Part shown: one piece after another, positions 1 to 64,000 of the stretch | How the letters are laid out: every line of letters starts with the position of its first letter | Position numbering within the stretch: the stretch's first letter is position 1 | NCBI GenBank assembly: GCA_963697235.1 | Contig: CAVONJ010000004.1 | Coordinates: 48,781 to 112,780, forward strand | Source: an uncultured Planctomycetota bacterium | GTDB taxonomy: Bacteria; Planctomycetota; Phycisphaerae; Phycisphaerales; SM1A02 | Direction: 5' to 3' | Length of the DNA: 64,000 nt | The notes under the pieces: generated by a model | The model's input: only the letters and a program-made list of their open reading frames with translations | The model's database searches: none | What the model was told of the DNA's origin: nothing | Made by a program: the position numbers and the translations under genes

Positions 1-540
1 CGCGGTCTCGCCAGCCTCGCCCTGTGCCTGCTCGTGGTGAGTCCGCTGGCCCTCAGCATGATCCGAGCTGATGCGAGCGTGCACCAGGGGTTTGCGGCCC
101 TTGCCATCGCTCTGCTGCTCCTGGTCCTTCCATCCCTCGGAACTGACTTCGGGCAGCCGGTGATCGTGCTGGCAGCGGCGGTGAAGCTGTGCGCCCGCCG
201 GGAGCGCCGGCGTGCCTGTGAGCTGGTACTCATCTATCCGCTGCTGTTCTTGTGCCTGCTAGCGACCAACGCTACGGTGGCGTGGAGCGCGTGGCGGGCC
301 GTTGTGTACAGCCGCCGCGAGCCTTTCTCGCCGACGCCGAAATCACTGGAGACGCCCGCGGGACAAGCGGCATGGCCGGCGCAAACGCTGATCGGTCTGG
401 CTTTCGCGATGGCGGCCTCGGTGAGCCTCGCGATGGCGCTGGTCCAGTCGGGCTTCGGGTGGCTGCTCGCCTGCCTCGCTGCCTACACGCTCGCAGGCGT
501 GGCCTCCCGGCGTGTCTGGAAGTCGACGAGCACCGGATAG
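1..540 (+). CDS. Hypothetical polytopic membrane protein, 5' end truncated by the window edge
   Basis: Frame 1 is open from nt 1. Product is hydrophobic with several predicted TM segments (LALCLLVV..., ALAIALLLLVLPSL..., LIYPLLFLCLLA..., LIGLAFAMAASVSLAMALV...). No recognisable family. Confidence 0.4.
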   Translation, partial: RGLASLALCLLVVSPLALSMIRADASVHQGFAALAIALLLLVLPSLGTDFGQPVIVLAAAVKLCARRERRRACELVLIYPLLFLCLLATNATVAWSAWRAVVYSRREPFSPTPKSLETPAGQAAWPAQTLIGLAFAMAASVSLAMALVQSGFGWLLACLAAYTLAGVASRRVWKSTSTG

Positions 541-606
541 ACGAGCACCGAATAGTGGTTGTGCGTCCTCCAGTCTTCAGGATGTCGCCGAACAGGAGAA
601 TCATTG

Positions 607-636
607 GCAAACATGGCAAACATCGGCAAACATGGC
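607..636. repeat. Three tandem copies of the decamer GCAAACATNG
   Basis: Read directly: ggcaaacatg gcaaacatcg gcaaacatgg. Lies in the convergent intergenic region 540..881. Confidence 0.6.
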
Positions 637-813
637 CACCCACCCCGGTTACACAAGGCGACGGGATTCGCGCGGCGTTGCACCGCAAGCTTCGGCCGCA
701 GTCAATAGAGACTGGACCTGTGAGTCAGCGGCGGTCGGTCAAGCAGAGACACAGAGAGTTCGCGACCGGATCTTCGGGCTCCCCGGTCCCAACCTCGAAT
801 CGATCTGTCCCCA

Positions 814-846
814 TTTGAAAAAGCCGGCCGCAGGAGTGCGGCCGGC
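814..846 (-). terminator. Intrinsic terminator for the minus-strand gene 881..1366
   Basis: Perfect 9-bp stem GCCGGCCGC / GCGGCCGGC with a 6-nt loop. On the minus strand it is followed by TTTTTCAAA. Confidence 0.6.
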
Positions 847-880
847 TCGGGGATTCCGTGAATCGATGAATCTGAATCGG

Positions 881-1366
881 TCAGGCAGCCCGGCTGTACT
901 TGCGGGTCGTGCCCTTGGTGCCGCTCATCTTGTACGAGCGCGTGCTCGTGCGGGTCTTGCGGGTCCTGCTGGTCGTCGTGCCGACGTTGCCCGTGAACTG
1001 CTTGCCGAAGAACTTCTTGCACCAGTTCATGAACATCTGCTGGCTGCCGCAGTTGTTGTTCATCTGGTCGGGCGTGCAGACGCCGGTGCAGACGCACCAG
1101 TCGACGAAGCACTGCCACATGTCGGTCTGGCACTTCTTCTGATCGGTGACCTTGCCCTTGACGCCGTCGCACGCCCAGTAGACCCACTGGCCGTTGAACT
1201 TCTGACGGTCGCAGAGGCCCGCCTTCCAGAGGGAGCTGAAGACGACCTGCGGGGTCTTGCCGGTCCGCTTGGCGATGTTCTGTACGACCATGCCGCAGGG
1301 CATGCCCTTCTTGGTGGCCGACTTGAACGACGTCGCGAAGGGTGACTTGAAATTGTTGATCGGCAT
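881..1366 (-). CDS. Small basic Cys/Trp-rich protein (161 aa) with a K/R/T-rich histone-H1-like C-terminal tail
   Basis: Strong RBS AGGAGAGATCGA then ATG (MPINNFKSPF...). The core carries about 10 Cys and 6 Trp (WACDGVKGKV...CQTDMWQCFVDWCVCTGVCTPDQMNNNCGSQQMFMNWCKKFF). The tail is TSRTRKTRTSTRSYKMSGTKGTTRKYSRAA. An intrinsic terminator lies downstream. No family recognised. Confidence 0.55.
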   Translation of the reverse strand: MPINNFKSPFATSFKSATKKGMPCGMVVQNIAKRTGKTPQVVFSSLWKAGLCDRQKFNGQWVYWACDGVKGKVTDQKKCQTDMWQCFVDWCVCTGVCTPDQMNNNCGSQQMFMNWCKKFFGKQFTGNVGTTTSRTRKTRTSTRSYKMSGTKGTTRKYSRAA

Positions 1367-1679
1367 TCGATCTCTCCTAATGCTTTGCCTGCGGCCCCTG
1401 GTGGGCCTCATGTTCCGACCGGCGCCATCGGCAGTGAAGCCGCACTCGCGCATCGGCCGACCAATAGTGACACCAGCGACACTCGCCGGCACAGGCGGAG
1501 TGATCGACCAATGCGACGCCTTGAATCAGAACGGGCAGAAGAAAAAAAGAAAAAATGGGTCGATCGGGTCGACTTTTCGTCAATTCCACGGATGCGAGAC
1601 GATCCGCGCGAGAACGCACCTTCGTCATCAGGCAGCCGTTGAGAAACTCGCGCGGGCGAGCAGTGCGGCGTCGACCGCG

Positions 1680-2993
1680 TCAGCCTGACGGTGTGTCCTC
1701 GTCCGGTGTTGTCGGCGTGAGCTGCAGCGGCAGCGTGTCGGCCTCGTACGCGTGCTCCCGCTTGCGCAGCACCTCGATGTGGTCAAGACGATCGTTCATC
1801 TGGAGCTGACGCGCCACGTCCATCCCTTCGATCACTCGGCCGAACGCGGTGAATCGGCCATCCCGCTCGGGCATGGGGCGCATGGTGATCAGGAAGAGGC
1901 AGCCCCCGGTGTCCGCGACCGGCCCGGAGATCATCGAGATCGTTCCCGTAAAGTGCCGGCGAGCATCATCTCCTCCGAACTCGTCGGGGATCCGATAGCC
2001 AGGATTCCGCGCCGCGGCTCGATCGCCCTCGCTGCGGGTGACGGGGTCGCCCGCCTCGACGGAGACACCCGGCTGAACCCTTCCGATCTTCGTCGAGTCG
2101 TAGAAGCCCTGCTCGGCGAGCGTGATGAAGTTGGCCACCGTGTTGGGCGCCTGATCCTCATAGAGCTCCAGGACGATTGGTCCGCGATCGGTCACGATCT
2201 CGACGCGAGGAAGATCGTCCGCTTTCGCCTCGGCGGCGCGCAGCTCCTCCTCCGCGGCCCACTGGACGATCGCTTGCTCGATCTGACCCTTGAACAGATC
2301 GACCCGGGCCTTGAGGGACGGGCTCTCGATGAAGGCGGATTCGGGAATCGCATTCAGCGTCTCGAGCGCCGCTGCGAACTGGTGGGCGGCCGCCTGGCAC
2401 TCCGCCATTGCATACGCAGTGTCCGGCGCGTCCGCCGGCTGGAACCCGCTGGCCTCGAAGAGCTCGAGCGCCTCGTCGTACCGTCCGATCGATCGGAGGA
2501 ATCGCGCCCAGTCGAGCTTCAGCTGCTTGTTCTCGGGGTGTTCGGCAATCAGTGTCTCGTAGGCTCGGTTGACCGCATCGGGATCGCCCTTGCCACGGAC
2601 GTGGTCGAGCCACGCCTGCACGAACTTCTGATCACCGTCCGTGGCCGCAATCAGCCGCTGATACGCCGCTTCGACCTGCTTCTCCTCCTGGAGCCAGCTC
2701 GAGAGTTGCAGGTCCAGCGCCAGCAGATTGCGGTCTCCCGGTCGCTCCGCCAGCTCCGCCTGGACCCGCTCGCGGAAGCGGAGGATGATGGGCCGATCGG
2801 CCTCCCGGATGCCGCCACTGTTCCGCAAGGAGTTGTACAGATTGTTGAAATCGCTCAGCAGGTCCTGGATCGCCGGATCGGTGGGCGCCGCGACCTGGTC
2901 TTCAGTGGTCGGGCCGGCTTGCCGAGCCAACGAGAGCGAAGCAACGGCCAGAACGAGCAGCAGGGCCAGCGCGGCGGAGAATCTTTGACTCAC
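1680..2993 (-). CDS. Secreted TPR-like domain fused to a cyclophilin-type peptidyl-prolyl cis-trans isomerase
   Basis: GTG start preceded by AAGGAG. Signal peptide VSQRFSAALALLLVLAVASLSLA. C-terminal cyclophilin fold (VEIVTDRGPIVLELYEDQAPNTVANFITLAEQGFYD...FGRVIEGMDV). The listed 948-aa ORF is an artefactual read-through into the upstream gene. Confidence 0.75.
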   Translation of the reverse strand: MSQRFSAALALLLVLAVASLSLARQAGPTTEDQVAAPTDPAIQDLLSDFNNLYNSLRNSGGIREADRPIILRFRERVQAELAERPGDRNLLALDLQLSSWLQEEKQVEAAYQRLIAATDGDQKFVQAWLDHVRGKGDPDAVNRAYETLIAEHPENKQLKLDWARFLRSIGRYDEALELFEASGFQPADAPDTAYAMAECQAAAHQFAAALETLNAIPESAFIESPSLKARVDLFKGQIEQAIVQWAAEEELRAAEAKADDLPRVEIVTDRGPIVLELYEDQAPNTVANFITLAEQGFYDSTKIGRVQPGVSVEAGDPVTRSEGDRAAARNPGYRIPDEFGGDDARRHFTGTISMISGPVADTGGCLFLITMRPMPERDGRFTAFGRVIEGMDVARQLQMNDRLDHIEVLRKREHAYEADTLPLQLTPTTPDEDTPSG

Positions 2994-3052
2994 GGGGGTG
3001 CTCCTTGGCCCGGGAATCCGGGACGTGCGTAGCGTAGCAAGCGATCGCCCGA

Positions 3053-3859
3053 TCAGCCGGGCTGGTACGTGCAGCTGGTCTTCTCCGTCTCCCACACGGT
3101 GACCCGGATCAGCTCGCCCCCCGCACGCTCGATCGGCGTCTGGAGCAGATCGAAGCAGACCTTGGCGATCTGCTCCACCGACGAGAATGCCCTGGCGAAC
3201 TCCGCCGTGTCCAGGTTGAGGTGCGTGTGATCGAAGCGATTGACGACCCGCTCGTTCACGATCCGTTCCAGCTCGGGTAGCCCGATGACCGGCGACTTGG
3301 GGCTCTCGTCTACCGGACGTGCGACCACCACCTCCAGCTGGTAGTTGTGGCCGTGTCCGTGTGGATTGTTGCATTTGCCGTAGACGCGGAGATTCTCCTC
3401 GTCGCTGAGATCGGGATTGTGCAGGCGGTGGGCCGCCGCGAATTCGAAGACCTGACTGATCTCGACCCGGTCCATTGTTCGAGTCTCCATCGTGACGCCG
3501 TAGAAAGGAGTCAGCTTCCAGGTGAGGGAGCCGACCGTGCCGTGCAGCGCTTCCTGCAGCTTGGGAAGAACATCCCGGAGCACCTGGCCCGGACTCACGG
3601 AAGTCCGCTCGCGGACGACTCGGGAGATCACCGGCAGGGCCTGCTCGCGCACCGCCTTGTCGAGCACGCTGATGTTCGCGATGAAGCCGCTGCTCGGATC
3701 GGCCTCGCCCCGGCATCGGACGATCAGCTCGTAGTACGCTCCGATGCCAAGCATCGTGGGCCAGCCGGCGAACGTGTTGAACCGCCCCATGCCGCTCTGG
3801 GTCGCCTCGTCGACGGTCGGGCTGACGCAGAATCGCACGCGACGAGAGATCTCGAGCAT
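3053..3859 (-). CDS. Two-domain (long-form) 6-pyruvoyl-tetrahydropterin synthase / QueD-family protein
   Basis: Starts MLEISRRVRFCV. C-terminal half carries the C-x5-HGH zinc motif (GKCNNPHGHGHNY) after EFAAAHRL. The N-terminal half repeats the fold (268 aa). Confidence 0.7.
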   Translation of the reverse strand: MLEISRRVRFCVSPTVDEATQSGMGRFNTFAGWPTMLGIGAYYELIVRCRGEADPSSGFIANISVLDKAVREQALPVISRVVRERTSVSPGQVLRDVLPKLQEALHGTVGSLTWKLTPFYGVTMETRTMDRVEISQVFEFAAAHRLHNPDLSDEENLRVYGKCNNPHGHGHNYQLEVVVARPVDESPKSPVIGLPELERIVNERVVNRFDHTHLNLDTAEFARAFSSVEQIAKVCFDLLQTPIERAGGELIRVTVWETEKTSCTYQPG

Positions 3860-4010
3860 GGGCGGAATCCGGTGCCTCTGCGCCTGGCGGTGAGCAATCA
3901 CGCCACGTTGGAATGACCGCGGCCGGACGGAGGGGCGGTATCGTATCCGCGCCAACCGTGCGGGTCGGCCGCGCTGCCAGCGCGTCCCTTCCGACCTGGA
4001 GATGCGTTCC

Positions 4011-4795
4011 ATGACCACCGCTCGACTGTTCACTCTCGCCGGTTTCGCGGCCATGCTGCTGACTGCTGCAGGCTGTCGGTCCGACTCCAGGTCGCCGATC
4101 GCGACCGACGCCAGAGCCGATTGAGTCTCCGGCTATCGACCAGCGCTTCGGCCGCGGGGACGGCAGCGGCCGGTCCTGCGCGTGGTGGAGCCAGCACCAG
4201 GAATCCGCGTGCTGCTCGACGTACCGGCGGTCGAAGTGGATGCCGTCACGTGCCTCGACACGGGCTGGCTGGAGCAGGTCGGCTGCTCGCCGGGGACCCG
4301 TGAGCACGAGTCGCTCCTGACGATCGCGGCGCGGCCCAGCGACATTCACGCCGCCCTGCTGCTCGCCGGATTCCAGAGCGGCGCCCCGGGCGAATGGCGA
4401 TACGACGAGAACGGATATGGCTACCAGCCGCCCACGGGCGAGGCGTTGGAGCTCTTCGTGCGCTACCAGCGAGAGGATGGCGAAGTGATCACGGAGCCGG
4501 TGCGCCGATGGATCGTCGATGATCACGGTGGGGGACCGCTGCCCCCGCGCCCTGGGTCTTCGGCGGCTCCGAGCTGCGGCCCAACCCGCCGGGCATGGGA
4601 GAGGGCGAGCACTACGTCGCTGACTACTCCGGCTCGATCATCGGCCTGGTCACCTTCGGCGATGAGGTGATCGGATTCTCCGAGGTCATTGCGGACCAGG
4701 CGGCCGTGCAGGAGCCGGAGTGGATCGTCGACACCGACCGCGTGCCGCCGATCGGAACCGAGGTGACGGTGGTGATCCGCCGCTTCACTCAGTAG
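4011..4795 (+). CDS. Hypothetical lipoprotein, reading frame interrupted (in-frame TGA at 4122 and a frameshift near 4520-4545)
   Basis: N-terminus MTTARLFTLAGFAAMLLTAAGC has a lipobox. The body continues as ...VLLDVPAVEVDAVTCLDTGWLEQVGC...WRYDENGYGYQPP.... It shifts frame at a GGGGG/CCCCC run into ...WVFGGSELRPNPPGMGEGEHYVADYSGSIIGLVTFGDEV...RRFTQ*. Confidence 0.4.
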
Positions 4796-5293
4796 GGACT
4801 GGTCGGTGAGACGGTGGACCGGCCTGTCTGCAGACGCCTGGCGGCGCAGAGGGCGATGGCGATGGCGTCGGCGACGTCCGGCGGATGGGGCAGGGTGGTC
4901 AGACCGCACTGGCTCATCACCGACAGCTGCATCTGCTGCTTCGTGGCGTGGCCGTTGCCGGCGATGGCCTTCTTCACCTCGGTCGCGGCGAGCTCGTCGG
5001 TCTCGATGCCGCGGCGCTGCGCTGCGAGCAGGACGACGCCCCGGGCGTGACCCATCAGGATCGATGTTCGCACGTGGCGATAGTGCGAGAAGATCTTCTC
5101 GACGACGACCAGGTCCGGAGCAAGCTCCTCCAGCACGCTCTCGAGATCTTCGAAGAGCTGTCCGAGCCGGCGCTCATCGGCAGCGCTGGAGAGAGCCTCA
5201 GGACCCCGCCCTCGACGAGGACCGGATCACACTGATCGGGCTCCCGATCGACGCAGCCGTATCCCGTGAGCCGCAGGCCAGGATCGATGCCGA
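4789..5293 (-). CDS. ruvC: Crossover junction endodeoxyribonuclease RuvC (one frameshift near 5150-5190)
   Basis: RBS AGGAGG then GTG. N-terminus [20 protein letters not shown]-terminal part in another frame: [69 protein letters not shown]. Length 505 nt is not a multiple of 3. Confidence 0.8.
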
Positions 5294-5410
5294 CGATCCG
5301 CACGATGAACCCTCCTGGTTCGGATCCGCGTCCTGCTCCGTCGCACCGTGCCCCCAGCGCACCGCCAGGCACGACACGGGCGGCGCTGGGGCCCAGGATA
5401 GCGTCGATCC

Positions 5411-6107
5411 TCACGCGTGCGCGTAGGTGTCCGACTCGACGAGCCCGTCGCGGAGTCGAACGATCCGCTGGCACCGCTCGGCGACATGGTCGTCGTGGGT
5501 CACCATGATGATCGTCATGCCGCCCTCGTGCAGTTGCGAAAAGAGTTCGAGGACGCCCTGACCGGTCTTCGAGTCGAGGTTTCCGGTCGGCTCGTCGGCC
5601 AGGATGATGGCCGGATCGTTCGCGAGGGATCGGGCGATCGCGACCCGCTGCTGCTGGCCGCCGGAGAGCTCCGAGGGTCGGTGCGTGAGGCGATCGCCGA
5701 GACCGACCTGCTCGAGGCGCGCGATCGCTCGATCGCGTCGCTCCTGTTTGGGGACGCCCTGGTAGAAGAGCGGCACCTCGACGTTCTCGCACGATGTTCA
5801 GCTCGCTGATCAGGTTGAACGCCTGGAAGATGAAGCCGATCTTCTGACCGCGGACCCGGCTCAGCTCGTCGTCGGCCATCTGCGCCACGTTCTTGCCGTC
5901 GAGCAGGTAGTCACCGCCGGTCGGACGATCGAGACATCCCAGGAGGTTCATCAGCGTGCTCTTGCCCGAGCCGGAGGCGCCCATGATGGCGACGTATTCG
6001 CCGCCTCGATGGTCAGATCGACGCCGCGCAGCGCGTGGACGAGCACCGACCCGTCGGGCTTGAAGTAGGTCCGGGTGATGCCGCGCAGCTCGACGACCGG
6101 CACGCGG
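5411..6107 (-). CDS. ABC transporter ATP-binding protein (MacB/LolD/FtsE-like), frameshifts near 5790 and 6000
   Basis: [46 protein letters not shown] (Walker A). The [15 protein letters not shown] signature, [11 protein letters not shown] (Walker B) and H-loop VTHD are present. No permease gene is adjacent. Confidence 0.75.
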
Positions 6108-6200
6108 GGGCTTGCTGGCGGATCGCGTCGGTCAGGCGGTGGTGCTCGTCGAGGTCATGGGTCAAGCCGAAGGGCCAATGGGATCACGGGCGGAAGACCG

Positions 6201-7824
6201 ATGCAGCCGTACCGCACGGCGATCGAGGCGATCGATGAAGGGTACGCTGGGCCAGTCATGACCATGCCTGATCGTCACGGCTTCCACTCCCTGGCCCGCG
6301 AGGGCAATGCGGTCGTCCTGCGCCGCCGCCTCATGAGCGACCAGCTCACGCCGGTCCTCGCCTACCGCCGTCTGGTCGAGCCCGACGAGCGGACGGCTCC
6401 GAGCTTCCTGTTGGAATCCGTCGAGACCGGAGGAACAGTCGGGCGCTTCTCGTACCTCGGCGCTCAGCCGGATCTGGAGCTTCTGGCCACGCGGCCCATC
6501 GGTCACGATCATCGACCATCGCACCGGCGAGCGTCTCGAGCGGACGGAGCTCGATCCCCTGTCCTTGCCCCGCTCGCTCACCGGTCGTGGCGGATCGCGG
6601 CGCCGCACGGCGGGGACGGCGCCGGTGCCGCGATTCTCCGGCGGATGGGTCGGCTACGCCGGGTACGACACGATGCGCTACCTCGAGCCGGAGAAGCTGC
6701 CGTTCTCCGCGGCGCCGCCCGACGATCGCGGCCTGCCCGATCTTCACTTCGGGCTCTACCGACAGGTCGTCGTCTTCGACCACGTCGAGAAGATGCTGTC
6801 CGTCTTCGCGCACGTCGTGCTCGACGAGCACGCGTCGGTCGACGCCGCGTACGACGCGGGCTGCGCCGAGCTGGACGAGTTCGGCACAGCGCCTCCAGCG
6901 CCGCAGCAGTCGCTGCCCGCGGGCGAGATCGACCTGGATCTCGCCGCGCTGCCCGCGGCGGCGCTCGAGAGCAACTTCGAGCGCGGCGGCGTTCGAGGCC
7001 GCGGTGCGGTCGCGCGAAGGAGTACATCGCTGCGGGCGACGCGTTCCAGATCGTGCTCAGCCAGCGCTTCCAGCGGATCACCGCGGCCGATCCGTTCGAC
7101 ATCTACCGGGCGCTGCGCATCGTCAATCCCAGCCCGTACATGATCTACCTGCAGGCGCGAGGCTCGATCCTCGTGGCGTCGAGCCCCGAGATCCTCTGCC
7201 GCACGCAGGGGCGGCAGGTCACGAACCGACCGCTGGCCGGCACGCGGCCTCGCGGGAGCACCGCCGCCGGCGGACGAGGCGCTGGCCGCAGAGCTGCTCG
7301 AAGATCCCAAGGAGCGGGCCGAGCACGTGATGCTCGTCGATCTGGGGCGCAACGACCTCGGCCGCGTGTGCGAGCGGGGATCGATTCGGCTGCCGCGCGT
7401 GCTCGACGTCGAGCGCTACAGCCACGTGATGCACCTCAGCTCGACGGTGATCGGCACGCCTCCGCGACGGTCTGGACAGCTGGGACGCGCTGCGGGCCAC
7501 GCTGCCGGTGGGCACGGTGAGCGGCGCGCCGAAGATCCGGGCGATGCAGATCATCGACGAGCTGGAGCCGACGCGGCGCGGGCCGTACGCCGGCGGCATC
7601 GGCGTGGTCGGCCTCGGCGGCGACATGGACATCGCCCTCGCCCTGCGGACGATGGTCATTCCCGACCGCGCTGCGGCGCGGCGGCCGGTGGACCGTCCAC
7701 CTGCAGGCCGGCGCCGGCATCGTCGCCGACTCCGTGCCCGCCGCGGAGTATCGAGGAGACGGTGAACAAGGCCGCGGCCCTCGGCCGAGCGATCGATCTG
7801 GGCGAGATGATCGGGGCGAGATGA
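6201..7824 (+). CDS. trpE: Anthranilate synthase component I, at least 5 frameshifts
   Basis: [11 protein letters not shown]...[11 protein letters not shown]...[12 protein letters not shown]...[18 protein letters not shown]...[10 protein letters not shown]...SSPEILCR...[10 protein letters not shown]...[16 protein letters not shown]...[12 protein letters not shown]...[32 protein letters not shown]...[11 protein letters not shown], distributed over three frames. Confidence 0.8.
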
Positions 7825-7860
7825 TTGCGGCCAGGCCGCCGGCACCCGCAAGGCGGCGGC

Positions 7861-8700
7861 TCACCCGTCGATCGCTTCTTCGAGCACTTCGTCGCGCAGC
7901 GCCTGATCGCGCTCCGCCGCGCCCGCCAGGTGCAGCAGACCGACCACGGCGAACCCGGCGGCGACCGCCCAGCAGAGCATCCCCACGGCGAAGAGCACCA
8001 CCTGAACCACCTGGGCGGATCGACTGATGACGCCGCCGAAGACGAACAGGAGCAGCAGCTGGCCCAGGAGACGTGACCGCGCCGCCCCAATCAGCAGCCG
8101 CTGGATGATGAACTCGCGGCGGATGAAGAACTGGCCGAGCAGTTCGGCCAGCAGCGGCACCGAACCACCCGACCGACAGCGCGGTCGCGAGAGCGGCCGC
8201 CAGCCAAATGACCGAGGAGAGAAAGGCAAGCTGCGCCAGGATCACCGTCCACTGGTTCACGAGGTCCAGGAAGACCAGGACGGGGAGCACACCGAGAGGG
8301 CCAGTTCGAAGAGCGAGAGGAACCAGAGCGCCGCCAGCGGGCGACCGACCGTCGGGCTGTGTTCCAGGCCCGCGAAGTACCGAAGCTCCGCCACGGCGAG
8401 CGCCCGGAAGATGCACGCGACCACCAGCACCGCCAGTCCCAGCCAGAGCAGTCCAAGGCTGGACGTGAGAATCGCCGGGATCAGCGGCAGAAGGCCCAGC
8501 AGCCCGACGTAGCTCCACGCGAGCGTGCGAAGGGCGCCGGCGGTCTCGACTGGACGCTTGAGGCGGGAGAGGGAGCCTTCGATCGCGAGGTTGCACTCCG
8601 GACAGCGGGCGCTGGCTAGAAGACCTCGCAGGTTGTAGCCGCATCCCACACAGTGCAGATCGCTGATGATCAGGGCGTTCCGCGCGGGGAGCGGCGGGCC
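7861..8700 (-). CDS. Zinc-ribbon (CxxC...CxxC) N-terminal domain fused to a polytopic membrane protein; internal stop at 8257-8259 and frameshifts
   Basis: DLHCVGCGYNLRGLLASARCPECNLAIEG is followed by hydrophobic segments (LAWSYVGLLGLLPLIPAILTSSLGLLWLGLAVLVVAC...; LLLFVFGGVI...VVLFAVGMLCWAVAAGFAVVGLLHLAG). Start and exact structure are uncertain. Confidence 0.3.
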
Positions 8701-8756
8701 AGCAGGTCCGTCCAGTGCATGGCTGATCGTACCGGCGGCGCGCCGCCGCCCGGCTA

Positions 8757-8925
8757 GTGCTAGTGGTGTGACTCAGAAGTTCGTTGACATATCGGCGCGA
8801 CATCGACGTTGCTGGCAAGGCGCCGTGACGACGGCATACTTCTGGTATTCGAAGGAGCGGCAACACAGCCAGCGGCGTCGAGGGCCGGCGAGAGGTAATG
8901 AACTTCTGAGTCAGACCACTAGGTC
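8757..8925. mobile_element. MITE-like element, copy 1 (~165 bp, 21-bp terminal inverted repeats)
   Basis: Termini tagtggtGtgactcagaagtt and aacttctgagtcagaCcactag are reverse complements with one mismatch. Outer CTAG at both ends. No ORF inside. The second copy is at 44813..44975. Confidence 0.55.
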
Positions 8926-8972
8926 AAGGCGCTCCGCGACTTCCCACCTGGGTCATCTCCGCGATGAGCTGC

Positions 8973-9836
8973 TCAACGTGCCGCTGCGATCCCCGCGTGG
9001 CCGCGATCGAGTGCGACACCGAGGGAGCGCGTGGCGTCCTTGCTGAACTGATTGCGCGGCTGCGCCGGGCTGGGCTCCTCGATCTCCGCCTCGACGCCAA
9101 GGCGCTCCGCGGCCAACTTCGCCCAGTCCGACCAGCGCGCGTAGCAGTCGACGAGGTTGTACGCGCGGCCTGCGGTCTGCGGGTTCCCCACACAGGCGAC
9201 GGTCGCCGCGGCCACGTCTTCCACGTGCACGAACTTGCCGCCACCGGGGCGGTCGAAGCGGCCGGAGGTCCGGAGCGACTCGATGATCGGAAAGCCGATC
9301 GACCGGGCGAGGCGCGGATCGATGCCGTACACGCCGCACGGTCGCAGCGCACACGTGTGCTGGTTGCGGCCGTAGAACGCGGCCCACAGGTGGCTCTCCA
9401 CCGCAGCCTTGTACGCGCCGTAGAGGGTGCCGGGCCGGAGCGGGTGATCTTCGTCGATGAACCCTTGCCAGCGGGGCCGCATGTCGTGGTGCACCGCGAT
9501 CGTGCTCATGAAGATGAACTGGCGGGGAGCGGCGGTGTGCAGCAGCTGGAGCGACGACACCAGATTGCTTTGCAGGTGCCGATCGAGATCGACCGGCTCC
9601 TTGAGGGCCTTCCAGTCCACGCTGTTGTGAATGACACAGTCCGCATCCTCGAGCAGGTCCGGCCAGACCGATCGATCATCCTGCGTTCCCACGACGAATC
9701 GGTCCACATCGTCCTCGATGTGATCCCGGCGACTGGATGAACGAACCAGCCCGATCACCTCGTGGCCGGCCCCCTTCAAATGTCGGGCGATGGCCGAGCC
9801 GATGAATCCAGAGACGCCAGTCAGCGCGACACGCAT
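8973..9836 (-). CDS. NAD-dependent epimerase/dehydratase family protein (SDR)
   Basis: AGGAG RBS then ATG. MRVALTGVSGFIGSAIARHL (GxxGxxG Rossmann motif) and the YGAYKAA catalytic YxxxK motif. 287 aa, apparently intact. Confidence 0.8.
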   Translation of the reverse strand: MRVALTGVSGFIGSAIARHLKGAGHEVIGLVRSSSRRDHIEDDVDRFVVGTQDDRSVWPDLLEDADCVIHNSVDWKALKEPVDLDRHLQSNLVSSLQLLHTAAPRQFIFMSTIAVHHDMRPRWQGFIDEDHPLRPGTLYGAYKAAVESHLWAAFYGRNQHTCALRPCGVYGIDPRLARSIGFPIIESLRTSGRFDRPGGGKFVHVEDVAAATVACVGNPQTAGRAYNLVDCYARWSDWAKLAAERLGVEAEIEEPSPAQPRNQFSKDATRSLGVALDRGHAGIAAAR

Positions 9837-10036
9837 GGAGGTTGCTCCTGCCCGATCGGGAGGGGGACGCCAGGGGGAAGCGGAGAGGACGCAGCGTTCA
9901 ATGTCTGCGTACCCGCCGCGTCCGGGATGGTAGGGTCCGACTGCCGAGGGAGCCCTTGGGCGATTTCCAAAGCACTCCGAAGCGGCGGGGAGGAGTCGGG
10001 CGAGGACTAGAATGGCTTCTGCACCGAACGGCTTCC

Positions 10037-13000
10037 ATGTCCGCAACACCGACTGAACCAATCCGTCCGAGTCGGCGGCGACGGCTGTTTCGGGCCTTCG
10101 TGATCGGTCTGGCCGTGGTGCTCTCCCTGGGGGCGATCGCGTCCTGGGTGTGCACTCGCTCCTGGTTCCTCGAGGCCCAGATCGAGCGCACCTTGGAGCG
10201 GCTGCTCGGCGGCGACGTCGAGATCGGTGAGGTCCGCTACGAAGGCGCGGGCGTGGTGATGCTGGACGAGGTGTCGGTTCGAAGCCGGGAGCACCAGGGA
10301 CCGGCGGCCGAGGTGCTCCTGATCGAACAGGCGAAGGTCGTCATCGACGTCGATCGCCTGATGGACTTCGACGTCCAGGTGCTGGGAGTCGAGCTGGATG
10401 GCGTTCGCCTGCGGCTCAGCGAGGATCAGCACAAGGCGGGCGACTTCAACTTCATGGCGCTGAAGCCCAACTGGCAGCGGCCCTATGACATCGAGCACCC
10501 CCTTCCGCCGTACGTCAGCATCACCAACGCGACGATCGAGGTGGGCCTGCACGACGGGGATCGCTATCACGTCGTCGGCACGCGAAGCGTTCGGGGAGAG
10601 ATGGCGCCGATGTCCGAGATGGACCGGGCGCTCGGGTTCTCGCTCACGGAGACCGACCCGAAGACGGGCGACTTCCTGGACTCCGGTCTGCGGATTCACG
10701 GCCGGTGGAATGTCATCACCAACGAGTACCAGAGCCAGATCGAAGGGCTGGAGCTCAACGCCGACACGTACGCGATGTGTCCGGCCATGGCTCGCTTCTG
10801 GTGGGACCGCATGCAGCTGGAGGGACGCGTCTCACACGTGAACATCGGCTGGAACACCGCCCGGTCGCTGCTGGTGGAATTCGATGTGGAGGACGTCGGC
10901 CTCACGCTGCCGATCGAGACGGAATCCTTCTGGACCCGCTACCACGAAGGACGGATCGACCCCAGCGCCGATCGACCCCGCATGTGGGTGACGAGCGGCC
11001 GGATCTCGCTCGAACGGGATCAGTTGGTGCTGCAGGGAATGGCCGGAGAGGTCCGCAGCAGCGCGTCCAGCGCCGAGGTCGTGGGTGTGCCCTACGAGGT
11101 GAACCTGCAGATCTTCAACCTTCCGCCCCTTGACTGGAGTGAGCGCGAACAGTGGCTGGACGGCGTCCTCGCCGAGACGCCCTTTCAAATGTCGGTCAAG
11201 CTGGCTGACTTCAAGCTGATGCGCGACGCCTCGGGGCAGGTCCCTCCGGTCGACCTTCCCATGCAGGTGGCCCAGTATCTCGAGCGCTTTCACATCAAGG
11301 AAGGGCAGCTGAGCACGGAGATCGAGCTCACGCGGAAACAGGGCGATGCCGACGGACCCGCCGGCATCCAGACCGAGGGGTTTGCCTACATCCAGAAGGC
11401 ATCGGGCGCCGTGGAGGCGTTCCCCTATCCGCTGGACGACGTCGAGTCGTACATCCAGTTCGACAACGAGCGGGTGACCATTCACTTCTTGACCGGATTG
11501 GGATCGGACGAGGCGCCGATCCGAGTGCACGGGGAGATCACGCCTCCCGGCGAGAATGCCGCCATCGCGCTGCAAATCACTGCGGTCCACATACCGCTGG
11601 ACGATCGCTTCCGCTCTGCCCTCGGGCCCGAGCAGCAGAACGTGTTCGACTCGCTGCTGCACCGGCCGACCGCGGAACGCCTCTCGGCGGCGGGCGGCTT
11701 GCCTGACCTCGCTTCGGTCGCGACCGCCACCGCCGAATACCGGGACCTCGTGGAGGAACTGGAACGTCAACGCTGGGATGAGGCGGACCCGACCGAGGCG
11801 CAGCAGCTGGAGTTGGAGCGCCGGACACGTCGCGTCCGGCAACTGCAGCGGGTGATCGAGGCCGGTCCGTTTCAGCTGGGAGGCTCGGTCAACCTCGAAC
11901 TGCAGGTGACTCGGGCGGCGGGTGAAGGGGAGAAGGCGAGCCTGGACGGACGGATCGACCTCCGACGCGTTGGGCTGCTCGCCGATCGATTCCCCTATCC
12001 AATCACGATCACCGGCGGCACCCTGGATCTCTCGCCGAAGGGCGTCGTGATCCGCGAGGGCGGAAGCCCGGAGGGCGCTTCGGTGACAACGCCCGGAGGC
12101 GGGACCGGCTGGTTGACCGGTCGCATCGACTTCGTCAAGGGCGAGGGCCACGTGGCGTGGGTTCCCGACCTTCGCCTGCAGATCCTCGAGGACGAGCTCA
12201 ACCCGCTGCTGTATGCCGCCATTCCGGATGTTCGCGAGAGCGACGCTGACCGATCTCGGCCGAGCGCGGCCGAGATCCTGCGCGATCTGGGCCTCCAGGG
12301 ATCGCTTGCGTACGACGGCTGGATCGGAAAGGCGGCGGACCGCACGGGCCTGTCGTTCGCGGTCGACATCGATCTCCACGACGGCTTCGCCGCGCCCGCG
12401 CCGACGTCGCGGAGGCGTTCACGACCACGGGTCTCCGCTGGCCGGAAGGATGGATCTTCGATGAAGTCTCCGGATCGTTGCGGGTGACCGAGGACGTCGT
12501 CGAGCTGCGCGAGCTGCGCGGCGTCAACGACTCCTGCCGACTCTTCGCCAACGGGCGCATCGATCTTCGCGGCGAGCCGCGGCAGACCGCGCTGGAAGTT
12601 CGCTTCGAGGACGTGTCCATCGACGAGTTCCTCCTGAACATGGTGCCCCCCGAGACCGCCAGCCGCCTGGATCCGCTGTGGCGGCGCTATCGGCCGGAGG
12701 GCTCCTTCTCCGCGGATCTGCGCTACCAGAGCGGTGGCGAGCCGTTGCGCTTGCGGTTCACGCCCGACTTCGTCCATGTCGATCTGGACGGTCAACCGTT
12801 GACGTTGAGCCGCCGCGAGGGCCATCTCGTGCTGGGCTCTGCGCAGGTGCGGCTGTCGGACCTGGTTCTCGAAGTGACCTCGGGCGATCATCGCGAGGGA
12901 GACATCACGCTGGACGGGGTGTACCGGGTGAGCCCTGGTCCGGGGGAAGACATGCTGGAGCTGCACGGCCGCTGGGACGGTGGTCAATTCCGCAGTCCGG

Positions 13001-14452
13001 TGATCGGCGAGGCGCTCGCCCAGCTTCCTGACTCCGGTGTGGCGGAACAGTACCGGCGCCTCGAGGCAGACGGCACCTTCGATGGGGAGTTCAGCCTGGG
13101 CGTGGGCGCCGGCGAGCGATCGCACCGCTTCACCATTCAGCCGCGAACCCTCGCCGTGACGCTGGATGACCAGCGAATCTACGCAGAGTTCTCGCCCGAA
13201 TCGCGGGTCACGGCAGAGCCAGGCTTGCTGACGCTTGATCAGATCAGGGGCCGACACGCCGGCGGCGACTTCTCCGTGGAGGGCTCGATCACGCTTGCCT
13301 CGGAGATCGACGTCGACCTGCAAATCGGCTACGACGGGCGGATCACGAGCAGTCAGGTGCAGGCGATGCTGCCCAGAGAGGCGCGACGGGCGATCGCCTC
13401 GATCGCCTTCTCCGACGGCGAAGCGACGCGTCTGGAAGGGGGCCGGCTGCGTATGAGCTCCCTTGCCGGCCGACCCCGCTGCAAACACACCGCGCCAATG
13501 GCGCAGCAGCCTCGAGGGGACACTCGTGACGCGAGGCGCTGCGTTCCAGGCGGGCGTGCCGGTCGACGAGGTCAACGGCGAGTTCCAGTTTCGGGCCGAG
13601 CAAGAGCCGGAGCTGCCGACGCGGCTGACGATCGACGGCACGGGGGTCGAGCTGCACGCGCTCGGCGTCGATCTCGAGCAAGGCCGGGCCCGAATCGAGC
13701 TGTCCGAGGATGGCGGCAACCTGCTCATCTCGAATGTGAGCGGCACGGTCTTCGATGGACCGATCTCGGGGGAAGCACGCATCGGGCTCGGTCGGGACCA
13801 GCGCTTCGAAGCGTCCTTCCAGGTGGCCGGCGCGTCGCTGGCCCTCTTCAGGGAACGGCAGCAGGCGGAGCGTGCTGAAGAGTCCGCGGCCCCGGAGCTG
13901 GCAGCCGAATCGGCGCCGCGCCTGTCTGCTTCCGAGGACCGACCCGGCATGCTCTTCGGTGGAGTCGCCATCAGCGGGATTCGGGGGCGGCCTGATCTCC
14001 TTCGCGGGCGCGGAATCGTGCGGGCGATCGACAATGTCGCGCAGGTGCCGATCGCGCAGCAGGTCATGCAGCTGGTCAATCTCACCTGGCCGTTCACTGG
14101 TTCCCTCGACTTTGCGGAGGCGGAGTTCTTCATCGCCGGCCGCTCGCTCACCTTCGAGCGAATCCTCTTCGAGAGCACCGTCGGCGATTTCGCGCCGCTG
14201 CAGCTCATCGGAGAGGGGCAGCTCGACCTGCCCTCGTTGGAACTGGACACCCGATTCCGCAGCAGGGGCGGCTGGCTCATCGTGCGCGATGTCGTGGGCG
14301 GGATCGGCGATCAGCTGTACGTCATCTCGGTCACCGGCCCGCTTCACGATCCGCAGGCCGCCATCATCGCGCTGCCAACGCTGTCGGCTCCGAACACCGA
14401 ACGACGATGGCGGCAGACCGCGGCGGTGCTTGGGACCGGATCGACCGAGTAG
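10037..14452 (+). CDS. AsmA/YhdP-like giant envelope protein (~1470 aa), frameshifts near 12400 and 13450
   Basis: N-terminal TM anchor LFRAFVIGLAVVLSLGAIASWV is followed by an AsmA-like N-domain. The C-terminal region resembles the AsmA-like C-domain (GSLDFAEAEFFIAGRSLTFERILFES...LIVRDVVGGIGDQLYVISVTGPLHDPQ). Confidence 0.6.
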
Positions 14453-14615
14453 AGTGCGTGCCAGATCTGGCAGCGGGCATTGCCCATCGGGGCGGTTCTG
14501 AGCTAGATTCTTGGGCTCGACCGCGTCCAGGGACGGGATGCCCTCACACGGTTCGGACGAACTCGCCGCCCGCGGCGGCGCCAACGGATTTCCGCGGAAG
14601 AAGGGCACAGGAAGC

Positions 14616-15717
14616 ATGGCCGAACGGAAGCGAGAGCCAGACCACCCGATCCACGGTGAGGCGACGCTGAGCGACATTCACGGGCTGATCAACCGGGTTG
14701 GTGGCGATCCGGACACGTTCGACGGGCGGCTGATCACCCAGATGATGCAGACGGTCCTGCGACTGGTTCCCGAGAAGCACGACACCGGTCAGCTGAAGCT
14801 CATCAACAGCTCGCTCAAGGAGATGCGCTACGCGTACCGCGTCTTCAACCGCTACCGCGGCACGCGGAAGATCACGATCTTCGGCTCCGCCCGGACGCCG
14901 GAGGATCACCCCGACTACCTCGCCGCCCGAGCGTTCAGCTCTGCGATGGCGCCAGGCGGGCTGGATGAGCATCACCGGCGCGGGCGACGGCATCATGAAG
15001 GCCGGCCACGAAGGACCGCAGCGCGAGTCCAGCTTCGGGCTCTCGATCCGGCTGCCGTTCGAGACCACCGCCAACGAGGTCATCGAGGGCGATCCGAAGC
15101 TCATCAACTTCCGGTACTTCTTCACGCGCAAGCTCATGTTCATGAGCCACGCCGACGCGGTGGCGGTGTTCCCCGGCGGGTTCGGCACGCAGGACGAGCT
15201 GTTCGAGACCCTCACGCTCGTCCAGACCGGCAAGTCCAATCCTGTTCCCGATCGTGCTGCTGGAAGGCGAGGGACGGCGTGTACTGGCAGCACTGGGATC
15301 GCTACATCCGCAAGAACCTGCTCGCGAAAACGGCTGGATCAGCCCCGAGGATCTCGGTCTCTACCACCTCGCCACGTCGGTCGAGGATGCCGTCGAGCAC
15401 GTGCTGCAGCTTCTACCGGGTGTACCACTCCAGCCGGTACGTCGGCGCCGAACCTCGTGCTGCGGTTGCTCCGCCCGCTGACGCAGGAGCAGCTGGAGCA
15501 GCTCAACGAGGAGTTCGCGATCTTGATCAAGACCGGGCGAATCGAGCAGAGCGGACCGCTGGAGGGCGAGGAGGATCATCTGGAGCTGCCGCGCGTTCGG
15601 TTTGCCCACACACGCCACCACTTTGGTCTGATCCGCGCGGTCATCGATCGCATCAACAGCTTCGGCCGCCCGCCCGAAGAACGCTCCGCGCGGAGCGCCG
15701 AGCGGGTCCGCTCCTGA
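14616..15717 (+). CDS. LOG-family (TIGR00730) Rossmann-fold nucleotide-binding protein with a C-terminal extension, at least 3 frameshifts
   Basis: ITIFGSARTPEDHP...AGDGIMKAGHEG...INFRYFFTRKLMFMSHADAVAVFPGGFGTQDELFETLTLVQTGKSNPVP (GxGxGxM and PGGxGTxxE motifs). The C-terminal ~120 aa are extra. Confidence 0.7.
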
Positions 15718-15811
15718 GCGGCCCTCCGCTCGGGACCGATTGTTGCACTGCGGGAATCCGGTGAAAGACGCCGGCAAGGGAGCTGGCCGCCATCTGGAAT
15801 CGAAGAAGCGG

Positions 15812-16798
15812 ATGATCACCGTCCGACCCCGTGCCAACCACCATGGCCTCGTCCCTTCGCTGCGGCGGATGAGTCGTCCGGTCCTTCTCGCCGCGGTGCT
15901 CGCACTGTGGCTGCCGTCGATGGCGGGTTGCCGATCAGGCCCTTCCGAGGTGGCTGGCGGAGCGGCGGCGGAGCCAGTCGGGGGCGCCCTGGACGTCGGC
16001 GGCACTACTGAGGATGCGGTTGGTCGGCTGACGGGCAGCAACAACGGGCTCGAGCTCATCAAGTGGCTGATCGACGACCAGCCCTCGCGCATCGCCGAGG
16101 CGATGAGTCGGTATACCGAACCGGCGATGGAGGGGTCGCCGACCGACCGGGCGCTGCGGCGAAACGGGCTTCGACTCGTGCGGATTCCGCTGGACAGTCT
16201 GGATCAGCTGCGTGAGGAGCTCGGCGGCACGAAGCTCGAAACCCGCGGCTGGCACGGGCAGATCCTCGAGTGGCGTCCGCTCTATGCCTTACCCCTCGGA
16301 CGAAACCCGGTCACGATCGCGGTCGACGGCCACGTTCGAACGTACCGCGGTGGCGAGCTGGCGCTGCTGGGCCGGAGCTGGACGGTCACGATGGAGGATG
16401 GCCCGTACCTTCAGCTTGAGCTGGTTCCCGCCTACCTGCAAACGCCGCCCCCCCGCGACTACCTGCAGCTGCTGGGGACCGACCGGCCGCAGGCCACCGA
16501 GGGGTTCATCTCCATGGCCGTGGATCTGCAGCTGGATCCGGGCTTCGCATACATCCTCACCTGGGAGGAGCCCGATACGATCTGGACGGCGGCGGGCGGC
16601 AGGAGCAGCAGCAGCGAGGAAGAGGTGGATGCCTCGACTGACTCGAGCCTTCGGCCGGGTGGCATCGGTGTGGGACCGGAGTTCGAAGCGCCGCCCATGC
16701 TGGGGCAGCTTCTGTTTTCGGCGGAGTCGGGTCGTTCCGGTCGCGGTCTGCTGATCTTCGTTCCCAGGGTCCCCGCGGCGCTCTTCCCGCCCGCGTGA
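15812..16798 (+). CDS. Hypothetical lipoprotein
   Basis: MSRPVLLAAVLALWLPSMAGCRSG lipobox; start is ambiguous between 15812 and 15869. No family recognised. Confidence 0.45.
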   Translation: MITVRPRANHHGLVPSLRRMSRPVLLAAVLALWLPSMAGCRSGPSEVAGGAAAEPVGGALDVGGTTEDAVGRLTGSNNGLELIKWLIDDQPSRIAEAMSRYTEPAMEGSPTDRALRRNGLRLVRIPLDSLDQLREELGGTKLETRGWHGQILEWRPLYALPLGRNPVTIAVDGHVRTYRGGELALLGRSWTVTMEDGPYLQLELVPAYLQTPPPRDYLQLLGTDRPQATEGFISMAVDLQLDPGFAYILTWEEPDTIWTAAGGRSSSSEEEVDASTDSSLRPGGIGVGPEFEAPPMLGQLLFSAESGRSGRGLLIFVPRVPAALFPPA

Positions 16799-17832
16799 CC
16801 GCTTCCTCAGGAGTCCACGACGTGATGGACACGGAGCTGACCTCCCGCCGGATTCCAACGAGGCCGTCGCGGCGCCGCCTCCGGCGCCACGAGCCCCGCC
16901 GCCATCGGCGGACGCTTCCCTCGCTGGGCGTGCTGCCCACGTTGTGCACGCTGGGTAACCTGGTGGCCGGATTCGCGGCAATCCACTACGCAGCGCAGGA
17001 TCCGACCGTTCGTCTGCTCGGCGGCTGGTCGCCGCTCTCGCTCGCCGGCGCTCTGATCTTCCTGGGCATCTTCCTCGACGCCATCGACGGCTCGCTCGCC
17101 CGATTGACGCGCTCCAGCTCCGACCTGGGCGCGCAGCTCGACTCGCTTGCCGACATGGTCACCTTCGGCATCGCGCCCGCCTTCATGACGTTGCGTCTGG
17201 TCATCATCCACCTGCAAAGCGACGGCTGGATCATCGGTCCGGAGGCGGACACGGTCCTGGGGCGGATCATCTGGGGCGCCGCACGCGCTCTACGTCTGTG
17301 CGGCGGCTCTTCGCCTGGCCCGCTACAACGTGGAGATGAAACCCAAAGTCGTGAACGATCGCGACTACTTCCGCGGACTTCCCTCGCCGGGCGCGGCCGG
17401 TGCGCTCGCCAGCCTCATCATCCTGCACCAGCACCTCCTGGTCGTTCGTTTCGCCGCCGATGTACCGCCCGTATTCGTGAAGAGCGCCGCCATGGGAATT
17501 CCATTCATCATGATGGCCTGCGCGATCGGCATGGTCTCCTCCATTCGATACGTGCATTTCACCAACCGCTACGTTCGCGGCGCGCGGAGCTTCGGATACA
17601 TGGTGCGCCTCGTGATTCCGCTCGCGCTGGCGATCTGGTGGTTCCAGGAGACGCTCGCCGTGCTCTTCACCGTGTATGTGCTGTCCGGACCGATCGGATT
17701 GGGCCTGCGCACGCTGCGGCAGCGCCGCACGAGCGCCGGTATTTCGAGCGCACCGTGGCGTCCGGGATGGTCTCGGTGGCGACACGGGGCAGGGGCAAGG
17801 GCAGGGCCGGGCAGGGGCAGGGTCCGGGGTGA
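16795..17832 (+). CDS. pssA: CDP-alcohol phosphatidyltransferase, PssA-type (CDP-diacylglycerol--serine O-phosphatidyltransferase), frameshifts near 17280 and 17730
   Basis: FLDAIDGSLARLTRSSSDLGAQLDSLADMVTFGIAPAF matches the D-G-x2-A-R...G-x3-D-x3-D motif with the FGxAP tail typical of PssA. Hydrophobic C-terminal half. Confidence 0.7.
   Translation: MTASSGVHDVMDTELTSRRIPTRPSRRRLRRHEPRRHRRTLPSLGVLPTLCTLGNLVAGFAAIHYAAQDPTVRLLGGWSPLSLAGALIFLGIFLDAIDGSLARLTRSSSDLGAQLDSLADMVTFGIAPAFMTLRLVIIHLQSDGWIIGPEADTVLGRIIWGAARALRLCGGSSPGPLQRGDETQSRERSRLLPRTSLAGRGRCARQPHHPAPAPPGRSFRRRCTARIREERRHGNSIHHDGLRDRHGLLHSIRAFHQPLRSRRAELRIHGAPRDSARAGDLVVPGDARRALHRVCAVRTDRIGPAHAAAAPHERRYFERTVASGMVSVATRGRGKGRAGQGQGPG
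17786..17829 (+). repeat. G-quadruplex-forming imperfect (GGGGCA)n hexanucleotide microsatellite
   Basis: Eight G3-4 tracts separated by 1-4 nt: ggggcaggggcaagggcagggccgggcaggggcagggtccgggg. At the 3' end of pssA, ~100 bp upstream of the gltX start codon. Confidence 0.6.
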
Positions 17833-17926
17833 GCCTCGAGGCTCGGCACTTCCAGCTTCTTCCCGGCCACATCGAGATCTGCGTTCGACTGGATTCCCAG
17901 CCCATCGGAGATACCCTGTGCATCCC

Positions 17927-19611
17927 ATGAGCGGCCAACGCGAAGTCGTCACTCGGTTTGCTCCCAGCCCCTCCGGCCACCTGCACGTGGGCGGGGCCCG
18001 CACCGCGCTCTTCTGCTGGGCGTACGCCCGGGGGCGTGGGGGGAGGTTCATCCTGCGCATCGAGGACACCGATCGGAAGCGATCGTCGGATGCCGCCGCG
18101 CTGGAGTTCCTGCAGGATTTGAAGTGGCTCGGCATCGAGTGGGACGAAGGCCCGACCTTCGACGGCCTCGGTGGCGGGCCGAACGGCCCGTACTTCCAGT
18201 CCGAGCGTCTGGACATCTACCACCGCGTCATCGACCAGCTTCTGCAGTCGGGCGCCGCGTACCGGGCCTTCGAGACGCCGGAAGAGCTGGAGGTCGCTCG
18301 CGCCGAGGCGAGGGCGCAGAACCGCACGTTTCGTTACGAACGCGCGGCAGGTGACCTGGATGAGGCCACCATCGAACGCTACTTGCGCGAGGGGCGTCCG
18401 TACGTCGTGCGGCTGAGGGTTCCCCAGGACATCACGATCTCCTTCCGGGACGAGGTGCTGGGTGAGGTCCAAACGCCCGCGGGTGAGCTCGACGACTTCA
18501 TCATTTTGAAGGCCGATGGGTATCCTGTTTACCATTTCGCGGTGGTCGTGGACGACGAGCTGATGGGCGTCACCCATGTCATCCGCGGTCAGGAGCACGT
18601 CAACAACACGGCACGGCACGTCCTGCTGCAGGATGCCCTTGGATTCCGGCGTCCGGTCTACGCCCACGTGTCGACCATCACCAACCCCAATCGTTCCAAG
18701 ATGTCGAAGCGGGACAAGGACAAGGCGCTGCGGGCTGCGGTGCGCGAACGAAGGCTCGAGGAGCCGCCGACGAGGCCCGGCAGCACCGAACCGGCGGTCG
18801 CGCGGGAGCACTGGAGCTGGTGGCTGTCCGATTCCGACCATCAACTGGAGCACGATGCCGCGATCGAGCTCGCGGAGGCGCTGCAGATCGACCTGCCCGA
18901 GATCAACGTCGACGATTTCCGCCGCTCGGGCTACCTCCCCGAAGTGCTCGTCAATTACCTGGCGCTCCTGGGCTGGTCGCCGGGCGAGAACCTCGAGAAG
19001 TTCGCTGCCCATGTGCTGATCGAGCGATTCGATCTGGATCGGCTCATCAAGTCCTCGGCGACGTTCGATCGGGAGAAGCTGCTGGCATTCAACCTCGACT
19101 TCATGCAGACGATGAGCACGGAGGAGTTCCGGGAGCGGTTTCGACGGCACTGTGGGGAGTTCCATCCCGAGTTCCTGGAACGTCTCTCGCCGGAGAACTT
19201 CGACCGCCTGGCCGACGCGAATCACGATCGATCAAAGACGCTGGAGGATCCGATCCGCTCGTCTCTCTTCTTCATCATCGAGGACGACGCGGTGGTCTAC
19301 GAGGATTCCAAGCCGGTGCGCAAGGCGCTCTGTCCGGCGATCCGAATGGCCTCGATCACCTCCGGGCTCTGCTCCCGATCCTCGCAGAACTCGAGCCCTG
19401 GACTCATGATTCGCTGGAATCAGCGATCACCACCTACGCCCGCGAGCGAGCGGATGACAAGCTGGGCAAGGTCGCGCAGCCGCTGCGCATCGCGGTGAGT
19501 GGGGGGACGGTCAGCCCTGCGATCTTCGATACCCTTCTGATTCTCGGCCGGGACTCCGTTGTGAATCGCATGCGGCGGTGTCTCGAATTCGAAGTCAGTC
19601 GAGCATCATGA
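17927..19611 (+). CDS. gltX: Glutamyl-tRNA synthetase (one frameshift near 19325)
   Basis: [23 protein letters not shown] (HIGH motif region)...KMSKRDK (KMSKS)...C-terminal anticodon-binding region in the second frame ([24 protein letters not shown]). Confidence 0.85.
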
Positions 19612-19690
19612 CGTGCGCCGTGACCAACTCGAGCGTTCCGTGCTGGCGCGGCGACACTCGACATCCGCACAGAGGAAGGCAGCGCCTGGA

Positions 19691-21397
19691 ATGAACACCA
19701 CCGACTCCCGACCTTCGCTGGACTTTCTTCGCGCGATCGTCGACCGGGATGTTCGCGCGGGGAAGAACGACGGACGAGTCGTGACGCGCTTTCCCCCTGA
19801 GCCGAACGGCTACCTGCACATCGGGCATGCGAAGTCGATCTGCCTGAACTTCGGCATCGCCGCGGATTTCGCCGGTCGCTGCCACCTCCGCTTCGACGAC
19901 ACGAACCCGTGCAAGGAGGAAGCCCGGTACGCCGATGCCATGAAGGAGGACATTCACTGGCTGGGCTTCGAGTGGGGCGAGCATCTGTACCATGCTTCCG
20001 ACTACTACCAGCAGCTCTACGACTACGCCGAGCAGCTCATCACCGCTGGTCTGGCGTACGTGTGCAGTTTGAGCCCGGAGCAGATTCGCGAATACCGCGG
20101 CACGCTGACCGAACCGGGACGGGAGAGTCCTGATCGCAACCGGCCCGCCCGAGGAGAGCCTCGATCTCTTCCGCCGGATGCGGGCCGGCGAGTTCGACGA
20201 CGGCGCGTACGTCCTGCGGGCCAAGATCGACATGGCCTCGCCCAACGTGAACATGCGCGACCCGGCGCTGTACCGGATCCGACGGGTACACCACCACCGC
20301 ACCGGCGACGCGTGGTGCATCTATCCGATGTACGACTACGCGCACTGCCCTCTCGGACGCGATCGAGGGGATCACCCACTCGATCTGCACGCTCGAGTTC
20401 GAGGACCACCGCCCGCTCTACGACTGGGTGCTCGACGAGCTGCCGGTACCCTGCCATCCGCAGCAGATCGAGTTCGCCCGGCTCAACGTGAGCTACATGG
20501 TCACGAGCAAGCGCAAGCTGCTCCAGCTGGTGAACGAGGGTCACGTGCGACGGGTGGGACGATCCCCGCATGCCGACGATCGCCGGCCTGCGGCGGCGCG
20601 GCTACACGCCGAGGCTCGATCCGGACCTTCTGCGATCGCGTCGGCGTCGCGAAGCGGGAGAACCTCGTCCGACATCGCCCTGCTCGAGCACACGCTGCGG
20701 GAGGAGCTCAACCGGGACGCGCCGCGGGTGCATGGCGGTGCTTCGTCCGCTGCGGGTGGTCATCGAGAACTATCCGGAGGACCAGGTCGAGCGAGCTCGA
20801 GGCGGTGAACAATCCCGAAGATCCCGGCCAGGGCACGCGAATCGTCCCGTTCTCGCGCGTGATCTACATCGAGCAGGATGACTTCCTCGAGGATCCGCCG
20901 CGCCAAGTTCTTCCGGCTGGCGCCGGGACGCGAGGTGCGGCTGCGCTACGGCGTACTTCATCACCTGCCACGAGGTGATCAAGGACGAGCACGGGCGAGA
21001 TCGTCGAGGTGCGGTGCACGCTACGACCCGGCCACGCGCGGCGGCAACGCGCCCGGACGGGCGCAAGGTGAAGGGAACGCTGCACTGGGTGTCCGCGGCC
21101 CACGCGCTCGCGGCGGAGGTTCGCCTGTACGATCGGCTCTTCTCGAGCCCCGAACCGGGCGCCGATGGTCCCGAGGGTCAGGACTTCCGCGCCGATCTGA
21201 ACCCGCAGTCGCTGATCACGCTGACCGCCTGCTCAGGTCGAGCCGAGCCTGGCGGACGCGAAGCTGGAGCAGCCGTACCAGTTCGAGCGGCTCGGCTACT
21301 TCTGCGCTGGACCCCGACGCCCGGCCCGGAACAGCTGGTCTTCAACCGCACCGTGACCTTGCGGGACACCTGGGCGAAGATCCAGTCCGCCGGGTGA
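19691..21397 (+). CDS. glnS: Glutaminyl-tRNA synthetase, at least 8 frameshifts
   Basis: [28 protein letters not shown]...RFDDTNP...[15 protein letters not shown]...[11 protein letters not shown]...LHWVSAAHA...[16 protein letters not shown], across three frames. Confidence 0.85.
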
Positions 21398-21483
21398 CCT
21401 GCCGCCAACAGGAGCTGCGACCGTGACACCGCTGGAGAAGAAGCCCGCCGCGATCGAACGCGGGCGTCGAGCCGAGCCAGAGC

Positions 21484-22373
21484 GTGCTGACGTTGATGGC
21501 CCAGATCATCGACTACGCCGGGCTCTTTCCGCCGGCCGGACTCGACATGGCGACGATGGTGCGCAACTACGCGGCGTACACCGCAAGGCGACGATGCGTC
21601 GATGCTGGGTCGGCTGATCGTTCCCGTCGCGCGCCTCGACGAGTTCGAGCAGTGCGCCGGCTCGCTGCTTCCCCGCGGCCACGAGGACGAGCCGTGGCAT
21701 CTGAGCGGCTTGACCGCGCCGGCCGGAGACTCGGCGCTGGTGGGGCAGCTCGAGCGGATCGAGACCTTCAATCAGGCGCACGAGGTCCCGGCGTCGGGCC
21801 TGGCCCGGATCGACGTCCTGGAGCTGAAGGCGGATGGAGCAGAGGTCATCGAAGCGGCCCTGGACGAGATTCCCGATGCGCTCTTTCCCGTTCTTCGAGC
21901 TGCCGATCACCGCGGACCCGCGCGGCCTCCTCGCCGCGCTCGTGGGCTCGGACGCGGGGGCGAAGGTGCGCACGGGTGGCGTCGCCGCCGACCTCTATCC
22001 CGATCCGGGGCACCTGGCCCGGTTCATCGCCGCCTGCGCGGCCGCCCGCGTGCCCTTCAAGGCCACGGCGGGGCTGCACCATCCACTGCGCCACTTCTCG
22101 CAGGCCGTGCAGGCTCACGAGTTCGGCTTCCTCAATGTCTTTGTCGCCGCGGCGCTGTCCATGCACGGGGAGTTCGACACGTCGCAGCTCCTGTCCGTGC
22201 TGACCGACGAGCGCATCGAGTCGTTCGGCTTCGACGATGAGGGAATCGCGTGGCGGGGCGAGATGGTGACGGTCGATCAGCTCGAGCGCTCCCGTGAGCT
22301 CCTGGCGATCTCGTTCGGTTCCTGCTCCTTCGACGAACCGCGGGCGGACCTCCGCTCGCTTCATCTGCTCTGA
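21484..22373 (+). CDS. Conserved hypothetical protein (family not recognised), 2 frameshifts; ends 29 bp upstream of fah
   Basis: MTLMAQIIDYAGLFPPAGLDMATMVRNYAAY...LIVPVARLDEFEQ...VPFKATAGLHHPLRHFSQ...FGFLNVFVAAALSMHGEF...WRGEMVTVDQLERSRELLAISFGSCSFDEP. Confidence 0.4.
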
Positions 22374-22401
22374 TCCTCTTTCCTTGCCCGGTACTGAGTT
22401 C

Positions 22402-23726
22402 ATGCTCGATCACACCCACGACCCCTCCCTCCGCAGCTGGATCGAGTCCGCGAACGATCCGGCCGGCGGACTTCCCGATCCAGAACCTGCCCTTCGGCGT
22501 CTTCCGCAGTGACGGCAGCGCCGCGTCGCCGCGGATCGGTGCGGCGATCGGCGAGCGGGTCTTCGACCTGCGGGGCGCGGCGGAGGCGGGTCTGCTGGCC
22601 ATGCTCGCAAGAGGAAGTCCGCGCGGCGCTGCGGGAAGAGACGCTCAACCGCTTCTTGGCGCTCGGTCATCCCGCATGGACCCAGACGCGGCAGGCGATG
22701 TGCGAACTGCTCGCGGCAGCGAACACGACGCTTCAGGCGGATCGCGCCCTGCGCGATCGACTGATCTTGCCCCGGGACGGCATCGAGCTGCTGCTGCCGG
22801 CGCGCATCGGCGACTACACCGACTTCTACGCGTCGGTCCACCACGCGACGAACGTCGGCACGCATGTTCCGCCCCGACAACCCGCTGCTGCCCAACTACA
22901 AGCACCTGCCGGTCGGGTACCACGGCCGGGCGAGCTCGATCGTGGTCAGCGGCACGCCGAGTTCGCCGGCCCATGGGGCAGACTCAGGCCGAGGACGACC
23001 GAGCCGCCGATCTTCGGCCCGAGCCGGCTGCTCGACTACGAACTCGAGATGGGCTTCTTCGTCGGTCCGGGCAACGCGATGGGGCGGCGCATCACGATGG
23101 CCGAGGCGCGCGCGCACATCTTCGGCATGATCATCGTCAACGACTGGTCCGCCCGCGACGTGCAGAAGTGGGAGTACCAGCCGCTCGGCCCGTTCAACGC
23201 GAAGAACTTCGCCACGACGGTCAGCCCCTGGGTCGTGACGCTCGACGCGCTCGCGCCGTACCGGGTCCCCGGACCGCCGCGTGCGGCGGACGATCCGCCG
23301 CTGCTCGACTACCTCCGGCCCGCCGACGACATGGCGCTGCGAGATCACGGTCGAGCTGTATCTGCCAGTCGCAGATGATGAAGGAGCGGGGGCTCGCAGC
23401 CGGTTCGCCTGAGCCGGGGCGCTTCGACGACATGTACTGGACCATCGCCCAGATGCTCGTCCATCACACCTCGACCGGCTGCAACATGCAGCCGGGCGAT
23501 CTGCTGGCCAGCGGGACGATCTCGGGAACGACCCCCGATGCAACGCGGCTGCCTGCTCGAACTGACCTGGCGGGGACAGAACCCGATCGACCTGCCCGAC
23601 GGCACGCAACGCAAGCTCCTGCAGGATGGCGACGAGGTGATCATCAGGGCGTTCTGCGAGAAGCCCGGCGCTGCGCGCATCGGCTTCGGCGAATGCCGCG
23701 GCGTGGTGCTGCCGGTGATCGAGTGA
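22402..23726 (+). CDS. fah: Fumarylacetoacetase (fumarylacetoacetate hydrolase), at least 6 frameshifts
   Basis: [13 protein letters not shown]...[19 protein letters not shown]...[17 protein letters not shown]...[15 protein letters not shown]...[31 protein letters not shown]...[53 protein letters not shown]. Confidence 0.8.
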
Positions 23727-23884
23727 CCAACGGTCGGCTCGAATCGGATATTTCTCCCACCGGGAGAGGTCGGCGAGCAAAGCGAGCCGGGTGAGGGCGG
23801 ACTGCGTCGATCGTTGGTTGCGCAACGGGTGTGTGTGTACGCGCCGCACGCACATGATGGACCAGCGCGCACCAGTTCGCGCTC

Positions 23885-23985
23885 GCAGGCGACACGCGAC
23901 GTTCGCCCTCACCTGGCTGGTCCCCGCGAGCAGGCGCGGGACCAGCGGTCCTCTCCCGGGTGGGAGAGGAGCTTCACTCGAGCCG
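23885..23985. repeat. Structured extragenic repeat, family 1, copy A (two hairpins)
   Basis: gacacgcgacg..gccctcacctgg..gtccccgcg-agcag-gcgcgggac..cctctccc-gggt-gggagagg. About 90% identical over ~85 bp to copy B at 26953..27060. Lies between the convergent ends of fah and the DUF1573 gene. Confidence 0.6.
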
Positions 23986-25131
23986 CGCGATCACGCGCAG
24001 CGGTGTCGTGAAGTTCGACGCGTGCAGGGTGAGCAGGCCGTAGAGCAGGCCCGGCTCTCCGACGCGCGGCGTGATGCGGATGCGGTACTCGAGGAACTGG
24101 CCGTGCGGCACCGCTTCGATCAACTCCGCGTCGAAGGGCTGGTCGGGCGTCTGGCTGATCGCGGCGGTGTTCGCCTGCGGCGAAATGTTGCCTGCGTACT
24201 CGATCTTCGCCGTGACCTCGACCGGGGAGTCGGGTCGCACCACGCCCAAGACAACGCGCTGGTCCTTGGGCACCCAGGGTCGGCCCTTCGGGCGATCGGG
24301 ACGGGTGGCGTCGTGGCGAACGCGCACGTCGATCAGCGGACTGTCGGCGCGGTCGGTCTCGATCACCCAGAACCAGGGGATGTTGCCTTGCTCGTCCAGC
24401 TCGGTGAGATCCCAGCGCAGCGTGTAGCGATTCCGCGGCGAGTCGCGGCCGGGATCGAAGTCGACGAACTCCGGCGCGTGGCCGTTGACCGCAAGCACGC
24501 GGAACGGCTGACCATCGCGGGACTCGGCCACCAGTTCGCCCGTCAGCGTGGTGATCGCGGTGATGTGCGGTGGGGCGATGCGGATCGGCAGACTCACCTC
24601 TGCCTGGAAGAAGTAGGGGACGAAGGTCTGCTCGTACCCCTCGAAGAGAATGCTGACCTTCTCCTTCTTCTCGCCAAGGCCCGACTTCATGGTCATCGTG
24701 GTCGAGAACTCGGTGAACTGGCCGGGCGAGATCACCCGTCCCCCGAGATCTTCCGCCTCGGTGCAGCCGCAGCTGGTCACCGAGCGCAGAATGCGTAGCG
24801 GTGTGCTCCCGGCGTTCCAGATCTTCACCTTCCCCTGACCCGCCGCGCCTGGTTCCACCACGCCAAAGTCAAGGACCGGCGGCTCGAACTCGATCGGCGG
24901 CCAGCCGTCGGGATTTTCCCGGGCGGACGTGCGTCCCGTCGTCGCGATCGGCGCGACGAAGCTCGAGGTGGACTCGTCCGGCACCTCTCGCGCCGAAGTT
25001 GCCACCTGTGCGGTCGACGTGACCGAGGGCTCCTGCCCACATCCAAGGAGCAGCGAGAGGGTAACCAGCGGGACCGCGGATCTCGTCCACGGCCGCTCGG
25101 GACGAGAGCTGAGCAATCGCCTGGCCGCCAT
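23974..25131 (-). CDS. DUF1573-domain lipoprotein
   Basis: Lipobox LVTLSLLLGCGQ. DUF1573-like core: PPVLDFGVVEPGAAGQGKVKIWNAGSTPLRILRSVTSCGCTEAEDLGGRVISPGQFTEFSTTM. The start ATG overlaps the TGA of the upstream DUF192 gene. Confidence 0.65.
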   Translation of the reverse strand: MAARRLLSSRPERPWTRSAVPLVTLSLLLGCGQEPSVTSTAQVATSAREVPDESTSSFVAPIATTGRTSARENPDGWPPIEFEPPVLDFGVVEPGAAGQGKVKIWNAGSTPLRILRSVTSCGCTEAEDLGGRVISPGQFTEFSTTMTMKSGLGEKKEKVSILFEGYEQTFVPYFFQAEVSLPIRIAPPHITAITTLTGELVAESRDGQPFRVLAVNGHAPEFVDFDPGRDSPRNRYTLRWDLTELDEQGNIPWFWVIETDRADSPLIDVRVRHDATRPDRPKGRPWVPKDQRVVLGVVRPDSPVEVTAKIEYAGNISPQANTAAISQTPDQPFDAELIEAVPHGQFLEYRIRITPRVGEPGLLYGLLTLHASNFTTPLRVIARLE

Positions 25132-25715
25132 CACTCGGCCGCCCTCTCAGGCTTGACGGTCTTGGCCAGCGACCGCAGTCGTTCGACATCGAGCCCGGTC
25201 GCGGCGCCGATCTCCAGCTTGAGGTCCCGGATCGAGCCGGCCTTCAGCTCGATCGCGAACTGCGCGGGCTGTCCGCTGAGGTAGCGGCGGAGCCGCGCGT
25301 GGTAGGCCCACTCCGGCTCTTCGGGCCGACGGGGCGGCTCGGTCTTCATCTCATGCAAGGCGACGATCCGTCCGAGCCGATCGATGAAGATCAAGTCCAT
25401 GTCGACCAGGCAGTTGGCCATCCAGAAGCTGAGCACGCTGGCCCGCGGAAAGACGAAGAGCATCCCCGTGGCGTCCTCGATCGTCTCGACGCCCATCAGC
25501 CCAGTTGCTCTCGACCGGGCGTCCGCCGCCACCTTCAGTTCGAAGGTCTTGGTCGCTAGCGTCACCCGCTCGGTGGGGGGAGCGGGGGGCGCTGTGGGCG
25601 CGGTCGGCGGCGGTGCAAGGGGCAGCGCTGCCAGCACGGGCGGGGAGAGAACAAGCGTCCCCAGGATCAACAGGCACCTCATCGTTTGCAAAGTCAGGTG
25701 GTTCATTGCGGCCAT
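25131..25715 (-). CDS. DUF192-domain secreted protein
   Basis: Signal peptide, Pro-rich linker, then the DUF192 core (FELKVAADARSRATGLMGVETIEDATGMLFVFPRASVLSFWMANCLVDMDLIFIDRLGRIVALHEM). Confidence 0.65.
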   Translation of the reverse strand: MAAMNHLTLQTMRCLLILGTLVLSPPVLAALPLAPPPTAPTAPPAPPTERVTLATKTFELKVAADARSRATGLMGVETIEDATGMLFVFPRASVLSFWMANCLVDMDLIFIDRLGRIVALHEMKTEPPRRPEEPEWAYHARLRRYLSGQPAQFAIELKAGSIRDLKLEIGAATGLDVERLRSLAKTVKPERAAE

Positions 25716-25780
25716 TATAGAACCCCGGTCAGTGCAGTCCGATCCGGTTCCTGGTCACCACCGGGAAGCAGCAGGCCAAC

Positions 25781-25817
25781 GAAAAACGGCATGGTCCCGC
25801 GCTGCGAGACCATGCCG
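25781..25817 (-). terminator. Intrinsic terminator downstream of the PEP-CTERM gene
   Basis: 10-bp perfect stem cggcatggtc / gaccatgccg with an 11-nt loop. Followed on the minus strand by TTTTTCGTT. Confidence 0.6.
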
Positions 25818-25848
25818 GTGCGGTGAATCCGTTCGCGTCGAGCGGTGA

Positions 25849-26406
25849 TCAGGCGCGCCGGCGGCGGCGTCTGCTCGTCAGCCCGGCCAGGCCCAGAAAT
25901 GCGACGGCCCCGGGGGCGGGAACGGAATTCCACACGATCAGCACACTCTTGTCGGCGGAGCCCAGGACCGCGGCCGGTGACCAGCTGGCCTGGAACCCAT
26001 CGCCTGTGTCCGCACCCGTCCCCGCGAAGCTGCCGTTCACGAAGACCTGGACGCTCCCGGGCAGGACGTTCTCGCTCAGGTTGTCGACGATGGCGATGCC
26101 CAGCGGGTCGTTGAGGAACGCGGTGTAGGCCATCGTGCCGAAGAGCAATTGCAGGCTGTTGTCGAAGCCGGTGGCGCCGGGCGTGGTGATCGTGCCACCA
26201 CTGACGGCCGTCCACGTGCCGAGCGGGGGAACCGTGTACACCTGCGGCGTTCCGTACAAGACCGGGGCAGGCGGGGTCAGGTCGAGGACCATGCCCGCCG
26301 CGCCATTGTGGTTCACATCGAGCGTAAAGACCGTCCCCGTGAGATCCGCCTTCGCGGCCCCCGTGAGGATCAGCGCCGCGGTGGCGGCCAAAAGCGTTGT
26401 CTTCAT
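25849..26406 (-). CDS. Secreted protein with a C-terminal PEP-CTERM sorting signal (VPAP variant)
   Basis: RBS AGAGGAAAGAG then ATG. Signal peptide MKTTLLAATAALILTGAAKA. C-terminus [24 protein letters not shown] (motif, TM helix, Arg tail). Confidence 0.7.
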   Translation of the reverse strand: MKTTLLAATAALILTGAAKADLTGTVFTLDVNHNGAAGMVLDLTPPAPVLYGTPQVYTVPPLGTWTAVSGGTITTPGATGFDNSLQLLFGTMAYTAFLNDPLGIAIVDNLSENVLPGSVQVFVNGSFAGTGADTGDGFQASWSPAAVLGSADKSVLIVWNSVPAPGAVAFLGLAGLTSRRRRRRA

Positions 26407-26952
26407 GTTCTCTTTCCTCTCTTTGTCCGGTTTTCTCTATCTTGCCCCCGGATCCCGCCTGGACGACGAGGTCTGCGGAGATCGCCTTCGGGTGAAGATC
26501 TCAGCTCCAACCAATAGCCCCGATTCACGCGGCAGCCACCCCGACGTTCAGGAACGATCAACTCCACGCCTGAAGCGCGCCCGCACAGACGGAACAGTCA
26601 CCGAAGTCAGCCCTCGGGATTGGTTATGGAGCCAAGAGAGGAACCTCATTGGTGCCGGCCTCGATCCGATACCTGCACCGCACTCTTTCATCTTCCATTG
26701 GTGTCTCGTTGCTGTTGCGGTGGGAATGTGGAGGAATATGGGACCGCGGCCCGCTCGACGCCCGCGCCGGCTTCTGATCGCGATTGTCGCGTTGCGCGCT
26801 GACGGCGCCCTGGGCGCCGGCGAGCCGAGTGTGCCGAGGAGGGCGAAGCAGGCGGCTTGCCATGCCGTCGATGCAGCCCGACGAAGCCACGCGAAGTGAG
26901 CCAGCTCCGGATGCTATGAATTGAGTGAAGCTGCTCTAGAGCGTGCGCGCAG

Positions 26953-27060
26953 CCGACACGCGACGTCGTCCGCCCTCACCTGGTTCGTCCCCGCGAGCAG
27001 ACGCGGGGACGGGCCGTCCTCTCCCGGGGAGAGGAGTCTCCTTTTCACCTCTCCCGGGAG
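26953..27060. repeat. Structured extragenic repeat, family 1, copy B, with an extra third hairpin
   Basis: gacacgcgacgtcgtccgccctcacctggttcgtccccgcg-agcaga-cgcggggac...cctctccc-gggg-agagg...cctctcccgggaggagagg. Immediately downstream of hmgA. Confidence 0.6.
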
Positions 27061-27096
27061 GAGAGGATGATTGTCGATGCCGGCGCCCTCCGGCGA

Positions 27097-28384
27097 TCAG
27101 CCGCTCGTGTCCACGGCTGCCTTCGCGTGCTGCGGTTTGGCCGAAGCGATCGCTTCGCCGTTCGGTCCGTGGCTGCCGACGAGGTGCGGGAAGTGCTCGC
27201 CCTGCCAGCTCGCGGGGTAGTGGGGGTCGTCCATGCCCAAGGCGGCCGCGTCGGGAAGAGCGGCCGGAAGGTGTCGCACATCACGGCGAGTTCGTCGGTC
27301 CATGTCCTTGCCGAGCGACGCCTCGACGGTGCCGGGGTGCGGGCCGTGCGGAATGCCCTGCGGGTGCAGCGTGATCGAGCCGACCTCGATGCCCTTGCGG
27401 GCCTTGTAGTTGCCCTCGACGTAGTAGAGCACCTCGTCGGAGTCGAGGTTGGAGTGGTTGTACGGCACCGGGATCGCCTCGGGGTGGAAGTCGAGCATCG
27501 CGCGGGCAGAACGAGCAGATCACGAAGTTGTGCCCCTCGAACGTCTGGTGGATCGGCGGCGGCATGTGGAGCTTGCCGACGATCGGGCTGAAGTCGTCGA
27601 TGTTGAAGATGTACGGGTAGTAGCAGCCGTCCCAGCCGACGACGTCGAGCGGGTGGTAGTGGTAGATGTAGCTGTGCACGCTGTCGCGGGCCTTGATGCG
27701 CACCTCGAAGTCGCCCTGTCTCGTCGAAGGTGAGCGGCAGCTCCGGGCACGCGCAGGTCGCGCTCGCAGTACGGCGCAGTGCTCGAGGAACTGCGACGGT
27801 CTGTCTTGGAGACGTAGCGCGGCGGCGGGCACGATGTGCGAGCCGTTGGCGGTCTCGATGACGAGGAAGCGCGGGTTCGGGCTCGCCGGGCTTGGGCTCG
27901 TCGAACTCCATCCGGTAGATCGTGCCCTTGGGGATGACGATGTAGTCCTTGGGCCGGAACGCGCAGCGTGCCGAAGATCGTGTACACGGTGCCCGAGCCG
28001 AAGTGGATGAAGAGGCACTCGTCGCCCTGGCCGTTCTTGTAGTGGTAGTTCATCGGCTCGGCGGGAACGCAGATGCGCCATCTCGCAGTCGGCGTTGCCG
28101 AAGAGGACGACGCGGCCGGTGATCGGGTCGCCCTGCGGCTGGATCGGCATCGTCTTGAGGTGCCGCATGCGCATGACGTCGGTCTCGACGTACTCGGCCT
28201 TCGTCGAGTACAGCGGCTTCCAGCCGGTGACCTGGGTGGGCGGGTGGATGTGGTAGAGCGTCGAGGTCGGGCCGACGAAGCCCTCGGTGCCGAAGACCTC
28301 TTCGGAGTAGAGCGCCCCGTCGGGGCGGCGGAACTGGATGTGCCGCTTGGGGGGAAGCTGGCCGAGCTTGGTGTAGTACGGCAT
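27097..28384 (-). CDS. hmgA: Homogentisate 1,2-dioxygenase, at least 3 frameshifts
   Basis: RBS GGGAGGA then ATG. MPYYTKLGQLPPKRHIQFRRPDGALYSEEVFGTEGF...HYHPLDVVGWDGCYYPYIFNIDDFSPIVGKLHMPPPIHQTFEGHNFVICSFCPR...VLYYVEGNYKARKGIEVGSITLHPQGIPHGPHPG. Confidence 0.85.
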
Positions 28385-28910
28385 GACGAGAATCCTCCCG
28401 ACTTCAACGTGATTCACCGGCGCTGGCGCACCGGCATGGAGTGCGGTCGATTGTAGTGATCCCGGACCCGAAGAGCAGGTCCGCTCGCCCCGGGTGAGAA
28501 AATGGCCTCCCGGCTGCGCAGCGGCAGCGGTCAACGCGCCGCTCGATTGGCCGCCGACAGGCGTTCGCGATGTCGACGGGCGCAGCGCGGGCGACCGGCG
28601 CGGCCGCGGGGTGATGTGCCCTGGTGGCGCCACCCGACGAGCGCCGGCCAAGCCCATTGACCATTGGTTAGCGATGGCTGACACACTGAAGTGCACGAGA
28701 CTCGCCGTCGCTTCCGCGCCTCTGCTGGCAAGAGCGTCAAGGTGGGAGAGATCGACAAGCTCAGCGATCAAAACGAGCGTTCGAAAGTGCGCCGTTCTTC
28801 AAAACCTCGAGAGTTCTCTCGTTGGGGTTCACCAATCGCGCGATACGATGTCAGCCGTCGCGAGCTGGCGACCGGCTCTCGCGTGAGGGAGACGGGGGGG
28901 AAGGAGCAGC

Positions 28911-29312
28911 ATGGTCGCGCATTTAGGAATGACCACGGCGAAGCTGCTTGCACAGCTTCGCCGGATGTTCCCAGAGCTTCAAGTCGAGCCCGGCTATTGG
29001 ACGGCTCAAGTCGACGAGCTGGAGGTCTATGTCGTCGCCGATGAGCACGAAGATCGCTTGCGTATCTTGGTGCCGGTCGCGCGGGCGGATCGATTCGACG
29101 CTGATCTGCTGTGGGTCCTGTTGCTCGCGAACTTTCAGCTCGCTCTCGACGCGCGATACGCCGTACAGGATGGGCTCGTCTGGTGCGTGTTCGTCCACCG
29201 GTTGAGCTGGCTGACCGAGGTGGAGGTCGAGAACGCGCTCTGCAACGTGCTGAGCCTGGCGCGAAACACGGGAAGCAGCTTCAGCAGCAGCGACCTGGTC
29301 CTGGACGGGTGA
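28911..29312 (+). CDS. YbjN-like / type III secretion chaperone-like small cytoplasmic protein
   Basis: Strong RBS GGAAGGAG then ATG. 133 aa, acidic; LEVYVVADEHEDRLRILVPVARADRFDADLLWVLLLANFQLALDARYAVQDGLVWCVFVHRL resembles the YbjN/CesT fold. Tentative. Confidence 0.4.
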   Translation: MVAHLGMTTAKLLAQLRRMFPELQVEPGYWTAQVDELEVYVVADEHEDRLRILVPVARADRFDADLLWVLLLANFQLALDARYAVQDGLVWCVFVHRLSWLTEVEVENALCNVLSLARNTGSSFSSSDLVLDG

Positions 29313-29397
29313 TGAAGCACCCGCCGGCGAACCCGGAGTCTCAACCGAGCATTTGGGCTACCATTCCGCTCTCTCACCACGAAATGAAGGAGCGGCC

Positions 29398-29784
29398 ATG
29401 CCCCGGATCACCATCATCGTCGGCGCCCTGCTCACCGTGCTCGGTCTGGTGGCGTACGTCTTTCTGAGCGAGGCGCCTCGAAGCATCACGGCCATGATCC
29501 CCGCGTTCTTCGGCGTTCCGCTGATCGTCCTCGGCTGGCTCGGTGCCCGTCCCAACCTGCGGAAGCACGTGATGCACGGCGCGGTGCTCCTCGGCGTGCT
29601 GGGCGTGGCCGGCACCGTTCCCGGGCTGCTCAAGCTCCCGACTTTGCTCAGCGGCGGCGAGGTCGCGCGGCCGACGGCGGTCGCCGTCCAGTCGATCATG
29701 GCGGCCATCTGCGTGGTCTTCGTCGTCCTTTGCGTCCGGTCGTTCATCGCCGCCCGTCGGGCGGCGCCGCAAGCTGACTCTTGA
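29398..29784 (+). CDS. Small integral membrane protein (4 predicted TM)
   Basis: RBS AAGGAG then ATG ([22 protein letters not shown]...). 128 aa. Confidence 0.5.
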
Positions 29785-29823
29785 AACAAACGTCATCAAC
29801 CCAGCCGCGGTGCAGCCCGGCGA

Positions 29824-31024
<1,201 letters not shown>

Positions 31025-31201
31025 CTGGGGTATAGCTCCTTTCGCCTTCGATTCGCATCTTAGTTGGAGCCGATGGTAACGGGAGGGGGAATCCAGCCCC
31101 AATCGGCCGCACCGTGTCCTACCAACGCCGGTTCGAGACGTGCCCTCGCCTGGAGAGCACCGTACTCTTACCCTGCCTCCAACCCAGAAAGGGGACTTCC
31201 A

Positions 31202-32800
31202 ATGACCTTGATCATGCTAGCCATCGGCATCTTCGCGGCTCTGGCGATCGCCGCCAGCGCGTGGCGGGTTCCCAATCGACCGTTTCGGGCGGCGGCGGGC
31301 GCGGTCGCGCTGCTCGTGCTCTTCGTCTTCGTCGCCCTCAGCTCCATTCGGCTGGTGGAGGAGGACGAGATCGGGGTCATCGTCAAGAACTTCGGCCCCA
31401 ACATGCCGCCCGGGCAGATCATCGCCCTCAACGGAGAGAAGGGGCCGCAGGCCAGAATCCTGGGCCCGGGCTGGCACTTCTGGTACTGGCCGGGACTCTA
31501 CGACGTCGAGATCAAGCCCGTCATCGAGATCAAGACCGATGAGGTGGGGCTGGTCACCACCCTCGACGGTCGACCGCTCCCGCCGGGGCAGGCCTTTGCT
31601 CCGGAGTGGGAACCCGAGGCGTTCTCGAGGATGCTCGACGCGGAGTACTTCCTGACCGCGGGCCAGGGCTTCGGCGGCCCGCAGGCCTCGGTCCTCAAGC
31701 CGCGAAAGTGGCGCATCAACCCGAAGCTCTACGCCATCGAGCGGGTGCCCGTCACCAACATCGAGAAGGCCACGGTGGCGGTCGTCAAGTCGAACGTCGG
31801 CGACGCCCCACCCGGCGTCCGTCCGGACGAGGCGAAGATCGTCGACCGGGGCCAGCGAGGCATCTGGCGGCAACCGTTCACGCCGGACAAGCTCTATCTG
31901 AACACGAAGGCCTATGAGATCACGGTGATCTCCACCCGCCAGCAGATCATTCGCTACGGCGAGGGTGGAGCAGTGGATGAATCGGAGATCGAGGTGCGGA
32001 CGTCGGACGGTTTCACCTTTCCCGTGGACGTTCGCATCGAATACCAGATCAAGCCCGAAGACGCCGCCCTCGTGGTGGCCGAGCTTGGCGATGACAAAGA
32101 CCAGCTTCAGCGGCGCATGGCCTCGACGGTCCGGGCCATCTTCCGCAACAACGCCGAGCAGGTGAAGGCTCTGGACTACGTCCAGCAGCGCTCCCACCAG
32201 GAGACGCAGTCCCTGGGCATGCTCTCCCGCGAGATGGCCCAGGTGGGCGTCACCGTGACGGCCGTTCGCATCGGCGACGTCGGCGACGAGGCGTCGCTCG
32301 GCACCCTGCTGAAGACCCAGACCGACCGCGAGATCGCCCTGCAGGAGCAGCTCACCTTCCAGGAGCAGCAGCGGGCAGCGGAACAGAAGAAGGCCCTGAC
32401 CCGCACCGAGCAGGAGGCGGAGAAGGAGCGGGATCTGGCCGATGCGACCTACGGCGTCATGATCGCCGAGCAGACCAAGCAGAGCCGCATCATCGAGGCC
32501 GACGCGGACGCCGAGGCGATCCGCATCCGGGCCGAGGCGCAGGCCACCGCGTATCAGATGATCGCCGAACAGATCGGCCAGGGGAACGCAGCCCTCGTCG
32601 AACTGCTCAAGATCGTCGGCGAGCGGAACATCAACATCACGCCGAGGGTCATGGTGGTCGGCGATGGAAACGGTCGGGGCACCGGCACCGCCGCGTCCTC
32701 GGAGACGACGGCGCTGATCGGAACGATGCTGGACACGATGATCTCGAAGGAGGAGCCCCCGCACGCCGAGCGGAACGTGGTCAAGACGGGTCGCGAGTGA
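31202..32800 (+). CDS. SPFH/Band-7 (flotillin/YqiK-like) membrane protein
   Basis: N-terminal TM MTLIMLAIGIFAALAIAASAW. SPFH domain (IRLVEEDEIGVIVKNFG...). Long coiled-coil E/A/Q-rich C-terminal half. 532 aa, intact. Confidence 0.75.
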   Translation: MTLIMLAIGIFAALAIAASAWRVPNRPFRAAAGAVALLVLFVFVALSSIRLVEEDEIGVIVKNFGPNMPPGQIIALNGEKGPQARILGPGWHFWYWPGLYDVEIKPVIEIKTDEVGLVTTLDGRPLPPGQAFAPEWEPEAFSRMLDAEYFLTAGQGFGGPQASVLKPRKWRINPKLYAIERVPVTNIEKATVAVVKSNVGDAPPGVRPDEAKIVDRGQRGIWRQPFTPDKLYLNTKAYEITVISTRQQIIRYGEGGAVDESEIEVRTSDGFTFPVDVRIEYQIKPEDAALVVAELGDDKDQLQRRMASTVRAIFRNNAEQVKALDYVQQRSHQETQSLGMLSREMAQVGVTVTAVRIGDVGDEASLGTLLKTQTDREIALQEQLTFQEQQRAAEQKKALTRTEQEAEKERDLADATYGVMIAEQTKQSRIIEADADAEAIRIRAEAQATAYQMIAEQIGQGNAALVELLKIVGERNINITPRVMVVGDGNGRGTGTAASSETTALIGTMLDTMISKEEPPHAERNVVKTGRE

Positions 32801-32818
32801 TGGGGACTCGCCGCCGAA

Positions 32819-33337
32819 TCAGTACTTGAGCACCGAGCTGACCGGGTGCGGGGCAACCCGCGCCCGGCCGTCCAGGAACTCCAGCTCGATGAGCACGGAG
32901 ATCCCCAGGATGTCCGCTCCCGACTCTTCGACCAGGTCGCAGCACGCCCGCATCGTGCCTCCGGTGGCCAGGAGATCGTCGACCATCAGGACGGCGTGTC
33001 CCGGGCCCATCGCGTCAGCGTGGATCTCCAGGGCGTCGGTGCCGTACTCGAGCTGGTAGGTCTTGGTTCGCCGCTCCGAAGGGAGCTTGCCCGGCTTGCG
33101 CACCGGCACGAAGCCGCAGCTCAGGGCCTGGGCGATCGCGGTTCCGAAGATGAAGCCGCGCGACTCCGCCCCGACCACCAGGTCGACACCGCGGCCACGG
33201 TAGGGATTGGCCATGCACTCGACGGCGAGGGCCAGGCCGGCGGCATCGGCGAGCAGCGGCGTGATGTCCTTGAACATGATGCCGGGCTTCGGGAAGTCGG
33301 CGACGTCGCGAATGAGCTTCGCGAGCTGGGATGACAT
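32819..33337 (-). CDS. apt: Adenine phosphoribosyltransferase
   Basis: MSSQLAKLIRDVADFPKPGIMFKDITPLL...VDLVVGAESRGFIFG...VLMVDDLLATGGTMRA (PRPP-binding motif). An alternative start lies 24 nt upstream. Confidence 0.85.
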   Translation of the reverse strand: MSSQLAKLIRDVADFPKPGIMFKDITPLLADAAGLALAVECMANPYRGRGVDLVVGAESRGFIFGTAIAQALSCGFVPVRKPGKLPSERRTKTYQLEYGTDALEIHADAMGPGHAVLMVDDLLATGGTMRACCDLVEESGADILGISVLIELEFLDGRARVAPHPVSSVLKY

Positions 33338-33454
33338 GGCAACGTCGATCACGGCGAGCATCCAGGAGGGCGGGTGCAGAGCAGCATACCCCATCGACCG
33401 GGCGTTGCCGTCCCGCTCCCGCTCCTGACCGTCCCCATCTATCATGATCGGATC

Positions 33455-33772
33455 ATGGCGAAGTCGAAACCAACGACCACGGCGTTCGAGACCGTCGAGC
33501 CAATCGGCAGCCGCGTGCTCATCCGCAAGGACGAGGACAAGAAGATCACCAAGGTCGGCATCCACCTGCCGGACAAGATCGAGATTCCCACCCTCACCGG
33601 ACGGGTCGTCGCGATCAGCGCTCAGGTCGCGAACGACGAGGACTATCCCATCCAGCAGTACGACAAGGTGCTCTTCAATCCCAAGCAGGGGATCCCCGTC
33701 GACTTCGAGGGCGACAACCGGCTCTTCGTGATCCCCGTCGAGGACGTCGTCGCGGTGTTCCGCAAGGAGTAG
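33455..33772 (+). CDS. GroES-like co-chaperonin (Cpn10 family), standalone
   Basis: MAKSKPTTTAFETVEPIGSRVLIRKDEDKKITKVGIHLPDKIEIPTLTGRVVAISAQV...YDKVLFNPKQGIPVDFEGDNRLFVIPVEDVVAVF matches the Cpn10 layout. No groEL follows. Confidence 0.5.
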   Translation: MAKSKPTTTAFETVEPIGSRVLIRKDEDKKITKVGIHLPDKIEIPTLTGRVVAISAQVANDEDYPIQQYDKVLFNPKQGIPVDFEGDNRLFVIPVEDVVAVFRKE

Positions 33773-33817
33773 CGCTTGCATTCAGATCAGACCGCATTCT
33801 TCACCAGGCTGCTGGGC

Positions 33818-35185
33818 ATGACCGACCTCGCCGCCCTGCCGGATCCGCTGCCGATCGCGCCGCTTTGCCGGCCGTTCGAGGTGACGCTCCGCCCGCCCGG
33901 GTCCAAGAGCCTGACCTGTCGGGCCTACGTCCTGGCGGCGCTGGCCCGGGGCGTCTCGCGAATCACCGGGCCGCTGCGGAGCGACGACCCGGATCGCCTG
34001 CTCGCCGCGTTGACGACGCTGGGCGCCGGGTCGCGCTGGGAGGGTGAAGACCTCGTGATCGAAGGCGTCGCCGGGCGTTTTCCGCGCGGCGGGGCCGTCG
34101 ATCTTGGCGAGGGCGGGGCGCCGAGCCGGTTCATGCTCGCCGCCGCGTGCCTTGCGGGCGGCGAGGTGATCGTCGACGGTTCTACGCGGATGCGGGAGCG
34201 GCCGGTGGGGGAGCTGATCGCATTCCTGCGTGGGCTCGGGGCGAACCTCGAGTGCCTGGGCCGCGAAGGCCACCTACCGGTGCGGGTGAATCCCGCGGGA
34301 GCCCTGCCGGGAGGCGAGCTTCCGATCGGCACCACGCTCTCCAGCCAGTCGATCTCGGCGATCTGTCTGATCGCGCCCTGGCTGCAGCGAGGCGTGCGCA
34401 TTCGCCCGACGGCGCCGGTCACGAGCGCGTCGTACCTGGCGATGACCCTCGCCGTGCTCGAGGCCTTCGGTGCTGATGTCGAGCACCGCTCGGGTCGATC
34501 CGGTGTCGGCGAGATCCGCATCGCGCCGTGCGTGGTGCGCGGCCGCGAGTACGCCATCGAGCCGGATGCGACCAGCGCGACCTACTGGCTCACCGCGGCC
34601 GCGCTGCACCCCGGGGCCACCGCCCGAATCGAGGGGCTGAGCCAGGTATCGCTGCAGGAAGATGCACGCTACGCCGAGTTGCTCGTGCGGATGAACGCAA
34701 CGGTGCCGCCGCCCGGCCCGGGCGATCCGGCACGCCCCTCCCTGGCCATCGCGGGACCGCCCCGGCTCGGAGGCATCGAGCAGGACTTGGCCAACATGCC
34801 CGATAGCGCGATGAGCCTCTCGGTCGCCGCGGCGCGGGCGGAGGGCCCTTCACGGCTGAGCGGGCTGACGACCCTGAAGGTCAAGGAGACCGATCGCATT
34901 GCGGCCCTGGCGGCGGAGCTGAGCCGGATCGGCTGCACGGTCCAGGCGAGCGATGATGCGCTCCAGATCGATCCCGCGAAGGCGCACGATCGCCCGGTCT
35001 GCATCCGCACCTACGGGGATCACCGGATGGCCATGGCGTTCGCCATCCTGGGTCTCGCGCGGGCAGGAATATCGATCGAGAACCCCGCCTGTGTGTCGAA
35101 GAGCTATCCTGGGTTCTGGCAGGACCTGTCGGCGCTCTACCGGGCCGCGCAGCGGAAGCCCAACCAAGAGGACCGGACTTCATGA
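33818..35185 (+). CDS. aroA: 3-phosphoshikimate 1-carboxyvinyltransferase (EPSP synthase), apparently intact
   Basis: LRPPGSKSLTCRA...LKVKETDRIAALAAEL...YGDHRMAMAFAIL. Stop overlaps the next start (ATGA). Confidence 0.9.
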   Translation: MTDLAALPDPLPIAPLCRPFEVTLRPPGSKSLTCRAYVLAALARGVSRITGPLRSDDPDRLLAALTTLGAGSRWEGEDLVIEGVAGRFPRGGAVDLGEGGAPSRFMLAAACLAGGEVIVDGSTRMRERPVGELIAFLRGLGANLECLGREGHLPVRVNPAGALPGGELPIGTTLSSQSISAICLIAPWLQRGVRIRPTAPVTSASYLAMTLAVLEAFGADVEHRSGRSGVGEIRIAPCVVRGREYAIEPDATSATYWLTAAALHPGATARIEGLSQVSLQEDARYAELLVRMNATVPPPGPGDPARPSLAIAGPPRLGGIEQDLANMPDSAMSLSVAAARAEGPSRLSGLTTLKVKETDRIAALAAELSRIGCTVQASDDALQIDPAKAHDRPVCIRTYGDHRMAMAFAILGLARAGISIENPACVSKSYPGFWQDLSALYRAAQRKPNQEDRTS

Positions 35186-36999
35186 GCGACTTCTGGCGCT
35201 TCGCCAAGCAGATGCTTCGCTATCCGATCAGCCTCGGCCTATCGGTCGTGATGGCGATTCTCGCGGCCACCGGACTGGGCGTGGGGCTCGCCGCCATGGT
35301 GCCGACCCTGCAGCTCATGAAAGACCGCACGTCGCTCGTCCAGCTGGCCGAGCAGTTCAATTCCAAAGGGTCGCTTGTGCAGATTCCCCAGCGGATCATC
35401 GACGCCCTGCCGGCCGATCCCTACGCCGGTGTGATCCTGATCATCGGCACGCTGTGCGTGATGTCCGTGATCGGCTGCGCGGTGAGCTTCCTGCACCGCT
35501 ACCTCAGCATGACCGTCGCCGCGAAGACGGTCACCCGGCTTCGTCAGGAAGCGTTCCGCCACGTCCTCGCGATGCCGCTGAGCCGCGTCATCGAGCGGGG
35601 GCCGTCCGAGTACGTGTCCAAGATCGTCCGCGACACGACCGAGCTGCAGAGCGGCTTCATGGCCATCACGAACAAGTCGGTCGCCCACATCACCCGGGGA
35701 CTGGCGTGTCTGGCGGCGGCGCTCCTCGCCAGCTGGGAGGTGACCGTCATCGCACCGGTCGGGGCCGTCCTCATTGCGGTCATCCTCCGCAAGTTCGGCA
35801 AGCGGATCCGCCGCGCCAGTCGCGGCTCGCTCCAGGCGCAGGAGCGGCTGCTGCGAATCACCACCGAGACGCTGCAGGGGCTGCGGGGGGTCAAGGTCAA
35901 CACCGCCGAGCGACACGCACACTGGCGATTCCACAAGGAGAACAAGCAGCTACTCAAAGAGGAGATGCGGGCGAGAACGGCGCGCGCCTCTCGAGCCCGG
36001 TGGTGGAGATGCTCGCGACGCTCATGGTGGCCGGCCTGGCCATCATCTTTGCGGGGCGCATCATCGGCGGCCTGCCGCTCGAGAAGTTCATCGTCGCGCT
36101 CGCCTCGTTGGGTATGGCCGGCGGATCGCTGAAGCCGCTGACCGCCATCGTGAACGAGTTGCAGTCCGCCGCCGCTCCTGCTCGGCGGCTGCGAGAGGTC
36201 CTGAACGAGCCGCGCGAGGAGCCCCGTCCCTCGCGGCGGCGCTCGCTCCCCCGTCATCGCCACAGCATCGAGTTCGACGCGGTGACCTTCCGGTATCCCG
36301 GCGCTGAGCGGCCCGCCCTCACCAACGTGTCGCTGCGAATCGAGCACGGGGAGCGCGTGGCCCTCGTCGGGCCCAACGGCTCCGGCAAGACGACCCTCAT
36401 CAGCCTCCTTCCCCGCCTGCTCCGTCCGTCTCAGGGTCGGGTGCTCATCGACGACATCGACGTCGAATCGGTCTCACTCGCCTCGCTGCGCCGGCAGATC
36501 GGCCTGGTCACGCAGGAGACCATTCTGTTCCGCGGAACGATCGCCGAGAACATCGCCATGGGCAGTCTGGGCGTCACCCGCGAGCAGGTGATCGAGGCGG
36601 CGCGGCGTGCCCATGCGCCACGGTTTCATCACCCAGCTTCCCGGCGGCTACGACGCGGATATCGCCGAGCAGGGCGCGTCCCTCTCAGGTGGACAGCGTC
36701 AGCGGCTCGCCATCGCCCGGGTCATCCTCGGCGATCCCTCCATCCTCATCCTCGACGAGGCGACCAGCCAGATCGATGCCGAATCGGACGCCGCGATCAC
36801 CGCCGCGCTCGCGGACTTCTGTGAGAGCCGTACCGCGGTCGTGATCGCGCACCGCTTCGCCACCGTCCAGCACGCAGACCGCATCGTGGTGATGGACGAC
36901 GGGCGGATCGTCGATCAGGGCACGCACGGCGAACTGCTCTCGCGCTGTTCTCTTTACGAGCGCCTGACGCACACGCAGCTGCTGGGCGCCGGCGGGTGA
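35182..36999 (+). CDS. ABC transporter, fused permease/ATP-binding protein (MsbA/lipid exporter family), frameshifts near 35950 and 36600
   Basis: 6-TM N-terminal half. LVGPNGSGKTTLISLL (Walker A), LSGGQRQRLAIARVIL, ILILDEATSQID, AHRFATV (H-loop). Confidence 0.8.
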
Positions 37000-37013
37000 G
37001 ACGCTGCCCGCGA

Positions 37014-37764
37014 TCAGCGGGCCAGACTCGCCATCGCGATGATCAGCGCGATCACCGAGGCCGCGGCGCAGCAGAGCACGGCGCCGATCATCCACTTCTG
37101 GGTTCGACCGAGCATCGCCTCGAGCTTCGATTCACGCTCGTCCGCGGCGGACGCCATCTTGGCCAGCACCTGCACGGACCTGGTGTTGGACTGTCCAAGC
37201 TCCGCGAGCGAATTGCGGAACTCCATCAAGGTGCCCGTCATCTGCTTCGCCGACTCGTTGTTGGTGTCCAGCTGCCGCTGCACCATGCCGAGCACCTCGG
37301 ACTGCTGGATCGTCGTCTCGCCGATCCGCGAGCGTGTTGTTGAGTGAGCGGTCCTGCTCGCTGGCACGATCAAGATGCTCGCTGAGCAGTTCGAGCAACC
37401 GCGAGTTCTGACGGTTGATCTCCGGCAGGACCGAGAGCGCGTCGGGAAGGCGCTGCAGCACCTGGCTCTGATCGTCGTACCGGGCCGCTTGCGCGTCCAG
37501 ATGGTCGCCGATCTTGCGGACCAGACCCATGACCTCGTCATAGCTCTGTTGCAACTCGGCGATGGACCTCGATCTGGAGTTGCCGAAGAACTTCGGCTCG
37601 AGTGAAGCAATCGCCCGTCCGCCGCTCCCGGTGCGAGATTCCGCGGAGGGTGCGGCCGTCGCCACCGAGCGGGCAAGGCCCTCCGCCTGGGTTGCGGTTA
37701 GGTCCACCGTCTGCTCATCCGTCTTCCGACCAAAAAACCGGCGAACCCCCTCGAGCAGCGCCAT
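37014..37764 (-). CDS. Hypothetical tail-anchored coiled-coil protein (one frameshift near 37330)
   Basis: RBS AAGGAG then ATG (MALLEGVRRFFGRK...). Coiled-coil-like middle. C-terminal TM KWMIGAVLCCAAASVIALIIAMASLAR*. Confidence 0.35.
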
Positions 37765-37821
37765 GGGTTTGCTCCTTTGATGCATCCTGCGTTCTGTCTG
37801 AGCGATGAGGGCCACTGTACG

Positions 37822-38766
37822 ATGGGATCGATGCGGCGGTCAAACGAGCAATGGCGTCCCGCCGAGCGGCGCAGCCCGCCCGCAGCGCTGCTGCTGGCGT
37901 GGATCGTCACCCTCTCAACAGGCTGTCAACAAGAGCTCCCGGAATCGCACGCCGCACAGAGCGAATCGCCGCTGCGCATCGTGTCGCTCTCGCCCGCGAT
38001 CTCACGGACGCTCGTGGATCTGGACCTCGGAGAGTCGGTGGTGGGGCGGACACCGTTCTGCGATTCCCTCTCACGTTCGATTCCCGTGGTGGGCGATCAG
38101 CAGTCCGTCGATTATGAGCGCCTCGTACGTCTTCGCCCGACGCACCTGCTCATCCAGCTGTCCGTCACCGGCGTCGATCCGGAGCTGATCGCGTTGGCCG
38201 ATCGCTACGGCTGGTCGCTGGGACAGTGGCGCCTGGACACGATCGAAGACGTCGAGCGAATGGTGGGTGAGCTGCCGGGATTGCTCGCGCCGGAGCCCAA
38301 CGCCGAACACCGAGCGCTGAGCAACGCCGCGAGCACTCTGCGCAACGCTCTGGTCCGATGCCGCACCGTCGATCGCTCGGGACCCGTGCCGCCCTGGACA
38401 GGCCGCGTGCTGCTCGTCAGCCACATCGAGCCGGTCATGGTGTTCGGACAGGAGACGTACCTCGATGAACTCGTCACGGCGCTCGGATCGACCAACGCGG
38501 TGCGCGCTCGCGGCTGGGCCACGCTCTCCCTGGAAGACGTGGTGCGGATGCGCCCGGACGCCGTGGTGGTCGTGAGCCCGCAGCTCCGCCCGGCGGAAAA
38601 CGGTGACTGGGCGGGACCGCTGGCCGAACTGGACATCCCCGCGGTGCACGAGGGGAGGATCGCGATGCTCGCCCATCCCGATGCATTCCTGCCCGCGAGC
38701 AGCGTGGTCGAGGTGGCGGGCGAGATGCGCTCGATCCTGCGCTCCTTCGCAGAAGGTCCGCCATGA
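37822..38766 (+). CDS. ABC transporter periplasmic substrate-binding lipoprotein (BtuF/FhuD-like, class III)
   Basis: Lipobox LSTGCQQ. RIVSLSPAISRTLVDLDLGESVVGRTPFCD is typical of cobalamin/siderophore binding proteins. Confidence 0.7.
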   Translation: MGSMRRSNEQWRPAERRSPPAALLLAWIVTLSTGCQQELPESHAAQSESPLRIVSLSPAISRTLVDLDLGESVVGRTPFCDSLSRSIPVVGDQQSVDYERLVRLRPTHLLIQLSVTGVDPELIALADRYGWSLGQWRLDTIEDVERMVGELPGLLAPEPNAEHRALSNAASTLRNALVRCRTVDRSGPVPPWTGRVLLVSHIEPVMVFGQETYLDELVTALGSTNAVRARGWATLSLEDVVRMRPDAVVVVSPQLRPAENGDWAGPLAELDIPAVHEGRIAMLAHPDAFLPASSVVEVAGEMRSILRSFAEGPP

Positions 38767-38818
38767 CGGGCAGCTCGTCGAGCATGCCAGATCACCGTCA
38801 GCCGACGATCGCCGCGCT

Positions 38819-38995
38819 GGCCCGCATTTCTCACCACCATCTGCTGCGGCTGTGTAGACCGCCCGCTGGCGGCGTCGCTTTCGGCACATCGAGGCTCCGA
38901 AGGCATGACAAGCCGTCTCCGCCTCGACGGCCTCATCTCCTTGCCAACGAACGTTCTACGCACCCTCGCGACGATGTTGGTGAGAAATGCGGGCT
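38819..38995. repeat. 17-bp perfect inverted repeats bracketing 143 bp in the SBP-permease spacer
   Basis: ggcccgcatttctcacc (38819-38835) and ggtgagaaatgcgggc (38979-38994). The right arm is followed by ctagtgg, which resembles the MITE terminus. Confidence 0.5.
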
Positions 38996-39045
38996 AGTGG
39001 CGCGACGCTCGCCCACGGCGGGCGGCACGGAAAGGGCGGTGCGCA

Positions 39046-40065
39046 GTGTGGAGTAAGCGGCGCCGAATGGCGGGGCTGGTGGCGCTGACGGTGCTCGTGC
39101 TGATCCTGGCCGTGCTTCGCCTCCTCATCGATCGACCGCCCGGGGGAACGGTCTCCCTCGCGTGGCCCGACGCGGCGTACGCCGCATACCGCTACAAGCC
39201 GCTGATCGCGGGAGCAATCGTCGGCGCGGGGCTCGCCGTCGCGGGGACCCTGCTGCAGGCCCTGCTCCGCAACCCGCTCGCATCCCCCTTCATCCTCGGT
39301 GTCTCCGGCGGCGCCGGCCTCGGCGTGATGATCACGTTGACCGTGGTTTATCTCACCGGTCGCGCCGCGAGCGGTCGTCCCCTGGAAGACGGCGCAGTGT
39401 CGGTGGCGGCGACGACGGGACCGGCGATGCTGGGCGCGCTGATCACGCTCCTGCTCGTCTATCTGCTGGGCCAGCGACGAGGCTGGCTCGACCCGATCGC
39501 GGTGCTGCTGATCGGCGTCGTCATGTCGACCATCTGCGGCGCGGGCATCATGTTCTGCCAGCACCTCGTTCCCACGGGAATCCGGGGCACCTTCACGGTC
39601 TGGCTCATGGGGTACATTCCCGAGTCAACAGCGGGTTCCGCGCTGCTGCGGCGCCGGAGGCTTCACGCTCGTTGGTCTGCTCCTGGCGATGGGCATGGGC
39701 CGGGCGATGGATGCCGCTACGCTCGGCGACGCCGAAGCGCGAAGCGTGGGCGTCGCGCTGGGACCCCTGCGTCTGTGGTTGTACGCGTTGGCCGGAATGC
39801 TCACCGCGGTGACCGTGGCGCTGGCCGGTCCCGTCGCGTTCGTCGGCCTTATCGCGCCGCACGCGCGCGGCTCCTGCTGGGGCCGAAGCACACGATGCTC
39901 GTCGCCGGTGCGGCGCTGGTGGGCGTGGCCCTGGTCGTCGGCTCGGACGTCGTTCGTCAGGTCATCGATCTGGGCGGCGGGCGGATGCCGATCGGCATCT
40001 TCACTGCGCTGGTCGGCGGCCCGGCGTTCATCTGGCTGTTGCTCCGCGAGCGAGGTCGCACATGA
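39046..40065 (+). CDS. ABC transporter permease (FecCD/BtuC family), 2 frameshifts
   Basis: Polytopic. PLASPFILGVSGGAGLGVMI...IFTALVGGPAFIWLLLRE is typical of FecCD. Stop overlaps the ATPase start (ATGA). Confidence 0.75.
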   Translation: MWSKRRRMAGLVALTVLVLILAVLRLLIDRPPGGTVSLAWPDAAYAAYRYKPLIAGAIVGAGLAVAGTLLQALLRNPLASPFILGVSGGAGLGVMITLTVVYLTGRAASGRPLEDGAVSVAATTGPAMLGALITLLLVYLLGQRRGWLDPIAVLLIGVVMSTICGAGIMFCQHLVPTGIRGTFTVWLMGYIPESTAGSALLRRRRLHARWSAPGDGHGPGDGCRYARRRRSAKRGRRAGTPASVVVRVGRNAHRGDRGAGRSRRVRRPYRAARARLLLGPKHTMLVAGAALVGVALVVGSDVVRQVIDLGGGRMPIGIFTALVGGPAFIWLLLRERGRT

Positions 40066-40846
40066 GCCTCCAGATCGAACAGCTCAGCGCCGGTATGGGA
40101 AGATCCCGCGCTGCACGACGTCGAGCGCTTCCGCCACCCCCGGCGCGGTCACGGCGGTGCTGGGCCCGAACGCCGCGGGGAAGTCGACGCTGCTCGGTTG
40201 CATCGTCGGAGCGATCCGACCTCACCGCGGCAGGGTGCGAATCGACGGCCGGGAGGCCCACCGTCTCTCCGCCCGGCGGATGGCCAGGAGCGTGGCGTTC
40301 GTCCCCCAGCGTTCCACGGTGGCCGCCCCGTTCTCCGTTCGCCAGGTGGTCGAGCTCGGGCGCTGCGCGCTTTCGCCCGATTCGACTCGCGTCGAGGCCT
40401 CGATCGAACGGCTGCAGCTGCAGGAGATCGCCGATCGCCCCTACCCCGCGCTCAGCGTGGGGCAGCAGCAGCGGGTCACCCTCGCCCGCGCCTTGGCCCA
40501 GCTCGAGTCGGGCGGGCACCTGATCCTCGACGAGCCACTCTCCGCGATGGACCTCGCTCACGCGCACGATGCCGTCGAGCTCCTGAAGGAGCTGGCCGCC
40601 GCGGGAAGCACCGTCGTGATCGCCTTGCATGATGTCTCGCTGGCGGCCGCGTTCGCGGACGAAGTCTGGCTGCTCAGCGCCGGGGATCTCGTGGCGGCTG
40701 GTCCAGCCGGTGACATTCTGATCCCTGATCGCCTGGAGGCGGTCTTCTCCGTGCCATTCCGCCGCCTGGTCGACGAGGATGGCGTGAGCGTGCTCGTTCC
40801 GCTGGTTCGGATCGCGCGGGCACCGATCCGGTCTGCGGGCTCCTGA
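40062..40846 (+). CDS. ABC transporter ATP-binding protein (FecE/BtuD-like), frameshift near 40100
   Basis: VTAVLGPNAAGKSTLLG, LSVGQQQRVTLARAL, LILDEPLSAMD, ALHDVSL. Confidence 0.8.
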
Positions 40847-40920
40847 TCAGTCGATGGACGCACTACAATCGTGCTGCGAGAACACGTCACCGGTCGTCGC
40901 ACGTCGAGGGTTCGCGATTC

Positions 40921-41630
40921 ATGAACTTCAGCAAGTACGCACCGCTCATCTTCCTGGCCATCGTGGTCTATCAGATCGTGATGGCGATCGTGCAGGGCAA
41001 TGCCAAGCGACAGCAGCAGGAGCGCGCCGCGGCGCCAGCCGTGCGCCGCAGCGGGGGAACGAGCGGGTCGCTCAGGGCCGACCGACCGCGGAGACGCTGG
41101 CGGAGCGCCGCCGCGCGCAGCTCGAAGAACTGCGGGCCAGGCGGCAGGGACGGGGTATGCAGCCGGGATCACCCGTTCAGAGTCAGGACCGCGCCCGTGC
41201 CCCCGGCCCAGATGGTCCAGCCGGCGCCCGCCACGATCGTTCCGACCCTGGAACTCGGCCGCAAGGCCTTGCACAAGCAGCAGCAGGCGGAGAAGGCCCT
41301 CAAGGAGGAAAGCGCCTTCGGCGGGAGCAGCAGCTTCGAACGAGCGCCCTGCGCCAGGAGCGGGAGCAGGAGGCACAGCGCAAGCAGCGCGATCGATCGC
41401 GGCTCCTCGCCCAGCAACAGCAGCGAGAGCAGTCGCGACAGGTCATGGTCGAGGCGAGCGACACGGCGCCCGCGGGTCCGGTCGATCCGTACGCGAAGCG
41501 CCGTGCAGGAGGCATCGGACGGAGGGGGCTGGTCGCCCGAATTCATGACCGGACCTCCCTCCGAGAGCTGTTCATCTTCAAAGAGCTGATCGACAAGCCA
41601 CTGGCCTTGCGGCAAAGTGACCAGAGCTGA
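40921..41630 (+). CDS. Hypothetical N-terminally anchored low-complexity (Q/R/E-rich) protein, frameshifted
   Basis: TM YAPLIFLAIVVYQIVMAIV, then a charged low-complexity region. C-terminus ...LRELFIFKELIDKPLALRQSDQS*. Confidence 0.3.
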
Positions 41631-41726
41631 ACCGCCGCTCGGCGACCCGCTGCCTGCTTGCGGCCCAAACGCGCTCAGATCACGTCAGATAGCAGCACGA
41701 TCGGGACATCGGTATACTGCTCGCCG

Positions 41727-42907
41727 ATGGCCCAGATCCAATCGCCGCTGCTCTCCTCCGCCACGATCGACGCGGCCCGCACTCGTCTTCGGCGGATCGC
41801 CGACAGCCTGCCCGAACACCGGATCGATGCGATCCTGATTGGCACGGAGAAGGACATTCTCTACCTGACCGGGTTCATCGGGCACGACAGCCTGCTGCTG
41901 GTGATGCCGGGAACCTCGGTGATCATCACCGACGCCCGCTACGACGAGTTTCTCGATCCCTGGCGCAAAGCTGAAGTGCTCGAGGTGATGATTGGAACGC
42001 GGCACCGCCTCGAGCATGCCGTCAAGGACCTGTGCCGGTCCAGGACGATCCGTCATTTGGGCTTCCAGGCCGATTCGCTCACCGTGAGCCGCCAGCAGCG
42101 ACTCGCAGCGGCCCTCGGCGATTCCGCGCTGCACGCCACCGAGGGAATCGTGGCCGGATTGCGTCGCGCAAGGACGAGCACGAGATCGGTCGGATCGAGC
42201 AGGCGATCCGCTGCCAGGAAGAGGCGATGGCTGCGGCGCTGCCATACCTGCGAACGGGCATGCGTGAGCTCGAGTTCGCCGCCCGTCTCGAGTACGAGAT
42301 GAAGATGCGCGGAGCGCTGAAGTCGAGCTTCGATCCGATCATCGGGGCGGGAAGCAACAGCTCGATCATCCATCACCAGACCGGCTCCACGCCGATTGGG
42401 CCCGGACATCTGCTCGTCGACTGGGGCGCGATGACTCCCGACGGCTACAACTCCGATCTCACCCGCACGTTCGGCCTTGGGCCGATGACCGACAAGTTCG
42501 CGAGAGATCTACACGATGGTGCTGGAGGCGCAGCTCGCGGCCATCGAGGCGGCTCGACCCGGACGGACGTGTGCCGAGATCGACGCGGTCGCCCGCCGCC
42601 GATCATCCGCAGCGCCGGATACGGCGACTACTTCACGCACGGACTCGGTCATGGTCTGGGTCTGGACGTGCACGAGAGCCCGTACTTCAACGAGCTGCAG
42701 GACGACGTGGTGCTCGAACCGGGCATGGTCATGACGGTGGAGCCAGGCATCTACCTTCCAGGCATCGGGGGGGTGCGGATCGAGGATGACGTGCTGATTA
42801 CCGAGTCCGGCTCGCGGGTGCTGAGCCACTGGCCCAAGATCACCGGACTCTGCGGTGATCGAGCCGGGGAACGTGCCCGCGTCCGTGGGCTGAGGACGAT
42901 TCGATGA
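41727..42907 (+). CDS. pepP: Xaa-Pro aminopeptidase / M24B metallopeptidase, at least 3 frameshifts
   Basis: DILYLTGF...[16 protein letters not shown]...YNSDLTRTF...[16 protein letters not shown]...[27 protein letters not shown]. Stop overlaps the accB start (ATGA). Confidence 0.75.
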
Positions 42908-43423
42908 TCGACATTCGCAAGCTCAAGGAGCTGGTTCGACTGATGGTCGCGAACGATCTGACGGAGCTCGATCTCCGCGACAGCGAGGAGCAGGTGACGC
43001 TGCGCCGGCCCGGGCCAGCTCCGACCGTTGCTCCAGCGACTCCAGCCGCACCGGTTGCATCAGTCGCACCAGGCGGATCAGGTGGATCCGGTGCCGCACA
43101 CGACGTGTGGCCGCCGGTGCTCGCGAACGAGACGGCGGGCGCGCACCCGCCGCGACCGCGTCGGGGGCCCGAAGGATACGGCGCTCATCGAGATCGAGAG
43201 CCCGATGGTCGGCACCTTCTACGCCAAGCCGAATCCGGACGCCGCGCCGTTCGTCAGCGTGGGAACCCGGGTGACCCCGGACACGGTCGTCTGCCTGATC
43301 GAGGCGATGAAGATCTTCAACGAGATCAAGGCCGAGTGCGCGGGCACGATCGAGCGGGTCCTGGTCGACAGCGGCGATCCGGTCGAGTTCGGCCAGCCGC
43401 TCTTCCAAGTCCGGAGTGGCTGA
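42904..43423 (+). CDS. accB: Biotin carboxyl carrier protein of acetyl-CoA carboxylase, frameshifted
   Basis: N-terminus [25 protein letters not shown]-terminus [13 protein letters not shown]...[39 protein letters not shown] (biotinyl-lysine AMK motif). Confidence 0.8.
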
Positions 43424-43440
43424 ACGCCGCGGGCCTTCCC

Positions 43441-44817
43441 ATGTTCTCACGCATCCTGATCGCCAACCGGGGCGAGATCGCGCTGCGGATCATCCGTGCC
43501 GCGCGCGAGCTGGGCATCGAGACGGTGTGCGTCTACTCCGAGGCCGACCGCAGACGGCCCGTGGCTGGAGCACGCCGACCAGACGGTCTGCATCGGACCC
43601 GGTCCCGCCTCCGAGTCGTACCTGCGGATCGACCGCATCATCTCCGCCGCGGAGATCAGCGAACGTCGACGCGATCCACCCCGGCTACGGGTTCCTCGCG
43701 GAGAACGCCCACTTCGCCGAGGTCTGCCGCGACTGCCACATCGAGTTCATCGGCCCCAGCCCCGAGGCCATGGGGCGTGCTCGGCGACAAGATCAGCTGC
43801 CGCAAGATGGCCAAGCGCGCGAAGACGCCGATCTTCCCCGGCAGTCGCAGACGCGCATCGAGGACGAGGATGAAGCGGCCCAGGTCGCCGACGAGATCGG
43901 CTACCCGGTGATCGTGAAGGCGTCGGCCGGCGGCGGCGGACGGGGCATGCGCATCGCCCACAACGAGATGGCCCTGCGGGCGAGCGATCAGCGCCGCCCG
44001 TCAGGAGGCCGAGGCGGCCTTCGGCAACGGCGCGGTCTACATCGAGAAGTTCCTCGAGCGGCGCGCGGCACGTCGAGGTCCAGGTCCTCGGGCGACAAGC
44101 ACGGCAACGCGGTGCACCTGTTCGACCGCGACTGCTCGTCGCAGCGGCGCCACCAGAAGCTCATCGAGGAGGCGCCGGCGCCGGGCGTCGACCGACGCAA
44201 GCGTCGACGCGGTGGCCAAGTCGGCGGCCGAGCTCATCCGCCAGGCCGACGTACTCCGGGCGCGGCGACGGTCGAGTTCCTGATGGACGACGAGCAGAAC
44301 TTCTACATGCTCGAGGTCAACACGCGCGTGCAGGTCGAGCACCCGGTCACGGAGATGATCACCGGCATCGACATCGTCAAGGAGATGATCCGCGTCGCGG
44401 CGGGGGAGCCGCTGAGCGTCAAGCAGGAGCGACGTCAAGGTGAACGGCCACGCGATCGAGTGCCGGATCAACGCCGAGGATCCCGACCGCGGCTTCCTGC
44501 CCCAGCCCGGGCTCGATCGAGTGAGTTCGACGTGCCCGGCGGCCCCGGGGTGCGCGTCGACACGCACGTGCGGCCGGGCTACCGGATCCCGCCGAACTAC
44601 GACTCGATGATCGGCAAGCTCATCGTCCACGGCGCGAACCGCGAGGAGGCGATCGCCCGCATGCAGGCGGCGCTGGCGGAGTTCGACATCGGACCGATCA
44701 AGACGACGATTCCGCTCCACCGGCGCATGATGGAACATCGCGAGTTCGTGCGACGCCGAGTTCGACATCCACTACGTCGAGCGAATGCTCAGCGGGCAGG
44801 CGGCGATCGTCGGCTAG
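43441..44817 (+). CDS. accC: Biotin carboxylase, at least 8 frameshifts
   Basis: [29 protein letters not shown]...[16 protein letters not shown]...[18 protein letters not shown]...[26 protein letters not shown]...[18 protein letters not shown]. Stop TAG lies inside the left terminus of MITE copy 2. Confidence 0.85.
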
Positions 44818-44975
44818 TGCGGTGTCGGGTCAGAAGTTCGTTGAATATCGGCGAGACAAGTGTCGTGCTGGAAGGCGCAGCACGACGGCATACCTGGCGT
44901 CCGATGAGCGGCGACAAAGCCACGCGCAGCCGCAGCAGATGCGAATGACTTCTGATCAGAACGCCTAGCGGCCAG
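44813..44975. mobile_element. MITE-like element, copy 2
   Basis: ggctagtgcggtgtcgggtcagaagttcgttgaatatcggcg...gaatgacttctgatcagaacgcctagcgg. Shares the CTAG-tcagaagttcgttga terminus and internal blocks (atatcggcg, gacggcatac) with copy 1; ~70% identical overall. Sits between the convergent accC and cvpA-like stops. Confidence 0.55.
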
Positions 44976-46548
44976 TCACCATCAGATTGCAGGTTCCCAG
45001 CGTCTTGTCGCCGACCTTGAAGCCGACGAGGGTGGCCCCCTCGGTCACGCGGAAGTAGAGCATCAGCTCCTGGGTTCCCGCCGTGGGCAGAATCGGCAGC
45101 TGGTCGAGCGTGCGAACGTACGTGCCGGGTGCAAGCACGATGTCGGTGTCCGTGCCCTTCTTCAGGATGTATCCCAAGGGTGAATACGTGTTGCCCTGGG
45201 AGTCGACCATTGCCATGACCGCGTCCTCGGCAAGCTGACCGCGCAGGGATGATCCGAAGAGATCGGTGACCTTTCCACGGCTGACGTCCAGCGTGACGAT
45301 GCGCGTACCGGGCGGCTCGTAGATGCCCTTGATCTGAAGGGCTCGCGAGATCAGGCCGGGGCTGCTTCCGAATGTGCCGGTGCCCTCAACGAGGTAATTC
45401 TCCTGCTCCTTCATCGTCCCCGGCAGCGAGTTGGTGCTGATCTTGATGGGCCGGATCGAGTTCGAGATGCGCAGATCGCTCTCCGGAATCGGACGGGCGG
45501 ACAGCTCCACCGTCTCGCTGCCGCCGGTCGAGGTGCTCAGTCCCGCGCCGCTGAGCAGTCCGCGGCGGGAACGGCTGCGGTGCCGGCAGACGATACCGGT
45601 TGTTCTTCACCTGAATGTACTTGGGGACGAAGTTCGCCGGGATCTTGAAGAGGATGGTGGCGGCGGCATTCTCCCGCCCGGGGACCGAGGTCACGTAGTG
45701 GGCGATGTTGTCGAAGCGGTAGAGCGTCCCGTCCTGTGCCCACATGTCGGGGTGAACGACGGGGGCGGCCGCCCATCCGCGGGCGGCGCCGATCAGTCGG
45801 ATCTGCGAGTTCGCGATCGTGAGCTGCTCGCCGAAGTCGAGGGCCGCGCCGTCGAATTGCATGTCGACCGCCGCGCGATCGCCGCCCGCGTTGTAGAGCA
45901 GCCCGGTCACCTTCGCGGCCGAAGGCACCATCACGATCTGCCCCTTGCCCTCCTGGTACGAGTCCCGGACCAGCGACGCCTGCCAGTTGAGCCGGGGAGC
46001 GACACGGCGCATCGGTTCGGGCGACCACATGGAGGTCACGCTCAGCCAGCTGTAGAACTCGGCGGTCCAGTAGGAGACGGGGATCCACATCGGCTGGTTG
46101 CTGAAGCGCACGACGCTCCCGTCGCGTCCGGAGCGGCCGTAGCCGCGATACCCCATGAGTTCGCTCTTGCTCTGGAAGAACCCGCATCCGATGACGATGA
46201 TGCCGACGGTCAGGATCCCCGCGCCGGCGCCCAATGGAAAGCCGAAGGTGAGGTTGGCCCAGTGGGGCAGGTCGACGTTCGCCGGGGCGAGCCGGTCCGT
46301 GATCAGTCGCAGGAGGAAGAGGGTGATCGCGAAGACGCCGAGCAGCGTCACGCCCCAGGCGTAGTTGTCGAACCAGCCGCCGCGGAGCAGGAATCCCGTG
46401 ACCAGCGGCTCCCACACGCCGAAGGCTACGGCGCCGGCGACCACGACCGCGAGCAGGTGAAGCAGCGCGAGAACACCCCCTGATTCGCCCACCAGTAGGC
46501 GATGATCAGGACGAACAGAGTCAGCACGATGTTGAAGATGTAGATCAT
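44965..46548 (-). CDS. CvpA-like (colicin V production family) 4-TM membrane domain fused to a ~380-aa C-terminal extracytoplasmic domain, frameshifted
   Basis: MIYIFNIVLTLFVLIIAYWW...SALLHLLAVVVAGAVAFGVWEPL...LLGVFAITLFLLRLI...GAGILTVGIIVIGCGFF, then a non-membrane domain of unknown family (...IKGIYEPPGTRIVTLDVSRGKVTDLFG...LMVTGR*). Confidence 0.45.
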
Positions 46549-46612
46549 GACGCTCTTCGAATCAGGAATCACATGACGTGGCCGGCTTCCCGGGACGTGC
46601 CCGCGCCACAGG

Positions 46613-48278
46613 TCACGCCGCCTGGGAACTGCCCGACTTCGCCGGCGCCGTGACCCGGATGACTTCTTCGATCGTGGTCTCGCCGTTCAGCACCTTGCTG
46701 AGCGCCGCCTCCTGCAGGTAGATCATCTTGTGGCGGCGGGCGTGGGCCAGGGCGCCCTTGAGATCGCCGGCGCCGAGCATCTTCCGCGCCTCGTCGTCGA
46801 CGAGAAAGACCTCAAAGGCCGCGGTCTGTCCGAGGTAGCCGGTGCCGCCGCAGACCGGGCAGTTCTCGATCTTGTTCTTGACCTGCACCTTGCCGCTCGA
46901 GCGGTAGAGCTGCTTCGCCCGGTCCGAGGGCAGGTTGAGCTTCTTGAGCTGTTCGGGGGAGGGCTGATACGCCTGCCGGCAGTTGGGGCAGAGGGTGCGC
47001 AACAGACGCTGGTTGGTCACGGCCCGCAGCCCCTTGGTCGCCTGCTTGACGTCTCCGACCAGCTTCACCCAGATTCGGATCTCGTCCACGATCGTGTCCG
47101 CCACCAGCGGAACGTAGAGCAGCGGTCCGTACATGCCCGGATCGGTCGCCACCTGGGCCGCTTCCGGCTCCTTGATGACGTCGGTCAGGACGAGGTCCGG
47201 ATCGCGACGGAGAATGGACTGCAGATTGGTCGCGTAATCGATGTCCGGGTTCGTCGGGATCGAACTTGACGTGGTCGATTCCTTCGATCCGCCGCTGCAC
47301 GTTGCGCTCGAGGGTCTTGATGTTGGCCGTGTACGCGTCGTGCCGACTCACGAAGCTGTATGCCGACGTCGTGAGCCCGTGCCCGGAGGGGCGCCGATCA
47401 GGACGATGCCGTGGCGATCGTGCGGCTCGGTGATCGACTTCAGGCTCTCCATCTGCGACGGCAGGAGACCGAGCTCGTCGAAGGATCGGGTGAGCCGCTT
47501 GGCCCGATCGAAGTCGATGCGGATCATCTGACCGGTGGACGAGCCGGCGGTCGTGAGATCGATCTCCACCCGTCCGCTCGGGCCGTTGAGATGGAATCGC
47601 CCTGCCTGCCGCCGCCGGCGATCCTGTACGTCGAGGCCAGCCGATCTCCTTGAGATAGTCGATGAGAGCCACGGCCGACTCGACCGGCACCGGCTCGCGC
47701 TTGTATCGAACACCGTCGATTGATCTGGGAGACGGCGGTTCCGTTGGGACCGATGGCCATCTCGATACGCGAGGCGCGAGCCTCCAGTGCGGGACCGAAG
47801 ACGTCCTCGGCGAGCATGTGCGTGGCGTAGCGGGGATCTTCTTTGGCGGGAATGGCGGCGCCTCGCCAGCCGAGTTCGTGAACTGGATGATCGCATCCCG
47901 CGCCGCCCGCGCCTGCTTGCGAGAGGCCATGCGCTCGCCGAGCGACGCACCGGAGAGCTCGAATCGTTGCGACTCGGGCACCGCCTGGTTGCGGACCCGC
48001 CAGTAGACGAGGATCGGCGCGAGCAGAACGATCATGCCCACCGCGATTCCGACCCCCGGCACGGGAATGAACAGCATCGCCAGGAGCGCGGCCACCCCGG
48101 CTGCCATGTGGATGCCGTTCCACATCCGGTAGTTGAAGTGGAAGTAGCGAGCGTCCTTGTCGAGCTTGGACGAGATGAGCCATGCCCAGGGCACGAACGG
48201 CAGGAACATGATGAGGGCCATCCACCAGCCCACCAGATAGCCGCTGCTGACCTGCGCCAGAATGATCTCACTTCGCAT
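46613..48278 (-). CDS. GspE/PilB-family protein with an N-terminal 3-4 TM region and a degenerate Walker A (predicted pseudo-ATPase), at least 3 frameshifts
   Basis: N-terminus MRSEIILAQVSSGYLVGWWMALIMFLPFVPWAWLI...AAGVAALLAMLFIPVPGVGIAVGMIVLLAPILVYW. Core HGIVLIGAPSGHGLTTSAYSF...ANIKTLERNVQRRIEGIDHVKFDPDEP replaces the canonical GPTGSGKTT Walker A and TIEDPVE. Intact tetracysteine motif CPNCRQAY...CPVCGGTGYLGQTAAFEV. Confidence 0.55.
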
Positions 48279-48298
48279 GAGGGGGCTCGTCGGGAGGT

Positions 48299-49447
48299 CA
48301 GCTGATGCCCTTGAGGCGCATCTTCAGCTCTTCGGGCTTGGGCGTCGCCTCCAAGGCCACCCGGTGGTGAATGTATTCGGCCTCGACCAGCTCCACAAGC
48401 GAGCTGGTGAAGTCGATCATGCCCTCCTCGCGGCTCTTGCGTGATGATGTCGAGCAGTTCGCCTTCGCGGCCCTCGAGGATGTACTTCTGCACGATCGGC
48501 GTGTTGAGCAGGATCTCGATCGCGGGAATGCGGGGGATCTCTTCGTGAAGCGTCGGCAGCAGCTTCTGGTAGACGATCGAGCGGAGGTTGTAGGCCAGCA
48601 GCTTGCGAATCTGTTCGCGGTCTCCCTCGGGGAAGAGGTCGTAGATGCGGCCGAAGGTCTGCCAGGCGGAGGAGGCGTGGATCGTGCCGAAGACGAGGTG
48701 ACCGGTCTCGGCCGCGCGGATGGCAGCCTCGAACGTCTCGTGGTCGCGCATCTCGCCGACCAGCACGACGTCGGGATTCTCGCGGACCAGGGCCCGCAGG
48801 GCCTCGTTGAAGTTGAGGCAGTCGATGCCGACTTCGCGCTGGTTGATGGTGGCCTTGTCGTCCTTGAAGATGTATTCGATCGGATCCTCGATCGTGACGA
48901 TGTGCACCCGCTTCCGCTCGTTGATGTACTGGAGCATCGATGCGATCGACGTGCTCTTGCCCGAACCGGTCACGCCGGCGAAGAGGATCAGGCCCTGGGC
49001 GCTGAGGGAGATTTCGCCGAGCGCCTCGGGCAGGTAGAGATCGTCGAACCGCTTGATGTTCGAGGTGATCAGACGGGCCGCCAGCGAGGGCTTGCCGCGG
49101 GCCATGAAGAGGTTGATGCGGAAGCGGTTGTCGTCGTCGTAGTCGTAGGCGAAGTCGATCTGACCGTGGTGGAGGAAGTGCTCGTACTGGCGGTCGTCGA
49201 GCAGGTCCTTGGCCATCTGGAACATGAGGGGCGGCGTGCAGAGGTCCGTCTGCAGGCTCTTGAGCGCGCCGCGGACGCGGATGCGCGGCGGCAGATCGAC
49301 CTTCACGATCAGGTCGGACGCCTCGTAGCGGATGGTGGCGTCGACGTACTTCTTGAACATCCGCTCGCCCTCGCCGGGTGCGGTTCCCTGATCGTGATGA
49401 ACAGGCGGGGCGACGTCTTCGAAAGCGACTTCCTTGATCGTGCTCAC
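48299..49447 (-). CDS. pilT: Type IV pilus retraction ATPase PilT/PilU family, one frameshift near 48440
   Basis: RBS GAGGAG then GTG. LILFAGVTGSGKSTSIASMLQYINERKRVHIVTIEDPIEY...VLVGEMRDHETFEAAIRAAETGHLVFGTIHASSA...C-terminus ...EEGMIDFTSSLVELVEAEYIHHRVAL. Confidence 0.85.
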
Positions 49448-49802
49448 GGGTGGTCTCCTCTAGCCGCAAGTGATTCCGCAGGTGGGCTCCGCAGGTGGGT
49501 CCGACACGGAGGCTCGGCCCGGCGAGCACCGGCCGAATTCCCTCCTCTACCTTTCGCATCCGCCGCCCTCTTGGTGGCAGAGGATCCGGACATCCAAACC
49601 ACACAGGAATCCCACGGAGCCGCCGAGACGCCTCCCTCCCGCCGGTTCCCGGGGGCCATGTTCCGGAACGCTCAAGGTACCAGACCGTCCGATCGAGCGG
49701 AATCCCCGCCCCCGAAACCCGGGACCGTCTCGAGTTTCTCGTCAGCGGATTGCAGTCGGCTGCGCACTGGGCAATCGGCCGACCGCGGTGGTTCACCCGC
49801 GC

Positions 49803-52800
49803 CTATGTCGACACCGCCTCCGCTCCTGACTCGGACGGCCCCTTCGCTGGCGCCGCTGCCGGCACGCCGCGCAGCTTCTCGCTGACTCCCTGGATCACCC
49901 GGTAGAGCACGGGCACGCTCACCACACTGACGACGGTAGCAACGAGCATGCCCCCGAAGACCGTCGTGCCGATCGCCTGGCGGCTCTCGGCGCCGGCGCC
50001 GCTGGCCACCAGCAGCGGGATCACGCCGAGGATGAACGAGAAGGCGGTCATCAGCACCGCCCGGAAGCGGATCCGCGACGCCTCGAGCGCCGCGTCGACG
50101 ACGCTGAGGCCCTCCTCTCGCTTCACCTTCGCGAACTCGACGATCAGGATCGAGGTCTTGGCCGAGAGGCCGATCAGCAGCACGACGCCGATCTGGGTGT
50201 AGACGTTGTTGTCGATCTGACGGATCATCAACGCCGCCACCGCGCCGAGCAGTGCCGTCGGCACGGCAAGGCAGACCGACACGGGAATCGTCCAGCTCTC
50301 GTACTGGGCGGCGAGCACCAGATAGACCAGGATGATCGAGAAGAGGAAGATCACCGCCGCCTGACCGGAGGCCTTGTTCTCCTGGTAGGAGAGATCCGTC
50401 CACTCGTATCCCATCGAGGGAGGCAGCTTCTGGTCGGCCATCTGCGACAGAATCTGCATCGCCTGGCCCGAGGTGTAGCCGGGAGCGGGCTGTCCGCTGA
50501 TCTTGGCGGAGGGATAGATGTTGTGGTGGAAGACCGTCTGCGGACCGAGCACCTCCTTCACGGTCATCAGCGACCCGAGCGGAATCATGCCGCCCGCCGG
50601 TGCGCGGACCTCCAGCTGCAGGATGTCGTCCGGCTTCAATCGGTACTCGCTCTCGGCCTGCGCCCGCACCTGGTAGATCCGACCGAACCGCGTGAAGTCG
50701 TTGACGTACACCGAGCCCAGGTACGCCTGGAGCGTGCTGAAGACATCCTGCAGGGGGATATCCAGCGAGCGAACCTGCTCGCGATCGATCTCGACGAAGA
50801 GTTGGGGGATGTTCGCACGGAAACTCGTAAACATGCGGGAAAGCCCGCTCTGCGCGTTGCCGTCCTCGACGAACTCGTTCGCCACTGCCTCGAGTTGCCG
50901 CAAGCCGGTGCCGCCGCGATCCTGAAGCTGGAGCGCGAATCCACCGGCAGCGCCGAGGCCAGGCAGTGAAGGGGTCGGGAAGGCGATCACCACCGCCTCC
51001 TGGATCTGAGCGAGTTCGGCGTTGAACTTTTCGAGCAGGGCGTTCTGGTGCAGACCGGGCGCGGACCGCTCGCTCCAGGGAATGAACGTGCAGACGACCG
51101 TGCCAGCGTTGGACGCAAACGGCGCCGTCGATGAGCGAGTAGCCTCCGATCCCGATGACGTTCTCCGCGCCGTCGGTTCCCATGAGGATTGCGGTGACCC
51201 GATCGACGACTGCATTGGTGCGTTCCAGCGAGGCGCCGTCCGGAAGCTGGATGTTGACCATGCGCCCAACCCTCGTCCTCCTGGGGCACGAATCCGGTGG
51301 GCAGCTTGGCGAACCCGAAGACCGCGAGGCCGATGAGGCCGATGAAGACGATCAGCCCGATCACCGCCACCCGCAGGGCGCCGCGGACGACGCTGAGATA
51401 GCCGACGGTGGTGCGCTCCAGGAGCGTGTTGAACCAGCGGAAGAGGATGAAGGGCTTCTTCTGCGTGGGCCGCAGCAGCACGCCGCACAGCGCCGGGCTC
51501 ATGGTGAGCGCGTTGATCGAGCTGAAGATGGTGGCGATCGAGATCGTGACCGCGAACTGTCGGAACAGCTGCCCGGTGATGCCGCCCAGGAAGACGGTTG
51601 GCACGAAGACCGCGAGCAGGACCAGCGTGGTCGCGATGACCGGTCCGGTCACCTCCTCCATCGCCTTCAGCGCCGCCTCGCTTGGCGTCGGTCTCACCCT
51701 CGTCGAGATGGCGGGTCACGTTCTCGACCACGACGATCGCGTCGTCGACCACGATGCCGATCACGAGCACCAGACCGAAGAGCGTCAGCTGGTTGATCGA
51801 GTAGCCCAGTGCGGCCATGACCGCGAAGGTCCCGATCAGCGACACCGGAATCGTGACGGCCGGAATGAGCGTGGCCCGGAAGTTCTGCAGGAAGAGGTAG
51901 ACGGTGAGCACCACGAGGACCAGCGTGATGAAGAGGGTCACCACCACTTCCTCGACCGACGCCCGGATGACTTTGGTGGAGTCGTAGGCGATCGTGTACT
52001 CCAGCCCTTCGGGAAAGACGCGCGACAGCTCGTCGATCTTCGCTCGCACGCCTTCGGCCACCTCGATGGCGTTGGCGCCGGGCAACTGGTAGATGCCCAT
52101 GGCGCACGTCGCCTTGCCGTTGAACGTCGCGCTGACGTCGTAGGACTTCGAGCCCAGCTCCACGCGGGCCACGTCCTTGACCCGAACAAGCTCCCCCTCG
52201 TCCCCGACCCGCACCACGATATTCTCGAACTCCTCGACGTTGCTCAGCCGCCCCTGTGTGTTGACCGTGAACTGAAACGCCTGCCCCTTCGGCACCGGAG
52301 GCTGGCCGATCTGACCGGCCGCCACCTCCACGTTCTGATCGCGCACGGCGGCGACCACGTCGTTCGTGGTGAGCTCGAGCGCCTTGAGCTTGTTCGGATC
52401 GAGCCACACCCGCATCGAGTAGTCGCCGGTGCCGAAGACCTGCACGTCGCCGACTCCCCGGATTCGGCTCAGCTCGTCGCGGATGAAGAGCGTCGCGTAG
52501 TTGGACAGGAAGAGATCGCTGTAGCGTGTCGTCGGGGGAGCTCAGGCAGACGAAGAGCGTCGTCTCGCTGGACTGCTTCTTCACCGTGACGCCTTGTCGC
52601 GCAACCTCCTCGGGAAGCTTGGGCTGTGCCGTGGAGACGCGGTTCTGAACGAGCACGTTGGACATGTCCAGATCGGCGCCGACGTCGAAGGTGACGGTGA
52701 GGTTCATCGTCCCGTCGGCGGAGCTGACGCTGGTCATGTAGGCCATGTCCTCGACGCCGTTGATCTCCTGCTCGATCGGCGTCGCCACGGTCGATGCCAC

Positions 52801-52972
52801 CGTCTCCGCGTTCGGCGCCGGGATAGACGGCCGCCACCTTGATCGTGGGCGGCGCGATCTCCGGATAGCGGGCGATGGGCAGCGCGAACAGAGCAATGCC
52901 GCCGACCAGGACGATCACGATCGAGATCACCGACGCGAAGATCGGACGCTCGATGAAGATGCGACTGAACAC
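49803..52972 (-). CDS. RND efflux transporter permease (AcrB/CzcA family), more than 8 frameshifts
   Basis: N-terminus MFSRIFIERPIFASVISIVIVLVGGIALFALPIARYPEIAPPTIKVAAVYPGA. Middle VEIAEGVRAKIDELSRVFPEGLEYTIAYDSTKVIRASVEEV. C-terminal 6-TM bundle. ~1056 aa. Confidence 0.8.
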
Positions 52973-52986
52973 GTTTCGCCTCTCGG

Positions 52987-54163
52987 TCAGCCTGTTCCGC
53001 CGCCGTCCCCGGGACCACTTCCGGAACCATCGCCGGCATTCTTCGACTGGGCGCTCGCGGCCGCGGTCGCCTCGACGGCGTTCACCGTCAGGCCCGGCCG
53101 CGCCCGCTGGAGGCCGTTGACGATGACCCGCTCGGACGGATCCAGACCGCCCAGAATCACCCGGTCACGATCGTCGAGACTGCCGAGCTCCACGTCGCGG
53201 CGCTGCACGGTGCCGCTCCCGTCGACGACGAGCAGGAACGGCCCGACGATGTCTCGCTGCACGGCGATCTCCGGCACCAGCATCGCCACACTCGAGCTCC
53301 GGGGAACGCGGATACGCGCGAACAGACCGGGGAAGAGCTGACCCTCCGGATTTGGGAACGTCGCCCGAACCTGCAACGTGCCGGTGGTGGGATCCACCCG
53401 GTTGTCACCGAAGTCGACCGATCCCGGCGCGGCGTAGGCGCTCCCGTCGGCGAGAATCAGCAGACAGGTATGAGTCAGCGTCCTGTTCCCGCTCCGAACG
53501 AGGGTGCTCTCGGAGGATCTCCACGAGGAACCGCTCGTTGATGTTGAAGTACGCGTAGATCGGATCATCGTCCACGACGTTCGTGAGCAGCGTGGAGTCT
53601 CCAGCTCCCACGAGATTGCCGACGGTCACGAGCTCGCGGGAGACGTTCCCCGTGATGGGGGCAACCATCTTCGTGTAGCTCAGGTCGATTCGGGCGTTCT
53701 CGAGCTCGGCCATCGCGCCGCTGACGGCCGCCGCGGCGACGTCGCGGTTCGCTTCCTTCTCCGCCAGCTCGATCTCCGTCACCGCCTGCTTTTCAAAGGC
53801 CCGCGTCGCCCGCTCCAGCGTCGACCTCCGCCAGCTTCAGGTCGGCTCTGCGGCTCTCCAGCCGGGCCTCCGCGAGGGCGACCGGCCGCCTGGAACGGCG
53901 CCTCGTCGATCGTGAAGAGGGTCACCCCCTTCTCGACGCGGCGACCGGGCTCGAACTCGACGCTCTCGAGGAACCCCTTGACCCGGGCCCTGATCTCCAC
54001 CGTCTCGAAGGCGTCGAGGCGACCGGTGAACTCGTCGTACACGGTCACCTCCCGCTCCATCGGCGCGGCGACGGTGACCGTCGGCGGCGGCGGGGGGGCG
54101 AACTCGTTGCTGGCGGAGCAGCCGGTCAGCAATCGCGACCAGCCCGGCGAATCTGATTCTCAT
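52987..54163 (-). CDS. RND efflux membrane fusion (periplasmic adaptor) lipoprotein, frameshifted
   Basis: Lipobox LLTGC. ...VTVYDEFTGRLDAFETVEIRARVKGFLESVEF...KMVAPITGNVSR...VDGSGTVQRRDVELGS... Confidence 0.7.
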
Positions 54164-54260
54164 CAGTTCCCTCGACGAATGGACCGCTGCGCCATGCTAA
54201 CAGGTGCGAGACAACCGCGGGGCCGTTGACAGCGCCCTTCCTCGCGGGGATCATTGATCA

Positions 54261-55765
<1,505 letters not shown>

Positions 55766-55784
<19 letters not shown>

Positions 55785-56008
55785 GGGTGCCCCGAACGCG
55801 AGAGGTCTCTCGAGGACGAACCACCGGCGAGACTCCCCGGCTCCCTCACCCGGCTCGCTGTGCGAGCCTGACCTCTCCCCCGGGAGAGGGCAGGGTGAGG
55901 GTGCCCCGAACGCGAGAGGTCTCTTGAGACAACACACCGGCGAACTCCCCGGCTCCCTCACCCGGCTCGCTGTGCGAGCCGACCTCTCCCGGGGGGAGAG
56001 GTGACGAG
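55766..56008. repeat. Tandem structured repeat: two ~115-bp units (~90% identical) plus a 18-bp partial third
   Basis: Each unit begins with the hairpin cctctccc-cc-gggagagg, followed by gcagggtgagggtgcc...ggctccctcacccggctcgctgtgcgagcc. Shares the hairpin motif and the ccctcacc block with repeat family 1 at 23885 and 26953. Confidence 0.65.
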
Positions 56009-56015
56009 GAAGCTC

Positions 56016-57753
56016 CTACTCCTCGCGTCCGCGCCGCACGACAGTTACCGCGTCGACGGCGACATCCTCCACCACCTCGAGCACGCCATCCCCCCAGATC
56101 ACGACCACCTCGTCGACCGCCGTCGCTTCCCCAATCCCGACGTGGACGCACGGATCGTTGCTCGCCAGATAGCTCGACGATGCATGCACGACACGCGCGT
56201 CACGCGCCGCCCCAGCCACCACGACCTCGACCTTCGCCCCGAGCGCCGGCGCTCCGTGCTCGTCCAGCACCCGCAGCGCCACCCAGTGCCCGCGCCGCGA
56301 CATCGACGTTCATGAGCAATCGCGCCGGCGCACCGCGCTCGATGATCACCACGTCGATCCCGCCGTCGCCGTCGACGTCACCGAACGCGGCCGCGCGGCT
56401 GCTCCCGATCAACGCCTCCGCCGTCCCGCCCGGCGGCTCCAGTGGTTCGAACGAACCGTCGGGCCGCCCTTGGAAGAGCAGGTTCGGCTCCGCGTAGGGA
56501 TCCGGACCGTAATTCATCGCCTGGCGCATCACGCGCCCGTTCGCCTGGTAGAGATCGAGACAGCCGTCGTTGTCGAAGTCCACCAGTCCCAGGCCGAACC
56601 GCGTGTACCGCCGGCTCAGCGCGCCAGCCCCTTCGCCGCGGTCACGTTGCTGAAGACCCGCCCCGCTTCATTGCGGAAGAAGCTGTCGGATTCGTTGCGC
56701 AGGTTGCACACCATCAGGTCCTGGTCGCCATCGCCGTCGAGATCTTCGGCGGCGACGCCCATACCCGCCGCTGCGCGGCCGTCGTGGTCGTACGCACAGC
56801 CGTAGCGCAGGCCCGCCTCGACGAAGCGGCCCTCTCCCTCGTTCACCCAGAGGTGATCGGCCATCCCGTCGTTCGCGACGAAGACGTCGACGCGCTCGTC
56901 GCCCGTGAAGTCCTTGCACACGACGCCCAGCCCCGTCCCCCGCGTGCCGATGAGCCCGGCCTCGCGCCGTCACGTCGGCGAACGTGCCGTCGCCGAGATT
57001 CTCGAAGAGTCGGTCCTGGGCCGGAGCCATGAAGTTGCGTGGGCTGCAGTAGTCTTCGCCGCCCATCGTGTTGAAGCACTCCAGCCGCATCTCCGGCGTC
57101 CACACGAGATAGCTGCACACCCAGAGATCGAGATCGCCGTCGCCGTCGGCGTCGAAGAACGCGGCGCCGGTGCTCCAGCCGTCCGCACCGACCCCCGCCT
57201 CCGCGGTCACGTCCCGAAAGCGCCCTTGACCGTCGTTGGCCAGCAACACATCCGGACCGTAGTTCGTCACGTAGAGATCGACGTCGCCGTCGCCATCGTA
57301 ATCTCCGCACGCCACGCCCATGCCGTAGCCGCGATCGTCAGCGCCGCTGCCGGTCGTCGCATCCTCGAAGAATCCGTCACCGCGATTGACGAAGAGTCGA
57401 TTCGCCGGCCGCGCCTCGGGAGGACCGATCAAGTCGCCATCCTGCACGCAGTAGAGGTCGAGATCACCGTCACCATCGAGATCGACGAGCGCCGCGCCGC
57501 CGCCCATGATCTCGGGCATGAAGTAGCGGTCCGCCGGACCCGGGTCGTGCACGAAGTCGATCCCCCGCGCTGCCGCCTGATCCTCCAGCCACGGCGGCGC
57601 GGTGCCACCACCATCGGCGCCCGCCGCGCCACCCTGACCGTCCGTCGCCGGTCGACAGCCGAACGCCGCGGCCGCCACCAACACCATCAGCCCCGCTCCT
57701 CGTGGCACGTCCCACGACCATCGCCGCCCTGCTCCAGCGCACCGCACGCTCAT
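56016..57753 (-). CDS. CRTAC1-family protein (FG-GAP/VCBS repeats plus ASPIC/UnbV C-terminal domain), lipoprotein, frameshifted
   Basis: Lipobox MVLVAAAAFGC. Multiple DxDGDGDxDLY FG-GAP repeats. C-terminal UnbV-like region (LRVLDEHGAPALGAKVEVVVAGAARDARVVHASSSYLASNDPCVHVGIGEATAVDEVVVIWGDG). Confidence 0.7.
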
Positions 57754-59085
57754 GGCGACCCACCACGGCCACGCGCCGCCTCGATCCGAGCCGCCGCCGC
57801 GGGCAGATCCGGATCGTTCGGATCCAGGAGCTTCGCCTGCTCGAACGCCGCCGCCGCGCCTTCCGCATCACCCGCTTCCGCCCGCGCGATCGCCAGCCAC
57901 ACGTAGGCGCTCGGCAGCGGCGGCTGCGAGGCGATGAAGGTCTCGAGCACACTCACCGCCTGCGCCGGTTCATCGCCTCCGAGCAGCACGCCGCACGTGC
58001 TGCAGCGCTGCTTCCGGACTCGCCGGCCGCAGCCGGCACGCCTGTGCGGCGTAGACGGCCGCTTCCTTCCACTGCTCTGATCGCTCGAGCGCATGGGCGA
58101 GGTTCAGCGCAGCGGAGAAGTCCTGCGGATCCTGCTTGGCCACTTCCTTCATGGCCTCGATCGCCGCGGGCAGATCGCCCCTCGCGAAGTACGCCATCCC
58201 CAGCATCTTCAAGAGCGTGGGATCGTCGCCTCGGAACTCGCGCAGGGCCTCGAGTTCGATCAGGGCGTCCCCGACTCGGTCGGCGCGGATGAGCCGGTTG
58301 GCCTTGTGGATGATCCACTCCGATTCTCGTCGGTAGCGGTCATACAGCTCGTCGCTCCACGGATCGGGCCAGCTCAGACTGTGGGCCGGCTCAGCCGCAA
58401 GCAGCGGCTCGGCGTCTTCCATCCGTCCGAGCCGCTGGTACGCGGTGCCGAGAAGATGGCGTGCGTACTCCGCGTTGGACATGGCCGGATTCTCCTCGAG
58501 CATCCGGCTCAGGATCTCCGCGGCGTCCTCGACCCGATCCTGCTGCAAAGCCACGCGGGCGAGGCCCACGTACGAGGTGGGATCGCGGGGCTGGAGCTCC
58601 GCCGCCTTCGCGAAAGCCGCCTGCGCCTTCTCGAGCTGCCCTTGTTCGAGCAGCCAGAACCCGCGCCGCCAGTGCAGGAACCACGCGGCCGGATCTTCCT
58701 TGGAGGCGGTGTCGACGGCGTCGATGGCGCCGTCGACGTTCCCGAGCTCCGAGCGCACGCGGGCGAGGTAGAAGAAGAGGCGGGGGTCGGATTCACCCAG
58801 CTGCTGTGCCCGCACGTACGCCGGCTCGGCGAGGTCGATGAGGTCGTTCGCGTGGTAGACCATCGCGAGCTCCCACCACGCGACCGCGTTCTTCGGCTGC
58901 GCCCGCACGATGGCCAGCGCCTGCTCGATGGTCGCCTTCACCTGCGGCTCGATCCCCTCCCACGATTCGGGCACCGGCGGAGCGGTGGGGGCGGATGGCG
59001 ACGCGGACCGTTGGCACGCAGCGAGGGAGATGGCGACCGCAGCACGCGCAGGTCGCCACGGCGATCAAGGAGGCGAGTCGTCTCA
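57750..59085 (-). CDS. TPR-repeat protein with N-terminal signal peptide, frameshifts near 58030 and 59000
   Basis: MRRLASLIAVATCAC..., then consecutive TPR-like helices (...AVAWWELAMVYHANDLIDLAEPAYVRAQQL...). Stop overlaps the start of the downstream CRTAC1 gene. Confidence 0.55.
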
Positions 59086-59230
59086 TTGCCCGGATGATAC
59101 GCCAGAGCTGGATGCGTCCCCGGAGCCATCGGTGCAGCCCGCGGGAGGCAATCCAGGGACCGCCGCCTCCAATCGCAATTTCGCCCGACCCTTTCGCCTG
59201 CACGGCCGACAAGGACGCTACCGTTCAGTG

Positions 59231-61633
59231 ATGAATCAGAAGGCAGCCTCGGTGGCGATTCTGGTGGTCCTCGGCGTCATCGGCGCATCGGTCGGCTGGT
59301 GGTGGGGGAGCGGCCGCACCGCGAAGGATGCGGGCACGGGGCGACTCGTCGCTTCCGGCCGGAGGTGCGGTGCCGCTCGCGAAGGTGCCGACGACGCCCG
59401 GAGCGTCAACCGCCGCAGCGCCGTCGGCCGGCACGCGCAGCGATGCCATCGGGCACATTCCTCGCAGCCGGCGGCAGCCAGTGGATCCCCCAGCGCCCGG
59501 AGTTCCTCGCCATCGCCCGCCAGCTCCGCGAGGGATGGAATCCGTACCTCGGCGCCGCCCCGCTCGCGGCCATCCGCAACGAGATCCGGTCGACCGCGGC
59601 GCAGCGGCCCTTGAAGGAGCGACTGGAGCTGCAGCTCGCACTCGCGTTCAAGCTGCTGGAGCAAGGCGATCCGGACGGCGCCCTCGAGGCGATCTCGCAC
59701 GCGTTCGCGCTCGCCGAGGCCATCCCCGGGGCGCTCGATCAGCACGCCTATCTCTACCGGGCGAGGGCGCTCGATCAATCTGCGCCGCGCCGAGCTGGCC
59801 AACTGCATCGCCCGCCACAACAAGGACTGCTGCATCTTCCCCCTGGCCGGAGGCGGCGTGCACCAGGAGCGGGCGCCCGCGGAGCTGGCGCGGCAGGACT
59901 ATGAGAAGTACTTGCAGCTCTATCCCCACGACCTGGCGGTGCGCTGGCTGCTCAACCTCGCGTGCATGGCTCTGAACCAGTACCCGGATGGCGTGCCCCC
60001 GGAGCAGCTGATCCCGCCGTCGGCCTTCGCGTCGGAGCACGAGATCGCGCGGTTCGTGGACGTGGCCCCGAAGCTCGGGCTCGACACCTTCGATCAGTGC
60101 GGGGGAGCGATCGTCGAGGATTTCACCGGCGACGGTCTGCTCGACGTCGTGAGCTCGACGTTCGATCCCGAGGGGCCGCTGCACTTCTTCGTGAACCAGG
60201 GCGACGGTACGTTCCAGGATCGATCGGCCGCCTCGCGACTCGACGATCAGCTCGGCGGCCTCAACTGCATCGCGGCGGACTACGACGACGACGGCGACGC
60301 CGACATCCTCGTGCTGCGCGGCGCCTGGCTCTTCGACGATGGGCGGATCCGCAACTCGCTGCTCCGCAACGACGACAACGGAGTCTTCACCGACGTGACC
60401 CGCGAGGCGGGGCTGGCCGAGCCCGCGGCCCCGACGCAGGCGGCGGTCTGGGGCGACTTCGACCTCGACGGCGATCTCGACCTCTATATCGGCAACGAGG
60501 CGCGGCCCGGCGATCCCGCGGGCGGCCACTATCCCTCGCAGCTCTTCCGCAACCGGGGCGACGGCACGTTCTCGGACGTCGCCGCAGCGGCGGGCGTCAC
60601 GAACGATCAGTTCGGCAAGGGCGTGACGGCGGGGGACTACGACAACGACGGCGACCTCGATCTCTACGTCTCGAACCATGGGCCCGAACCGGCTCTACCG
60701 CAACGAGGGCAACGGCACCTTCACCGACGTGGCCGAGTCCGCGGGCGTCCTCGAGCCGACGCGGCAGCTTCGCGACGTGGTTCTTCGACTACGACAACGA
60801 CGGCTGGCTCGACCTCTTCGTCGCCGCGTACGACGCGCCGATCGCCGACGGTGGCCGCGGATCACCTGGGCCAGCCGTACACCGCGCGGCACCCCGCGCC
60901 TCTACCGCAACCGCGGCGACGGCACGTTCGAGGACGTGACCGAGCGGCGTCGGTCTCGATCACGCGTACCTGCCGATGGGCGCCAACTTCGGCGACATCG
61001 ACAACGACGGCTGGCTCGACATCTACCTCGCCACCGGCGACCCGAACTACGAGTCGCTGATGCCCAACGTCATGCTGCGCAACGACGCGGCGGAAGGCAT
61101 TCCAGGACGTGACCACCGCCGCCGGCCTCGGCCATCTGCAGAAGGGCCACGGCGTCGCGTTCGCGGACATCGACAACGACGGCGACCAGGACTGTACCAC
61201 CAGCTGGGCGGCTTCTATCCCGGCGACAAGTTCAAGAACGCGCTGTTCCTGAATCCCGGACAGGGGAGCGGTGGCAGCGCGAGCGACGGCAAGAGCGCAC
61301 GCGAGAGCCGAAACCACTTCGTGACCATCACGCTGCACGGCACACGAACCAACGCTGCCGGCTACGGCGCGCGGATCACGGTCACGGTGACGACCCCGGA
61401 CGGCCCGCGGCGCGATCCACCGCGCGGTGGGTTCGGTCAGCAGCTTCGGCGGCTCCCCGTCCCGCCAGGAAATCGGCCTGGGCGACGCGATCGCTATCGA
61501 CGAGATCCGCATCGACTGGCCGGTCTCCGGCACGAGCCAGCGGCTCGAGGACGTCCCCCTCGACACGTTCATCGAGGTGACGGAGGGCGAGGCGGGGTTC
61601 CGCCAAGTCCCGAGATCGGCAATCGATCTGTAG
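59231..61633 (+). CDS. CRTAC1-family protein, second paralog (N-terminal helical region, FG-GAP repeats, ASPIC/UnbV), at least 6 frameshifts
   Basis: N-terminus MNQKAASVAILVVLGVIGASVGWWW. FG-GAP repeats (GAIVEDFTGDGLLDVV; CIAADYDDDGDADIL; WGDFDLDGDLDLYIGNEA; TAGDYDNDGDLDLYVSNHG). C-terminal UnbV (GYGARITVTVT...GSVSSFGGSPS...LGDAIAIDEIRIDWPVSG). Confidence 0.7.
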
Positions 61634-61930
61634 GGTGCGTGCAACGCACCGTCTCCCCGGACCGTGGGCGTCTCAGCGCGCCGTCGGCCCCCATGAAGGC
61701 GAGCCGGCGCGATCGCAGGGCGGCGTGTCCGAGGCCCAGGTATCCCCAAGAAAGGATCGGTTCCTAGCGATATTGACTAAGAAACGATTGCTTCTTGGCG
61801 TGGAACGAGTCGCTCGGCGTGCTTCGCGAGACGACGGGCAAGCAACGCGATCGCGTGTATGCGTACGACGAGTACATGCAGATCCTGATTGGCGACGAAG
61901 TGTGATGGTAGGGTGCGTGCAACGCACCGT
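61630..61930. repeat. Two direct copies of a 23-bp near-palindrome (gtagggtgcgtgcaacgcaccgt) at 61630-61652 and 61908-61930
   Basis: Each copy forms a 7-bp stem ggtgcgt / acgcacc with a gca loop. Copy 1 begins inside the TAG stop of the CRTAC1 gene. Copy 2 begins 2 nt after the TGA of a small ORF. They bracket an AT-richer 255-bp segment. Confidence 0.6.
61819..61905 (+). CDS. Speculative small ORF (28 aa, VLRETTGKQRDRVYAYDEYMQILIGDEV) between the two palindromic repeats
   Basis: GTG start; a TTG start at ~61795 would give 36 aa. Stop immediately precedes hairpin copy 2. TTGACT hexamer at 61771-61776 upstream. No family, weak RBS. Confidence 0.15.
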   Translation: MLRETTGKQRDRVYAYDEYMQILIGDEV

Positions 61931-62069
61931 GAACCGTGCGTCCATTCCTCGCGGTGCACGTCGTGCACCCCAGATCGGCCCCCCTCCGTCCGATCGCCGC
62001 AAGAACTGAATCCGACAGCAATGCCCGTCGTATAGTCAGCCATCGAGGGCCATCAGAGAGGATTCTCAC

Positions 62070-63014
62070 ATGACAAGCCGGCGACGAACCCCACTCACGA
62101 CGCACATCCTCTTCCCACTCCTGCTCCTCCTTCCCCTCACCGTCCCGGCTGCGGGAGAGATTCTCGAGGAGGATTTCAACGGTCCCATCCTCGATCTCGG
62201 ACTCTGGTCGGTCTTCGACCAGCCCGGCAACGGCGCCAACATCAACCAGACCAATGGTCGCCTCGAATTCAGCACGATCAACGACCCCTTCGCCGGCGGC
62301 GGCCAGGCTGGGATCTACGGCAACAGCTGGGCGATCTCGACGGCCGGCGACTTTCAGATTCTGCTCGACTACAACCTCACCATCGGCAACCCGGGCGCGA
62401 CCACGACCGGCCTGCAGATCTCCCTCTTCTCAGGCAACCCGAATCCCCTGCTCGCCGACGACTGGATCGACATCTTCATCTACAGATGGGGCACGCTCTT
62501 CTGGGTCGACTGGAGCCTGACCGCGGGGGGCGATGTGGTCCAGCACGGCTTCACGCAGACCGACGCCAACGTTGGCACGCTGCAGATCTACTACAGCGCC
62601 GCGGGCGACTGGTTGACGATCCAGTCCATCGGAAGCGCCGGTGGGGGAGACGATCCGATCAACGCCTCCCTGGTCAACGTCACGGCATGGACCGATGCCA
62701 ACTGCTTCCAGCTCTACCTTGGCGGCTTCCAGAACGGCGTGTCCAGCACGCCAGTGAACGGGGACGACGCCTGGTACGACGATCTCCTCGTAAGCGGTCT
62801 CATCGTCGACCTCGACGCGTGCACGCCGGCGACGAACGACTGCCCATCCGACACGAACGATGACGGCATGACGGACATCACCGACGTCATCGCCGTCGTC
62901 CTCGACTGGGGCACCGACGGATCAGCGAACAACGGCGACATCGACGGCAGCGGTTTCGTCGACGTCGGCGACCTGGTGGCCTTGATCGACGGCTGGGGGG
63001 CGTGTCCGGAGTGA
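62070..63014 (+). CDS. Secreted protein with a concanavalin-like/lectin-like middle region and a C-terminal dockerin-like double repeat
   Basis: RBS GAGAGGA then ATG. Signal peptide MTSRRRTPLTTHILFPLLLLLPLTVPAAG. C-terminus DTNDDGMTDITDVIAVVLDWGTDGSANNGDIDGSGFVDVGDLVALIDGWGACPE. Confidence 0.6.
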   Translation: MTSRRRTPLTTHILFPLLLLLPLTVPAAGEILEEDFNGPILDLGLWSVFDQPGNGANINQTNGRLEFSTINDPFAGGGQAGIYGNSWAISTAGDFQILLDYNLTIGNPGATTTGLQISLFSGNPNPLLADDWIDIFIYRWGTLFWVDWSLTAGGDVVQHGFTQTDANVGTLQIYYSAAGDWLTIQSIGSAGGGDDPINASLVNVTAWTDANCFQLYLGGFQNGVSSTPVNGDDAWYDDLLVSGLIVDLDACTPATNDCPSDTNDDGMTDITDVIAVVLDWGTDGSANNGDIDGSGFVDVGDLVALIDGWGACPE

Positions 63015-63039
63015 TCACGCCATTCGTTCCTACGGGATT

Positions 63040-64000
63040 CCCTCCAAACACGCCCTTGCTCGAGCGACACGGTTTGATCAAGCCCGCCTCGAGCATCGCG
63101 ACGGCGCCGCGGATCAGCTCAGCTCCCTCCTCGATCTCGCCGTCATGGACCAGCAGACACCCGAGCTCCGCTTGCGTATATCCAATGTCCGGGTGGCCGG
63201 GGCCCAGCGTCTCGATCATGATGCTCGAGCGCTTCCCGGTAGTCCGCAATCGCTTCCTCGATCCCGATCGATCCTGCGGAGCAGATATCCCCGTCGCTCC
63301 AGGGCCCGAGCGGTATTCATGTGATGATCCCCGTCGACGGCGCGGGAGATTTCGACCGCCTCGTCGACCTGTCGGATCGCCAGCTCGACGCGCTCCAACG
63401 CGAAGTTCGACTCCGCCATGATGACAAGACAGTCGACGCAACGTGGGTGGGCTCTGCCCAGACGCGAGTCATAGAGACTGATCGCCTCCACGGCCAGCTG
63501 CACAGCCTGCCCGTACCTGCCCGCGTCGCCGGTTCAAATCAGCCTGCGTATGGAGGCAATCCGCCGTCTGCAAGCTCGCCGGACCAAACGCTGCGCCGCA
63601 CCTTCCCCAAGCTCTAGTTGAGGCGGTCTTTCGCGTCCTCGTACTCACCCTTGTGGGCCAGGAGCTGCCCGAGTCGAAACTGGGCCATTCCGACCACCGC
63701 ATCCCACGGCCGCCACATCGCCTCGCCACGGCGAAACGCCTCCCGGAGCGTCGCTTCCGCGGCGAGGTAGTCACCGCTCGCTCCCTGAAGGACGCCAAGG
63801 TCGATCATCGCGAATACCGCATCCGCCTCCTGGTCACCGGGAAGCGCGCCCGCAAGCTCGATCGCCTCGATGAAGACCGGTTGCGCTTCCACCAACCGCC
63901 CCTGTGACTGAAGCGTCAAACCAAGAACCGCGCAAGCCGTGAACGAGACGTTCCGTCAACGACTCCCAACGACCGGATCCCGGACTGGCGTCCTTCCGGC
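63040..64000 (-). CDS. TPR-repeat (TPR_12-like) protein, fragments in at least 3 frames, extends beyond the window end
   Basis: ...FRLGQLLAHKGEYEDAKDRLN; ...AISLYDSRLGRAHPRCVDCLVIMAESNFALER...; ...GHPDIGYTQAELGCLLVHDGEIEEGAEL.... 3' end unresolved. Confidence 0.4.

What the first reader, a model, noticed from the sequence alone, without database searches (positions are those of the whole stretch)
8757..8925. Two-copy ~165-bp MITE-like element with 21-bp terminal inverted repeats and CTAG ends
Copy 1 has near-perfect TIRs (tagtggtGtgactcagaagtt and its complement with one mismatch). Copy 2 (44813-44975) shares the terminal CTAG-gg.g...tcagaagttcgttga block and internal islands (atatcggcg.gaca, gacggcatac) at ~70% identity. 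Neither copy contains an ORF. Copy 2 is wedged exactly between the convergent stop codons of accC and the cvpA-like gene, with both TAG stops inside the element termini. Copy 1 sits in the 5' region of the zinc-ribbon membrane gene. This is the signature of a non-autonomous transposon, and no cognate transposase is in the window.
Basis: seen in the sequence. Interest (0 to 1): 0.6.

Follow-up and report, generated by a model that had tools for sequence, protein, structure and literature searches.

The report
IS630-type miniature transposon (MITE) copies
The two look-alike 160-bp stretches are real copies of a small non-coding "hitch-hiker" transposon, moved by an IS630/Tc1-mariner-type transposase encoded elsewhere. 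The kind is well known and common, though this particular family is spread across several bacterial phyla.

Summary
Copy 1 (8760-8922) and copy 2 (44814-44968) are homologous (74.6% over 169 nt, E 9e-20). Both are intergenic and bounded by CTAG, and copy 1 folds into one long hairpin (z -10). A third, decayed fragment lies at about 26818-26939.

The MITE reading is supported, and the transposase family can now be named. A two-end pattern search found 48 further ~165-bp elements in metagenomes. All carry the same 27-bp terminal inverted repeat (CTAGTGTC..TCAGAAGTTCGTTG) and have unrelated flanks. The same repeat bounds complete 1.16-1.45 kb IS630-family insertion sequences (HTH + DDE_3 transposase) in Acidovorax, Pseudomonas and Caballeronia plasmids. 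A related repeat bounds one in a planctomycete relative of the source organism.

The end tetramers and one empty site fit TA duplication within CTAG, as for IS630 and IS870. The TAG stop codons inside the termini follow from where CTAG occurs in GC-rich genomes. No transposase lies in the window.

One point remains unexplained. Most subfamilies share an asymmetric conserved core and a fold-back kept by compensatory changes, with no Rfam match. Verdict: an ordinary new member of a known kind.

The parts
8760..8922 (+). Copy 1: the intact 163-bp MITE, written CTAG to CTAG. By the IS630 convention the element proper is 8763-8919, flanked by TA at 8761-8762 and 8920-8921.
   Evidence: Sequence read. 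The family HMM built from metagenome members scores E 1.8e-30. It folds into a single hairpin of -97.3 kcal/mol, z -10.4.
8760..8786 (+). Left terminal inverted repeat of copy 1: CTAGTGGTGTGACTCAGAAGTTCGTTG.
   Evidence: Coordinates. Compared with IS630-family ends.
8896..8922 (-). Right terminal inverted repeat of copy 1. Its reverse complement reads CTAGTGGTCTGACTCAGAAGTTCATTA.
   Evidence: 24 of 26 positions are complementary to the left repeat.
8812..8872 (+). Conserved asymmetric core of the family in copy 1: CTGG-CAAGGCG ... small hairpin ... CAACACAG-CCAG.
   Evidence: Columns G58 C59 A61-G65 and C103 A104 C106 G110 are invariant across 18 diverse members.
8754..8759 (+). An extra CTAGTG half-site directly abutting the left end of copy 1. 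Its origin is unclear; it may be a remnant or a 6-nt duplication.
44814..44968 (+). Copy 2: a decayed 155-bp MITE in the same orientation as copy 1. The right repeat has lost a base and the core is mutated.
   Evidence: Family HMM E 6.4e-10. The fold is weak, z -2.0.
44815..44817 (+). TAG stop codon of accC, formed by the left CTAG of copy 2.
44965..44967 (-). TAG stop codon (CTA on the + strand) of the convergent cvpA-like gene, formed by the right CTAG of copy 2.
   Evidence: ORF 44965-45510, minus strand.
26818..26939 (+). Copy 3: a decayed fragment resembling copy 2. The left repeat is no longer recognisable and the right end finishes in CTAG (26936-26939). It is intergenic.
   Evidence: Smith-Waterman score 34 against a background of 11.9 +/- 2.2, next best 22. 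nhmmer with copy 2 gives E 0.017. ORF context.

Best explanation
The elements are copies of a miniature inverted-repeat transposable element derived from the IS630/Tc1-mariner family, in the IS870-like subgroup.

Shown:
- Each copy is a ~160-bp non-coding fold-back whose outer 27 bp are the binding sites of an IS630-family HTH-DDE transposase.
- Complete insertion sequences with the same ends exist elsewhere.
- The ends follow the pattern N-TA-G...C-TA-N.

Inferred:
- A transposase supplied in trans from a full-length element in the genome binds both repeats and cuts the element out.
- It then pastes the element into a TA dinucleotide, preferably the TA of CTAG, and that TA is duplicated.

Because the element starts with G and ends with C, insertion into C-TA-G rebuilds CTAG at both ends. 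A host gene whose TAG stop codon was the target therefore keeps its stop. In GC-rich genomes most CTAGs are stop codons, so copies end up wedged against gene ends.

Copy 1 is structurally intact. Copy 2 and the fragment at 26.8 kb are old, decayed insertions.
For: 1. Homology of the two copies is far beyond chance.

2. The family is real and dispersed. The pattern TCAGAAGTTCRTT-N95-125-AAYGAACTTCTGA found 48 metagenome loci; my own estimate of the chance expectation is well below one match. All 48 carry CTAGTGTC(CTGAG/GCGTC)TCAGAAGTTCGTTG at both ends, with unrelated flanks.

3. The same repeat bounds complete IS630-family elements:
- Acidovorax pACP3.2, L051 1859-3027.
- Pseudomonas MPC6 plasmid, L052 3001-4173.
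- Caballeronia, L059 1080-2527.
The first two are annotated 'IS630 family transposase' and match Pfam DDE_3 plus HTH_32/29/28/23. The Caballeronia transposase is 81-84% identical to them by tblastn.

4. A planctomycete relative has a 1,163-bp element with a 360-aa transposase. The relative shares 70% epimerase identity with the window organism, and a long YhdP/DUF748-type gene sits next to the epimerase. The transposase is 57% identical to the proteobacterial ones, and its repeat is CTAGTGTCCYGACTT....

5. In these elements the right repeat encodes the transposase C-terminus, and the terminal TAG is its stop codon. This is as reported for IS870 (title cited in PMC13630536).

6. End tetramers vary mostly at the outermost base. 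On the left: TTAG x3, ATAG, GTAG. On the right: CTAC x3, CTAA. TTAG on the left is paired with CTAG on the right. This fits TA duplication and not a 4-bp duplication.

7. Empty site: an uninterrupted paralogue of the IS5 gene hit by the Acidovorax element has one CTGG where the filled site has CTAG-IS-CTAG.

8. IS630 prefers the TA in CTAG (Tenzen and Ohtsubo 1991, title cited in PMC2170065). The family transposes by cut-and-paste with TA duplication (PMC2170065).

9. Element orientation relative to the adjacent gene is random, 11 to 12.

10. The orthologous spacer in the relative lacks the element.
Against: - The source genome outside the window could not be searched, so its copy number and the presence of a matching transposase are unknown.
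- Within the window there is one intact copy and two decayed ones, so current activity is not shown.
- No empty site was obtained for a MITE copy itself, only for a full-length relative.
- The planctomycete full-length element matches the window's repeat well only in the outer ~15 nt.
- A plain cut-and-paste model does not explain the strongly conserved asymmetric core. It also does not explain the compensatory changes in the inner stems.
Confidence: 0.88

Rival explanations
1. The element is primarily a structured RNA or single-stranded-DNA module, such as a small RNA, a 3'-UTR stabiliser/terminator or a single-strand promoter. On this reading the conserved core is the functional payload and the IS630 ends are only its vehicle.
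For: - Two islands outside the repeats are invariant across subfamilies whose stems differ completely: GC-AGGCG, and CA-C plus two further G positions.
- 27 of 51 pairs show compensatory changes, against 13.1 +/- 1.7 in shuffles; 95% of cells are paired, against 31-47% when partners are slid.
- The strand carrying the core as written folds better than its complement in 44 of 50 elements.
- From my tally of the non-standard pair counts, G-U outnumbers A-C by about 45 to 8.
- The core recurs in Burkholderiaceae and Desulfosarcina elements with divergent ends.
Against: - There is no Rfam match, even at E <= 1.
- There is no orientation bias relative to the gene whose stop codon is used, 11 to 12. 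A cis-acting mRNA role is therefore unsupported.
- No promoter or terminator consensus was found.
- The G-U excess is dominated by two inherited positions, and many members are close relatives.
- Every instance seen, including those in Burkholderiaceae and Desulfosarcina, is TA- or CTAG-flanked and palindromic, so the core never occurs outside a MITE-like carrier.
- Several subfamilies with the same repeats lack the core altogether: L003/L031, L005/L042, L006/L034 and L027.
Confidence: 0.07
2. It is an IS5-family MITE that duplicates the whole 4-bp CTAG target, like MITEPsy1 of Pseudomonas syringae.
For: - CTAG sits at both ends of most copies.
- IS5-derived MITEPsy1 duplicates CTAG or YTAA (PMC3189936).
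Against: - The repeats match IS630-family elements, not IS5 ends. MITEPsy1 and ISPsy2 begin GGAAGGTC....
- When the left tetramer is TTAG the right one is CTAG, and CTAG on the left pairs with CTAC or CTAA on the right. The four bases are therefore not duplicated as a unit.
Confidence: 0.02
3. It is a REP/REPIN-type repeat mobilised by a RAYT (Y1 HUH) transposase.
For: - It is a long intergenic hairpin and multicopy.
- REP superfamilies are reported in many phyla, and the paper describing them mentions Planctomycetes (PMC3733652).
Against: - REPs are 20-40-bp palindromes tagged by GTAG or CGTC at one end (PMC3733652 abstract).
- This element is about 165 bp, has 27-bp terminal repeats identical to IS630 ends, has TA duplications, and carries no GTAG or CGTC tag.
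Confidence: 0.01
4. The similarity is due to chance or to a local segmental duplication.
For: Only two clear copies lie in the window, and they are only about 75% identical.
Against: - Pairwise E is 9e-20, and the score is about 26 standard deviations above random windows.
- Similarity stops exactly at the CTAG ends.
- 48 independent members were found elsewhere.
Confidence: 0

Closest known systems
RUP (repeat unit of pneumococcus), the MITE of IS630-Spn1
   Same: A bacterial non-coding MITE of ~100-160 bp. Its terminal repeats match those of an IS630-family insertion sequence, and it inserts at TA (PMC2229807).
   Different: The host phylum, sequence, length (107 against ~165 bp) and target context differ. 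RUP is not reported to prefer CTAG, to carry a conserved asymmetric core, or to be spread across phyla.
IS870 of Agrobacterium vitis, and IS630 of Shigella (autonomous IS630-family elements)
   Same: TA duplication with a CTAG preference (titles cited). The transposase stop codon is supplied by the CTAG target. An A. vitis IS630-family element ends ...CGAACTTCAGATTCGGGTGACTAG, which I count as 20 of 27 matches to the MITE repeat. The transposases are 57-60% identical across the clade.
   Different: Those are 1.1-1.4 kb and encode the transposase. The window elements have only the ends. I could not read the IS870 sequence itself, so equating the A. vitis hit with IS870 is inference.
Correia/NEMIS elements of Neisseria
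   Same: About 100-155 bp with 26-bp terminal repeats, a TA target, an intergenic location and a hairpin-forming transcript (PMC2229807).
   Different: No cognate transposase is known for Correia elements. They carry IHF sites and promoters, which were not found here.

Membership tests
MITE (generic) | Small (<~500 bp) and without coding capacity | tested here: met
   155-163 bp. Only spurious ORFs of <=48 aa lie wholly inside.
MITE (generic) | Terminal inverted repeats | tested here: met
   24 of 26 positions match in copy 1. The repeats are conserved in 48 further members.
MITE (generic) | Multiple dispersed copies at unrelated loci | tested here: met
   Three copies in the window and 48 metagenome loci with unrelated flanks. 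The source genome as a whole was not searchable.
MITE (generic) | Terminal repeats shared with an autonomous transposase-encoding element | tested here: met
   L051, L052 and L059 match at 23-25 of 27 positions.
IS630/Tc1-mariner-derived element | Cognate enzyme is an HTH + DDE_3 (IS630-family) transposase | tested here: met
   Pfam DDE_3 at 1e-19, plus HTH_32/29/28/23. The records annotate these genes as IS630 family.
IS630/Tc1-mariner-derived element | Insertion at TA with 2-bp TA duplication | tested here: met
   The end-tetramer pattern is NTAG...CTAN. No empty site was obtained for a MITE copy itself.
IS630/Tc1-mariner-derived element | CTAG target preference (IS630/IS870 subgroup) | tested here: met
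   CTAG at 31 of 48 left ends and 35 of 48 right ends, and at all ends of the window copies.
IS630/Tc1-mariner-derived element | Compatible transposase present in the same genome | not testable with these tools
   None in the 64-kb window. The source contig is not retrievable. A relative's genome carries one.
IS630/Tc1-mariner-derived element | Demonstrated mobilisation | not testable with these tools
   Requires an experiment or strain-level presence/absence data.
IS5-type MITE | 4-bp (CTAG/YTAR) duplication and IS5-like ends | tested here: not met
   Left and right tetramers differ at the outer base. The ends do not resemble IS5 or MITEPsy1 ends.
REP/REPIN | 20-40-bp palindromic units tagged by GTAG or CGTC, with an associated RAYT gene | tested here: not met
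   No such tag or unit is present. Definition taken from PMC3733652.
Any Rfam RNA family | Covariance-model match | tested here: not met
   No hit in the window at gathering score. No hit in representative members at E <= 1. In relatives only sub-threshold, generic hairpin matches overlap the element.

The most novel reading that the evidence does not exclude
The asymmetric core is CUGG-CAAGGCG...CAACGCAG-CCAG, with tandem G-A mismatches and a small AU-rich hairpin. The core and the compensatory maintenance of the whole fold-back could reflect a functional single-stranded structure in RNA or DNA. This MITE superfamily would then carry that structure across at least three phyla (Planctomycetota, Pseudomonadota, Thermodesulfobacteriota). 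Its role might be to boost the element's own transposition or to act on host transcripts.
Probability: 0.15. Interest if true: 0.6.

Novelty: new member of a known kind. Interest (0 to 1): 0.3.

Why it matters
For annotation, these stretches should be masked as IS630-type MITEs and not called as genes or small RNAs. The TAG stops of accC and its neighbour are shared with the element ends.

More broadly, the family shows how a CTAG-targeting transposon can colonise GC-rich genomes almost harmlessly. CTAG survives mainly at stop codons, and the element's G...C tips rebuild the stop on insertion.

The wide spread of one terminal repeat is probably helped by the repeat also encoding the transposase C-terminus. 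The conserved core, which has no known function, is the only part that could repay further work.

Tried and rejected
- **Genome scan.** The single genome-contig scan used TCAGAAGTTCGTTGA-N0-1-ATATC and found two loci. L001 looks like chance. L002 is a solo left repeat right after a gene's TAG stop, with no partner. The source genome is not among the representatives.
- **Source contig.** Looking up the window's epimerase (P0001) returned 'not on record', so copies could not be counted in the source genome.
- **Rfam.** The window at gathering score, then members and relatives at E <= 1, gave nothing relevant.
- **Literature by sequence string.** Only unrelated primer matches turned up.
- **Promoter and terminator consensus** around copy 1: none.
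- **Special selection for stop codons.** 29 of 48 elements use a terminal CTAG as the stop of an ORF of >=60 codons. So do 53 of 99 non-element CTAGs in the same loci and 8 of 10 in the window. I read this as target availability, not selection.
- **Orientation bias** relative to host genes, which a cis-RNA role would predict: 11 to 12.
- **Core independent of the IS630 ends.** The Burkholderiaceae and Desulfosarcina instances first looked free-standing. They proved to be TA/CTAG-flanked palindromic relatives with divergent or partly lost ends.
- **Other rivals.** IS5-type, REP/RAYT and sigma-54 promoter readings were considered and dropped. The sigma-54 reading failed on GG/GC spacing, checked by inspection only.
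- **IS870 paper.** The original (PMC204638) is not held.

Full report
**Observation**

I read both stretches. Copy 1 runs from CTAG at 8760 to CTAG at 8922. Copy 2 runs from 44814 to 44968.

The two copies align end to end at 74.6% identity over 169 nt (blastn E 9e-20). The local alignment score is 64, against 11.3 +/- 2.0 (maximum 20) for random windows of the same sequence. Similarity stops at the CTAG ends.

CTAG is strongly depleted in the window: 16 occurrences against about 51 expected. Five of those 16 sit at or next to the ends of the two copies.

Copy 1 folds into one long hairpin (-97.3 kcal/mol, z -10.4). Copy 2 has decayed (z -2.0). A scan of the window with both copies revealed a third, degraded fragment resembling copy 2 at about 26818-26939. 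It also ends in CTAG (score 34 against a background of 11.9 +/- 2.2).

**Context in the window**

All three sites are intergenic.

- Copy 1 lies between the stop of a minus-strand epimerase gene (8973) and the start of the minus-strand zinc-ribbon gene (8649).
- Copy 2 lies between accC and a convergent cvpA-like gene. The accC frame ends ...[10 protein letters not shown] at 44815-44817. The convergent ORF stops at 44965-44967. Both stops are inside the terminal CTAGs.

Protein hits place the organism in Planctomycetota, close to Phycisphaerales. Its nearest relatives are only about 70% identical.

**A real, widespread family**

A first scan of species-representative genomes gave only two loci. 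A scan of metagenome contigs required both repeat cores at the right spacing (TCAGAAGTTCRTT-N95-125-AAYGAACTTCTGA). My own estimate of the chance expectation for that pattern is well below one match. It returned 48 loci.

Every one is a ~165-bp element. Each is bounded by CTAGTGTC(CTGAG or GCGTC)TCAGAAGTTCGTTG and its complement, and the sequence beyond the CTAGs is unrelated between loci. An HMM built mostly from these members finds copy 2 of the window at E 6e-10.

**The autonomous partner**

A blastn search of one member against plasmids hit the 27-bp repeat in several Burkholderiales and Pseudomonas records. In three of them the repeat bounds a complete element:

- Acidovorax carolinensis pACP3.2: 1,169 bp.
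- Pseudomonas sp. MPC6 plasmid: 1,173 bp.
- Caballeronia sp. NK8: 1,448 bp.

The first two have a single gene annotated 'IS630 family transposase'. Those proteins match Pfam DDE_3 and the HTH_23/28/29/32 domains typical of the family. The Caballeronia record is unannotated; its transposase was identified by tblastn at 81-84% identity. The repeats agree with the metagenome consensus at 23-25 of 27 positions, and the match runs on into GTTGAA(C/T), as in copy 2.

In these elements the right repeat is coding. It encodes the last residues of the transposase (...LRTSNSRH*), and the terminal TAG is the stop codon.

Looking up a 70%-identical epimerase from a relative returned a 4.29-Mb planctomycete contig. 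By luck, the retrieved stretch carries a 1,163-bp element of the same clade. Its transposase is 360 aa and 57% identical to the proteobacterial ones. Its ends read CTAGTGTCCYGACTT..., and its stop codon again lies in the terminal CTAG.

The clade is common. tblastn finds it in 735 plasmid records, from Streptomyces to Sinorhizobium and Deinococcus. An Agrobacterium vitis member ends ...CGAACTTCAGATTCGGGTGACTAG.

Neither the window nor any metagenome locus encodes such a transposase.

**Target and duplication**

IS630-family elements move by cut-and-paste into TA, which is duplicated (PMC2170065). IS630 prefers the TA of CTAG (Tenzen and Ohtsubo 1991, title cited). IS870 needs CTAG to complete its stop codon (Fournier et al. 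1993, title cited in PMC13630536).

Among the 48 elements, CTAG is present at 31 left ends and 35 right ends. Variants that keep the TA change almost only the outermost base. On the left these are TTAG x3, ATAG and GTAG. On the right they are CTAC x3 and CTAA. A left TTAG pairs with a right CTAG. This is the pattern N-TA-[G...C]-TA-N expected from a 2-bp duplication, not from a 4-bp one.

The Acidovorax element interrupts an IS5 transposase gene. An intact paralogue on the same plasmid has a single CTGG where the interrupted copy has CTAG-element-CTAG. In L023 two elements abut and share one CTAG.

**Why the stop codons sit in the ends**

In 29 of 48 elements a terminal CTAG is the stop of an adjacent ORF of at least 60 codons. 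The same holds for 53 of 99 CTAGs that are not part of an element in those loci, and for 8 of 10 in the window.

The association therefore reflects where CTAG survives in GC-rich genomes. Because the element begins with G and ends with C, insertion into C-TA-G restores TAG on both sides, and the host gene is untouched. Element orientation relative to that gene is random, 11 to 12.

**What remains unexplained**

Most subfamilies, including the window copies, share an asymmetric core, CTGG-CAAGGCG...small AT-rich hairpin...CAACGCAG-CCAG. In many members it includes tandem G-A mismatches. The stems between the core and the repeats differ completely between subfamilies yet remain complementary.

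- On 18 diverse members, 95% of cells are paired. 27 of 51 pairs show changes on both sides, against 13.1 +/- 1.7 in shuffles. Only 31-47% of cells are paired when partners are slid.
- The strand written here folds better than its complement in 44 of 50 elements.
- The core also occurs in Burkholderiaceae and Desulfosarcina repeats whose ends have diverged. These are still TA- or CTAG-flanked fold-backs.
- Rfam has no match.

Several points argue against a separate function. Several subfamilies with the same ends lack the core. There is no orientation bias. Many members are close relatives, so the counts are not independent. I treat a separate function of the core as a minority possibility.

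**Comparison and verdict**

The closest described analogue is RUP of Streptococcus pneumoniae, a 107-bp MITE with IS630-Spn1 ends that inserts at TA (PMC2229807). The closest autonomous relatives are IS870 and IS630.

REP/REPIN repeats require a GTAG or CGTC tag (PMC3733652), and IS5-type MITEs duplicate 4 bp (PMC3189936). Both fail their defining features here.

The finding is a correct call of an ordinary kind of element. It is a new family member in a little-studied phylum, now assigned to its transposase family. The source genome could not be scanned, so copy number and current activity there remain open.

Noticed in passing
window 6075-7851, 42904-43423, 43416-44817, 44965-46492, 27097-28771: Several conserved genes are split across reading frames: trpE, accB, accC, the cvpA-like gene and a homogentisate-dioxygenase-like gene. 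The gene names are my reading of the translations, and no family search was run on them. Either the assembly has many indel errors or the genome carries many pseudogenes. Exact-protein look-ups therefore fail.
   Followed up: partly
window 38816-38998: A second, unrelated MITE-like element of ~183 bp. Its terminal repeats are GCCCGCATTTCTCACCA(C/A)CATC, flanked by CTGG on the left and CTAG on the right. As DNA it folds as a hairpin (z -5.6). It lies between ORFs that look like an ABC substrate-binding gene and a permease gene. It may be another TA/CTAG-targeting family.
   Followed up: partly
window 55763-56017, 23753-23823, 26947-27066: A GC-rich REP-like repeat family (CCCTCACCCGGCTCGC..., CCTCTCCCGGGAGGAGAGG hairpins). 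It includes two tandem ~113-bp units, and one copy directly abuts the decayed MITE fragment.
   Followed up: no
window, whole: CTAG is about 3-fold under-represented (16 against ~51 expected). 8 of the 10 CTAGs that are not element ends terminate long ORFs. Long ORFs mostly end in TGA.
   Followed up: yes
window 8754-8759; L008 right flank of its element; L023 about 600-625: Oddities at element ends. An extra CTAGTG lies before copy 1. A mini-palindrome, CTAGTGTCTCGGGACACTAT, lies next to the L008 element and may be a footprint or a deletion derivative. In L023 two elements abut and share a single CTAG.
   Followed up: partly
L002 3436-3468 (Gammaproteobacteria MAG): A solitary left repeat, CTAGTGTCCTGAATCAGAAGTTCGTTGAATATC, sits immediately after the TAG stop of a 325-aa ORF that looks like a glycosyltransferase. 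No right repeat lies in the remaining 1.2 kb. Downstream are two small ORFs that may form a toxin-antitoxin pair.
   Followed up: partly
L054, L056, L058, L061-L064 (Burkholderiaceae chromids): A multicopy repeat (7-8 places per replicon) starts with TAGGGTCTGTT..., contains the same core and ends in GGCAACCCCTAG. It is then followed by a further conserved ~100-nt segment (CAGGGGAACGCCCGAAATCGGCCGCAT...). It looks like a composite element.
   Followed up: partly
L065 about 10950-11300: In the planctomycete relative, the spacer after the epimerase gene holds 3-4 tandem ~104-bp repeats instead of the MITE. Each repeat contains a CGCCTTGCT...AGCAAGGCG hairpin.
   Followed up: no
L059 1080-2527 (Caballeronia sp. 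NK8 plasmid): The IS630-family element here is 1,448 bp. It has about 260 bp of extra sequence between the end of the transposase match and the right repeat, so this copy carries a passenger segment.
   Followed up: no
window 56300-57500 (-) and 60100-61200 (+): Dense internal repeats rich in GACGACGGCGAC-type motifs. They look like repeated Asp/Gly-rich protein modules in two divergently oriented large genes, not non-coding repeats.
   Followed up: no

Follow-up and report, generated by a model that had tools for sequence, protein, structure and literature searches.

Organization of the locus

Within the 64 kb stretch of DNA analysed here (hereafter, the window), three genes on the minus strand occupy positions 44965-49447 in the order pilT, a GspE-like gene and a CvpA-like gene (Table 1). 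The coordinates and co-oriented layout given in the original prediction proved correct when the sequence was rechecked, as did its 64 bp for the second spacer; the first, reported as 20 bp, measures 19 bp. A GGAG ribosome-binding site sits 8 nt 5' of the pilT GTG start, and a non-coding stretch of ~410 bp separates pilT from the upstream RND pump gene. We infer that the promoter of the triad likely lies in this stretch, in which no match to the sigma-70 consensus was found. Given the common strand, short gaps and conservation across relatives, among other features, the triad is one operon conserved in Phycisphaerales.

Table 1. Features of the triad in the window and flanks of the triad in distant related loci (L numbers).
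Feature	Position	Strand	Remarks
Non-coding stretch, pilT 5' flank	49448..49859	-	~410 bp; non-coding by frame model
pilT	48298..49447	-	GTG 49447 to TGA 48298; 383 aa; catalytic motifs intact
pilT / GspE-like spacer	48279..48297	-	19 bp; pilT stop to GspE-like start
GspE/PilB-like gene, putative pseudo-ATPase	46613..48278	-	ATG 48278 to TGA 46613; ~558 aa
Three-TM membrane anchor of GspE-like protein	47999..48239 (approximate)	-	predicted from model and loop charges
Degenerate Walker A, GAPxGHGLTT	47364..47407	-	Leu at catalytic Lys site; frameshift inside it here
Degenerate Walker B and lost His box of GspE-like gene	47096..47203	-	from family alignment
Tetracysteine Zn motif, CPNC ... CPVC, of GspE-like gene	46850..46990	-	typical of GspE/PilB-type ATPases
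GspE-like / CvpA-like spacer	46549..46612	-	64 bp; GspE-like stop to CvpA-like start
CvpA-like gene	44965..46548	-	ATG 46548 to TAG 44965; ~527 aa
Triad flanks, L084 and L091			ribosomal genes
Triad flanks, L086 and L087			murD-polA; CvpA-like gene overlaps murD by 4 bp
Triad flanks, L088			DUF429 and MFS
Triad flanks, L090			murD, 57 bp after CvpA-like gene

Frameshifts in the deposited sequence

None of the three triad genes has an intact ORF in the deposited sequence. Homologue-guided alignment places one frameshift in pilT (near 48437), at least five in the GspE-like gene (near 47830, 47720, 47636, 47388 and 47260) and two in the CvpA-like gene (near 46468 and 45563), and one of the frameshift-truncated ORFs is 100% identical to a public protein record (P0122). 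These features are what a decaying pseudogene cluster with genuine frameshifts would display, a reading that we consider very improbable. Abutting frame switches number ~99 over the window, or ~1 per 650 bp; they also hit accC and the RND pump gene, and some coincide with short homopolymer runs, a pattern indicative of indel errors in the assembly as deposited. Translated segments of the triad align with intact homologues at 57-87% identity over the full length of each gene, and we therefore attribute the frameshifts to assembly error rather than decay.

Proteins of the triad

The original prediction had named the three products as a PilT/PilU retraction ATPase, a GspE/PilB-family protein with an N-terminal multi-TM region and a CvpA-like four-TM protein with a large domain of no recognised family. 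The first assignment is borne out by the profile, motif and model evidence below, and the third agrees with a four-TM model and a weak profile match; of the second, the family and the membrane region stand, but its catalytic residues are lost.

PilT passes the cutoff of TIGR01420 (384.7 bits versus 319.1) with profile positions 3-343 of 343 covered, and its best PDB match is Aquifex PilT (2EWV; 290 bits). The Walker A (GSGKST), Asp box (EDPIEY), Walker B (GEMRD) and His box (GHLVFGTIHAS) motifs are all present in the window protein and are retained in 71 of 71 triad PilTs. Judged from sequence, PilT is the sole catalytically competent ATPase among the three proteins. The canonical C-terminal AIRNLIRE motif of PilT proper, which engages PilC, is not present in the window PilT; its position is taken by a family-specific variant, PIVQKYILEG in the window and P-x-V-[QT]-K-Y-I-L-E across the triad PilTs (n=71). 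AIRNLIRE has been modelled at the PilT-PilC interface, and PilU, which is without it, requires PilT as a bridge (bioRxiv 10.1101/2025.10.30.685630). The variant shared by 71 PilTs thus fits a PilT with an altered docking partner.

The GspE-like protein matches the T2SSE family (PF00437; 119 bits) and falls below the equivalog cutoffs for GspE (TIGR02533; 171.7 versus 630.25) and PilB (TIGR02538; 133.5 versus 675.65), while a profile search found no match in it to the soluble N1/GSPII domain (T2SSE_N / MshEN). Its full-length homologues share 56-70% identity over 94-100% of the query. The predicted cytoplasmic part resembles the PilF/PilB/EpsE core (Foldseek E ~1e-31, TM-score ~0.8 on the target, 26-30% identity), and V. 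cholerae EpsE (4KSS) aligns with the query only from residue 149 onwards, at the N2 domain. Residues 1-106 are modelled as three TM helices (25-52, 57-77 and 81-106 in P0060 numbering), so that a membrane anchor would stand where the GspL-binding N1 domain would otherwise be. Lys plus Arg values over 78 sequences (N-terminus 0.01, loop A 3.5, loop B 0, post-TM3 4.3) predict an N-terminus outside and a K/R-rich loop, with a conserved KLDKDARYF motif, inside.

Across 121 family sequences, the catalytic Lys of Walker A is replaced by Leu in 117, the Walker B Glu is kept in only 41, and the first His of the His box is Pro in all. The window protein reads DPDLVLTDVIKE at Walker B, against DPDvvmvGEIRD, and YGPLLYVPLVAD at the His box, against tGHLvmsTLHtn; its Asp box is degenerate as well. 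The four cysteines of the Zn motif (CxxC ... CxxC) are invariant in 121/121, and distant clades, which also keep them, repeat this pattern of lost catalytic residues and retained Cys4. By these signatures, the GspE-like protein is a family-wide conserved pseudo-ATPase. The loss of catalytic residues throughout a family whose members share 56-70% identity with the window protein implies selection on a non-catalytic role.

The CvpA-like protein is modelled as a bundle of four TM helices with hardly any cytoplasmic loop, followed by ~400 aa folded as two beta-sandwich domains. The Colicin_V profile (PF02674) scores weakly on the window protein (20.9 bits versus a cutoff of 29.3; profile positions 2-124 of 144) and reaches E<=1e-3 in 70 of 89 relatives, with a best value of 1.9e-9. 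The ~400 aa C-terminal region matched no Pfam family, and a structure search with it returned no close match. Charges of the short loops favour an outside location for this region, and the segment right after TM4 is also K/R-rich; we regard the beta-sandwich domains as probably periplasmic, if tentatively so. We know of no CvpA-type protein in any type IV filament system. CvpA function is still described as largely unknown, and E. coli CvpA has been linked genetically to envelope stress (bioRxiv 10.1101/2020.09.25.314492).

Conservation and gene contexts

Whether the three genes are conserved neighbours had been left by the original prediction to a comparison of related genomes, and the answer is clear. 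In all 72 loci with enough DNA, the GspE-like gene adjoins the CvpA-like gene, and pilT lies directly upstream of the pair in 65 of 67 (~97%). The median gap between pilT and the GspE-like gene is 36 bp among loci with a positive gap, with seven more loci abutting or overlapping, and that between the GspE-like and CvpA-like genes is ~60 bp. Most relatives have the triad bounded by divergent guaB and convergent accC, and guaB and accBC are frequent neighbours in the main clade; among more distant members, the three genes keep their order in five further contexts with unrelated flanks (Table 1). The triad is a real conserved unit, not a chance adjacency.

Departures from this arrangement concern pilT. 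One locus, L092, carries the GspE-like/CvpA-like pair without an adjacent pilT, and three others from three species (L009, L012 and L016) have intact GspE-like and CvpA-like genes beside a pilT remnant of 42-66 aa, indicating that the pair can persist without an adjacent motor. The family comprises at least 593 cluster representatives (50% identity clusters) at E<=1e-30 and occurs in at least 163 species-level genomes. All source labels that name a class or order read Phycisphaerae or Phycisphaerales, and the family appears not to extend beyond Phycisphaerales, most knowledge of which comes from metagenomes.

Search for pilus, secretion and other systems

The original prediction noted that pilin, platform and secretin genes were missing within 15 kb of the triad, and this absence extends to the whole window: Pfam searches of frame-corrected sequence, covering most predicted coding sequence, found no pilin, platform, prepilin peptidase or secretin, and a six-frame motif scan found no prepilin-type N-terminus. 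Likewise, no pilus or T2SS families occur among the conserved neighbours in ~80 related loci, and no other type IV filament genes lie within 10 kb of the triad except in L092. There, ~3.6 kb separates the pair from the nearer edge of a cluster with pilM, likely pilN, pilO and pilin-like genes, so type IV pilus parts exist in at least one member of the clade. This is only one of ~10 distinct gene contexts, and the proximity could be due to chance.

Anti-phage models in PADLOC gave weak P-loop matches for PilT only and none for the GspE-like or CvpA-like proteins. A full-text literature search found no description of the triad, in keeping with the original prediction, which could match it to no described system, and no report of a CvpA protein partnering a PilT or GspE ATPase. 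The accompanying suggestion of a minimal ATP-driven machine fares less evenly. The triad is indeed conserved, but the GspE-like partner is predicted to be catalytically dead, and absent pil neighbours are weak evidence because pilT often lies apart from the remaining pil genes, as in the P. aeruginosa pilTU locus.

A candidate docking and transmission complex

We tentatively propose, at a probability of roughly 45%, that the triad provides a PilT-family motor with a membrane complex of its own for docking and transmission, which probably serves type IV pilus machinery elsewhere in the genome. Most likely, the motor would be encoded together with its own membrane receptor: the dead GspE-like protein would serve the PilT hexamer as a docking adaptor or ring fixed in the membrane, and its three TM helices would pack against the four of the CvpA-like protein. 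Motion that PilT generates from ATP could then be transmitted through this TM bundle to the beta-sandwich domains, which are probably periplasmic; alternatively, envelope signals could be relayed back to PilT. The triad would thereby offer an alternative or additional docking site for a retraction-type motor, as opposed to a self-sufficient secretion system. The link to pili draws on the passing of the type 4a pilus ATPase model TIGR01420 by PilT and on the L092 pair, ~3.6 kb from the pilM/pilO cluster. Persistence of the pair beside a pilT remnant in L009, L012 and L016, pilus genes near only one of ~10 contexts, and a CvpA-like topology that is weakly supported speak against the docking model, as does the fact that CvpA-type proteins are not known from type IV filament systems.

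A possible but doubtful alternative is an autonomous inner-membrane mechanotransducer that operates without pilin, PilC or secretin, in which PilT hydrolysis, acting via the dead GspE-like anchor, moves the periplasmic domains of the CvpA-like protein for envelope remodelling or monitoring, for example in peptidoglycan or cell division. In its most explicit form, which we hold even more loosely, a new self-contained machine would have its PilT hexamer re-targeted from PilC to a membrane-integral ring of dead GspE paralogues, and a 3+4 TM bundle formed with the CvpA-type protein would drive or gate the two periplasmic beta-sandwich domains, the target being the envelope and not a pilin filament. 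The triad is closed and conserved in at least six contexts with no other type IV filament gene within 10 kb save in L092, the AIRNLIRE variant suggests that PilT does not use PilC in the usual way, and the C-terminal domain of the CvpA-like protein is without a close structural match. In addition, murD overlaps the CvpA-like gene by 4 bp in L086 and L087 and lies 57 bp on in L090; murD, putatively co-transcribed in one subclade, points to peptidoglycan growth or division as one candidate target, and the link of E. coli CvpA to envelope stress fits an envelope role (bioRxiv 10.1101/2020.09.25.314492). However, the murD adjacency is restricted to that one subclade, where polA comes next, and pilus genes do lie nearby in L092. 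Since pilT is typically unlinked, its missing neighbours say little, and the TIGR01420-type ATPases characterised so far all work, to our knowledge, on a pilin filament via a platform protein.

Two further readings assign the triad less of a mechanical role. The dead GspE-like protein could be a regulatory decoy that, by sequestering PilT or competing with PilB at the membrane, tips pilus activity towards extension or retraction, with no force transmitted and the CvpA-like protein serving as a sensor of envelope state. With its PilB/GspE fold and Zn motif kept, it may remain able to fill PilB or PilT binding sites, and loci that keep the pair without an adjacent pilT (the remnant loci and L092) may have it acting on motors elsewhere; we nonetheless judge this unlikely, as in ~97% of loci the pair sits in a tight operon with one specialised PilT, which looks more like a stoichiometric partnership than general regulation. 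We disfavour as improbable the absence of any functional coupling, i.e., an ordinary retraction pilT with two membrane-protein genes inherited alongside it within one order. The frequent presence of guaB and accBC in the main clade does illustrate that shared ancestry alone keeps some gene order, but in distant clades the flanks change completely while the triad stays, its genes share a strand across short gaps, and its PilT subfamily has a signature motif of its own.

Secretion-superfamily ATPases such as PilB, PilT and GspE are regarded as soluble hexamers that work docked to a PilC/GspF platform. A membrane-integral, catalytically dead paralogue that is widespread and strongly conserved, with a CvpA-type protein always at its side and a specialised PilT nearly always so, suggests that motor and envelope can be coupled in another way, and the triad would provide a CvpA-family protein with its first testable partner and context. 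Should the triad do no more than adjust normal pilus retraction, what it adds to pilus biology is modest; should it operate with no filament, it would represent a new use of the PilT motor family.

Comparison with known systems

The modelled four-TM bundle of the CvpA-like protein resembles the Colicin_V-type bundle of CvpA and of MarP (Rv3671c), in which an extracytoplasmic domain follows the bundle; the C-terminal domains of the triad protein differ in that they are modelled as a pair of beta-sandwiches and belong to no recognisable family, protease or otherwise. In outline, the pairing of an active ATPase with a non-hydrolysing partner recalls FlaI-FlaH of the archaellum, where an active secretion-superfamily ATPase is joined by a RecA-type partner without productive ATP hydrolysis. 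FlaH, however, is a soluble KaiC-like protein and no GspE paralogue, and the archaellum has a FlaJ platform and a filament.

In the GspE-GspL pair of the T2SS and PilB-PilM/PilN of type IV pili, as in the triad, the inner membrane is where a GspE/PilB-type core (N2, C-terminal domain and Zn Cys4) is tethered. The tether in those systems is a soluble N1 domain plus a separate bitopic protein (complex 4PHT for GspE-GspL), whereas the triad protein lacks N1 and carries its TM helices as a direct fusion. Unlike GspE and PilB, the GspE-like protein is predicted to be unable to power assembly, its catalytic residues being gone.

Finally, the PilT-PilU pair of type IVa pili in P. aeruginosa and V. 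cholerae is similarly encoded, with pilT followed by a second ATPase-family gene in the same operon, away from other pil genes. PilU is an active ATPase. As the accessory partner of the pair, it is thought to reach the machine only through PilT (bioRxiv 10.1101/2025.10.30.685630). The second gene of the triad, in contrast to pilU, comes from the PilB/GspE branch rather than the PilT branch, and its product is apparently catalytically dead, anchored by three TM helices and always encoded next to a CvpA-like gene.

Organization of the locus

The triad comprises three co-oriented minus-strand genes, pilT, a GspE-like gene and a CvpA-like gene, separated by 19 bp and 64 bp, an arrangement that the original prediction had described with a first gap of 20 bp. 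One flank carries pepP-accB-accC; the opposite flank carries an RND pump and its adaptor, then guaB. The surrounding absence of pilin, platform and secretin genes also holds: when the frame-corrected translation, covering most predicted coding sequence of the window, was scanned with Pfam, no PilC/GspF, pilin, prepilin peptidase, PilM/N/O/P or secretin turned up, and a motif scan found no prepilin N-terminus in the window. A promoter and terminator scan gave no signal above shuffled expectation. An RNA element or repeat was dropped as an explanation (zero Rfam matches, and repeats at chance level only, from 44 to 50.5 kb), as was a defence system (no PADLOC match).

Because guaB is the direct divergent neighbor of pilT in most related loci, the RND pump appears to have been inserted in this lineage. 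Elsewhere in the window, a long three-frame coding stretch precedes two genes, one of LOG type (Lysine_decarbox) and one for a CDP-alcohol phosphatidyltransferase.

Coordinates of the triad and of neighboring or related features (L-numbers are related loci from other genomes)
Feature	Source	Position	Strand	Remarks
Triad	window	44965-49447	minus	
pilT	window	GTG 49447 to TGA 48298	minus	
GspE-like gene	window	ATG 48278 to TGA 46613	minus	
CvpA-like gene	window	ATG 46548 to TAG 44965	minus	
RND efflux pump and HlyD-type adaptor	window	49860-54129	minus	ACR_tran, 1110 bits; between guaB and pilT
Coding stretch, ~1,430 aa, three frames	window	10085-14374	plus	no Pfam match at E<=1e-5
Tyrosine degradation set	window	21457-30860		fumarylacetoacetase, homogentisate 1,2-dioxygenase, likely 4-hydroxyphenylpyruvate dioxygenase (last assigned by eye only)
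HDOD-GGDEF-PilZ protein	L001 (CP070772)	13766-15847		between CvpA-like gene and accC
pilT remnant	L016	e.g. 3647-3838		guaB just past remnant
Flanks	L084, L091			ribosomal protein genes
23S_rRNA_IVP (four-helix bundle) gene, 137 aa	L085	1927-2340		between GspE-like and CvpA-like genes
Flanks	L086, L087			hisF-like upstream; murD-polA downstream
murD	L086	12223-13572		directly after CvpA-like gene, same strand; 4 bp overlap, polA after murD
murD	L087	4579-5928		as in L086
Flanks	L088			DUF429, MFS
murD (flank)	L090	5617-7125		directly after CvpA-like gene, same strand
Stand-alone MshEN protein, 165 aa	L091	3324-3821		~3 kb upstream of triad
Pair of GspE-like and CvpA-like genes, then pilus genes	L092	4405-18199		no pilT

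None of the three triad genes is an intact ORF in the window sequence. Three-frame translation, a codon-position frame model and tblastn with intact homologues place one frameshift in pilT, at least five in the GspE-like gene and two in the CvpA-like gene. Over the whole window, the frame model detects ~99 abutting frame switches in 64 kb (~1 per 650 bp), some of them at short homopolymer runs and some in the housekeeping genes accC and the RND pump gene. Since frameshifts occur window-wide, we rejected pseudogenisation specific to the triad. The translated pieces are 57-87% identical to intact homologues over the full length of each triad gene (tblastn), and one truncated ORF is 100% identical to P0122, a publicly deposited protein encoded on a 748 kb contig. 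Together with the window-wide switches, these matches indicate that the errors belong to the deposited assembly, which appears to carry uncorrected indels. The triad genes were treated as functional and their proteins reconstructed across frames.

Component proteins

PilT passes the curated PilT/PilU model TIGR01420 (384.7 bits against a cutoff of 319.1), and its closest solved structure is Aquifex PilT (290 bits). Its catalytic motifs are all intact, as they are in 71 of 71 triad PilTs of related loci, in keeping with its original identification as a bona fide PilT/PilU ATPase; judged by these motifs, PilT is the triad's one active motor. At the C-terminal AIRNLIRE position, triad PilTs carry the family-specific sequence P-x-V-[QT]-K-Y-I-L-E. 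AIRNLIRE sits at the modelled PilT-PilC interface, and PilU, which lacks it, contacts the machine solely via PilT (2025-26 preprint, 10.1101/2025.10.30.685630).

The GspE-like protein has a T2SSE core (PF00437, 119 bits) and scores far under the GspE and PilB equivalog cutoffs. Its model (pLDDT 84.6) consists of three long N-terminal helices, a linker, an N2 domain and a C-terminal domain. Foldseek aligns its cytoplasmic part with PilF, PilB and EpsE (E ~1e-31; TM-score ~0.8 on target; 26-30% identity), and PilT is a poorer match (~0.68, 17%). The alignment with V. cholerae EpsE starts only at the N2 domain, and a domain search found neither T2SSE_N nor MshEN; the transmembrane anchor therefore replaces the N1 domain, the part of GspE that binds GspL. 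Loop charges in 78 sequences are consistent with an N-out, C-in topology.

The catalytic motifs of this protein are degenerate throughout the family. Among 121 GspE-like sequences, Leu replaces the Walker A Lys in 117 and Pro replaces the first His-box His in every one; the Asp box EDPIE has become ER(E)Ix, only 41 keep the Walker B Glu, and the four Zn-binding Cys never vary. The same losses and retentions recur in members from more distant clades. The GspE-like protein is thus a predicted pseudo-ATPase, and the 56-70% identity of family members to the window protein argues that a non-catalytic role is under selection. HMM and structure-database searches upheld the original prediction of a GspE/PilB-family protein with an N-terminal multi-TM region, which has three helices, but its pseudo-ATPase status had been overlooked. 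Each triad has one such membrane-integral, dead PilB/GspE paralogue.

The CvpA-like protein covers nearly the whole Colicin_V profile at 20.9 bits, below the 29.3 cutoff; 70 of 89 relatives match Colicin_V at E<=1e-3, and none of the 89 matches another Pfam family. Its AlphaFold2 model, which is of very high confidence (pLDDT 94.1, pTM 0.89), features the four TM helices originally predicted, with only minimal loops on the cytoplasmic side, plus an alpha/beta part next to the membrane and a pair of beta-sandwich domains. Short-loop charges and likeness to MarP, the analogy used here, suggest that the C-domain lies outside.

Conservation and gene context

A scan with the CvpA-like alignment, at one genome per species, matched at least 163 genomes. 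We kept 80 loci, all from metagenome-assembled genomes; most carry the label Phycisphaerales, Phycisphaerae or Planctomycetota, and a minority have other planctomycete labels. Neighborhoods were counted in these and two others, where DNA sufficed. In 72 of 72 loci the GspE-like gene immediately precedes the CvpA-like gene, and in 65 of 67 PilT immediately precedes the GspE-like gene, counting as PilT present seven loci in which the two genes abut or overlap. The exceptions, L012 and L016, retain a 42-66 aa C-terminal pilT remnant beside an intact pair (the GspE-like gene was confirmed intact in L016). The same remnant occurs in L009, uncounted for too little upstream DNA, and the CvpA-like gene is full-length in all three. 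No additional T2SSE ATPase or CvpA gene was found near the triad in the 82 loci.

In the main clade, a divergent guaB and a convergent accC usually flank the unit, so some of the gene order could be inherited rather than functional. The family proved much larger when 1.84 billion cluster representatives were searched with a profile: at least 593 matched at E<=1e-30. A second family group, of ~590-620 aa, has mainly residues 1-220 in common, and its few named sources are all Phycisphaeraceae or Phycisphaerales. Distant members keep the order of a ~385 aa T2SSE, a ~545-575 aa T2SSE and a CvpA-like protein amid unrelated flanks. This conserved order is strong evidence that the triad is a functional unit, and its tight operon linkage holds across deep divergence.

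Several loci carry further genes. The stand-alone protein of L091 consists of MshEN, a T2SSE N-terminal domain of the c-di-GMP-binding type that the GspE-like protein is missing. The HDOD-GGDEF-PilZ protein is a possible c-di-GMP link, in L001 only.

Proposed role of the triad

The catalytically dead GspE-like paralogue may provide PilT with a fixed adaptor or ring. The three TM helices of this paralogue would contact the four-TM CvpA-type bundle; because that bundle exposes almost nothing to the cytoplasm, the contact would have to be intramembrane. Such a complex could couple PilT activity to the periplasmic CvpA-like domains, or the reverse.

Our leading, still tentative reading (probability roughly 0.45) is that the triad is an accessory module of a type IV pilus whose genes lie elsewhere. 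PilT-family identity leans this way, as does L092: there the pair lacks pilT, a DUF1559-type prepilin gene comes next, and a cluster ~3.6-10 kb off on the other strand contains pilM, pilO, a likely pilN, one pilin-like gene and three minor-pilin-like genes. We also count in its favor that well-studied bacteria carry pilT apart from their other pil genes. The variant AIRNLIRE motif of triad PilTs, the CvpA-type partner, the closed operon and the coupling to murD in one subclade point instead to an autonomous machine, which we consider rather unlikely.

Comparison with known systems

The original prediction could not match this arrangement to a described system, and our full-text literature search likewise found no description of it. 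Its nearest counterparts are the pilT-pilU pair, GspE-GspL and PilB-PilM tethering, FlaI-FlaH of the archaellum, and CvpA and MarP-type proteins; in none of them does PilT occur together with both a TM-fused dead GspE paralogue and a CvpA-type protein. We place the triad, as a module, in the type IV filament ATPase family rather than treating it as categorically new.

Follow-up and report, generated by a model that had tools for sequence, protein, structure and literature searches.

Gene content of the locus

The window, i.e., the whole 64,000-nucleotide stretch of DNA that was analyzed, carries a cassette of three genes on one strand in the order PilT-like ATPase, GspE-like pseudo-ATPase (a designation that rests on predicted catalytic inactivity) and CvpA-like gene, with gaps of 19 and 64 nt, respectively:

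48298..49447, minus strand: PilT-like ATPase, upstream gene, 80% identity to the PilT of locus L001, frame switch at 48436
46613..48278, minus strand: membrane-anchored GspE-like pseudo-ATPase gene, stitched product of 554 aa
44965..46548, minus strand: CvpA-like membrane protein, downstream gene, about 527 aa, frame switches at 46469 and 45484

The cassette sits amid housekeeping genes such as guaB, accBC, a hisF-like gene, and murD, and this strict synteny is an argument against a mobile defence island.

Reading frames and assembly quality

The original prediction read 46613-48278 within a single frame, but three-frame translation, the junction DNA, and frameshift-aware alignment located five 1-base indels in the pseudo-ATPase gene (at ~47854, 47721, 47642, 47382, and 47258). 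The switch at ~47382 lies within Walker A, where GIVLIGAPSGHGLTT is obtained by stitching over a base that is missing from the run GCGCCCCTCC. Against homologue P0001, the frameshift-aware alignment gave 71% identity over 548 aa. The same alignment detected 12 frame switches in AccC, three in IMPDH (guaB), two in BCCP, one in PilT and two in the CvpA-like gene, resulting in a total of 25 across six genes of the window. Because the neighbours, the essential accC included, are also broken, while the pseudo-ATPase homologues in other, independent assemblies are uninterrupted ORFs, these switches were judged to be artefacts: they are errors of an indel-rich assembly, and it is therefore unsafe to read the window in a single frame.

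It could be argued from the five switches in the window copy, one of them in Walker A, that the unusual motifs are themselves a sequencing or assembly artefact, or that an ordinary GspE/PilB gene is decaying here into a pseudogene. We consider this highly improbable and rejected it on four grounds. Switch density is similar or higher in essential neighbours (accC, guaB), and the gene is therefore not a pseudogene; the homologues in independent assemblies are unbroken and share the degenerate motifs; the Walker A lysine is absent from all 82 species-level sequences on which the conservation counts given here are based; and the dN/dS of the pseudo-ATPase is 0.08–0.22 (seven close pairs). An indel that would restore the lysine was likewise ruled out, as no single indel at the site yields this residue (with one base added, the two bases that separate GGC from ACG ACG give only L, I, V, F, S, Y, or C).

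Family assignment, fold and conservation

The stitched protein matched Pfam T2SSE (PF00437) over residues 158–541 with 131.8 bits (cutoff 24.9, E 3e-38), and the Pfam scan returned no other domain. Profile searches against the PDB covered residues 151–545 and retrieved EpsE/GspE (E 1e-57), PilF (E 1e-52), and PilB (E 1e-46), so that the minus strand between 48278 and 46613 does encode a GspE/PilB-type protein, as had been proposed. The nearest NCBIfam models are those of GspE and PilB, and the L001 orthologue scored below cut-off with the GspE equivalog TIGR02533 (167 vs. 630 bits), the PilB equivalog TIGR02538 (145 vs. 676 bits) and the PilT/PilU model TIGR01420 (29.8 vs. 319 bits). Judged by these profile scores, the pseudo-ATPase belongs to the GspE/PilB clade and not to the PilT clade.

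A total of 421 homologues were recovered, the best 120 of which are 541–593 aa long with 94–100% query coverage; more than 400 are full-length, uninterrupted homologues of the stitched 554-aa protein with 43–71% identity, and all homologues among the matches listed carry PF00437. In public annotations they are named GspE, PulE, or TadA 'ATPases'. A full-text literature search found no description of a membrane-anchored degenerate GspE-like family; the family is conserved in Phycisphaerae bacteria and apparently undescribed.

The following domains and segments were delimited in the protein:

48000..48239, minus strand: N-terminal membrane anchor (TM1 48239..48171, TM2 48113..48060, TM3 48050..48000)
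48170..48114, minus strand: conserved cytoplasmic loop SKLDKDARYFHFNYRMWNG between TM1 and TM2
47492..47841, minus strand: N2-type domain of GspE/PilB, aligned to EpsE 118–218, AF2 pLDDT 75–90
46850..46990, minus strand: tetracysteine zinc subdomain (CPNC 46990..46979, CPVC 46861..46850)

The N2 domain includes AGLDVQDRRRRQAGRF at 47638..47594 as well as two of the five frame switches; R221 is invariant and Q224 is present in 79/82 sequences, while the arginine of the canonical DGR is lost. Conservation peaks in the RecA core and C-terminal subdomains (mean top-residue frequency 0.65–0.70), the N2 domain being less conserved than the RecA core. The zinc motif and the GspE fold elements were claimed to be retained, and this was borne out by the alignment to the EpsE CxxC pairs, with C430, C433, C473, and C476 present in 82/82 sequences; a family-specific insertion (GKVQVKNKIEN, 46894..46862), about 10 residues long relative to EpsE, precedes the second CxxC. 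AF2 modelling of the stitched protein with 19 sequences reached a pLDDT of <50 in the C-terminal half, and the fold of this half therefore rests on sequence homology. Foldseek matches to EpsE, PilF, and PilB had TM-scores <0.35 and added nothing to the sequence homology.

The N-terminal membrane anchor

The three transmembrane helices have a mean hydropathy of 1.4–2.0 and correspond to AF2 helices 18–45, 50–70, and 74–99 (pLDDT 73–85). The K+R counts (N-tail 0.0, loop 1 3.2, after TM3 8.5) predict a topology with the N-terminus out and the C-terminus in. W31, K41, D42, A43, W53, N54, and P72 are invariant, and one homologue (P0294) has a signal peptide and ~170 additional residues ahead of TM1. 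Thus, of the three to four helices originally proposed to lie in the same frame as the ATPase-like body, three are found and they belong to the same protein, but not to a single frame.

Of 1.84 billion cluster representatives, a profile of the N-terminal segment matched 382. In the list of the 150 best matches the long proteins measure 535–727 aa, and the six short matches inspected were fragments or frameshifted calls; the possibility of a stand-alone or otherwise fused anchor was rejected on these grounds. In complete members the anchor is fused to the ATPase-like body and is not a separate small ORF. Where GspE/PilB have a soluble N-terminal docking domain, this protein has three TM helices, which would hold the ATPase-like body against the inner membrane on its cytoplasmic side.

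Degenerate catalytic motifs

The peptides quoted in the original prediction (GIVLIGAP and GHGLTTSAYSF, TLERNVQR, TDPGMYGPLLYVPLVA, and CPNC...CPVC) are all present in the DNA, and HMM alignment to EpsE identified them as Walker A, Asp box, His box, and zinc motif, respectively. Compared with the canonical forms of the catalytic GspE/PilB ATPases, Walker A, Asp box, Walker B, and His box all deviate; the degeneracy is common to the whole family, i.e., the 82 sequences and the distant members. The motifs were located by alignment to EpsE as follows:

47367..47395, minus strand: degenerate Walker A GAP(S/P)GHGLTT (from the DNA, three frames, and the EpsE alignment)
47295..47345, minus strand: motif RHDAYTANIKTLERNVQ, a family-specific motif followed by the degenerate Asp box
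47156..47212, minus strand: Walker B region LRRDPDLVLTDVIKEPEAA
47096..47146, minus strand: degenerate His box TDPGMYGPLLYVPLVAD, replacing TGHLVMSTLHTN

In the Walker A alignment GPTGSGKSTT of EpsE stands against GAPpGhGLtTT, with leucine in place of the catalytic lysine. The substitution itself holds as proposed, but the codon is CTC (47375..47373) and not CTG. Across the 82 species this column contains L in 73, I in three, M in two, S in two, and A and V in one each; 16 distant members, additionally considered for the lysine column, have Q, L, R, S, or G, and never K. Intact homologues consequently do not restore GxxxxGK[ST].

The Asp box reads TLERNVQ where the canonical form is TVEDPIE, and only its first Glu is kept (E324, 82/82), the Asp being replaced by R, K, Y, or H and the Pro by E. 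It is preceded by the family-specific part of a near-invariant motif, R-H-D-A-Y-x-x-N-I-K-T-L-E, that adjoins the glycine-rich loop and in which H313 and D314 are found in 82/82 sequences, and N319 and K321 in 81/82. In the Walker B region the canonical VGEIRD is TDVIKE in the window (LVLTDVIKE), with Val at the position of the catalytic Glu; in the 82 sequences this position is D (41), E (14), Q (6), L (5), or T (4), whereas RRDPD is invariant. The window His box, YGPLLYVPLVA, lacks both histidines of TGHLVxSTLHT. The first His is Pro in 73/82 sequences and the second position is P (24), R (23), Q (11), N (11), or H (7), while L386 and Y388 are invariant.

With the fold kept, the catalytic residues lost, and the gene under purifying selection, the protein is, as far as can be read from sequence, a conserved pseudo-enzyme; its catalytic inactivity is a prediction. 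The former active site is nevertheless among the best-conserved parts of the protein (G301, T304, H313, D314, K321, E324, and RRDPD being invariant or nearly so), and since a pure scaffold would not need such conservation, the site may still bind a ligand. This leads to a reading in which the protein is no inert scaffold but a nucleotide-binding or weakly active P-loop sensor or switch whose conformation would follow ATP, ADP, or some other phosphorylated ligand. The conservation of the glycine-rich loop (G-x-x-x-G-[HQ]-G-L-T-T) together with the next Thr, of the Asp-box Glu, and of the new motif next to the loop would fit it, as would the acidic residue at the Walker B Glu position in 55/82 sequences and the stronger conservation of the RecA core relative to N2. 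However, the Walker A lysine is missing in the 82 sequences and the 16 distant members alike, the His box has gone, the family does without an acidic residue in Walker B (Val in the window, and Q, L, or T in other members), and K321 would face away from E324 if residues alternate as usual along a strand. We regard a sensor or switch of this kind as rather unlikely.

The PilT-like neighbour and the CvpA-like partner

The PilT-like ATPase of the window has intact motifs (GVTGSGKS 48976..48953, VLVGEMRD 48766..48743, and TGHLVFGTIH 48706..48677), and its L001 orthologue scored 401 bits with TIGR01420 (cutoff 319). The three motifs are intact in 72/72, 71/72, and 72/72 PilT orthologues, and PilT is under the tightest constraint of the three cassette genes (dN/dS 0.03–0.15). 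PilT, pseudo-ATPase, and CvpA-like gene lie on one strand in 73 of the 79 Phycisphaerae loci with an upstream flank (~93%), and all three genes were also found in four of five divergent loci, the fifth being without an adjacent PilT. The proposed adjacency to PilT was therefore recovered, with an intact PilT-like ATPase upstream in most genomes. Six lineages (L015–L019 and L084) have no PilT at the locus, and the pseudo-ATPase is still intact in them. No T2SSF (GspF/PilC platform), pilin, prepilin peptidase, or secretin was found among the Pfam-annotated genes within 6–10 kb at seven homologous loci, nor were T2SSF or pilin families found among the 10 large ORFs of the window.

The CvpA-like protein consists of four TM helices and a ~400-aa beta-rich domain. 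At a length of roughly 530 aa, it is encoded directly behind the pseudo-ATPase in 80/80 distinct Phycisphaerae loci with a downstream flank and in the five divergent loci; in the two divergent loci tested the downstream gene was homologous to it (hhalign E 8e-54 and 2e-33). The original prediction was silent on this gene, the partner in every informative locus. Its model had a pLDDT of 93, and no relative of the modelled protein was found among solved structures. NCBI names it CvpA family, and its N-terminal four-helix domain matched Colicin_V with E-values of 1e-5 to 0.05, below the Pfam gathering score. According to published predictions, CvpA proteins cross the membrane four times and end in a periplasmic C-terminus whose length varies; their function has been described as still largely unknown (bioRxiv 10.1101/2020.09.25.314492). 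As the positive-inside count for the partner is ambiguous, it is these published predictions that support the predicted periplasmic location of its large C-terminal domain.

Given that the CvpA-like gene comes next in every locus with a downstream flank, the divergent ones included, the pseudo-ATPase could work mainly with this protein and independently of PilT, e.g., by capping or regulating a CvpA-type channel from the cytoplasm, the adjacency of PilT being secondary. The deletion of PilT in the five-species clade L015–L019, where the pseudo-ATPase is maintained at a dN/dS of 0.18–0.22, and its absence at L084 point in the same direction. On the other hand, same-strand PilT adjacency persists in most informative loci across deep divergence, PilT is the most constrained of the three genes, and its loss in the six genomes was seen at the locus, so that a copy elsewhere is possible. 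In our judgement a PilT-independent function has a low probability.

Proposed role

The reading we favour, with a probability of roughly 55%, is that the pseudo-ATPase is a non-catalytic, membrane-fixed adaptor that links the PilT motor to the CvpA-like protein. Its function is inferred, and it is the adjacency of the genes that suggests a link to both partners. In such a mechanism the pseudo-ATPase would form a membrane-fixed ring or other oligomer, itself unable to hydrolyse ATP, and would recruit a soluble PilT hexamer, whose ATP-driven movements would be transmitted through the TM helices of the pseudo-ATPase to the CvpA-like protein and its periplasmic domain. It would thereby assume the anchoring and platform roles that are held by GspL/PilM and GspF/PilC in pilus machines.

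More tentatively, PilT, the dead GspE-like protein, and the giant CvpA-like protein could together make up an unrecognised, pilus-independent envelope machine that is core to Phycisphaerae and related Planctomycetota. An ancestral pilus-extension ATPase would in this case have been turned into a membrane-embedded stator or adaptor, via which PilT would work mechanically on a periplasmic domain whose fold is new; envelope homeostasis or remodelling would be a possible purpose.

GspE, PilB, and PilT are textbook soluble hexameric motors that depend on platform and docking proteins. If the adaptor role is true, a conserved membrane-integral, catalytically dead member that is combined with an intact PilT and a CvpA-like protein would extend the secretion-ATPase family to a new use and, for the first time, would set a CvpA-type protein in a functional context. 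The labels GspE, PulE, or TadA 'ATPase' overstate the type II secretion and pilus capacity inferred for Phycisphaerae metagenome-assembled genomes.

Comparison with known systems

The pseudo-ATPase shares with GspE/EpsE and PilB/PilF a homologous N2 domain, the RecA-like C-terminal domain, and the tetracysteine zinc subdomain. It differs from them in lacking the Walker A lysine and the His box, in its degenerate Asp box and Walker B, in having three TM helices in place of the N1E or MshEN (T2SSE_N) docking domain, and in its surroundings, as no GspF/PilC, GspL/PilM, pilin, or secretin genes are near it in the loci examined. As in PilT/PilU, adjacent genes encode two secretion-superfamily paralogues, of which one is a canonical PilT, and PilU is a precedent for an accessory ATPase that depends on PilT (PMC6762196, PMC6821130). 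PilU, however, is a soluble member of the PilT clade whose catalytic motifs are intact, whereas the pseudo-ATPase is membrane-anchored, falls into the GspE/PilB clade, and is without catalytic residues.

The archaellum motor ArlI/ArlH/ArlJ (FlaI/FlaH/FlaJ) combines an active secretion-superfamily ATPase with a catalytically impaired RecA-like partner and a polytopic membrane protein, a three-part logic that appears comparable to that of the cassette. ArlH is KaiC-like and soluble and keeps the Walker A lysine, and ArlJ is homologous to GspF/PilC; the cassette partners are related to neither of the two, and the archaellum motor assembles a filament. To CvpA, the colicin V production protein, which is an inner membrane protein linked to envelope stress, the downstream partner is finally related by the weak match of its four-helix N-terminal domain to Colicin_V, and the C-terminus of CvpA is likewise predicted to be periplasmic.

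Frameshifts and sequence quality

The GspE/PilB-like protein of the original prediction (hereafter pseudo-ATPase) is encoded on the minus strand at 46613..48278, though not as one ORF, and ORF calling in the window returned three ORFs in three different frames:

46812..48278, minus strand, ORF of 488 aa
47348..47950, minus strand, ORF of 200 aa
46613..47152, minus strand, ORF of 179 aa

Three-frame translation and inspection of the junction DNA revealed five frame jumps of sensible peptide, which a custom frameshift-aware protein-to-DNA alignment to P0001, the closest homologue (548 residues aligned, 71% identity), located at approximately 47854, 47721, 47642, 47382, and 47258. The protein had been described as read within a single frame, which is incorrect given these switches: GIVLIGAPSGHGLTTSAYSF is stitched across the one at 47382, within the run GCGCCCCTCC, and the Walker A leucine codon is CTC (47375..47373), not CTG. 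No single inserted base at the 47382 switch yields a lysine codon. The same procedure was applied to neighbouring genes and also found 2 switches in the BCCP gene.

Genes around the pseudo-ATPase in the window
42904-43414, accB
43441-44790, accC, 12 frame switches
46548..44965, minus strand, CvpA-like gene (~527 codons), 2 frame switches
48278..46613, minus strand, pseudo-ATPase, followed by a 64-nt gap
49447..48298, minus strand, PilT-like gene, 1 frame switch, followed by a 19-nt gap
49803-52900, minus strand, AcrB-type RND transporter gene, frameshifted
54261-55740, guaB, 3 frame switches

In total, ~25 frame switches were counted over ~7.7 kb, with essential genes among those affected; the assembly of the window is thus rich in indels, and the pseudo-ATPase gene is not a pseudogene. 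We regard it as very improbable that the predicted pseudo-ATPase is an artefact or a pseudogene product. Any ORF-level reading of the window needs frameshift-aware translation. Single-base indels occur throughout 42900-55800, with further ones visible in the AcrB-like ORFs.

Protein family and catalytic motifs

The stitched 554-aa product matched Pfam T2SSE (E 3e-38) and had 421 homologues, the best 120 of which (541-593 aa, query coverage 94-100%, identity 57-71%) came from Planctomycetota and Phycisphaerales metagenome-assembled genomes and carried the database labels GspE, PulE, or TadA ATPase. A 19-member profile compared with solved structures hit EpsE/GspE (E 1e-57), PilF (E 1e-52), and PilB (E 1e-46) over residues 151-545.

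Catalytic motifs in the profile alignment (EpsE; pseudo-ATPase profile consensus)
Walker A: GPTGSGKSTT; GAPpGhGLtTT
Asp box: TVEDPIE; TLEREIE
Walker B: VGEIRD; vdeikd (variable)
His box: TGHLVMSTLHTN; kGPliyvpqkla

Orthologues from 81 species-level genomes, obtained by a related-locus search, were aligned with the window copy (82 sequences), and the predicted degeneracy of the catalytic motifs proved to be real and conserved. Lysine is absent from its Walker A column (L73, I3, M2, S2, A1, V1; 0/82), the first histidine of the His box is replaced by proline in 73/82 while the second position varies, and the Walker B glutamate position is variable (D41, E14, Q6, L5, and T4; valine in the window). 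Lysine is likewise missing from all 16 far more distant members retrieved with a profile built from residues 1-150, where Q, L, R, S, or G takes its place. The first glutamate of the Asp box is retained in 82/82 and so are the four cysteines, in keeping with the tetracysteine motif having been reported as intact; a new motif, R-H-D-A-Y-x-x-N-I-K-T-L-E, is nearly invariant, as are RRDPD, L386, and Y388. Seven closely related pairs gave dN/dS values of 0.08-0.22 for the pseudo-ATPase vs. 0.03-0.15 for PilT and 0.06-0.08 for guaB. These comparisons show a GspE/PilB-derived protein that has lost its catalytic residues and whose gene is under purifying selection; together with the conserved loss of motifs, this qualifies the family on sequence grounds as a conserved pseudo-enzyme, with predicted loss of activity. 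The loop, T304, E324, and the RHDAY..NIK motif are strongly conserved, which favours a sensor or switch in which the former active site still binds nucleotide or another ligand, a reading that we regard as rather unlikely.

Membrane anchor

The transmembrane segment assigned to the N-terminus does belong to the pseudo-ATPase: in the AF2 model, residues 14-94 form three helices (18-45, 50-70, and 74-99; pLDDT 73-85), with a mean hydropathy of 1.4-2.0. Counts of K+R follow a clear positive-inside rule (N-terminal tail 0.0, conserved loop SKLDKDARYFHLN..MWN 3.2, after TM3 8.5), and the predicted topology places the N-terminus outside and, beyond three TM helices, the GspE-like body in the cytoplasm. 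An external N-terminus is consistent with P0294, a 727-aa homologue that has a signal peptide and ~170 extra residues ahead of TM1. This protein (L086:6001-8184, NCBI MCC7193505.1, Phycisphaeraceae), whose extra residues form an additional domain, has GQGQTT as its Walker A. In the same AF2 model, built with a 19-sequence alignment, the anchor and the N2 domain are confident and the RecA-like C-terminal half (residues 262-554, window ~47490-46613) has pLDDT <50, probably due to the shallow alignment.

An anchor-only profile searched against 1.84 billion cluster representatives (E <= 1e-3) matched 382 proteins. The long proteins among the best 150 listed measured 535-727 aa and so share the same architecture, and the six short matches inspected were fragments or frameshifted calls; we therefore rejected the possibility of a separate small ORF, and the anchor is not a domain reused elsewhere.

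A conserved gene cassette

Gene order was compared in 81 distinct Phycisphaerae loci (upstream flank in 79, downstream flank in 80). The PilT neighbour noted in the window recurs in full length upstream of the pseudo-ATPase in 73/79 loci, and the CvpA-like gene lies downstream in 80/80. Usually guaB and accC border the cassette, one at either end; distant members have a hisF-like gene and murD there instead and retain the cassette. The downstream genes of two divergent loci tested are homologues of the CvpA-like partner (hhalign E 8e-54 and 2e-33). The PilT-like protein is canonical: the orthologue in L001, the locus of the complete Phycisphaerales MAG CP070772.1, scored 401 bits on TIGR01420, and full-length orthologues (n = 72) have an intact Walker A in 72/72, Walker B in 71/72, and His box in 72/72. 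GspF/PilC, pilin, prepilin-peptidase, and secretin families were found neither among the annotated neighbours of the cassette in homologous loci nor in the rest of the window, where ten large ORFs were examined and have housekeeping functions.

Four TM helices make up the N-terminal part of the partner and match Colicin_V (CvpA) weakly; the ~400 residues beyond them form beta-rich domains. NCBI lists the protein as "CvpA family". CvpA proteins are predicted to cross the membrane four times and to end in a periplasmic C-terminus whose length varies, and their function is described as largely unknown (bioRxiv 10.1101/2020.09.25.314492). From homology we infer that the partner's large domain would be periplasmic, its own charge count being ambiguous.

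Two further genes were observed near the cassette. A gene for an HDOD-GGDEF-PilZ protein (L001:13766-15847) is inserted between the CvpA-like gene and accC in L001 and is missing from the window and most other loci; it may point to regulation by c-di-GMP in this lineage. In the window, the PilT-like gene and guaB are separated by the AcrB-type RND gene, which is absent from the corresponding position in L001 and L002.

Lineages without a full-length PilT next to the pseudo-ATPase

A five-species clade (L015-L019) has lost the PilT gene from the locus apart from a remnant of its last 40-70 codons; the pseudo-ATPase there is intact, with dN/dS of 0.18-0.22. It is also intact in L084, which has no adjacent PilT and a shorter partner of 377 aa. 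These lineages would fit a pseudo-ATPase that acts without PilT, in partnership with the CvpA-like protein, for which we see only a modest chance.

PilT remnants in the five-species clade
L015:2059-2199
L016:1569-1709
L017:3623-3841
L018:5752-5940
L019:1010-1150

The remnants (...MIDFTRSLVDLVEREYIHTPVA..TPKP..LKMRLKGIS*) are open, share 56-79% identity with the tail of the full PilT, and sit immediately upstream of the pseudo-ATPase; they may persist as a mini-ORF or an interaction peptide, or be merely a recent deletion scar. The L084 locus (L084:8001-10886) comes from a distant lineage and lies on a 1.8-Mb contig; the pseudo-ATPase there has GHGQTT as its Walker A, and the partner is without the last domain.

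Proposed role and relation to known systems

The absence of catalytic residues, the protein's own three-helix anchor, purifying selection, strict CvpA-like adjacency, and near-strict adjacency to an intact PilT rest on the data. We favour, with a probability of roughly 0.55, a non-catalytic adaptor fixed in the membrane, probably oligomeric like its relatives, that would recruit the PilT hexamer and couple its ATP-driven motions across the membrane to the CvpA-like protein, and would so stand in for two components of pilus machines, the anchor (GspL/PilM) and the platform (GspF/PilC).

Homology and the zinc subdomain place the pseudo-ATPase in the GspE/PilB clade of the secretion-ATPase superfamily. 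Unlike GspE/PilB, it departs from the canonical form in every catalytic motif, lacks their characteristic gene neighbourhood, has no soluble N-terminal docking domain, and falls below the NCBIfam equivalog cut-offs (167 vs. 630 and 145 vs. 676 for the L001 orthologue); labelling the family as a GspE, PilB, or TadA ATPase, as public records do, is unwarranted. A full-text literature search returned no description of the family and no PilT-CvpA link. PilU is an accessory dependent on PilT. It and the archaellum ArlI/ArlH/ArlJ trio are the nearest functional analogies, though not homologous in the relevant parts. The architecture of the pseudo-ATPase is well supported as both conserved and unusual.
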